A stretch of DNA of 64,000 nucleotides. Origin: Azolla caroliniana (taxonomy: Eukaryota; Plantae; Polypodiophyta). The translations under genes were made by a program, and so were the position numbers. The notes beneath the pieces are model-generated. The model saw only the letters and a list, made by a program, of their open reading frames with translations. It was not told the origin of the DNA and made no database searches. Positions 1 through 64,000 of the stretch are shown here, piece after piece (the first letter of the stretch is position 1; each line of letters begins with the position of its first letter). The DNA lies in contig JBHGNT010000006.1 in NCBI GenBank assembly GCA_043228905.1, forward strand, positions 8,990,001-9,054,000, in the 5' to 3' direction.

Positions 1-659
1 AAAAGAGCTACCAAAGTCACCAACTTTTTACGATGAGGTTGGGCTCCTTTCACATTAAGGTAGCCATTTGACAACAAGATTTTTCGTGAGATTTACTCTA
101 TCCCCCCTTTTTATAGTGTCTTTGTGATTTTAATTTACAATAATAGTGTTGGTGTCTTCGTGGATCTTTGTCCCTAATGGCTGATGTTTAACAATGCCAA
201 GATTCAAACCTTTTACCTTTCCACACACAATCAATAACCTTAACTATTTGACGATTAACTTATTTTATTTTATATTTCTTTTGCATATTTACATATATAC
301 ATTCTTTTATGTAGTTATCCCTTTTTCTTCCTTTTTTACCCTTGGACTGGCCACGCCACGACAAGGTGCTTATTTAAGAAAAGCATGACAATCCGTGTGA
401 ACTATCTAGCTACACAAAGAACTAGATTGAGACATCTACATTGTCAAGGGTAAATGTGGTCAAATAATATTAGGTATTCTTATGACAAATTTGTACTCAA
501 GTGGATGTCGATGATTATATTTTGTCGACCACATTTTATGTGGTAGTCCCTTGAGGACTTGTATATAAAGCTCACTTGGCCCATCATGTCTTCTTGATGA
601 TTTTTAGTTGATCAATATAGTTTTCTCTTCTGCTCATAAGCTTTCATTTCCCTCCTTTG

Positions 660-1158
660 TGTTGTAAATGAGAGACCGGCCACAACCAGGTAGCAAGTCA
701 AATGCAAAGACAAGAAGAATCAAACTAGAACAGAAAATGACACAGACAATGAAACAAGATGTTAACATGGAAAACCCTAAGAGGGAAAAACCACAAGAGG
801 ACACAAACTCCAAGCAATATCACTATGGTAGGAGGAAATACACATAAGACTCTAAGGCAACAACCTTGAGCTACTCTTCGTCTAGCAACGATTACAACTC
901 TCATACACACTAGTTGCAACTACATCATACACATAATGATTTGCCCTAGTTGTATTTATACTAATACAACTTTAGGGCTATTTACAGTCCTGACCCAAAT
1001 AGGCGTAACAAAACCTATTTACAAGTATGGACTTTTCCGGATGCCTATCCAGATCCAATCCGGATCCGGATTCGGTCTCGTTCTTAATCTAATCGGTTCC
1101 TCGGACTTCAATCTGGATCGTGCTCTCCTTCCCATCTGGAGGGACTTGTTTCCTAACA
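660..1158. mobile_element. Solo LTR (499 bp) nested in the family-B LTR
   Basis: TGTTG...TAACA termini; 5-bp TSD CTTTG at 655-659 and 1159-1163; contains GGAAAACCCTAAGAGGGAAAAACCAC, typical of a Copia LTR read in reverse. Confidence 0.8.
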
Positions 1159-1318
1159 CTTTGTACATTTCTTTTCTGGATGCCTATCCAGATCCAATCC
1201 GGATCCGGATTCGGTCTCGTTCTTAATCTAGTCGGTTCCTCGGACTTCAATCTGGATCGTGCTCTCCTTCCCATCTAGAGGGACTTGTTTCCTAACACTT
1301 TGTACATTTCATTTCTGG
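1033..1318 (+). repeat. 139-bp near-identical tandem duplication
   Basis: GGATGCCTATCCAGATCCAATCCGG starts at 1039 and at 1178; TTTC(C/T)GG microhomology at the junctions. Confidence 0.95.
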
Positions 1319-4300
1319 TTGTTGTCGTAAAGGATTTCGGCCATAGGAAGAAAATGGAGCCGAATGCACACGAAAATGGTCTCTATGTACAAATGTGTGT
1401 AAATAGTATAGTGTTAGTTTAAGTGGTGATGAATACTAGGTCGGAGTGATTCGATAGGTACTTTAAGACCACACGGATGGAGAGGAATAAAAGAGATTGA
1501 TGGGAATTAGAATTAGAATTAGCATTAGAATTTTTATCGTCCATAAAGAGGCCAATTTTGACCTATGGGATCAGAGTATACATGTGTTCTTGATGTGTGT
1601 CTCCTTCCTAAGAAGGGGTATTCATACATTGAAGCACAAAGTCTCTATGTGTGAATAAAGCATGCACATATGAGCTCAACCTTCTCGGTGGTGTCTTAAG
1701 TATGGCACTTAAGTTATCACTCCCTCTTAGTATGTCAGCATATCTTGAACGAATTGCACTATATGTCGAGCATGTGAAGAGAAAGTGACATTCATCCTCT
1801 AACATGCCTTCAATGCATACTTTGCATGTCTTCAAATTAGTTACATTTTGATACCATGATGCAACTTCAATGCCTAACTTGTGAGATTTAGTGCGAAGTA
1901 GTGTAAGGGCTCTACGAGCATTACTACTCATATTGGTAATGAGATAAGGTTAGCTATGATCAATAGCCATTCTTGCTTTATATTGAGACCAACATTCATG
2001 GTTGACATTTGCAATGTAGTATTCTAGCTTTGTCCTTTTAGCATCTTCCCACTTCATCCTTAATGATTCCACCAACCTTTCCTCAATCATTACATATTGC
2101 ATAGCATTGCCCAAAAGCTCTAAAAGATAATCCAAACCCCATCTTGTAAACCATTTCCTTATGTCAACAACCCAAATGGATGAGAGAATCTTACTTTTAT
2201 GATTCTTTTGTAGCTTACATCCAACATTCCAAGCAAGATGTGGCAATCGATGATTCAACATATTCTTGACTTTTGTAATGTATTTATATACTCTTTGGAG
2301 TGTCAATAGTTCTATGGGTCGAACACCTATTTTCAAGAGCATGACCTAGTAAGAGGTAGTGCATTTAACTCCTAATTGCCTCCTTAAAAATATCTTTTGA
2401 ATTTTCTCAATCTCATTCTATGCATTAAGAGAGATGGTGCCACCCCATATGTCTACTCCATAAAGCAATACTTCAGTTACCATGGCATTGAACAACATTA
2501 GTTTTACTTCTCATCCACAAGTATCATTTTCGTTGCATTGGTTTTCCAAAAGGTAATACGATTTCCAACCGGCCTGGAGCCTAGAATCAAAACATGCACT
2601 CCATTTATTTGTGGCAGGTACATCAATACTAATATATTTAAAGCTTCAAACAAATTGTATATGTTCACCTCTATATGTGAGCATAGGGTAATGATGAGGT
2701 TGGATGGTTTGCACTACCATCATTTTTGTTTTCTCCACATTCACTACTAGTCCACTACTATGACAAAATTCTTCTAATACCCCAAGTAAATTTTGCATAC
2801 TATCAACATCATATGAGAAGAGTACCACATCATCTGCATATAGAAGCAATAAGATAACATGTTGCATCAATTTAGGGGCATTCAATTCCTCTTCTCTTGC
2901 AACCTTGTTCACCACTTCTTCTAATTTATCAATACATAAGCCAAAGAGTGTGGGTGATAGCGGCCATCCTTGCTTGACCCCCATGTTACTTAAAAAGTGC
3001 TTTGAGAATCCACTATCCATTTTTAGTTGGCATTTAACTTGTTCATATAGGCGTGCAACAACAACTCGATACTCTAATGGCATGTCAATCTCTACCATTC
3101 TATTCCAAAGCTCACTTCTTGGTATGGTATCAAAAGCTTTCTTAAAATAAACAAAACAACAATAAATTGTTTTTCCTTGTAGTCGACTCTCTTCCATGAT
3201 TACTCTCAATGTGACCAAATGATCCACAATGGAGTGTTTTGGTCTAAATCATGCTTGCCCAAGTGCTCTTTGCTTACACTTTCAGCTCATGTGCTTATCT
3301 TTTGCTCCATAATGTGCTATATAATTTAGCAATAGTTGAGCTCACCATTATTGTACGATTCTTATCTCCCACTTTAAATATTGGTTTAATCCAATTCATA
3401 AGCCAATCATTTGGAAATCATTGTTTTATAGTTTGTTCTATAATTGTCATTATCCAATGACGAGTATGTGGCATTGTCCATTTTAAAAGCTCACTTGAGA
3501 CATATGTTGCATCTGCTGCTTTCCCACTCGCCATCTTCTTTATTCCCTTATTGACGTCATCAATATCAATACATGTAGTGCATGGTGTTTCAATTTTCTC
3601 AACCATAGGAGCCACACCTTCATGCATATATAGCCTTTGTACATAGTCTAACATCTCTTCATTTGTAAAGTGATCGTTCACAACTTCTTTCTTACCCTTG
3701 AGTTGTCCCCATGCTAATTTTGGTTTGAGCTTAAACAAGTTTTTCTTTTTCATTTCTTGCATTTGGAAATATCTTCTTTTATTTCTCCTCACTACTTTCT
3801 TATATAGGTGCCATGCAACAATCTTTTCATTTCCCCCCTCTGTGGACTTAAACCATTTGAGATACATTTTATAATCATCGTTAAACCAAGAATGACATGG
3901 AAAACTACATGCCTGTTAAAGTATTGATACCCAACCTTAATTATGATATCTTTCAAATGTTGTCAATTTTCTTTAACATTGTTGCTTAGAGAAAAATATA
4001 ACAAATGGTTCTCCACTTCATTTGCATACATCTTAGCTTTTTCGTAGCAAGGTCAGATGGTACATCTCTTTTCATCTTTCACTCCATGGCATCTATTGGT
4101 GAAATGTGGAATTGCAAGCTCTAAGTATAGTGGCTTGTGGTCTGAGTCCGGAGATAGAGAACCAATTTTAAACACATTCACCAATGATAGATCACATGCC
4201 AACATGAATGTGTAATCAACCACACTTCCTCCACTCGAGGATGGTAAACATGTGAGCATATTTGTCAATGGGAATGCCTTTATATACCATTTAGGATAAT

Positions 4301-5948
4301 CAAGTTTGTGCAATTTAACATATGTATCAAAAGTTTTCCATAATCTGACATGCCACAATCCTCTGAGTCACGCAATAGACAATGTTCTACTACATTTTCT
4401 TCAAATGACTCCACATTTTGGAAATTTCCAACTCTTGCGTTGAAGTCTCCCGTGATTAAAACTTTACCAAGCTTCTCAAATGACAGTATATCATGGCATA
4501 ATTCTATAAAAGGATCGTCACAATCTAACCCAAACCTACTATAGTAGTTTGAGTCTTTGTAAGGAATGTAACATGCAACTATATACAACTTCTCTTTCCC
4601 CAAATTAACCTTTATCCATATGTATCTCTTATAGAATTATTTAAGCTCTATCATCATATTTGCATACTTTGATAGAATTATCTAAGCTCTCATGGTAGAT
4701 ACATGCTATCTCGACACACCCAATATTCCCTTTGGAGAGAGGTCATATCGTTTTTATGAGGTAACCGTCTATCTTAGGTATACGTTTTGCCTCATGCTCC
4801 CATGTTTAAGCCAAAAATACAATATCCATACCTTGAGCTACATCATTGAGCCCTAAACCCGGGATGCGCCCTCAGAGGCTGACCTGCGGCCGACGGAAGA
4901 AGCTGAAAACCGCTCTTCTTTTCTTTGGCACTCTGGATCCACCTGCTAAACAAGCGGTGCTCTAGAAACCAATAAATCGCCTACCAAAGATAGACAGGGA
5001 AAGCGTGTTCTGAAAGGATATTCAAGAGCCATGTAAAAACCATCATGGTTATGACGCATATACTCTATAGCAAGGTGGATACTTTCCATTATTCTACCTG
5101 TTGAATTTACAGGATCTATAACCTCCAAAGCAGCAAAGCAACAAGCATTTGGTAAATCAAGTCTTCCAGGTCTATACTAAAACCAATTCATCATATTTCA
5201 AAATGGATTAAAATCACTTATAGAAGGTAATGGACCATCATCATCACCACCACCACTTACTTTTAATCGTGAAGCACTTATAGTCCCATAGGTCGTTGCT
5301 TGCTATGCCTTTTTACTTGCTTTCCTAGATGCATATGCTTGCCTTCTACGTTCTTGCTCTTGTCGAGTTCTATCCTCCTTTACAAAAAAACTTGTCCCTT
5401 TTAAGTACACCTTACTATTACCTAGAATCATTGCCCTTTTACGTTCATCAAGGATTGTACAAACAATAGCTCGAGATGACTTTCCCTCTAGTTGTTTTTT
5501 GCCAACCCTATGTGCGGCGTATACAATAATATTCGCATCACAAAGTGATCTTCAAAGAATTTTGTAATATTTTCTCCAAGAGATAATGCATTACCTGTTT
5601 CATTCTCTTGCATACCTCTAATGACAATATTATTCTTTGTTCTTTCAATTTCATATTGCTCCTTTGCATCTAACACATCCATGGTATTAGAATGTCTTTG
5701 CGTGATTTTCGGTGTTTCTTTCAAGAGAACATCTTTCCAACTTGTCATGATCACATATTCCTTCCCTTCAATTGTAGATTTTATTTCGACATTTGCCTTC
5801 ACTAAAATCTCTTTTTATTCTTCTAGAGTCAACATTTTTCTTTTTATTTCAGGCATCCGATTATCTTGCATTTGAATAGTCATGTCCTTCACGCCAAGCT
5901 TTAATATCTAACTTTTGCATTTCCATTGTATGTTGAAGAGGTAATTCT

Positions 5949-8900
5949 TGTTGAGAAGCAAGCTCAACATGGTATGTGATGCTTATGAGAAATAAGCTAT
6001 AGTAGCTATTTAGCTACTAGTGAACAAAAAGGTAAAACAGCTATTTAGCTAGTGACAGCTAATTAGCTAGTGAACAGCTATTTAGCGACTGACAGCTAAT
6101 TAGCTACTGGCAGCTAATTAGCTGCATGTGTAATAACTTATGACTTAGGTAAAAGTAAGTGAGAGTGAATAGTAAGTAAGTAGTAAGAAAAAACAGAGAA
6201 TAGTGAGTAGAGAACTCTGAGAGAGTGAGAGACCAGAAGACTGACGAGAGCAAGTTGAGCTCTACATGTAATAGAAGAAAACCATTTTGCTACTACAGAG
6301 GTAAGTCCCCTTTCCTTTCTCTGTCTGTTTAGAGCACGCTAACGATCCAGCACACTACGATCCGCCGCGCATACAAAAGAAGAGCCCGAGTGCCTTCTTC
6401 ACGTTTTCTTAACATGGTATCAGAGCAGAGTAGCTCGTAAGGAAGAGTATAGCAGTGCCTTAATCTGAGAAAGTTATTTCTCTGGTTGCTGATCAGAAAT
6501 CAGAAAGTTACTTGTTGAAGTAACTAAAGCAAAACCCTGGTTTTTTGGAAGAAAAAAAATGGCTGCAGAGAATGTAGGTCAAATGGTCACAGAGAAATTA
6601 GATAAAAACAATTTCCCGGCGTGGAAATTCAGAATGACAAACTTTCTGATGGGGAAAGGATACTGGGATTACATTGAAGGAGACCTAGAAGAGGCTCCAG
6701 AGATCCCAGAAGAGAATGCAACAGCTGCACATATTAAGGCATTTAACGATTGGAATCAAGGGGCAAGGAAAGTAATGCATTGGCTATCACTCAGCATCTC
6801 AGATTCAATGCTTGGGCATATACAAGATGCTATGCTCCCAAAAGAAGCTTGGGACAACTTGGTAAAACTGTTTGCTGTGAACACAAAGGCTAGAAAGCTC
6901 CAGTTAAAGACTGAGCTAAATACCTTGGAGAAAGGTAAGATGTCAATAAATGAATATGCCCTAAAAATCAAGAGTATATGTGAATCACTTGCTTCTATCA
7001 ATGTGAAGATAGAAGATGATGACAAAGTGGAAATATGCTTAAGAGGCTTAGGACCTCAATACAAGAGTTTTAAAACTTCTATGCTCACAAGGGATAGTAT
7101 CCCAAGTTTTTCAGATCTGGTCTCAATGCTTGTGGTAGAGGAAAGGAATCAGATGGATGATGCAAATAAAGGAAACTCAGAGAACGAGGGGCAAGCCCTC
7201 TATAATAATGCCGGAAGAGGCCGAGGAAGAGGCCATGGAAGATTTGGCTCAGGAAGAACCAATAATAATGGCTTTCAAGGAAGAGGACAACAAGCTCATA
7301 GAGGAGGAAACAACAACAGAGGCAGGGGGAGCAACCAAGGTAGAGGTAAGCAAACTTATGTAAATGATGATGGCTGCTGGTATTGTGGTAAACCAGGCCA
7401 TACACAGGCTGAATGTTACAAGAAACAAAATGATGAGAAAAGAGGAAAAGGACAACAGAGTAACTATGCCTCTACTAGTGAAGATTGTGAAAAGGAAGGT
7501 GTTTTTTGTAGTGCAACATGAGATAGCAGCAGTGGCTGAAAGCTCACAGAAATGTAATGAAGAGTTTACGTGGTATGTAGACTCGGGGGCATCTAACCAT
7601 ATGACTGGACATGCAAATTGGTTTGAGAGTTTAAGAGAACCAGAGGTTCCTGGTTATGTACAAACAGGTGATGACACAACTCACCAAATAAAACATGTTG
7701 GAGATATCCCATTGTGGGAAGAAAGAGGAAAAACCAAGTATATGTTGAATGTGATGCATGTTCCAAACCTTGCTAAGAATCTGATTTCTGTTGGACAGAT
7801 TGTAGAGCAAGGTATGCAAGTGAAGTTTAAGCAAAGTGGATGCTATATAGAAAAGAATGGAAAGCTCATTGCAAAAGGGAAGAGACAAGGAAGAATGTTT
7901 ATCTTGGATGTAGAAATGCCCAAACAGATTTCAGCCATGTTTGCAAATGGAACGAGTGTAATCTCAGATGTGGAAATGTGGCATAAAAGGATTGGCCATA
8001 TAAGTATGCAAACATTAAAGAATATGTTGAGAAAAGATGCAGTGGCTGGACTGCCAAACTTGAAAAAGTGTGAAATGGGAAAAGTATGTGAAGCATGTCA
8101 ATATGGTAAGCAAAACAGGTTGCCATTCCCTCATGAGAGACATGTAAGCAAAAATCTGTTGGATTTGGTACATACAGATGTATGGGGACCAACAAAGAAT
8201 GCATCTATTGGTGGATGCAGATTTTATGTTACATTTATTGATGATTGTTCACGGAAGACATGGGTGTACTTCATGAAGGAGAAAAGTGAAGTATTTGACT
8301 GCTTTCGTAAGTTTAAATGCATGGTAGAAAAGCAGGCTGGTACAAGGATAAAATGTTTGAGATCTGATGGAGGAGGAGAGTATTTCTCCAATGAATTTTC
8401 TGATTTTTTGTGTAATCAGGGAATAAGAAGACAGTTCACATGCCGATATACTCCACAGCAAAATGGAGTTGCTGAGAGGAAAAACAGAACATTGGTGAAC
8501 ATTGCAAGGGCTTTGATGACAGAGAAGAATATGCCATTGTACTATTGGGCAGAAGCTGTAAATACAGCAAATTATATTCTAAATAGATGTATAACATCGG
8601 GAGTACATGAAGCAACTCCTGAAGAGTGTTTCTATGGAAGGAAACCTAGTCTAGAACACTTAAAAGTGTTTGGATGCCTTGCATATGTACATGTGCCTGC
8701 AGAAGTAAGAAGTAAGTTGGATCCAAAGGCAGAAAAATGTATTTTTGTTGGCTATTCAGAAGAACAAAAAGGGTATAGATGCTATAACCCTGTAACAAAG
8801 AAGATTGTGACAAGTAGGGATGTAATCTTTGATGAGTTAGCCAGCTGGTATAGTCCAAAACAGAATCCAGAGACTGATGAAGACAATGAGATTGAAGACA

Positions 8901-11316
8901 AAGACAAATCTGAAAACATAGAAGACTGCCACAGAGATGGAAGCAAGGTTGGACAGTAAAGTCCAACATCAACAGAATGTTCTGGACCATCAAAAAGCTC
9001 AGATGGTAAATCTGATTCAAATTCTTGGAGTGGAAAAAGTGGAGGACACAAAAAATGTGATGATAAAAAAGGAAAACAGAAAATGCCAGAGTATGAAATG
9101 TTGGATGACTTGTCTAAAAACATGGAAGATGAGGATTCAGATGTGTCATTGGATGATCTTCTTGGTATAAGAGGATTGAAAATCCCTGGTATGGAAAAAG
9201 CATTGAAGGATGCAAATCAGAAACTGAGAAGATCAGATAGAGAGAAAAAGACTGTGGAAAGATTTGGGTATGATACATATATGGCTATGCACTATGCATA
9301 TATGTCTAAGGTGGTACAGATCCCTGACCCAAACAGCTTTGAAGAAGCAAAATCTGAGAAGAAATGGATGGATGCAATGCAAGAAGAGATTGATGCATTG
9401 GCTGAGAACAAAACGTGGGATTTAGTGAAGTTACCAAAAGAGAAAAATGTGGTAGGCTGCAAATGGGTCTACAAGACAAAGCATGACTCCAATGGGAATG
9501 TAAGTAGACATAAAGCAAGATTGGTTGCAAAAGGATATGCTCAGATGCAAGGGATTGATTATGATGAGACTTTTGCACCGGTTGCAAAGATGGCAACCTT
9601 GAGAACACTACTTGCTGTAGGAGCAGCCAGAAAATGGATTTTGCATCACATGGATGTAAAAAATGCTTTTTTACATGGTAACTTGGAAGAAGAAGTGTAT
9701 ATGAGTCAACCACCAGGTTTTGAAGATAAGAAACATCCTGATTATGTATGTAAGCTGAAAAAAGCTCTCTATGGACTGAAACAGGCACCAAGAGCATGGC
9801 ACAGAGAACTTTCAGATTCTCTGAAAAATCTTGGTTTCAAAATGTCAAAAGCTGATCCTTCTTTGTATGTAAAAAGTGAAAATGATTGCATTGTTATTAT
9901 TCTGATTTATGTAGATGATTTGATTATTGGAGGAGATTCCGTGGATGAAATAAGAAAGTTGGAAAAAAATCTGGAAATGCAGTTTCATATGAAAGATTTG
10001 GGAGATCTGAGATATTTTCTTGGTATTGAAATCATCAGATCTGAAAGTGGTATATGTATGTTGCAAAAACAGTATGCAACAACTATGTTGAAAAAGTATG
10101 GTATGCTTGGATGCAAACCTATTGCTGTACCACTTGATAAAAACTGCAAGTTGAGGGCTGATTTGGGAGCCAAGATAGAAGATGTAAACATGTACAGGTC
10201 TATGGTGGGCAGCCTTATTTATTTGACTATAACAAGACCTGATTTGAGCTATGCTGTTGGATTAGTCAGCCAGTTTATGCAACAGCCAACAAAGCCACAT
10301 TTGGACTGCATCAGAAGGATTCTGAGGTATGTAAAAGCAACTCAGAACTTTGGACTATTTTACAGGGCTGATCTAGACATAAATCTGGAAGGATATACAG
10401 ATGCTGATTGGGCTGGAAGCCAAACAAACAGGAGATCCACAAGTGGATACATGTTTACCTTGGGAAGTGCAGGAATTTCATGGAGTAGCAAGAAACAGGC
10501 TACTGTTGCATTGTCCAGTACAGAAGCTGAGTATAGAGCAGCATGGTGTGACAATATGAGCAGCATTCAACTTGCAAAGAACCCAGTGTTCCATGCAAGA
10601 ACAAAGCACATTGAGGTGCATTATCACTTTGTTAGAGAAAAAGTGATGGAAGGTGAAGTTGATCTGGTGTATGTGAATACAAATCAGCAGGTTGCTGATA
10701 TCCTTACGAAGGGATTGAGTGTGGAAAAACATACACAGTTTCGGAACATGATGGGAGTTGTAAACATTGATGAGATGGCTAAAAAAAAGCAAAATGGAAA
10801 AGAAGATTGAAGAGAACCTCAAGCAAGAATAAGTTGAGCTTGAGGGGGAGTGTTGAGAAGCAAGCTCAACATGGTATGTGATGCTTATGAGAAATAAGCT
10901 ATAGTAGCTATTTAGCTACTAGTGAACAAAAAGGTAAAACAACTATTTAGCTAGTGACAGCTAATTAGCTAGTGAACAGCTATTTAGCGACTGACAGCTA
11001 ATTAGCTACTGGCAGCTAATTAGCTGCATGTGTAATAACTTATGACTTAGGTAAAAGTAAGTGAGAGTGAATAGTAAGTAAGTAGTAAGAAAAAACAGAG
11101 AATAGTGAGTAGAGAACTCTGAGAGAGTGAGAGACCAGAAGACTGACGAGAGCAAGTTGAGCTCTACATGTAATAGAAGAAAACCATTTTGCTACTACAG
11201 AGGTAAGTCCCCTTTCCTTTCTCTGTCTGTTTAGAGCACGCTAACGATCCAGCACACTACGATCCGCCGCGCATACAAAAGAAGAGCCCGAGTGCCTTCT
11301 TCACGTTTTCTTAACA
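5949..11316 (+). mobile_element. Full-length young Ty1/Copia LTR retrotransposon (family A)
   Basis: LTRs 5949-6414 and 10851-11316 (466 bp, TG...CA, one mismatch seen); TSD ATTCT at 5944-5948 and 11317-11321; PBS TGGTATCAGAGC 6415-6426; PPT TGAGGGGGAG 10841-10850; domain order gag-PR-IN-RT-RH. Confidence 0.98.
6559..10810 (+). pseudogene. Copia gag-pol polyprotein, disrupted (frameshift ~7502-7507, TAA at 8957, RNase H deletion ~10540)
   Basis: Gag zinc knuckle [14 protein letters not shown]; protease [11 protein letters not shown]; integrase HKRIGH..CEAC, HTDVWGP, RSDGGGEY, NGVAERKNR; [14 protein letters not shown]; RNase [16 protein letters not shown]. Confidence 0.95.
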
Positions 11317-11709
11317 ATTCTCTCTCCTTATAACCATACATTTCGCTTTGCATATGCATCACTGTCTCTTGCAATGAAATATACATAACTGCCATCTTTT
11401 CCATTGACAAAGTATGCATTTGATTGTTTGGGCTTTCAGTCACATCATCATTGACTTTTACTCCTCTTGGCATATTGACTATTAATAAAATGATAGAAGA
11501 TGTAGAATGTACCTTTCAATCGATTTAGGGTTTCAAAATCTACCTTGAGTTTGAGGAACCGTGGGGCAAAGAGGGTTGCGGATGAAAATGCTCATAACTT
11601 CTCACCATGGTAACGGAATTCATCTAATAAACATTCATTAGAAAGCTCTCTGAAATAGCTTTCAAACGAGATATAGAACGCAGAAAAAACGATGGCAAGA
11701 GAGAAACGG

Positions 11710-12805
11710 TGTCGTGAAAATCCGTCACTATGTGCAAATCGTGAGGCGGAACCGCCGGGGTCTTAGACCGGAAGGATTCGAAGTTTGTACTAGCTTTAGC
11801 GAAAAAGTATTTAAGATAGATTGAGAGAGATTGATTTGGCGAGAGATAGATTGAGATGGAGAGAGAGGGAGATTAAGATTGAACCCTTGACTTTACTTTT
11901 GAGAGACAAGATTAATACATCGCCAAATGGGATAACGAATTTTCTTTTTCTTAATTTCTTGATTAATACATAGCCCGTTTTTCTTCTCCATCCACTCTTT
12001 TATAGATGCCCCCATGCATATGATGCATGTGAGGGTGCAAGACATGCATGTAATGCATAAAATGCATGAGATGTATGTTTGCCATTTGGCGCTCATGTAT
12101 TACATGTGTTGCATGATAACCATGTCACTCATTCAAGATCTCATGTATCAGAATTAAATGTGAAAGTATAATGATAAAATATAACTAAAAGAAATGACTC
12201 GGTTTTTTCGTTTCACACAGAAAATCTTCAAGACACCGTGCTTCGCGATCAACCTATCTGACCGACCCGTCTATCTGATCCATCTGGTCTGCATCTGACC
12301 CGGTGATCTGGTCCATCCGGCCTTGGTCTTGGTTCCGTTGTCGTATTCGTCCGATCCCAGTTCCAGTTCCATCGCCATCGTCGTCGTCGTCTGGTCCCGG
12401 TTCCGTCCAAAACACGATTTGAACAACTTGGCTACATCCATTCATCCAAGTTATACAACCCAACCTTTCCGTGCTCCTAGCACATAGATAAAAGAAAAGA
12501 TATGGCTCTAGTTATATAATCTTCAATACTGATGTTGTCCTATCTATGTGGGATATCCCATAGTTTTGTTTTCCTGTTCTTCTTCTCAAACTTCACACTC
12601 ACATACTTGACACTAAGTTGTCTGTTTCACATGTAGGTAAATGCATTCAGAAGCTCTTGAAGACATCCATCTTTTCGTACCAAGATATTAAACTAATATA
12701 AAATAATATCTTCACTATTATTGTTTCATATTGTGTGTGAAGAACCACACTCGATTTTGTACATTCCATGCAATTTTCAAACCGTTGCCGAAAATCTTCA
12801 CGACA
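11710..12805. mobile_element. Solo LTR (1096 bp) inserted in the LINE 5' UTR
   Basis: Termini TGTCGTGAA...TTCACGACA; 4-bp TSD ACGG at 11706-11709 and 12806-12809. Confidence 0.75.
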
Positions 12806-12817
12806 ACGGGCGCATAG

Positions 12818-12820
<3 letters not shown>

Positions 12821-12868
<48 letters not shown>
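12821..12868. repeat. (GA)n microsatellite
   Basis: Pure GA run of about 24 units next to the LINE 5' end. Confidence 0.95.
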
Positions 12869-12871
<3 letters not shown>

Positions 12872-13936
12872 AGGGGAAGATCTAAGAGAAAAGTGGTTGT
12901 CTTAACAGCCTAATGTAACAACTTCTCTCTCTCCTTGAGATAGAAAAGGAGGGAGAGAAGATTGAGAAGGGGATCCACAATTTGGAAGAGGAAGTGATGT
13001 TGGACCAAGCTCTGCAGATTTCTGCTTTCCTAATCTTTGTTTTGTTTGTTGTGTTGTGAGCCCTCCGTTTCGCACCGGTAGCCCGTGTGCTCCCGATTGA
13101 AGGTTTGATAGTGTCCGTGTATGTGAGTTTCGGGAGCTTGAAGTTATATGTTACCGACCGCGTCTGGTTGTAATCTTCTATTTTCCTTTGTTAGTTATTA
13201 GTATTTGTTGAGTTTCTGTTCGTGTTTAGGTAATTCCGCGCCTTCTCTGTTTGTCATGTGTTTATCACGTCTACATCTTGTGATCTCATCTCTATTCTAT
13301 TATGATTGAGTGTGTGTGTTCGGTTTGTGCGCCCGTGTGCTCATTGTTCGTTGTCCGGCGTAGCTCCGGAACCGATAACGTGTGCCAGAGACTTGTCCGG
13401 ACCACGCTCCGATGAAGTTACCCAGAAACCGATCTGGATAACGCCTTTTCCTTACCAACTCCAGAATAGCACTCTGGCGAGAGATTTCAGGACATCGATC
13501 CGATTAACACTTCTTCCCTTACCGACTCCTTGGTCTGAGACCCTGATGGTCCTGCCCCATTCCAGCACATCCACGCAGAAATCCGCGACATCGTTTTCTT
13601 TGATTGCTTCCCAGTATCACAAACATAAAATGTGTATGCATACTCAACTCTATGAGAGTAAGCATTCTTTCCATGGTATCAAAGCATGCCGGTTGGAGAT
13701 CCTTTATCAAGCTCTACCAGTGAATTTGTGTCAGTTGTTCAAGGCATCGTTTACAACCGGCTATCGTTGTTGTAGTGCTACTATATTACATGTGGAGGCG
13801 TATGTAGAGGAGAGGAGTTTATAAATCAAATTAAATCAAGAAGATGAATGCACATATGGGTAGCGTGTTGTTGTGATATGGGGATCCCACATGAGGAAAT
13901 GAGCTAAACCTATCTTTCAACCTTAGGTCACATGTA

Positions 13937-14876
13937 TGACAAGAAGGGAAATAAATGTGTTGAAATAAAACTCAACAAAAGGTAGAACTCAATTGATAAG
14001 CTTACTTCAAGAGCGAAAGGTGAAGGGTTGGATTCTTGTTTGGGCTACAAAATATCAAGTCGACATCAATGAGATAAATGCATGGAATGCAAATGTATGG
14101 GGGGGGGAAACACAATTATTCTTTTTTTTTCCATGAGGTTCCCTTGAGGTCTATAAAAGGAAGTGGAGAGCTACTTGGTGTTAGAAATCTAGCAAGCCTC
14201 AAGCGTATGAAGTTTCAACCATTGCTTATGTAATTTAATGCATCACTAAACCTTTTTTGTTATCTAAGTATGTACTTAAGAAAAGTGTAGGAATTTGGAA
14301 GTGACTTTTGAATTCAAATTCGACACAATTTTGTTAGAGCACTATATAAGAAAAGCATTGGAGAGTAGTATCTTACTCCCTCTTAGTTTTTGGGTATTGT
14401 GTTTGTTGTCATTGAGAGTACATAATGTAGGTTTTAACATGCATTTAGCTTAATATAGCTCATATTGGTTCTATTCTTGTAAGTCTCCCCTTGAGTATAA
14501 TCTGAGTTGAAAATTGTTTATTATTCTTCAATATACTAAGCTTGAAAGTCTTCTGATATTTGTGTATATTCATAAGTGTATGTGATTGAAACATAGATAT
14601 AGATGCAAGTTGCCTATTTGGACAAATTTTTTAGTCTTTTTTGTGCAAGGAAGTTGATTATCATAAAGTTCCACAAATTTAGTGAGTTATAGCTTGTTGG
14701 AAAGATTGGGAAAGTCTATTTTTGGTATAAAAAATTTCAAAGGTTCAATTATGTGTTATAGAGAGCTACTGGAGTTTTAGTGGAGGGTGGTTGTTGTTGT
14801 TTCTTATCAAGGGAAGGGTTCATCTTATTTGTATTGCAACTAGGAGGTAATATACTTTTGTCAGTGGTATCAAAGC
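13937..14876 (+). mobile_element. Degenerate LTR with PBS
   Basis: TGACAA...TTGTCA termini followed by TGGTATCAAAGC at 14865-14876; TATAAAAG box at ~14152. Confidence 0.5.
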
Positions 14877-15309
14877 AAAATGTTGAGCATCAAGGACAAG
14901 AAGAGGAGGCCTTGAAGTTTCTTGAGAGCCAAGATTGAATCAAAGACTTAGAAGATTTGGAGGTTAAGCAAGGGGGAGTTTATCCTAATCAAAGGATTAA
15001 GACAAGTGGGGGCAAGGATTATGAGACACTAGAAAGAATCATACACAATGGGAGACTTCGACCTCCAATGCATTAGTACCAATTAGGAAGTGGTTGATTT
15101 TTAACAAAGATGTTAGCTCTTTACAAGTTGCGACAATTCTTGGTGAATCTAGGCCTTAGATCACTCCATATGATGAGCTTGAGGGGCAGTACCAATACGA
15201 GTACAAGGATAGGTACAAGAACGAGTATTGAGACCAAGGAGCATGACAAAGGAGAAGATAGATGGGATAAGCCCAAAGAAGAATCGCCTCACGAGACGAA
15301 GAAAAGCAA

Positions 15310-16090
15310 ATGATAAACAATGAGACCAACAACCATTGAGTAAACCTGACACACTCAATTCGACTTGACTTGGAAAATTGGAGGAAGACTTTTTGAAGCT
15401 TGAAATTTTGAAATAAAGAATAAGCCTTACCATGAATTGGTAATTGTGATGAAAATCCCCAACACCCTAGGATTTTTTATCGACATTTTTGGATCTAGAA
15501 GATCAACTTCGCTTGATTGAGATCGAGAAGAAAGGAACAACGTGAAGACCATGGCCTAAAAGGTAGCACAACTTTGCACAAGCTTAACAAGACATACAAT
15601 TGACCTTGAGTGCCATGTTGAGAATCAAGTTTAACTCGTTTGAATGCGTGTTTATTGAGAAAACCATGGTGTGAACTATTTAGTTACACGAAGGACTATT
15701 TATTGTAATCCATGTGAACTATTTAGTTACACAAAGGATTAGATTGTGACATCTAGTTAGTTGTCAAGTCTCAATGTGGTCAAAGAATATTATATATTCT
15801 TATGAAAGAATCACAGTCAAGTGGATGTCCATGACTAGACTTCACCAGCCACATTTAATGTGGTAGTGCCTTGAGGACTTGTATATGTAGCCCCCTTAGC
15901 CCATAATGTTTTGTTGATTATTTTTAGTTGATCAATATAGTTTCCTTTTTTGTGCATGAGTTGCCATCCCCCTTCTTTTGTATATTTCCAATTTTTTTCT
16001 TCGATTTTTTCTCGTGTTGACACACCCATTCTCATACACATTGAATGCTTCCTCACTCCCAAACTCTATGAGAGTCAAACACTCTTTACA
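15310..16090 (+). mobile_element. Copia family-B 3' UTR, PPT and 3' LTR (15619-16090)
   Basis: Collinear with 49500-50226: TTGGAGGAAGACTTTT, CAATTGACCTTGAG..CA|TGTTGAGAATCAAG; ends CTCTTTACA. Confidence 0.8.
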
Positions 16091-16729
16091 ATCTAGTTGT
16101 CATTTGAGTCATTTGCTCTTTTTTGTAAAGACATTGTGCGATTGGTTGGGCTCAAGTGACCACACGTACCCTAACCTTGAAAGATACGATATTTTGCAAC
16201 TTGCTTTGCTTCTACTTTTGGTCTAATCCAGTCTTCCCGAACCTTGCCTACAATGTGCCCAACAATAGACTTTTGGTCTTGTTTGCTTTTGCTTATGGTT
16301 GCAACTACTCTTTCTCCACCTGCTCAACTCTAGTCAAACATGGTCTGCTTCGTATTTTCTCTCCTTGTACTCAACCTATTCTTTCTCTCTATTTATATTG
16401 TTGATTGTTTGTGTTTGTGTGTGTTTGTGTTTGTGAAGGAGAGGCATTATGAGCACATTTGTTTACGTGTATTTGTCTCTCTTTATATGTTTTTGTTGTC
16501 TTCATATGTATGTGTTGTGAGAAAGCAATCAATATTTGGTTTTCTTTATAATTTTTGAATGTTCGTTTTAATTTAAGTATTTTCTCAGCACGATGACGAA
16601 TAGATGCCCTACAAAAGAAACTAAAAGATTCTTAATAAAGAGAGAACCTCTTCTTTTATAAGCTCTATCTATTTAGCTTTGGCTTTAGTTTCCACATTCG
16701 AGTTTGGTTGGTTGAAGGGAGAATCAACC

Positions 16730-16982
16730 CATAGTATGAACCATAAGTACCATACGTGCATTTCGCATTCACGAATGTTTCAATCATTCGTGTAAGAAAA
16801 ACACCCTCAAAGAATGATAAATACCGTACTTTTGGATTAACTATTTATTATGAGGTAAATAAGCCTAAAAATGGAAAAAAACAAAAAAAAACACACAAGA
16901 ATGTTTGAATAACATTCGCATTCGTTTTCCAACGTAGGAAAACGAATGTCATGCTAGACGAACACGAATTTTACGTACTATG
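16730..16982. mobile_element. Small hAT-like MITE, degenerate
   Basis: CATAGTA(T/C)G terminal inverted repeats; subterminal ATTCG/CGAAT motifs like those of the element at 18133; TSD poor. Confidence 0.45.
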
Positions 16983-18132
16983 AATTATCAACCTATATAT
17001 GTACCTCTTGCATCAAATAGGGAACGGACCCATTGGGGTTATTACCATAAAATTCTAAGAAAGATGATCATCTTGAAATTGTAGGCAAACAAAACAAATA
17101 CCAATGCTTGCTTCTACATTAAAGTACTTTAAAACGCAATTGCATACATTTGTACATGCAACAAAAATGCACTTAGTATATAACAAACTAGTGCAATGTG
17201 GCATGTTACACTTTGGGGAAATGCACAAGAGATGACTACATGACTAAACAACACTCACACACACACACAAATATATACACAATCTCCCACGAGGGAGAAT
17301 TTATTGACATGTTTGAGACTGAAATCACCAACATCAATAATAAATATGACCTTGAAGAGCACAACAAAGGAAGGGAAGCAACCATTGGGTTGCAAATTCG
17401 TTCTGCTGCACTACAACATCTCTTCCAACAAACCATACGTGGACAATATGATGATCTGCAGGGTTCATCTGATGCTCAAAGGCAACGTCAAGTGGACTTT
17501 AAGGAACGGTGGCGAGGGCTTCACTTATTTTCAGATACGACTTCTGGTATGAAGTGGAATTATGCCATACCTCCTTTTTTATTGCATAGCTTGTAGATTG
17601 TGCTCCATTTGTTCCTTATATGATATCATCTAGTTCATTAGATGTTGGTAGTAGCTTTTGTATTACAATAGAGGTGAGATGAAATGTCTCCTTCTGTTTT
17701 CTATATGTACATTTCTCAAGTAATATACTAAGGTGTATCTTTCTTGAATATATATATATGACCTTGAAGAGACAAGCAACCACTTAATCATCGATGGTTA
17801 TACTATCTCAAATATGTATCTTGTGAAGTTGCTTCCCTGTCCTATGGAGAAACACTCCTTGAGGAAATGAAATCTTGGTCAACATCAATCTTGAATTATA
17901 TATGAGGTCACTGTAACAAGTGCACTTAGATTGGAAAGGACAATATCATGTTCGACAATGTAATAACTTTGTTGAACATTCTTTGATCAAGGACATTTGT
18001 TTGCATCTAAAAATCTTGGCAATATGTGCAAGTGCAAATTTAGATAAGTAAATATAGTCTCAAACTAGATTTGGAAACTTATTTAGTAACTAAAACTTCG
18101 TTGTGATTAAATAAATAAATCTTTCTTATGAT

Positions 18133-18826
18133 CATAGATTGACATATTCGCATTTGTGGGCCCTCCCCCACGAATTCATACGAATGTGAAGACGAATAAA
18201 GGTAATAGTATTCGTTTTTTAACTTTTTTTTAATAAAAAAATGATTTTTTTTAATGCTAGCTACTATGAGCGAGCAACACCGAACAATTAGCGAAGAGGT
18301 TGCACCAAGCATCTTGTCTGTGATGCTTACACCTTCACCTCCCCTTGCATCCTGTTCTCGGCTTGCAAATTAGGGTTTTGGTTGAAATCCCTAATTTCGA
18401 CCATATTTCTTCTTCTCAGTTGCATCCTCGCCACCCCCTCATCCTCTGAGTGACACCTACATATTGTTCCCGGCCTCCAAACTCAAGGTTTTGCTGAAAC
18501 CCTAAAATTGGCTGAAATTAGGAACCTAATTAATTAATTATTCGTGAATTAATTAATGTTTTAGTAAATTAATTAATATTTTAATTCTTAAAACCCTAAA
18601 TTTGGCTGAGATTAGGAACCCTAATTAATTAATATTTTTAGTAAATTAATTCATTATTAGTGAATTAATTAATATTTTAGTGAAATAATTCTTTTTTTAG
18701 TCAATTAAATCATTTCTATTATGTAAATTTAAAACGAATAGTTCTCTAATATTCTTGGGGTCATTTTGTATTCTCAAATATTACGGATGGCAAATACCAC
18801 GAATATCATGCATGGGTCAATCTATG
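18133..18826. mobile_element. Non-autonomous hAT DNA transposon (694 bp)
   Basis: Perfect 11-bp TIR CATAGATTGAC / GTCAATCTATG; 8-bp TSD CTTATGAT (18125-18132) / CTTACGAT (18827-18834); internal AAACCCTAAA and AATTAATT arrays. Confidence 0.85.
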
Positions 18827-21800
18827 CTTACGATGTATTTGTGTATACATTAATCACATCATGTTAGAGATAGGGGGTATTCCTTGTTTCCTCAAAGTCA
18901 CTTGATAAGGAATTGCTACATGGACCTTCGAAATAAGGCTAAGATATACAAAAGATTTTTTAGACTAGATTCCCTATACCCTTGGGCCTTGTAGACAATT
19001 TAGGTTGCCTCAATAGACGGCAAATCATGATTTAGGAATACAAAAATATGTGACATTACAATGCTAGGACTTCCCAAACCAATATTGCATGCATTTTTAC
19101 CATGAGATCATCTTTAATTATTTTAGTCCTAGCCTTAGGACAGGGTGAAACGAGATTTGGGAATGCATAAATATGTGACATTATGTTGTTGAACATCATG
19201 AACCAATCTTTCATGGATTTCTTACCATGAGATGACCTTTAATTATTTTTGTTTTATTGTTAAAAAAGAAAGGCTTAATGTAATGGTTATATTTGCTCCT
19301 ATTCAATGCATAAAGCTTTAACTTCAAATTTTGTTCTTGTTTTCTTAGTTCAAAATTTGTAAGATTTTGAAATTACAAAACATGAATTAAGAAACATAAC
19401 TTTTCTTATGATTGTATTAGTTTTCTAGATATCGTGAGTAAGGGGATTATTAAGTTAAAATGCATGACAATATTAAAATGAATTGAGACTCTTCCCAATG
19501 CTCAATCGTCAAAACTAGTCTTGCTCTATCAAGTCCTATTAGACCAAACGTGTCATTGCTTTGATCTAGTCGTTGAGATCACCCCAATATTCGTGGCAGC
19601 AATTACCAAGCAATTACCTTAGCCTCATGCAAAGGTTGAGGATTCAAAAGTTGAAAAACATGAAAGAAAAATACTTTTCCTTTATTGGCCATCATCCCTC
19701 CTTTTTTGTTCTGAAAACTCACAATCATATTAATTGTATTTGAAAAAACACTACATTGAAACATCTATGTGGGTGTGTGTGTTTAGAATGCGAAAGTTTC
19801 CTTGAAGTTCTAAAGGTGACATGAAACTCTTGTGAATATTTTCTAGAGCAGGGGGTATATGGATTCTCATTTGAAACATATCATTCATCAGGTCACGCAT
19901 GTAAGAAGTGTTTGTCAAACATTTAACAACGCATGCTAAAAAATATGTCCCATAACAAATATTGTTATGAAAACCAGTTTGAGAATTTTGATGCTTAATG
20001 TTATTAATATACATGTGATTTGAAAGCCTACCTTAGTTTTACCAAGCATATATAGGTCAATTTTTTAATAACTAGTAAGCTTACTTTAAGAGTTTGTGAT
20101 TCATGTAAGTGTATTTTTAGTAAATTTCTTGTTAAATAAAGCAATGTCATGAAAGTAATCCAAAACAATGTATGGCATGATGTCGGCATGATGTCATGGC
20201 TCACCACAAAGAAGAAGAACCATTGAAACATTCAAATGTGAATGTGGCACGACACTATTATAATATCCAAAATATTGATTGGCTCTTTTAAAATGATCAA
20301 AAGAGACCATTGTGACTTGTTGACCACTCTCTGTAAGCAATTCACAAAAACACATTATTTGAATTATTCATCCATTCTCTAATGATTATATTGGGTTTGT
20401 AGTGTTTCTCGATAGATATACCCCTTACTTTTCATTCATATTTGAGCCATTGCTCTAGTATTCGGCAAATTCTCTTTATGAGTAGTCAAGTTTCCTTTTT
20501 CATGCATGAAACAATACGAATTCATGAGAGCAATACCTACAAAATGGAATTTAGGATACAACTCCTTTCCTTGGAAAATATTTTACGCAATTAGAAATTG
20601 AAAACTCAACTAACATGTTACTTCAGTAAAACTGTCGTTTTTCAAGACAAGTATTGGGAATGCTCCTCAACTACTGCTACTATGGACTCTGCAAACTATA
20701 ATCTCAACTTTGTTAACCACAAGAAATTCCCAAAACTTCAAACTTTGGCATTTGATAGAGAGAAATGCATGGCAGCAACATTTTTGTTGTTGTTGTGGCT
20801 CTATCAAACACGATTATATTTGTATGTAATGTTTTATTAGGTGGAATTTAGGTCGCATGTGGATAATCATTGGTTAAAGGTAATGGGAAAATATAATATC
20901 GTAATATTCATGACACATTTGGACGGTGATATGGTCAACAAGAAAACTATCATCATATCAATGTGTGTGTGGCACAATCTGAAAATTCTTCATTAGGTCA
21001 AAGTTTACCCTAAATTACAACCCATAGGACCCACCTTTTGAAAAAGAATAAGATTTGCCGTGTAATTAATTGTTCCCCAAGGCTTCATTGAAAGGCTTCC
21101 TCAGAAGCTTAAACTACCAACCCGATTCTTTAGCAATGAGCCACAAATCTATGGCTACGTCGACACTACACCATTTTCCAAAGGCAAAATAGTTTTGAGG
21201 AACCATTTATTGCCATGCCAACATTTTATGTCCCAATTCGCAAATAGTTCCCTTACAGGCCCCCCTCTATCCAACGCAAGCAGGGGAGTAAACCAAGTTT
21301 GTTATTTGCGACATCCACACCACACCCCCATTTGTAGTGTGTGGACAAAAAGTAGCCACTTGTTAACGCTATCAACACCACAAAACCCATTCGCAGGACA
21401 GAAAGCGGGAAGAGACGCGATCGATAGTTTTGTGCCGGGTTTAACCAATGCTATTATATCGTGATTCGTAATACACAATGACACGTGTGAGAAAGCCTCA
21501 CGATTGTTCATGGCACAACCACATTTCTCGCTTCCTTGTTTTTTTTATATCGCTTGCGCTCATTTGGCAAACCTAAGTAATTAATAGAATTTACTAATAA
21601 TTAAGGAACAGAAGTGATGATTAAGATAATCAGAGTATGTACATATGTATGTAATCCAGTTTTTTATTATTATGTATAATAAATACATATATGTGTAAAT
21701 CCTTTTAACATCTCTCTCTCTCATATCTATATGTACATACATATGTACATACTCTGTTCTTTTTTGTCTTTTTTGTCTAACTCTTTCCCCTCTCTGTATA

Positions 21801-21848
21801 CATATACATATATACTCTGTTCTTTTTTTCTTTTGTTTCCAACTGTTT

Positions 21849-21894
<46 letters not shown>

Positions 21895-22200
21895 AACTTT
21901 AGCTCCATCTTCTGTAAAGATTTGTTTGTACCTCCAAAACCTTTATATTCTTACTTTGCCGTCATTCATTCATTTATTCAATCACCTCACTTTCCTCCTT
22001 AATTAGAATCCCCTGTCTATTTATTCTTTATTTGTTTATTTGTTTGTTTTAGCTACCTCTAACTCTCTGCTATTCCTGTAAGATCAGAGGAGAAGAAGAA
22101 GAAATAAAATAAAAAACAAACCATCTAATACTCTTCTTCTTCTTCATTCATTGATTCATTCATCCATTCATCTTTCTATCTTCATTTCTTCTTCTTCTTC

Positions 22201-25200
22201 ATGGTCCTCAATCCGTATTCGTGGCTAGTCAAAGCTGCGAGATTTAATCCATTGCCTTTCTTTTCATTCTTTTGCATTGCAAGTTTCTTCCTCTTCTTCT
22301 TTCCTTCGGTGGTCATTGGAGTTACTAATCAACAAGATGGTATGTAATTTTATCATTCATTTCAATCTTTAACCTCACACTGTTCTCATCATTTTATTTT
22401 AGTGCTGACCTCCATCATTCATTTCAATCTGTTCTCATCATTTTATTTTGGCATATTCATTCCGTTTAATTATCTTGAATCTCTAATGTTTTGATAATCT
22501 ATTTTGGCATTTAATTCATTTTAATTATATTTGAATCTCAATGTAATTCATTTAATTTGACCATTTAGTTTTGTTATATAATTAATTTAAATCATCTGTT
22601 TTGGTTTTTATATGGTATGCAATTTATACATGTAACCTTTAATCCATTCTTTCGGGGAATCTCTATGTTTTTGATCATTCATATGTATTCATCATGTTGT
22701 TCATCTTCAGTCTCTCTGTTTTGATCGTTTTATTTGGTTTGTAATTCACTTATTAATCTTCATTTTATTTGGCATGTATTTGATTTATTTAACCTCTAAT
22801 CTTCATTTTATGCAGTACGTATTCATTTAAAGTTTCATATGCAATCTCACTCTTTTATTATTATCATTAGCATTAACCAGTTGTATGAATAATCTGAGCA
22901 TTTGGTATCAAATGGTCACATGGAAGAGAACAGAGTAACTATTCAAAGTTAATATGATGAGAAAAATTACCTCAGATAAGGAAACAATATGGTGTGTGTG
23001 GGAAATGGATGTTACGTTATCATCATATGCAAGAAATCTTGAAGAAAAAATTTCCACTACAGTGATTTCTCACAATTATGATTCCTCCTCTTGCCCAGAA
23101 AACCTCATAATTTTGGATGTGGTAGGAAAACATAACACAAAGTGAGTTTTTTTTCGCATTGCAAAATGTCTACAGCTTCTAGGGCAGCAATTGTTTGAAA
23201 AACAATGCCTTATAATTATTTTTGTGCATTCAACCAAGATGGAATTGTAATATCACATGTTCCTCTAGAGATAATTGGTCTGGCTTTATGTTCATTGCAG
23301 TGAATGCATTGGTTAGTTTGCATAAGGCTTGGTCTCAGAAACCGTCATCATGGGATACGAGTACTGATCCATGCAGTAGTGAGTGGCTTGGAATTCGATG
23401 TGATTCAACCAACACAAGTGTCACCTCTTTGTATGTATAATTAATGTCTTGTTTGAGCTTTATACTCTATGTGGTTAGGTTCAATATATTAATTTTGGTA
23501 GTCCTCTTTTGTATTTAAAGAAATTTACCAGAATTACCATATTTTTCATGATATGTAGAAACATACCCTGTCTTTGAGTTTGCAAATCCTCTATTTGTCT
23601 CAGGTTTCTCTCCTTAAAATTTTCTAGAAATTATAAATTGGGGGCAGATAGGGAAAGAGAAGAAATTGCAGGGTGCACGTTTGCAAAGAGAGATTGTTTA
23701 TGTTTTGGAAGTCTTTTGAAACATGAGGATTATTGGTGGAAATTTCAAAATACAAGACTATTATGGGATTTTTGTGAAGAATTAGGGGTATTTTAGTAGA
23801 TTTGCCTTGTATTTTCATTAGTTGGCATCCTATTACTTACATTCCTAAACAACTCATTGTATCTTTTTCAAGGCTCCTCATCAACCAAGAATTGGAGGGA
23901 AACCTACCTTCAGCTATTGGAAACCTCACAAGTTTGATATTTTTGTGAGTTACTTACAATGCAATTTGTTGCTTATTTCAAATCTAAGGTTTTCGTTATA
24001 CATCAATAAAGAATCTCAGGGTTATGGAAAATCTATATTTGTAGGGATCTCTCATCAAATTCTAAGTTGGGTGGAGATTTACCAAAGGAAATAGGCAATC
24101 TCACATCCATTCAAAGAATGTAAGCAAAAGAATAGTTGGGGTGGTGGTTAAATACTTCTATTTTGTTTTGATTGTTAAGAATCTTGTTTCTTTTCCCAGA
24201 TTTATTCAATTCTGTAACTTCACAGGCTTAATTCCATCAGAAATCGGCAACCTCCAAACATTGACCCATCTGTAAGTAGAAGACTAAAACTGTAAAATAG
24301 TCTAGATTTAATGATGAAAAGTATTTTCTAATTAAAACGAACACACTCCTATATGTCCATATGTGTAATTGTAAATATATTCTATAGTTTAAAGTAAATG
24401 CTATATGATAAACAAACTTTCTGTTAAAGAAAAGAAACAAAAACTGGTTTTTCCCAACTTTTACATGCTAACATATAAATAATAGGAGATAAAATGCAGA
24501 TATAAATTTAGAGAGGAATCACATTTATGGAAAGAGTGTACGCATCTTTCATTAAAAATAGATTAAAAATTGTTTACTACCAAGTGAATATGGAAAGTTA
24601 TCACACTTGTGAAAGAAGTAGAAACAGTATTTGTAAAAAGCATATAACATTTTTTACTAAGATTAAAATCGTATGTTAACTAGTGTCTCTGTATTAATTA
24701 CCTTTTTCTTGTATTCAGTGGATTGACTCAGAATTCATTTATTGGAAATTTACCTCCTACGATTGGTCTCCTCAAGTCTCTGATTTGGTTAGATGTATCA
24801 AGTAATCGATTGAATGGATCTCTTCCTGAATCTAGCACTTCTGGCACAGGATTAGATAATCTTACTACTGCACAACATTTGTAAGAGAGGCTACTTTTTC
24901 ACAACACTATTTTAATATCATGTGGAATTGTTTCTTTTGAGGCAAAATAATGACAATTGTGTTGTCTTCTATTTTGTTCAAATGAGAAGTCATTTGGAGA
25001 ACAACTCATTTTCAGGGAATATTCCATCGTCTATCTTCAATGCACAGATGTCGTTGCTTCACTTGTAAGTCATAAAAGTGTTAAATGTTTTTGTTCAGTA
25101 ATGTCTTTTGCATCTATTGTAATTTGAGGTTTGGATTTATGTGAAGTGGATGTGTGTCTTTGACTCCTTTTTATTGCAAACGGAATTTATCTTAACAATG

Positions 25201-28200
25201 TATTTGAAGAAGTTTTTCTGGGTTTAACATGGTTTTCTGATGTCATTTCTCCGAAGGTTGCTCGATAACAATAAGCTTGATGGGGCAATACCTTCAAATA
25301 TTGGAGACATAGCACCTCTGCAGATTATGTAAGTAAATTCAATGATACCTCACCAAACACTAGAAATTTTCTGTGAAATTAGCAGCATTATTTATTTTAA
25401 ACACAAAGCAAATTGTAACAATTCCTTAAAGAACATTAACCACACAGAACCTTTGCAGATTATATAAGTAAATTCAGTGATATCTCTCGAAACATTAGAA
25501 ATTTTCTATGAAAATAGCTCCAGTATTTATTTTAAATACAAAGCAAATTGTAACAGTTCCTTAAAGAACATTGACCACCATTTTTTTGTTAAGAATTTCA
25601 ACAATTGTCTAACTCTTCTTGTCTTCTTTAATCCTTGAAGACGGCTCGATCACAATTTATTAAGTGGATCTGTACCATCTACTCTTGGAAATCTCTCGAA
25701 TCTCACTACATTGTAAGCACTTTGAATAAACAAATACAATATGCACTATAAAGTTGTTGAACATACATAAAAGTTTTAATTCATCGATCTTTTAATAAAT
25801 CATCTTTTTGGAGTTAAAAGAATAAAAAAAGACTGGTGTTCATGCTAACGATACAGTTTTGAAACAACAGGCAACTGAGTAACAATAACCTCACTGGGAA
25901 ACTACCAGATCTATCAAACAACACAAAACTACAAATGCTGTAAGAAGCATGAGTATTCTTTCAAACGAGAGATATTTTGTTTAATCAAGGGCTTGATTTG
26001 TTATTGTAATTCCTATTTTTAATTTAATGCAGCCACCTCAGCAGCAATTTGTTCGATAGTGCAGAAATTCCAAGCTGGATCTCTAATTTGACCAACCTCC
26101 GTCTACTGTTAGGATCCTTCACTCTCTATACTTATGCATCATTGATTGATACTGTCTCCAACTGTTTGCTCTTTGACACTAAATTAATGAGCATGAAAAT
26201 GACAGCAATGAATGGGCATATCTATCATGCCGTTTACATTTTTTTATTATTTGGATGCATAATTTTGAATACCCGGTATATCACGTTTGTATTGATGTAT
26301 GTATGTTCCATGTCATAGGCAGGGAAAAGTGTCGATTATGCAATGCAATTAGCATCTGAATGGAAACAAAGTCATGTCATAATTGCAGTGTATATATGCA
26401 TATTGTTGGATAGATAAAATTTTTAACTTGAGGGAAATCCTCATATAAGTCAAGTTTTGAACGATGTAAAAAAATGTCTAATTTAGTAAAAAGCGAAAAG
26501 AAAACAGAGCTAATGTTTTGATCTCTTATTGGATGTGTGGAGCTGTTGTCATTGACATGTGACTACTGGTAGTGGTGAATGGTTAGAGATAAATTCTAAT
26601 GTCATTTCTTATAATTAATTGATATTATTTTCACAGGTCTATGGACTCAACAAACTTGATTGGAACTATACCTGTCGAAATATTTAGAAGTGCCAATATC
26701 TCCAATGTGTAATGCTTTCCCCTCAAGTTTTTTTAATAAATTTAGTTCTTATTAAAGAAAATTTAATTATAAAGAGAAGCTTTACGGAAGTTCTTTTTTT
26801 TGTTTTCCCTATACAGGACCCTCACATCAAACAATTTAAATGGCACTCTAAATCTCACTCTGATGAGTACATCAGTCCTGCTTGTGGATGTGAGAAACAA
26901 CAGTCTAGACAATCTTCTTCCTCCAGTGGGAAATTCTACTCATTCACAAATTCTGTGAGTGTTACTTTCACCATGACTTATCCACTCATTCGTTGTTAAG
27001 AACCAAAGAATGAGAAGTAGGGTTACTGTAATGATATAAATCTCGGATTATTTGGTGTTTCATATGTCTGCTCTATTGAAATTGTTTTCTATTGGCTTAC
27101 AATCAGGCTAGATGGAAATCCATATTGCGTGAATAATGCAAATCAATGCAATGCATATGAAACTGGTACGACTTCAACCAGCTCTACGAGTGATTCCGAA
27201 TGTACCAATGCATGTGATAATGGCTATGCAGTAAATCCCAAAGTAACCACAAGTTGCCTCTGCGCTCTTCCGGTGGTTGGAAGTATCAATTTTCTGGCAA
27301 CCAAAGTCCCTATTCTTACAGACAGTGACATTTCTTTGATAGAGACCGATTTGGCATTTGGCCTCACGGTGCTTTTGATAAATTCTACATCAATATCATT
27401 AGACCAAGTGGTGGTGAGTGTCATCTCTTACAATGAAATCAGTGTATCGGTCTTCCCACCTAGCAACATTAGTTCATGGTCCCCTACAGTTGCAACTTTT
27501 ATAGCATTTCATATCAAAAGCCAGGAAATCAGTTTGGATGAGATTGGTCCGTTGGTTTGTCAGTTCAATGGCAATCCGTATGGTGCTGGTACATCCTTTC
27601 AATCTTGTTATGCCAATCACTCCCAATCTTAAAAACAAAATCACTTTCTTCTTAATGTTTTTGTCTCCCAACTATGTTGAGTGTGCAAATACATTAATTG
27701 AATGATTTTTATGCGATTTATTACTTTATATGTTTTTTAATATTTGTTCATGTTTTATATTTTTCAGTGGTTGTAGTGAACAAACTCAGTGTTGGTGCGA
27801 AGATTGGTATTGCTGTTGGGGTCATAGTTTTTGTGGCAATTGTTTTGGTCCTTGCACTTTATGCTATGAGGCAGAAGAAACGAGCTGAGACTGCAGAAAA
27901 GCTGAATAAGCCATTTGGTACGTAGCTCAGATCTGTTTTTTCTCATTTTGCTAGATTTGAGTGATACCTAGAAATTAGTTTTATCTAGATCTATTCAAAA
28001 CTAACTCATTGTTTTTATTAAAATAAGGCCATGAATTTTGATTACTAGTTCTTGTTACATAAGTAGAACGAACACTCATAACATTCACTCATGATTTAGT
28101 ACCACCATTGGCACTTTTTTATTCTACTTTCTGGACATTCAGCTGCCCTCAGCATGTCATGATTAATTATTTCTATTAAATCCAGTGAGGTTCAGGTAGT

Positions 28201-30691
28201 AAATAAAAGTTGTAATTGTGTGAGTTTTGTTTTGAGAGATTAGTACTTGATTCAATACATACTTAAGCAAGTCAGAAAAACTTTGAAAAATTATGAGAGT
28301 ATTGGGATGTTTCTGATTAAAATGAACACTGAAAGAACTATGCATTGCCATATGCTTCACTCATTCTCTCTTGGCAGCTGCTTGGATTGCTGCTGGTGAA
28401 GGAGATCCAAATATTCCACAATTGAAAGGTGCTCGGTGGTTCTCGCTTGATGAAATTAGAAAATGCACGAACTACTTCAGCCAAAATAATGAAATCGGTG
28501 AAGGTGGATATGGCAAGGTATTAACATACACACATACATAAGTAGCAAACTCTTTACAGAAGTTGGGATTTTGGATCTAATAGGGCACAATATTGTTGGA
28601 TAATGTTTTCACATGAAATATAATCTTTTAAAGGTATATAAAGGCTTCTTGGAATCGGGAGTGAAAGTCGCAATTAAGAGAGCATCGGCAGATTCATTAC
28701 AGGGTGCTGATGAGTTCCGAAACGAGATAGAGCTCTTGTCTAGGGTTCATCATAGAAATCTACTTGGTTTGATTGGTTTTTGTTTCGAAGAAGGAGAACA
28801 GATGCTGGTATATGAGTTCATGCCAAATGGGACGATGCGTGAAAGCCTCTCAGGTACCCATTTTCTTGGGGGGTGGGGGGGGTGGGGGGGGAACATTATG
28901 TCCTACATAAATTTCACTGGATTTAGATTCAATAAGAGTAATAGCATTTCTTGTGATTTGTTGTGATAAACTTTATCTGTAGTGATTTAGAAAATTGAGA
29001 TCCATTCAAAGGAAAATACACATGCGTGGTGCTTTTTCTGTTTTTATACTCATGGCTTCTTCTGTCACCCTTGAACAGTTTTCAGTTTGTCAGATTTATT
29101 TTTTAGAAGAACTGTGAAATATACCCGAGTCCTGGAATGCCCTTGAGTTTTGGATATTTACCAAAATGCTCTTGATCAACCTAGCAAGAGTGAGAAAATA
29201 GGGTTGACTTGATGTAGGAGGGATTGGTTGACCAGAGGTTATTTCAGGGAAATAACAAGAACTTAGAAGCATTTGGGGATTATTATTTTTTAAATCAGGA
29301 ATTTTGGAGCTCCTCCCTTGCCTTTTTTCTGGTATTTTTAATCAGTCAAGTTCCCTTTGTCATTCAATGAAATAACTGGCAAATCAAGGTACTCCAGAAA
29401 TGATAGCATGATGCATGAATATGTGACATCTATATACATATATATTTGTCTCAGATTTAGCTTGATATATTAATATGTCCAACAGGAAAATTTTCAAATT
29501 TTCAAAAATTCAGTCAGCATTTTTGTGACAGGCCACAATTGTTTTTAATGTTTGATAGGCAAGAGTGGTATAAACATGGATTGGGAGAGGAGACTTCAAC
29601 TAGCACTGGGCTCTGCGAGAGGCATAGCTTACTTGCATTCTGAAGCGAACCCTCCGATCATTCACCGGGACATAAAGTCGAACAACATCCTTCTCGATGA
29701 GAAACTGGTGGCCAAAGTTGCCGACTTTGGGTTGTCTAAACTTGCGCCCGTAGACGAAGACGGAGGAGCACCCATATCCACACAAGTCAAAGGAACACTA
29801 GTATGTTACTGAATATTTTGAAATAAATAATAAATTAATAGTAATACTAAATTTTGTTTGATAAGAGAGAAGAAAACAAATATTAAAGAGGCCATATCAA
29901 ATATAAAAGAAAAGAAATTTGAACTGTAGTTGAAAAGAAAAGAAAAAATACTGAATATTTCATGAAAAAGCAAACTATATGCTGCTATGGAAGAAAAAAA
30001 AAATACTAATTCTTGCTTGGATTACTTGGAAAGGAAAACATAATTCTGGATATTGTATGCACAGAACAAGTGAGAACAAGCCTGCTGTAGTTCTAAAAAC
30101 ATGAAAAAGAGTTAAATTCTAACTTTAATCTATTAAAAATGTAGTGAAGAAAATTCATTATACATATCTAACTTTCTGTTCTTTCTGGAATGACAAATTT
30201 TTCAGGGATACTTGGACCCAGACTACTTCATGACAAATCACCTTACAGACAAGAGTGATGTTTATAGCTTTGGTGTTGTCTTGCTTGAGCTTCTAACTGG
30301 AAAGTTACCGATCCAAGACGGGAAATATATGGTGCGTGAGGTTAAGTCGGCTTTTGCACAAGGTGGAATCGAACTCGTTGTGAAATCCTTAGTGGACCCT
30401 ATCCTTAGAGAATGCCCTCTGAATTTGCTAGAAAAGATGGTCGAGTTAGCATTGGCTTGTTTGCAAGATGATCCGGATTCACGTCCGAACATGAGTGAAG
30501 TTACTAAACAGATAGAATTCATTGTGGAGGTTCCAAGTTCCAGTCTCAATAAATCGTCAAGAGACACACATGAAGCCGTCGTTAGGCATCCTTACGAAGA
30601 TGGAATTGCAATGACAGAGAGAAATGGGAGGGCCTCATTCGAATATAGTGGAACTATCGTTGGAATGAGCACTGTTCTCCAACCTAAATAA
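22201..30691 (+). CDS. LRR receptor-like kinase, LRR-VIII-1 subfamily (HPCA1/CARD1-like), ~19 exons
   Basis: Signal-peptide exon 22201-22339; LRR-NT exon 23301-23430 (W..S.DPC..W.GI.C); series of ~72-bp LRR exons 23873-26954; Cys-rich exon ~27107-27588 (SCLCALP); TM exon ~27768-27917; [10 protein letters not shown] exon ~28378-28517; kinase exons ~28634-28853, 29559-29800 ([15 protein letters not shown]) and 30206-30691 (GYLDPDY...QPK*); GT-AG borders. Confidence 0.93.
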
Positions 30692-32567
30692 GAAAAAAGG
30701 CTAGGAAACCAAAAGAATTGATAACCCACTTGTACAATGCGTTATTACATTTGATCAATTCTGTTGAGAATTGTCTTGATAATAAAAAAAGAGGTGTGAA
30801 TGATAAGGTAAAACTCTTTTTAATTGTGTCATGTACCACAATATCCTAATGTGTCAAAATTCCACAAGTGTAGTTAGAATGAGACGTGGGTCAAGCTAAC
30901 CTTGTTTTCAGATTCTACGAAACATGAACCCTAGACTAAGACATTAGTGGGGCTAAGTAAAAGCCCAATGTTTGTACTTAGTGTTGGTCATGAAAGGGCA
31001 TGAAGCTTCACAATGTATATAAAACTAAGACTTCGATTGTGTTTTATTGAAGCTATGAGTTTGTTTTTTGGTGCTGAGTACGTTGGCTTGAAAGATATAG
31101 CTATGCCACTATGTTGTAGATTTGGAATTTGTTGATGATATAGGTCTAGTATACTCATACAAGCCTATTAGAACCTCAAATTCACATGGAGTATATTTAT
31201 TAGAGGAATTTGTGTAGTACTTGTGCATGTGCATGTGACCCACAAGAACCCATTTTGAAGTGAAGGATCATGGATGATAAATGCAACAACTTGGACTTTA
31301 GCGTAATGGGGAATGGCTTTTGTGTGGTTTCATTCATTCAAAGGGCAAAAAATTGCAGTTTTCTCATAGCAATTCCAAACATACGCTTGTAGAAATTTAC
31401 TTACGTATGGTTGTGATGCATCAAGGATATCTCACGCAAATCACAATTTTAACAAATCTTCTCTTCATAAATTATGCACTCTTGAATCCTACAAAGTGTT
31501 CTAACTGTAATTAAAATGGCATTTATGGATGTTGATAATCTATTATTTGATGGGACATGTTTGTGTAGGCATGATATGCTGGAATAAGTTTATTAACTTT
31601 TGTCAAATGATGCTTAAGAATTTGATTTAATCATAGCATCACCTTTTATGAAAAGGTGATGCTATGATCAAATCAAATTCTTCATTGTTTCACATTTATG
31701 ATCATTTCAAAACCAAATACTTCATTGTTTGACACAAGCAAGTTTGATAGTAGTTTTACTTTATAACAATATTCCTGGAAGTATGCTTGTTTCATTCATC
31801 AATCAAATACGTCATTGTTTGAAATTAATGAATTTTCAAACCACATTATTCAAAAATACTCAAGAGGTCAAAGATTAAAAAGTTACATGGAAGTGTTTAA
31901 ACGCTCTTCAAGTTATGAGTATTTTTCAACAATCAATTGTCATTTGGATGATCCATGGTGCACAAGAAAAGTTCTTCAATCATTGACAACCTTGCCCTTG
32001 AGTTGAAGCTTGTAGAAAACCACCTAACAAATAATACGGACTGAAACCTCAGTCCATGTGTTGGTACACATACATAAACAAATCATCATTATGTTTGTCT
32101 TATTGTATTACATTCAAATTCAATCAACATACTTGTGAACCCTCCGTTCTATCTAGGCAATCATTGTTGCATTCTCAATTAGTTGATATTTTGGACAATT
32201 TGTTCATGTGCTTGATTGATGGAATACATTCTATGAAATGTATCTTTTGTCAAAGGAAGAAGAGAACATACGCGCGGCATGATGTAAATTTTTCTTGTCA
32301 CATAAATAGGTTTGTCTTCTATGAACATCATAATATTGGTTTCGCAGCATCTTCATATGAATAACCTCTCAAATTAGACACAAACGCATTTGGAATATTA
32401 GTCAACAATTATGATATTTGCAAATATGATTATGAGTTTGATTCCATGTACACTGGTCTTCCCAACATAGGTTCACAATAGTATAGGGTCATATATATAC
32501 ATATATACATATATTAAGAATTTTAGAGCCCACTTCTTTCCCCATATCAAATCAAAACATACCATTC

Positions 32568-35500
32568 CTACAACTTTATTGTACATACGGCAGCCCAAGG
32601 AAGTCTAGAAGGATGAGATAGACGAGGTTGTGTGCATACATGCCTCCAGACCTTCTTCTTTGGATGATAAACTTGAAAGAATTGAGAATGTTTCCTCCCA
32701 CGAGCAATGCAACCTTGCGATTGATTAAAAGATAGAACAAACAACTCACCATCCAGGGCCACTAGCCTGCACAATGAATTCGTGGGAATCTTCCGCGGTA
32801 CTACTGACTCACGAATCCAGATATTTGAAAGGACATTGTACCTTGCGAAGTTAATAAATGCCAAACAAATCAGAACTCGTTGCCAAACAAAACACATGAA
32901 AATTTCAACTTGGGGACAGAATCCATGCATAAAAAATTCAGAAAATGTTACATGTTTTGAGTCTTCACGCAAGGACAATTGGAAGAAAGCAAGATGCTTG
33001 TTGGCAGTGGGTTTAGTGGATGTATTCAACTGTGACATACCAGAGAGAACACAAGAATGGTTATGGATGGCTATCTATGCATGACCCACCCCAAAAAAGC
33101 ATGAGTTTTCAAAAACTCATCAAATAATAACAATTTGCAGGTAATTGAGATTGAGACTCAAGTTTGAGCATCATTGCTGAAGACAATGCACTATAAAAAA
33201 ATATTAACACATTGAAATTGCAAAAGCAGAGTTCCAAAAACTCATCATCAAAGTGAAGTGACGGGCAAGGAATGAGATTGACATTTAATCATTGGAGCCA
33301 AATTATTTCAAAAAATTTGTGCATTTGGCCTACGTATCGCATTTGCAGCAAGCTGTTCAATTGCAAGTAGTATGGTGTTACGTCAATAAGAAATATGATA
33401 TTTTGCCTCTACGGCTTTTTGGGCAATTGATAAAACCTAGTTAAACCAGAAACTTAATATATTCATTTGCCTTCCAATATGTCAAATCCTCACAATGTTT
33501 CCTATTGAGATCTATATGAGTTCCACGCTCTATGTACCATAGCTCCCCCACAATCAGATCTTCAAGTTGAAGGTAGCTACGAGTACATTTTCATGGTTGT
33601 ACTCTTATTACATTGATCATTGTCTGTACTGCCAAATGAAGGTTTCTTAGATTTGACTTTATAACTTTCAAACTAGGTTTACTTGTTGGCGTGAAATTTT
33701 TTATTTGTAAATCAAATTTGTCTCCTGGGCCTGAAGTAAATAAAAATGCAGTTCTGCAGCAGCAAAGGGGGAGGAAGAAAGAATCGCATGGATACCTACA
33801 ATGGCCTTCTATAATCTTTGTAAATGCTTTGGCACCATTAGCATCAGCTAGGCAAGGATTGTGCCATTAGGCTTGTCTGCACACATAACTTCCACATTAG
33901 GGAGACGTCTAGTAGACTAACGTTGTACACACATACATTCCCATTAGTGAAGTTTCTAGTAGTCACACCATAGCCAGAATCTGATATAGGTTTCAGCATA
34001 CATTTGCCACCATTGCCCGAGTAAGCCTTCCGCAACATAATTTCCATTTAATGAGGTGTCTAATAATCACATCTGTATTCAGCATGTGACATAAGTATAA
34101 TCTTCTGATTTTAGGGCTTCAGCATACATTCATTCTCTTCTCTCCAAGGTATAATCTTAGAGCCAATCGGTGTTTCACATTTGTGTTATGTTTGCCGTTT
34201 CAATATTTTTGTTTTCCAAAGTGAACATCAATATGTTTGTGTTCTACCAATCTTCAAGCAAACTGACTATACCATTTCAAAGTTCATAGAGAGGTAGAAA
34301 ATAGAGTGGATTCATGCTCAAGATCATTGCTCATATTATCAGCATTTCTCTATATGCTACAGCAGTTTACATGTGCTATCTTCTCTCCTTTTGCTCCTTT
34401 TTTGTTCCTTCGGGCTATAAAACCCTCATTGTAGATAAAAAAAAGCGTCCTTGAGACTGTTTGATTTGTGTAGTGTATAACTAATTTTTTTCTCCCATGA
34501 ATTAGGCCTTAAAAGTCCTTCCCAGAGATAATATTTTTCAAAGAAAGGTGGATTTAAACAACCATTCTAATTATCTTTTGCTTTAGAGAGTAGAAACTGA
34601 AAATGCCAAAGAGGTTTCAAAGCTTCTCAGATGGATTTTGCAAATTGTCATAATCCTTACGTGACATAGGAATGCATATTTAGGTATTAGATGATCTAGA
34701 AGGATACTGACAGTGATACTCAAAGATTGAGATAGCAATTGTATATAAATAGCCTGAATATTGACAAAAGAAAGTGAAAATAGTGTTACTTCAAAAATTC
34801 AGACATTACAAAAGTGTACCTGAAGATAACAGAGCCATCGAGCATGAAAATGCTAGTCCCTGACGAATCATCCTCTGAATGGACTACAGCAACTTTACCT
34901 AGTCGTCTTCTTTCTCCTTCTTCCCACATGGGCTGCAAATATCTCCATGTGCCTGTCTTTAGATCTAAAATCTCACCATCCCTGTAATGCTCGTCTGTAG
35001 GCAGAACACCAGCAATTGTTCCTGGCCTTCCATAGCCACCAATCACCCAAAATTCGCCTTCCAAAATAAAACCCACACAGCCTGCCCTAATGTTCTTCAA
35101 ACCCTCAACGAAATGCCATCTATCATTCTTCATATCATACTTCTCTGCTGCAGATATTCTATTCCCCTCAGCAGGAAATTGTTCATGTCTAGACCCACCT
35201 CCAGCGACGATAATGCAATCCTCATCGTAGACTCCACAAGCAAAGCTCCCCCTAGGCACTCTCATGTTTGAGAGTCTCTCCCAACAACTACGGGATGGGT
35301 CATACTTGAAAACCTTTGATGATGCCAAGGGCTTATCGATGGGAAAACTTCTTGCATCAAAGAGAGATCCTCCAATGACTAAAAGACTGGAATCAACTGC
35401 TATACAATGGAAGTTGGTAAGGCCGTAAGTGGATGGATCACAAGGCATGGGGGGTACCAAAGCCCAAGCTTCGCTTCTCGGATCGAATATCTCACCACAA

Positions 35501-35775
35501 GTGAGTGATGGATCATCTCTGAAAATGCACAAAAAATCCTCCACCTTCTTCCACTTTCGACGAGTGTCTAGAAGGCGTCGAGATGAGAATGCAGAATGCC
35601 ATGCTTTGCTCACAACCTTCAATCTACCATGGTGGCATAGTGGCACAAAAGCCAAACAAAGGTGTGCTAAATCATTAGGAAGACCTGGAAAAATGCTATT
35701 GTGATCCTCAAAGACTACTGTTGCTGAATCATTAGATGTATTAGAGGTCTTCTGGCAGCTTGAGAGATCTCTCAT
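32568..35775 (-). CDS. F-box/kelch-repeat protein (OR23-like), coding exons 35775-34820 and 32841-32568
   Basis: F-box IFPGLPNDLAHLCLAFVP; kelch repeats with VIGGSLFDARSFPIDKP, PRGSFAC, VAGGGSRH, FWVIGGYG; AG|GTACAC and AAG|G junction restores R-YN. Confidence 0.9.
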
Positions 35776-35784
35776 GTCCTTCTG

Positions 35785-36705
35785 CTAGGGATATATACAT
35801 ACGCTGATGTGTACTTTTTTTATGCCTGTATCATTATACAAAACCAAATAAACCCTCGAGTACATGTGGTTTTTTAGCTCTGTATCAAAACAAAAGCCTA
35901 ATACACCATCTACTATGGATGTATTTTTTGAGTTCTTAATCAATACAAAAAACAAATGAACTCTCTGCGAGGATCAAATAAGCTCCCTGCTGATGCACAA
36001 ATCTCATTGAATATGTGAGCTTTTGTAGCTCTCGATCAAATCCAAAAACCAAATACACGTTCCACAAGGTTGCGAACCTCATGGCATGTGTGCTTTTTTA
36101 GCTCTGTATCAATGCAAGAAACCGAATACACTCTACGCTGGACTAGGCCTCTTAAACAGTTGAATATGTGTATTGGTATAAGCTCGTGATTGATACAAAA
36201 ACCAAATAAAACCATCTACTAGGGGCTATATATACAGATCTCTTTGAGTGTGTCCTATTCTAGCTCTGTGCCAACACGAGAAACTAAACAATCTCACAGC
36301 CACGGTTGAATATCTACATATCTCTTGAATAAGTGGCTTTCTGAGCTATGTATCGACATAAATAGAAAAATAAAAACAACCAAAATACCTGACCCCAACA
36401 TGCTTGGAAGAGAATAAAATAATGCCAATCCTAGCCCTAAAATACCCAGAGAAAAACCCAAACAAAACCCTAAAAAAAGGCAGAGAATTATGCAGGAATG
36501 GAGAAGCTTTGGATAAAAGAGAATACCTGCGGCAGAGGACAAGGGTCGATTTGTCTCCCGAAAGTTTCTTCCTTTCTTTTTCTTTTTTCTGCGTCCCACC
36601 CACCCGTGCACGCACGCACAGACACAGACACAGACACACAGAGGGAGAGAGAGATCATTTGGACGCTTTCACACTCTCATGGCCATTTCGTTCCTCCCTA
36701 GCGAC
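35785..36705 (-). promoter_or_regulatory. Promoter, non-coding exon 1 and 5'-UTR intron (~36526-35785) of the F-box/kelch gene
   Basis: CT/GT-rich leader, GCAG|GTATTC donor at 36526, TAGCAG acceptor 6-9 nt before the ATG, telo-box AAACCCTAA at ~36465, degenerate repeat array in the intron. Confidence 0.65.
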
Positions 36706-38734
36706 ACACCCCCAAGTGTCATGGGCCATATGGCCATCCCTCCCCTAAGGGATGGACAACTGTCTTCGACTCCAGATGTGGCGAGTGTCTCGTTCGTAAC
36801 GCAATCAAGGGGCAGTTAGAAGAGTCCGAATATATTCTTTCCTATGCAAACCCGATTTATGCCTCTCTTATCCATCCCCGATTTGTAATCTCGGTACCTT
36901 TTGATCGCAATGATGTACGGTTGGACAATTGACAAACTCGGAGAACTCGAGTTACACGGAATAATTCTTTGCTTTCATCAAGTGCATAGTAATAGGGGTG
37001 TTGGCATTACACCAACTCTTGACTTTATATGAGTCCTTTTCCAATTGTTCGAGTATTCTCGAATAATCAATTCTCTAGCAGTCAGTACGATGGCACCTAC
37101 CTATCGAGGTATGACTATTATCCATGCATACAGTGGCTTATGGGTTGTATAGCCCTTTGCCTAAAACATATAAACATGCATAGAGCATTGTCATTAACCA
37201 TGTATTTAAGGGTAGGGAGGATAATGGATGTCGCGTCAAAGTAAGTGAATAAGAGAGTTGTTATGGTTAGTTGTAGTAGAGTTGGTTGCTTTTGATGAGA
37301 ACTAAAGAAAATTCCCCTTTTTGTGTTTTGAAGACATGTTTGAAAGGCAAGTTCTTCGTCATGTCCACAAAAACATTATTCCTTTTCCCTTAGTGCCTTG
37401 TGTCCAACCATCACCTTATTGTTATTGTTACCCTATACACCATTAGTATCACCATTACAACATTGTTGTCATCATTCTAGCATTTGTCACTCTCATTATT
37501 ATCATTGTCACAATGGTTTTGGTTGTGATGCTCCATCCTCACAATATAGCATGTAGGCCAATCATTAATTGTCATTTGTTTTCTTTGTCCATACATCACG
37601 TCGTCTAATGGTGTGAGATGTCTAATGATCTTAGGTTATAGGTTAGTTAGGTAAGACCAAATTGAATGACACGAGGTAAACCCTCCAAACTTACCCATAG
37701 AGTAACCTCTCTTATATACACATTGGCCTGGAACATGCTTGCTGAATAGTGGAAAAGGACTTGCAATACATATATCAAGGATGGTTGTTTATGGGTTGAT
37801 GCGTACTCAAGAAAAATTCTATCTAAGGTTTATTTGAGATATCAATTACAATTGCATAAGGAGTCATGTGTTGAAGGTTAATTGAAAGTTTTGTATAAAC
37901 CTGCTCATGTGGTAGTAGGAAAGGGAATATGATACAGATGAAGGGTTGGGTGTGATTACTTGTGGATGGATGCTTATCCATGATGACTTGCATCTTAAAT
38001 TTTCATGAGATATAGATTGCAAATGCACAAGGAGTCATGAAGGAGCATCGAGTATTGATGAAGCTTAATTGAAAGCATTAGTTGTGACTCAAGAAGCAAA
38101 CAAAATTTGCCCAAATTACATATTAGGTAGTATGGAGAAACCAATGAGTTATTGAAAGGAATACAAAAAATGGAGTGTTGACATTTAGATTGTCAACACC
38201 ACACCATGAGAGTTTTCCAATTTCATGTACAATGTCACGTTGTGGGCCTCTCGATCAAGGAAATGGAACTTTTCTCCAGCCTTAGTTTTAATGAATGGAA
38301 CGATGCGGCCCGCCTCGTTTTACCCGCAACAAGTGACTGTGTGCTTGCCTCATATACATTCAAAAAGACCCGCTTTACGTGCGGGGTCTCCTCTGGAAGG
38401 TGTGGTGGGGCAGGTAACTTTGGCCGAAGTTGTCATACATCCCCGATTCCGATTCCGATTCCGATTCCGCATCTGCTCTTTGCGGTAGAATGATGGCACC
38501 TTAGCAAGGTGGTTTCCCTTTAGTAGCAAGTAAGCTCTTAATAGTAGTAGTAGCAACACCAACATTACTTTTGTGTGTGCAGTGTGCACTATGAGCGTGT
38601 GTTGGGGGGGGGGGACATAAATGTAATAAAAATATATAATACATACAAACTACACTGACTTAAGAGTGTGTGAGGAAAACGCTGGTTTTTCGATTTTATA
38701 TGTATTTTTGGTGCTTCTTCTTCTGAACGTGGCG

Positions 38735-51818: not shown

Positions 51819-54429
51819 AGAATTGGAGGTTTATACAAATACCTTTGCATTCTAGTTTCCTCCTGTGTGTTCAAATGCTAAAATTTTCTTTTAATGATAT
51901 GCAGGTCAGGTGTACCAGGCTGTTTTTAATCATATAGAGTAATGAGTCAAAATTCATTATTGCTTGTGTATTGAACGTTGTTTGATTGATCTTCATATCA
52001 ATTTTCTTTCTCTTACTTGTGTACCCATTTTTTTGATATTAGACTATGCATTTTATAATTACATGCTGCATGTTTAAGGATTTGCTTTTCATTGAAAGAA
52101 ACCCTGAAAGAAAAGCAGAGATGCATTCAAAACAAAATTGGTACCAGAAATAGTGAAGTATTATATTTCAATATTTCAGCTGAACTTTGCTGTGGCAATT
52201 CAACGGTTGCAAAACAATTGGTATGGGGCTCATTGCTGTCAGTGAGGATTATTTGATAAAAATAAGTTTCTTTGTAGAACTTAAAGGGTGTTCCTTTGTG
52301 GGATATGTTCTTTGACGGTAGGATTAATTTTGTATGTTAAAGGTAAATTGAGAGAAGAGGTAAGGACAATGTGCGTAAACTTCAATATGCTTAAGCTTCA
52401 GGATGCTCAGGATTAAATCACTTTCATAATTGGTAACAGACCAAAGAGAATGGGTGACATCCTAACTCTTAATTTTGATTGTGGAGTGATTTGTGATGTA
52501 AAACTCATTTCCTTATGTGTGGAATATGCTGCCCTGTCCCAAGTTAACTTTAGATGTCGCAATGTGTCACATGATTGATAGCTGCTCTCTTTCAGTTTAG
52601 TAATTTTCGTCAGCCTGACTTTCTTCAGAGTGGCAATGAAAAAATGCTCTTGGTTTGGATGTTGTGGCAACAGATATGCCCTTCAACGTAGGTATTTCTC
52701 TTTCTAGCATTTGAGCTTTTCTGAAACTTCTGCCCTCTTCTAGCTCAAATATGCTACATTTAATTTTGGCTAAAGTAAGTTTGGTTATTTGCTTAGGCCA
52801 CTCACAACTAGATACTTGAACCTTTTAAGTTGTCATTTGTTGTACTAAGACGAATATACAAGAACATAAGCCAACAAGGTGCTTTTAGATGTCTAAAAAA
52901 GGCAATTAATTCATGCATAATCATGCGGGCAGAACTTAATTTGATTATATTGTGAACGATATCATGCATCAGATCTAAGCATAACCGAAGAATTGGGGGT
53001 TGCAAATCAGGTTGTCCTTCGTGCTCCATAACTTTGCTTATGGCACAAAGTGAAGAAGTGAGGCTCACAAACCGGGGTTACCTCCATGCTCTACGCATGT
53101 TTAGAGCAATAATAATGTAAAGAGGACAATTAATTCATACATAAAACTGCATGTCCACATGATTATTCAAACTGGACATGATAAATGTGAGTAAGATATG
53201 ATGCATCGGATCCAAGGTAAACTAAAGAACCAAGGCACACAAATTCGTGTAAGCTCTATATTCCACAACTCCACTTTTTGGTTAGGGAACATAATGCTGG
53301 ATAAAAATTAGGATGAACAAAAGTATGATATATGTCAACTCTAGAACAAGCAAATTTGAAGTTATCACTTGTAAATTGTACTTACGTAAGAAAAATAAAC
53401 AAAAGATGATGCATGAGGTCTAAGGGAAACAAAAGAATTGAGGCACACAAATTGGTGTAAGCTCTATGCTACACAACTTCACTTTTTTCTTAGGCCACAT
53501 AACGATATATGTATAAAAATAAGACAAACAACAACATGATATATGTTATTTTACATGATATTCAAATAACAGCTCATTTTAAAGTTATCACTTGTAAATT
53601 GTACTTACATAAGAAAAACAAGGAAAGAAATTTGGAAATTTTGCCTCCTACCTATATTGGTACAGTTGTGCTATAAGTGTGTCATGAACAGTTATCACTT
53701 AGTTCACCATCAACTTTCGCAAATTGGTTGCATGTGCACAACAATTTCTATTTGATCCAGCTTATTCTCTTAACACATGTGATTTTACACACAAGAAAAC
53801 ATGCAATATTGGTAATGTATCAAATTATCATACTAGAGAAATCGTGGCATAATAGGGGTAGGAAAGGCAACACAAACCGTTCTTATCAAATGACAAGGTA
53901 ATGAACAAAAGACCATTCATATGGAACCTAAAAAACTGTCATTAAGTACATATTCATCATCAATTAGGCCTCTTCACCTGTGTGGGATAGAGACAGGTTT
54001 ATTCAATAAGCTTTAAGAATGAGCATTTACAGCAAAAATGTAGCTTGCAACACATACAAAAATATTTTGCATAACTGCTTGCTCCTATGTTATTCTGGAA
54101 TCTACATTTTTCATATCTATAGGAGAGTAAGGTAATAAATAGTGTTTAATGTAGATATAAGTAAAATAAATCTTGCAACCAGCTAGCCTTTGCACAAATT
54201 GGTTGAAGGAGCTGCAGCAACAACAATGAAACTATTAAAGTTGTCATCTATACACCTCTTGGGCATGCCAATTCACAACGTTGTTCTATCCTCCCCCCTG
54301 TGCTGGGTGAGCATGGAACCGAGGGCTATGGTTTAACGTATGATGATGAATCAAGGTAAAACATGGTTGCAACTTGCCAGATAGAGTGGGGAGGGTTCAA
54401 CACGAAAGAAGAGGAATGTGTTTTTTGTC

Positions 54430-54496
54430 TCGCTAGGGCCTTAGGGGGATTGGGTTGGGTTGGGTTGGGTGCCCATGACCGTGTGAAAGCGCCCAA

Positions 54497-54533
<37 letters not shown>

Positions 54534-55873
54534 TGTGCAGCAGCTTCAGTGCAGACGCAGGACTCAGGAGAAGAAAGAAAGAAACCTTTGGGAGACAAAT
54601 CCATTCTGCCGCTCTGCTACAGGTATTCCTTTTCCTTTTTGTAGCTTCTCTTTTTCTGCGTCGTTCTTTTTGGTTTGTAGGGTATGGTACTCTTTCTTTC
54701 TTTATTGGGGTTTGGTTCTGGTAATTTTATGGATGTTTTAGGGTTAGGACGGACCTGATTTTATTCTATTCCAAGCAATTAGGATCGGGTATTTTTTTTT
54801 TCTACTTTTGTCGGTACAGAGCTTAGATAGTTGGCCGTAGCAGTTACTTGATTTGGTTTCATGTATTGATACGGAGTTAGGAAAGCACATATTCAAAGAG
54901 ATCTTCTGTATATATTTGGCCCCGAGTAGAGGATTTATTTGGTTTTTGTATCTATGACCAGCTGAAAAAATACACATATTCAGCTTTTCAAGAGACCTGG
55001 CCCGACAAATCATCCCATATAAAACAAATCTTCCCCTTGGGAGATTTGGCGGTTAAATTATTCTCTCATAACCATCAGGTTCCTATAATAACACCCTTAT
55101 TTTGGTATTAATAATTTTTTGCTGATGCTGAGTGAGTATTATGGAAAAAGTCTTTTTCTATGATGGAAATCCAAATAAGGCATTCAACAGTATCCCATTA
55201 AAGATCAAGTCTCCCTGTTGGTTATAATCTTGTTACGTACACAAGCTTGACTTTCCATCTACATCCATGTAATGTGAGAGCACCTCTTATAATTGTTCTT
55301 GATCGTATTGGGTCAATCATTCCTCATTTAGCCATGCCTGATGATCCCCCAAGCCTAGCACCTAGGTGAGGCAACAAAGGTAGGTGTGGCAAATTTTCCC
55401 TTGGGGTTATTCTTTGTGCTCAAGTGGGCGATTTAGGTTGTTCAACTATGGGTCTCTGACCAATCCTCTCGTAATCACCACCAGTTGTCCTGATCATTTA
55501 TGGGGATCATTGGTAATCACCATTTTATTGTGAGCTACACTGGTTTAGGTCCTGGCATTCATGATCCGTGTGATGACTTTGGGATGTGGGGCCATGGTTC
55601 TTTCTATTCTCCTTTAAGGCGCTTCTGGTGGGGGTATGTATGGCACCACCTCTCCTGGGTTGGTGGCTGCACTGGTAGGCATTTGGAGTCACATCTTGGG
55701 CTTCTCAAGGATCGCATCAACGTTTCTTAAAAATTGTGGCTCATTTTTCTGTTTCCAGTTCCTTGGCTACACAGACATTCTGCCTTAATCCTTGTACCTG
55801 CCATAGACACAAAAAACGTGTGCTGGTTTTTGCATATATTGTACAAATTACATTAGTATAAAATGTTCCATCC

Positions 55874-55922
<49 letters not shown>

Positions 55923-56271
55923 GGATGCCCATAAACCTTAGGTGCCTTAACCTAGTTTGTTAACCCAACAATCTTAGATACCCATCTCTAATGAAAGGCA
56001 CTGGCCTCATGAAAATCTTTGGCCCTTATTCTCTTAATTCCCTTATATTCAAAGGTGTTCTTTTTGGGATGGTCTTAAATCCTTAAGCTCCCTTACACCA
56101 TTGATAGTGAAGGGAAGGGAATATGTCCACTGACATTTGTTTTGTATTTGTACATACAAACACCAAGTGGTTAGCATTGTTTTATTGGGCATTCACTTGT
56201 TTATGAGGGATTGGGAACTGTCACTTCGGAAGGCCTGTAAAGCATCTTAAAATTCATATACTGTTTTTCAG
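54430..56271 (+). promoter_or_regulatory. Promoter, non-coding exon 1 and 5'-UTR intron (54623-56271) of the COA3-like gene
   Basis: GCCCA site-II-like motifs, (CT)n leader, ACAG|GTATTC donor at 54623, TTTTTCAG acceptor 3 nt before the ATG. Confidence 0.65.
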
Positions 56272-56274
56272 CAA

Positions 56275-56478
56275 ATGACTGGTTTGAGACTTCCAAAGTT
56301 TTCCCGGATGCAAGTGAAGAACTTTGTGGTTGCAAGCAGCCTTACCATGTTTGTTGGAGGAGTATATCTATACACAATGAAGGCCGTAGGTGGGTCAGAT
56401 GAAATGGAGGTCGCAATAGAACAATTTGAGAAGGAAAAGTCTGTTAAATTACAGCAAGATACAGCTACTCAATCATAG
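56275..56478 (+). CDS. Cytochrome c oxidase assembly factor 3-like small mitochondrial protein (67 aa)
   Basis: KNFVVASSLTMFVGGVYLYTMKAVGGSDEMEVAIEQFE matches the plant COA3-family motif KNxVVAGxLxxFVxGVYxYTMxAVGGxDE; one TM helix plus a short coiled coil. Confidence 0.85.
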   Translation: MTGLRLPKFSRMQVKNFVVASSLTMFVGGVYLYTMKAVGGSDEMEVAIEQFEKEKSVKLQQDTATQS

Positions 56479-57350
56479 GGCGGAAAGTATTGGCACATGG
56501 TCTTTACTATCTTAATTAAGTTTAATGTGATGGAAAAGGGTGCTATAATCAAGTGAATATAATCCAGTGAAAAAGGCTACCTTGTTGCCTACTCTCTGGT
56601 TTCAAATATAGAGTCTTGCTCAGATTGCTGCAAAGGATGTGTCATTATTGATGTGAGAACCCATTCTCTATTCCAAATTCATTGTGCTGTTTTTTGGTTC
56701 ATATTTTGTAAAAGAAAAACAAATTTGGATATTCTAGTTGATGAACCTGATACACATGAAGTATGTATTAACTTTGATTAATAATTAACAAAAATAATAC
56801 AGAGAGAATTTGATGCGAGAGAAATTAAGTCTCTTTTCAAAGGATCAAATATATTCTTTTGGCAAAAGCAGTAATGTTAGATTGTATTTGAAGGGCAGTA
56901 ATTTTCAAGTTTGAGGAGGGGAGAGTATTGATTTAGAGTTTTATGCTAATGAGTGGTCTTCCCTATAGCGATACTGCATAAACAGTAGGATGATTGATGA
57001 GTTGATATGGAAGAACTTGAAAGTTGACACATGACAGTGAAAAAAAAGCTTCAATAACTAGAAATTTTACTTGTCTTTCTGTATTCAGATTGCTTTTTAT
57101 TTGAACCCCAATGGATTCTTTTCTGCTTCTGTGTTTTGAGTATATTTCTAAATGATATTATGGCAGAGAACTATTCATAGATTCACAAAAAAGTGAAAAG
57201 TGCAAATATATACCAATATAATCATAGGAATTTGCGAGAAAAGTAATGAACAGATAAGTACCAACCATCAAATTTTTTTCGCAAATACTCAGTTACAGAG
57301 GAATTGGAAATCAGAGCATCACTAATTCTTGCTGGGACTAATTAATAATT

Positions 57351-57663
57351 GGGAAAAGTTCCAGGATACCCTTGGAAGTTCGTCTATTTACCAGAATGCC
57401 CCTGGAAGTTCCAAATTTACCAAACTACCCCAATGTCCAAAAACTTACACCTAATAAAGTAATTAAACGCTCAAATCTGTGGTAAACAGGGTTAGTTTGG
57501 GTCCATTTCTTCCATCTTTGATAAATAGGGCTTGTTGTTTTGAGTGTATAATTACTTTATAAAGTGTAATTTTTTGGACATAGGGGTAGTTTGGTAAATT
57601 TGGAACTTCCAAGGGCATTTTGGTAAATAGACGAACTTCTAGGGGTATCCTTGTACGTTTCCC
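57351..57663. mobile_element. Mutator-like MITE (313 bp)
   Basis: ~125-bp TIRs starting GGGAAA and ending TTTCCC; perfect 9-bp TSD TTAATAATT at 57342-57350 and 57664-57672. Confidence 0.93.
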
Positions 57664-60195
57664 TTAATAATTTGACATCTATTTTTGCATAGTTATGTCC
57701 TTCATAGCATAATTAATCATAACTACATGCTACTTTTGTTTATAAATGAGATAGCTTTGATTTTTAAGTACTTGCAAGCGGTAGGAACTTTTTAATTATC
57801 AGTCAATGATCAAATTTTGATAATAATCAACTTTGTGAAAATGGATTGTTGATGTAATTTCCATGACTTTTTGACAAATTTCCATTATTATATTTGTATA
57901 TTGGTAATTCTTTCTAAATTGTAACTATTGAGACCCTAAAATTGTTTTTGTCTTACTTGGAGAGGGCTTTCACATTATTCTTGAATTCCACAAACCTAAA
58001 ATCTAGCATGTTAATCCATTTTGATCTTCTCTCTTGGCAAAAATACAGGTATTATAAGTGTTGTAAGAGCTTTGCTAGGAAGTTGTGTTTAATGCAATGA
58101 TGGCTAAAATGGTTGTCACTAAAAAAGATGAACCTTAATGAGTTTCAAATATGTAGTTTAGCACTAATACCATTCATCTATGCTATAACAAAATTAGGCC
58201 ATGCATATTTCAAAGCCAAGCAAACCTCAAATCAAGCACAATCTATGAGCCTTGTTCTTCTATTGCACCAAACAAACTTAAGTTTTTTATACTTCAATTT
58301 AGGGTTAACCAAGCCCAATCAACCTAGGGGAATTGGTTTCGGCAAGCACCCTTTCTTTGGTGTTGGTGATTCATGCCTCACAATGAATGTTGAAGCCATC
58401 CTCTACAAATAATTGAATGTTGTTGGATGATGATTTTTTTAGAGGAAAGATTTGCTAACACTTTGAAGGGATCTTGAAGGGTCTATTGACATTGAAAATT
58501 TGAGTTAGGGAGCAATAACCTAGAAGAGCTATATTTCTATGATCATTGGCTAAACAAGAATCTAGAATTGCTATATTTTTATGATCATTGACTGGACAAA
58601 GTTAGTAAAGCTTTTTCCTTAGCAAAGGAGGGATTCAAATCGATTTAGGATGTGATCAATGATCGGCATCTCTTGTTTAGCTTCAATTGCATAGCATGTT
58701 GCTATAGTCTTGGGCCACATCATTGACTCATATGAAATGAAGTGACAAAGTGGGTATAATTATTAGTATTTGTTCTCCCTTTAGACAAAGATTACAAGAT
58801 TCACGATTGGATATTGAAGAAAGGCAATATTTTTGTTCCAATGGACAAGTTTAAAACATGTCTAGTGTACAACTTGTTGCAACCCTCCTCGTAACTTCAA
58901 GAACATGTAAATGATATTGTTGTAGGTTAAAACTTCCAAAGATAGCCAACTTCATCGCATCATGCATGATATGCCAATTTCCAAGTTTTGGGAAATGCAT
59001 TTTATTTGGACATATTCAGTGTGGAATGTCAAACAATGACCTTTCCTTCGAATGGAGAAGATTTTGTGCACTTTTGACCATTTGGATGGCCCACATCTAC
59101 AGTCAAGTACATCCCACTTCAATTTTATCTTCTTTATTGTGAGTGCTTGTAAGCACTTGTGTTTTTAACACTTCGTACATTCCCTTTTCTTCTTTGTGGA
59201 TTTTCACCTTGCAAGTAATATAAATTTTACAATAAAAGACAAGAATTGGATTTGTTTGATGATAAATGAGTACAAATAACAATCAAGTGACCTTATGGTT
59301 ATGGAATCTTTACTAATATCCTTATATTAAATATGTCGACAATTAAAACTTGTGGTGTTGCCTTTTATGGTTAATGTAGCACATAGGTGACAATTCGTGT
59401 TGGGTATAAATAAGGATAACATTGGATGAAACTATGTTTACCAGTACAAAAGCTATTATGATTGTCGATGACTTTTTCAGACTTGTATTATGTACTATAA
59501 CCTTTTCTAATCACATTAAATTTTCATTTGAAAAGCAAAATATGTGGCACAATGTACAACTATTTTTGGCAATGCTTTGGGAGATATGTATGGCTGTTGT
59601 AGTGCAATAGTAGTTGAAATAGTTAAGCTTTTGTGTTGAAGTATCGTCTAAATTGCTTTAGACATAATATAAACCATTGTCAGCAAAAAATTTAAAAATT
59701 TAATAAAACATCGCACAATGTTGTAACTATGTTAATAGTGTAAAGGGGAAACTGGTTTTGATCCTAGCCAAAGTTTAAACATCCATTCACCTTTACATTT
59801 ATTGATATTTGTTACATATAACATTCTCCATATAGGTTGTTTGCACCAAAAGTGGATCATCATCAGATTGTATATAGTTTATATTAATTCAAGCAAGTAT
59901 GAGGTTAATAAATAACCTCTCTTGGGCATCAACCCAACTTTTACATGAAATGCACGAGTTAAACTTAAAAGTATCTATGGGTACATGTCATGCAGATAAA
60001 CAATTCATGTCTTACAAGCCCATGTAACAAATGATAACTTATCAATTATGTGACTGACAATTGATCTTGAGACCATAAATTAAATACTACTAAAAAATTC
60101 TTAAACCATATGCAATCTTGCATTCAACTACACCTCCATTAGCGTAGATCCTCACTAAGATTTATAAACCCATATGCAATGTGCCTATATGCAGT

Positions 60196-60295
60196 GCATG
60201 ATCAAGATAAAAGGACATACCTTATAGACCATACATACTAAGATTGCATGATCAAGATAAAAAGACATACCTTATAGACCATACATACTAAGATG
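60196..60295 (+). repeat. 50-bp tandem duplication
   Basis: GCATGATCAAGATAAAA(G/A)GACATACCTTATAGACCATACATACTAAGAT twice. Confidence 0.9.
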
Positions 60296-61784
60296 ACAAG
60301 TGAAGGTAGTTTTATAAAAGATAAATTTACTAGTTACTAAGATAATGTAATATACCCGTGTTCACTAGTAATATGCACAAATTTACTAAAACTTTAATCC
60401 ATGTTGGAACTTAAAGAGAAACACTTTTTTTCGCCTATATGATGGGTGGTGATTCTTTTACAACAAATCAATTCTCACATCCCAATATTATAGAACATGA
60501 GCATGTTGTCCATATACATTCTCTAAGCATGATTGCAATGGAGATATAACACCATACCTCTATACTCCCCACTCATGGAGTGTGGATCCAACATCTTTAA
60601 CTCTATTTTACCTTATGGCTTCCAATGTCCATGACTAATAAACCCTTTCATTTGGTACACAAACGTATATTCTCATATTCATATTCCTACCTAAATGAAA
60701 GCCTTTGGCCTCCAAGATTCTTGAGTTATATTGGCTTTAGCGATTATGTAAAACTTTGGTGTTACACTACTTTCATGACTACGATGATATTAATAACTAT
60801 TAATGCAAATGAGGATGAACGAGGGAATTTTTTTGTTTGTTTTGCTTGAAGCATTTTAAGTGAGAAAAGGATTTATCGAGAAACTATTCAAATTCCACAC
60901 ATAAAAAGTAACATATTAGTGCACATTTAAATATTCGAGAACCATTATTTCAATGATCCGTTGCTTTTGCATGACATAAGCTTACACTCTCTTCAATATG
61001 AGAGGGGGCATAGGGTGATTAACCAAGTTTCTGATCAAACATGCATGTTTTGCTCCGAACAAGGTTGGGATTTTACTTTTTGAGTATTCCATCATTTGCA
61101 ACTATACCATATCCTTGCACAACTTATCTCTCAATCTCAATTCCATAAGCCATATTTGACCTCTAAGAACTTGATAATAAACTCATCAAACATATCCCTC
61201 TCTTAAAATGTAGGTTAGTGAACATATTCATAATCAAACAAGTTGATTCTTCAAACACATTTGTGCAAATTTGCTTGTTTCAACGAGATGAGCATCCCAT
61301 CACATAGAACTATGTAGGTTTAAAACAATGCATGAGACTTTTATAATGCTAAGTGCAAGGTTTGATCAATTAGTTTGAATGTGACGTATAGATGAACATT
61401 ATGTTCCAATCTTTGCTCTACAAATACACCAAAACTACATAAAACATACAAAATTGTTGAAAGAGAAACAAATGTTGTTAAACTAGGGAATTAAGATTAT
61501 ATGAAAGTGTGAGGGATGGACAAGAAGAGTCCATTCAGTTTTTCAAATTCTGATTAGAAGATGCGCACTTTGCCAACGAAATGTGTCGGTAAAGAAGTCG
61601 ACACACGCAATTGAGCAAACAATAAAAGAAGAAACTTTACTAGGATTTGACATGTTTTAGGTTTTTATAGATTAGTGAGCCCCACATAAATGAATGTGTA
61701 CGTATATGTAATACTAATAGTATGTCTGTCTGTATGATTTTTTGCTCTGCATAAAAAAACTTTTGTGGGCGATTGCAGAAGACT

Positions 61785-62090
61785 ATGTACAAAGATAGAC
61801 AGAATGCTGTGTGGAGTGTTGGTTTCTTCTTGGTCCACATTATGTTGAGTAGATGTGGGAGCTATGGAAGGCTCTTAGAGCTACACCCATCAGATGAGAC
61901 TAGGGTTCGACATAATCATCATCATCATCATCATGTTCCTGTTTCATCATCACATGAATATGAATATATTCCAGCTCCATTCATGAAAAGCATTGACAGT
62001 CATGGCTTCTCCCACGAGATCCAACAACTTCACGACGCCGCGCCTGACAAAAGACTCGTCCCCTCTGGCCCTAACCCTCTTCATAACTGA
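61785..62090 (+). CDS. CLE (CLAVATA3/ESR-related) peptide precursor, CLE9/10-type
   Basis: Single exon of 101 aa with an N-terminal hydrophobic segment and the C-terminal 12-aa motif RLVPSGPNPLHN directly before the stop. Confidence 0.93.
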   Translation: MYKDRQNAVWSVGFFLVHIMLSRCGSYGRLLELHPSDETRVRHNHHHHHHVPVSSSHEYEYIPAPFMKSIDSHGFSHEIQQLHDAAPDKRLVPSGPNPLHN

Positions 62091-64000
62091 ATTCTCAAGT
62101 CTCACATGGTATCCAGTTTTCATCTGGTTCTCTATGGCATTAGGTAATGGAATCGTCACTCATATGATTTGGTCTGATAATCATCGATTCAGGTTTGATT
62201 CGATTCGGACTTGATACTTGGTGATGTCTCCAGATTACATTCAGTCTTGATATTTGTTGGTGTAGATTCTACAGGGAAATTGGACTCAATCTGGTCCCTA
62301 GTCAAATTTTTGTTCGCCTGGATATTCATTTTTATTCAACCAATTTTGAGTTGGATTGAATTCAGTCACTCGGATCGATTTCATTCAACATTTCGACACT
62401 TGATTTTCATTCATCCGTATGAATTTTGTTCGACTTTGGTTGCTATTGGTTTTCAATGAGTCATTTCGACATTCAAATTCTTGTGATTTATTTTCAATAA
62501 TTAGAACAATGGTTGGCATCAATCTTTTCTTTGTGTTTTGGGTTAGGCATTATGTGGTTCAATTTCCATGAATAGTTTGACAAGGGGTCATTCCACTTAT
62601 TTGTGAGATACCTAGTTGATTGACTCGTCCATCTTGATCATTTTCAATGAACTCAAATATGAAAGAAGGTATTCATGTCATTCTAGAGATTACATAATGC
62701 GATATCTCATGTGATGAGCTTCTTTTGATCTTTGTATGAGTAGTGGTAGTACTAAACCTTTACCATACTTGATCTATTGTCCGTTCGATTCCAGAGTGTG
62801 CCGTTTCACCTTTTCTTATTCCTTGTTATAATAGAGTGCATAAAAAAACTCACACGAATGTAATTTCAATCACCTCATAGGAGATGTTGCCCTTTTGAAC
62901 ACATTAACATGCCAATTCATATCATTTGCTTTGTCTCTCTCTATCCCAATAACTAATGCTAAGTTTTGGCATCAATTGATTAGTGATCTATGGGTGTAAC
63001 AAGGGTTCTCTAGCTTGACCTCACACTTGGATTATGGATCGATCAATATAAGAGGAGAATGTGCCAATGGCAAAGGAGGAGTACCTTCAAATGATATGCT
63101 CTTGGGGCGGTAGGTTGACACTAAAATGGGGCCTCCCTCACAAGTCATGCAAGTATATAGATATATCCTTGGTGGTTTGGTTTTGATCACCACTATTTTG
63201 GTTTCACGTGCATTCATGGAGTAACCACATGTTTGACACCAATCCTCAACAACCTAGAGAAAGCATCAAGAAGTGGTAACATCAAAGGAGAAGTGAACCA
63301 AATCATTTGTGTATTGAAAAAAATCACATTAGATACCGACTCAAAGCTAATTCGGCTGGATATCATAATTTTGAATCAAAATGCAAAGTAGACAACTTAC
63401 ATATAGCAAAACTCGTTGTGTTACTGGAAAGGAAGGATAATGCTGCCACAAGTCAAACATGGATATGGAAACAATGATCAAACAAATTGAGATAAAAGTT
63501 GGACAAGGATTAAGTGATAACAAGTTAAACATGGATATGTGAAATACTATCAAACCAGTTGAAATAAAGTTTGGACAGACTAAAAGTAAAATAACTAGAT
63601 CTATAGTTGGTAAAAATGTTGGAAGTGAAGATAACCAACCCTATAGTAGTAAGGTAAAGTGTCAATCTTGATCTTGAATTCAAATTAGACATATCACCTA
63701 ACCATAGTTTTGAAGAAATGTAAAGATGTCTTTGCATGGAAGTTCAAAGTAGAGCACGACAAATTGCTGCAAAGAATGATCATCATTTGTATGTATTAAC
63801 GGAAATTGAATGTGACAACAAAATTGGATCCATTTCCCTTACCCTATATTTGCACTTTCGTAGATAGTATTGTGACATTGTGAGAGAATAAATTTATAGT
63901 TTTTTGGCTAGCTTCTCATTAAATAATTATATTACTATGAAAGATAAAGACAATTTGAAAACATCTTCTATTATATTAATGCCAAACCTCAAGTTGTGTT

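What the first reader, a model, noticed from the sequence alone, without database searches (positions are those of the whole stretch)
36145..55005. Two unrelated genes share one homologous promoter + non-coding exon + first-intron cassette
Seen: the reverse complement of ~36145-36705 (5' end of the F-box/kelch gene) aligns collinearly with ~54430-55005 (5' end of the COA3-like gene). Shared blocks in order: CGCTAGGG; CCATGA..GTGTGAAAGCG(T/C)CCAAAT(G/C)ATCTCTCTC; GACGCAG; AAGAAAC..T.GGGAGACAAATC; CTCTGC..CAG|GTATTC (same splice donor); then intronic CACA..TCAAAGAGATCT..GTATATAT..GCCCC.AGTAGA.G.TTTATTTGGTTTTTGTATC.AT.A...GCT...AATACACATATTCA.CT.TT.AAGAG.CCT.G.CC. The coding regions are unrelated, and in both genes the ATG sits a few nt after the intron acceptor. 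Inference: a ~550-bp portable expression cassette (TSS, UTR exon, donor, enhancer-like intron) was duplicated in inverted orientation and spliced onto a different coding exon. This is either promoter capture by a local inversion/duplication or a mobile promoter module. I saw no TIR, LTR or TSD around it.
Basis: partly seen in the sequence, partly recalled or inferred. Interest (0 to 1): 0.8.

Follow-up and report, generated by a model that had tools for sequence, protein, structure and literature searches.

The report
Fern gene borrows neighbour's first exon
In a fern, two unrelated genes 18 kb apart begin their spliced RNAs with copies of the same non-coding first exon and splice site, likely because the front end of an F-box gene was long ago copied backwards into a mitochondrial assembly-factor-like gene and likely replaced its own start, a known kind of event seen here with unusually clear anatomy.

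Summary
The homology is real: about 560 bp, 77% identical over ungapped columns, score 392 against at most 51 in shuffles. Both donors are used. Spliced contigs join 36527 to the OR23-type F-box/kelch gene in 3 of 3 RNA-type runs, and 54622 to the COA3-like exon in 1 of 3 (an 8-nt end in a second agrees). The F-box acceptor seen is at 35826, 50 nt before the ATG. The block is mostly leader exon plus half an intron, with only about 35 nt shared upstream. The 'conserved blocks' are what uniform decay gives. No high-copy family, TIR or TSD was found; a related species carries both copies. The F-box intron holds eight acceptor-like repeat units (about 57% alike), and the last one supplies its working acceptor. 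The COA3 copy has only the first three (77% to their partners). So the array predates the copy and the F-box gene is the likely donor. Best reading: an old local inverted DNA duplication landed in COA3's leader intron and became its first exon. Closest known cases: rice OsRpl6-1 (same anatomy, but transposon-borne), rice rpl27, LRRC37, ITCH-ASIP. New member of a known kind.

The parts
36527..36708 (-). Copy A: non-coding first exon of the F-box/kelch (OR23-type) gene, with a CT/GT microsatellite, plus at most about 35 nt upstream; start site not mapped
   Evidence: 36527-36563 lies in spliced contigs; contig lengths imply 128-145 nt of exon; alignment
35826..36526 (-). F-box leader intron, 701 nt, GT..AG; 36526-36140 is shared with copy B
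   Evidence: Joint 'skips 701, CT..AC' in X6, X8, X10
35790..36385 (-). Degenerate tandem array of eight units (A1-A8, 55-95 nt apart), each a T-rich tract plus a GATACAG-like core; the working acceptor (35826) lies inside unit A8, and weak similarity runs on to within a few nt of the ATG
   Evidence: (last part: score 35 only)
32403..35825 (-). F-box/kelch exons 2 (35825-34820, ATG 35775) and 3 (32841 onward, stop 32568); 409 codons, no internal stop
   Evidence: Joint 'skips 1978' in X6; translation; Pfam; homologues
54426..54622 (+). Copy B: non-coding first exon now used by the COA3-like gene; start site not mapped
   Evidence: 54581-54622 lies in a spliced 508-nt contig; alignment
54623..55003 (+). 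Copy B: donor and 5' part of the intron, holding repeat units B1-B3 only; homology stops abruptly before A4
55004..56271 (+). Rest of the COA3-like intron, unrelated to the F-box intron; single-copy depth; likely COA3's own intron, possibly with a decayed insertion
   Evidence: score 31 vs shuffle max 44; no Pfam match better than E 0.075 in six frames; 55519-56271 shared with locus L001 at 89%
56272..56737 (+). COA3-like coding exon (CDS 56275-56478, 67 aa) and 3' UTR
53860..54430 (.). Left flank of copy B: diverged fragment of a gene transcribed elsewhere (aligned 53860-54172; extension to about 54430 inferred); it abuts the cassette, so copy B has no F-box-like upstream region
   Evidence: contigs of 819-1103 nt with 12-29 differences and many gaps in 3 of 3 RNA-type runs; source not identified
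38735..52078 (+). Intervening spliced gene (six exons, 175 codons; resembles GET1/WRB, recalled, no call confirms it) whose 10.2-kb third intron holds retroelement relics and makes up over half of the distance between the copies
   Evidence: contig pieces and loose ends; reading frame; sizes; exon-wise Pfam blank

Best explanation
Two unrelated fern genes splice from copies of one non-coding first exon, likely because an old local DNA duplication copied the F-box gene's front end, inverted, into the COA3-like gene's leader intron, where it likely replaced that gene's own first exon. SHOWN: the homology and its limits; use of both donors in spliced contigs; an eight-unit acceptor-like array in the F-box intron whose last unit is the working acceptor; only three units in the copy; both copies present in a related species. 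INFERRED: the copy was DNA-based (it includes intron); the parent had all eight units, so the copy is the truncated one and the F-box gene the donor; the fusion needed no precision because both first exons are non-coding, so any breakpoint in COA3's leader intron gives a correct mRNA once the borrowed donor pairs with COA3's own acceptor; transcription starts in or just before the copied exon, from TATA-less elements inside it (CT-rich tract, leader intron; general plant knowledge, untested here). A short copy made by template switching or break repair, and a whole-gene inverted duplicate later fused to COA3 by deletion, cannot be told apart.
For: Homology far above chance. F-box joint 36527>35825 in 3 of 3 RNA-type runs from 3 studies, 35-38 nt on the short side; COA3 joint 54622>56272 in X6 with 39 nt on the short side, and X8's 8-nt loose end equals the end of exon 1; the DNA runs laid show neither joint. 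Array age: partner units A1/B1, A2/B2, A3/B3 average 77% identity, the ten pairs among A4-A8 average 57%, so A4-A8 did not expand after the copy. The F-box start codon region is shared with other ferns (MR[N/D]L in P0002, P0005, P0006), so the array abuts an ancestral start. An AG lies 2-3 nt before the COA3 ATG in L001 and in 3 of 3 distant plant loci printed (L002, L004, L005; 5 distant loci fetched), which fits COA3 owning its acceptor (no RNA for them). Low copy: depth 46-54 over copy B against 43-45 on neighbouring unique DNA and about 128,000 on a repeat at 57318-57785 (the tool warns that depth is no copy number). Relative G has an A-type contig (16 differences in 193 nt) and a contig whose loose ends match B, plus a B-type contig with 20 differences in 190 nt, so the event (K2P 0.24-0.35) is older than that split. 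The copies are 17.7 kb apart, 10.2 kb of it one retroelement-filled intron. No second COA3 contig of comparable depth in X1, so the borrowed exon likely serves the only copy.
Against: No outgroup shows the ancestral state: L001's contig ends before the cassette would be and no fern genome was available. The COA3 joint rests on one contig in one run; X14 (organism G) shows an unspliced B-type piece and no COA3 coding contig. All runs are contigs labelled 'RNA?' by guess; no start site is mapped. Reads were laid at 80% likeness, so family members as diverged as A is from B (77%) would show only as short pieces; table 8 was cut in both calls. Unit B2 is slightly closer to A4 (74%) than to its collinear partner A2 (68%). 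Loss of units from B by later deletion would mimic truncation. No junction signature survives.
Confidence: 0.68

Rival explanations
1. Same local duplication, opposite direction: the cassette was COA3's, was copied in front of the F-box coding exon, and a repeat unit was recruited as a new acceptor; COA3's copy later lost units 4-8.
For: The units look like cryptic acceptors and one is the F-box acceptor; the sequence right of 55003 has stop-riddled frames and differs in L001 left of 55519, so that intron has been rearranged; a weak unit-like stretch lies near 55815-55880.
Against: Needs a breakpoint within a few nt of a conserved ATG, loss of the F-box gene's own 5' end, and separate loss of five units in B. 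The stretch near 55815 is not significant (score 31 vs shuffle max 44) and is not found by the unit profile.
Confidence: 0.15
2. An old, low-copy transposon (PIF/Harbinger- or Pack-type) carried exon, donor and half intron and inserted at both genes, as in rice OsRpl6-1.
For: The anatomy matches OsRpl6-1: homology starts just upstream of the cDNA end, keeps the GT and ends inside the intron (PMC2631504). B is flanked by a foreign gene fragment, as in Pack elements. Copies under 80% identity are poorly seen by the read-laying.
Against: No TIR or TSD. The right edge falls inside a tandem array that continues in A, so it is no element end there. Near single-copy depth; two cassette-type contigs among 8 listed of 10 laid in organism G; no further hit in the window beyond a low-complexity one at E 0.0013.
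Confidence: 0.11
3. Both genes got the cassette from a third gene, now lost or elsewhere, or B is a relic of a duplicate F-box gene into which a COA3 copy moved while the original COA3 was lost.
For: The neighbouring gene shows a second diverged copy in X1, X8 and X10 while COA3 shows none, so COA3 may not sit at its ancestral place; no OR23 gene lies in the flanks of the 5 distant COA3 loci.
Against: No third cassette seen; no F-box coding remnant near B; the distant loci are too remote for synteny to mean much.
Confidence: 0.06

Closest known systems
Rice OsRpl6-1 5'-UTR acquisition (PMC2631504; abstract, passages and section 15 read)
   Same: A nuclear gene for a mitochondrial protein has a non-coding first exon, GT donor and 5' half of the leader intron from a foreign source, joined within the intron to its own acceptor and coding exon.
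   Different: In rice the segment is a dispersed PIF/Harbinger-like element with a 15-bp TIR and 3-bp TSD, on all chromosomes, and no second protein-coding gene was found using it. Here there are two copies 18 kb apart, no TIR/TSD, and both head intact unrelated genes.
Rice rpl27 'promoter shuffling' (Ueda et al. 2006, PMC1475478; not held, seen only as a reference title and second-hand passages)
   Same: Promoter/5'-UTR gained by chromosomal duplication and recombination, not by a transposon, at a gene for a mitochondrial protein.
   Different: That gene came from the mitochondrial genome and a 7-nt junction repeat survives; here an established nuclear gene likely swapped its 5' end and no junction signature is left. 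Details of the rice donor gene were not seen.
Primate LRRC37 promoters from BPTF and DND1 (PMC3371713; abstract and opening paragraphs)
   Same: Segmental duplication copies the promoter region of an unrelated gene in front of another gene, where it is used.
   Different: Added alternative promoters in an expanding family; here apparently the only first exon of a gene seen as single copy, and far older by divergence.
ITCH-ASIP fusion by tandem duplication (quail, PMC6466734, abstract; human, PMC9771800, search listing)
   Same: A neighbour's 5' region is spliced onto intact coding exons and a normal protein results.
   Different: Recent, large (71 kb in quail), direct-orientation mutant alleles that keep a normal copy; here about 0.56 kb survives, inverted, fixed across species.

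Membership tests
Promoter / first-exon capture by duplication (LRRC37, rpl27, ITCH-ASIP type) | Homologous 5' non-coding region on two genes with unrelated coding sequence | tested here: met
Promoter / first-exon capture by duplication (LRRC37, rpl27, ITCH-ASIP type) | The copied exon is spliced to the recipient's coding exon in transcripts | tested here: met
   F-box 3 of 3 runs; COA3-like 1 of 3 runs plus an 8-nt end in a second; contigs only
Promoter / first-exon capture by duplication (LRRC37, rpl27, ITCH-ASIP type) | Transcription starts at the homologous position and the copied DNA has promoter activity | not testable with these tools
   Contigs cannot show starts; lengths suggest the F-box start lies near the 5' edge of the block
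Promoter / first-exon capture by duplication (LRRC37, rpl27, ITCH-ASIP type) | Outgroup shows donor with, and recipient without, the segment | tested here: inconclusive
   Organism G has both copies; L001 does not reach the cassette; direction rests on the array
PIF/Harbinger- or Pack-type transposon-borne 5' UTR (OsRpl6-1 type) | Terminal inverted repeats and target-site duplication | tested here: not met
   Five end comparisons at chance level; the right edge lies inside a continuing array in copy A. Decay over this age could have erased them.
PIF/Harbinger- or Pack-type transposon-borne 5' UTR (OsRpl6-1 type) | Many dispersed copies | tested here: not met
Retroposed (processed) copy | Introns lost, poly(A) and TSD | tested here: not met
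   The copy includes the donor and 381 nt of intron
COA3 (PF09813) | Pfam score at or above the curated cut-off | tested here: inconclusive
   25.9 bits vs 27, E 7.5e-6; a review table lists no Arabidopsis COA3 (PMC5877523, passages); hence 'COA3-like'

The most novel reading that the evidence does not exclude
The block is a self-sufficient, portable start module (core promoter inside the leader exon, donor, acceptor-repeat intron) with no transposon ends. It replaced the native start of the only COA3-like gene, has been kept across species, and further decayed copies head other unrelated genes in this fern, so that leader modules are swapped among housekeeping genes through their 5'-UTR introns.
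Probability: 0.1. Interest if true: 0.7.

Novelty: new member of a known kind. Interest (0 to 1): 0.42.

Why it matters
It is a natural, fixed 5'-end swap between two intact unrelated plant genes, with transcript support on both sides and an internal marker (the repeat array) for direction. It shows that a leader intron lets a gene change its regulatory front end without touching the protein. Because copy B has a foreign gene fragment directly upstream, it offers a test of whether about 0.5 kb at and downstream of the start is enough to drive a plant housekeeping-type gene. The class of event is known (rice rpl6 and rpl27, LRRC37, ASIP); searches returned no fern case, but they cover only open-access full text.

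Tried and rejected
No whole genome was available and L001 is not searchable as a record, so genome-wide copy number was judged only from laid contigs. No listed run is on record as RNA; 'RNA?' is the tool's guess, backed here by GT..AG joints. X14 shows no COA3 coding contig: a hole, not used as evidence. One large inverted duplication centred near 46 kb was considered because 42925-44023 and 49130-50231 are inverted at 78%; rejected, since these are copia-type relics with equally similar copies at 0.4-0.7 kb and 15-16 kb and the intervening gene is not mirrored. Selective conservation of blocks: rejected. Continuation of the array after 55800: not significant. The source of the gene fragment left of copy B and the nature of 55004-55870 and 36701-37300 were not identified: 1 of 15 frames gave a Pfam hit, at E 0.075; a homologue search limited to proteins of 152-2000 aa found none among 13 candidates. 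Exon-wise Pfam scan of the intervening gene and the ORF near 61.8 kb: 0 of 6. Sequence look-up in earlier findings: none. The bacterial promoter scan is irrelevant to a plant and found nothing. No TATA match upstream of either exon; one site II-like GGCCCA at 36727 in A only; one telo-box-like match in each intron (motif names partly recalled, site II from PMC5877523 passages). Ueda et al. 2006 could not be read; no supplements were opened, and the alignments in the OsRpl6 figures were not seen. PMC13317346 and PMC3395120 (passages) added no closer case.
Full report
Organism and setting. The window is from a fern: the F-box/kelch protein's closest named relatives are Adiantum capillus-veneris (71%) and Ceratopteris richardii (69%), and angiosperm hits are named F-box/kelch-repeat protein OR23. 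Gene order around the finding: receptor-kinase-like exons (+, to 30.7 kb; ORFs), OR23-type F-box gene (-), a six-exon gene (+, 38.7-52.1 kb), a foreign gene fragment, the COA3-like gene (+).

1. The observation. The reverse complement of 36140-36685 aligns with 54470-55003 at 382 of 499 ungapped columns; score 392 against mean 35 and max 51 in 200 dinucleotide shuffles, blastn E 8e-40. Leaving out the microsatellite part gives 326 against max 59 in 282 random window pieces. A 12-of-13 match adds the CGCTAGGG block. Nothing aligns further upstream (53 vs shuffle max 55) or between the remaining intron parts (31 vs 44). Identity is even along the block, 73-80%, K2P 0.24-0.35, and identical runs are no longer than random placement of the mismatches gives (longest 19 vs 17.2, P 0.30).

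2. Both donors are used. For the F-box gene, 3 of 3 RNA-type runs from 3 studies hold a contig that skips 701 nt with CT..AC ends on the + strand: intron 36526-35826. For the COA3-like gene, run X6 has a 508-nt contig joining 54622 to 56272 (1649 nt, GT..AG; 39 nt on the short side; 2 differences from the window); X8's contig ends with 8 letters equal to the end of exon 1, too short to count as a bridge; X14 has no coding contig. The DNA runs laid (X1 on B, X18 on A) show neither joint. Caveats: all are assembled contigs, 'RNA' is the tool's guess, and starts cannot be read. Contig lengths imply 145 nt (X8) and 128 nt (X10) of F-box exon 1, i.e. to about 36670, so at most about 35 nt of the shared block lies upstream of transcribed sequence. 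It is a leader exon plus half intron, perhaps with the core promoter inside.

3. Copy number and age. In DNA run X1 the bins over copy B have depth 46-54, against 43-45 on neighbouring unique DNA and about 128,000 on a repeat 2.5 kb away; the small excess fits short pieces of copy A. In organism G's DNA, 10 records were laid on the F-box region and 8 are listed: one spans the F-box body, one is an A-type intron piece (16 differences in 193 nt), and one 1098-nt contig touches A over 41 nt with loose ends that match copy B. G's run X14 also has a B-type piece (20 differences in 190 nt). So G has both copies, and the duplication (about 23% divergence) is some two to three times older than the split from G (8-11%). 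The limit: sequences under 80% alike are laid only in short pieces, and depth is not a copy number. No terminal repeats or target-site duplication were found. A cassette profile finds no third copy in the window or in six fetched loci, apart from a low-complexity hit at E 0.0013.

4. Direction. The F-box intron holds a degenerate tandem array of eight units, each a T-rich tract and a GATACAG-like core, that is, an acceptor-like motif. The working acceptor is the AG in the eighth unit, and weak similarity runs on almost to the ATG (score 35), a start shared with other ferns. Copy B has units 1-3 only and stops at 55003. Partner units average 77% identity; the ten pairs among A4-A8 average 57%, and all A pairs 54%. 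Units 4-8 are thus older than the duplication, the parent had all eight, and B is the cut copy. One discordant value: B2 is 74% to A4 and 68% to A2. COA3's acceptor region has no likeness to the array; an AG lies 2-3 nt before the COA3 ATG also in L001 and in the 3 distant plant loci printed of 5 fetched, which fits an acceptor native to COA3, though no RNA backs those loci. B's left neighbour is a diverged piece of a gene transcribed elsewhere, so B looks like the patched locus. No outgroup was reached: L001 (COA3 96% identical) shares the intron from 55519 on, then diverges and ends.

5. Mechanism. Most likely (0.68) a local DNA-level duplication, by template switching or break repair, or a whole-gene inverted duplicate later trimmed by deletion, put the F-box exon 1, donor and half intron upstream of COA3's acceptor. 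Both first exons being non-coding, any breakpoint in the intron gives an intact COA3 message; COA3's own first exon was lost or overwritten (none is seen in contigs). The copies are 17.7 kb apart, 10.2 kb of which is one retroelement-filled intron, so they were likely closer then. X1 shows one COA3 contig only, while the neighbouring gene has a second diverged copy, so the borrowed exon likely serves the only COA3-like gene. Rivals: reverse direction (0.15), an old transposon-borne cassette (0.11), a third source or a moved COA3 (0.06). Shown: homology, splicing, array structure, presence in G. Inferred: direction, mechanism, promoter sufficiency, any effect on expression.

6. What is known. 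Rice OsRpl6-1 has the same anatomy but is carried by a dispersed PIF/Harbinger-like element with TIR and TSD (PMC2631504); those two defining features are not met here. Rice rpl27 gained its promoter by chromosomal recombination (Ueda 2006, seen second-hand). LRRC37 took promoters from BPTF and DND1 by segmental duplication, and ITCH-ASIP fusions arise by tandem duplication. The finding works like these and belongs to the duplication-based class, with start site and outgroup tests still open. Searches gave no fern example.

7. Verdict. Real, transcript-supported, low-copy, old; a new member of a known kind, with one unusual detail (an intron made of tandem acceptor-like units that dates and orients the copy). 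Interest 0.42.

Noticed in passing
window 35790-36385 (-): All eight intron units resemble the 3' splice site, several keep the AG, yet 3 of 3 runs show only the last unit used; minor alternative acceptors would not show in contigs.
   Followed up: partly
window 35800 (-): The acceptor in use leaves an out-of-frame ATG 25 nt before the F-box start, opening a 19-codon frame that overlaps it; three more ATGs lie in exon 1 if it is transcribed that far. May dampen translation.
   Followed up: no
window 38735-52078 (+): Six-exon gene, 175 codons, with a 10.2-kb intron; resembles GET1/WRB (recalled, unconfirmed). A second copy about 92% alike appears in X1, X8 and X10, and in X14 a contig runs on through further exons to 53391.
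   Followed up: partly
window 41332-41520 (+): U2 snRNA match, 74.8 bits, with a decayed 3' half, inside that intron; likely a pseudogene.
   Followed up: no
window 53860-54430: Diverged fragment of a well-represented transcript from elsewhere, directly abutting copy B; source gene unidentified.
   Followed up: partly
window 57318-57785: Very high-copy short repeat with internal inverted structure (depth about 128,000 in X1), absent from L001 at the same place (alignment gap 57348-57664): a recent MITE-like insertion downstream of COA3.
   Followed up: no
window 61755-62090 (+): ORF ending in a CLE-type peptide motif (motif recalled; Pfam blank), with a poly-His stretch.
   Followed up: no
window 40047-40458: Exact-looking 210-bp tandem duplication (99.5%) inside an AT-rich element; recent event or assembly artefact.
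   Followed up: no
window 5949-11316: Copia element with 466-bp LTRs 99.8% identical and long open frames: a very recent insertion.
   Followed up: no
window 36844-36885: Short piece of a high-copy repeat (depth 3,511 in X18) just upstream of copy A, so A's upstream region also holds decayed repeat DNA.
   Followed up: no
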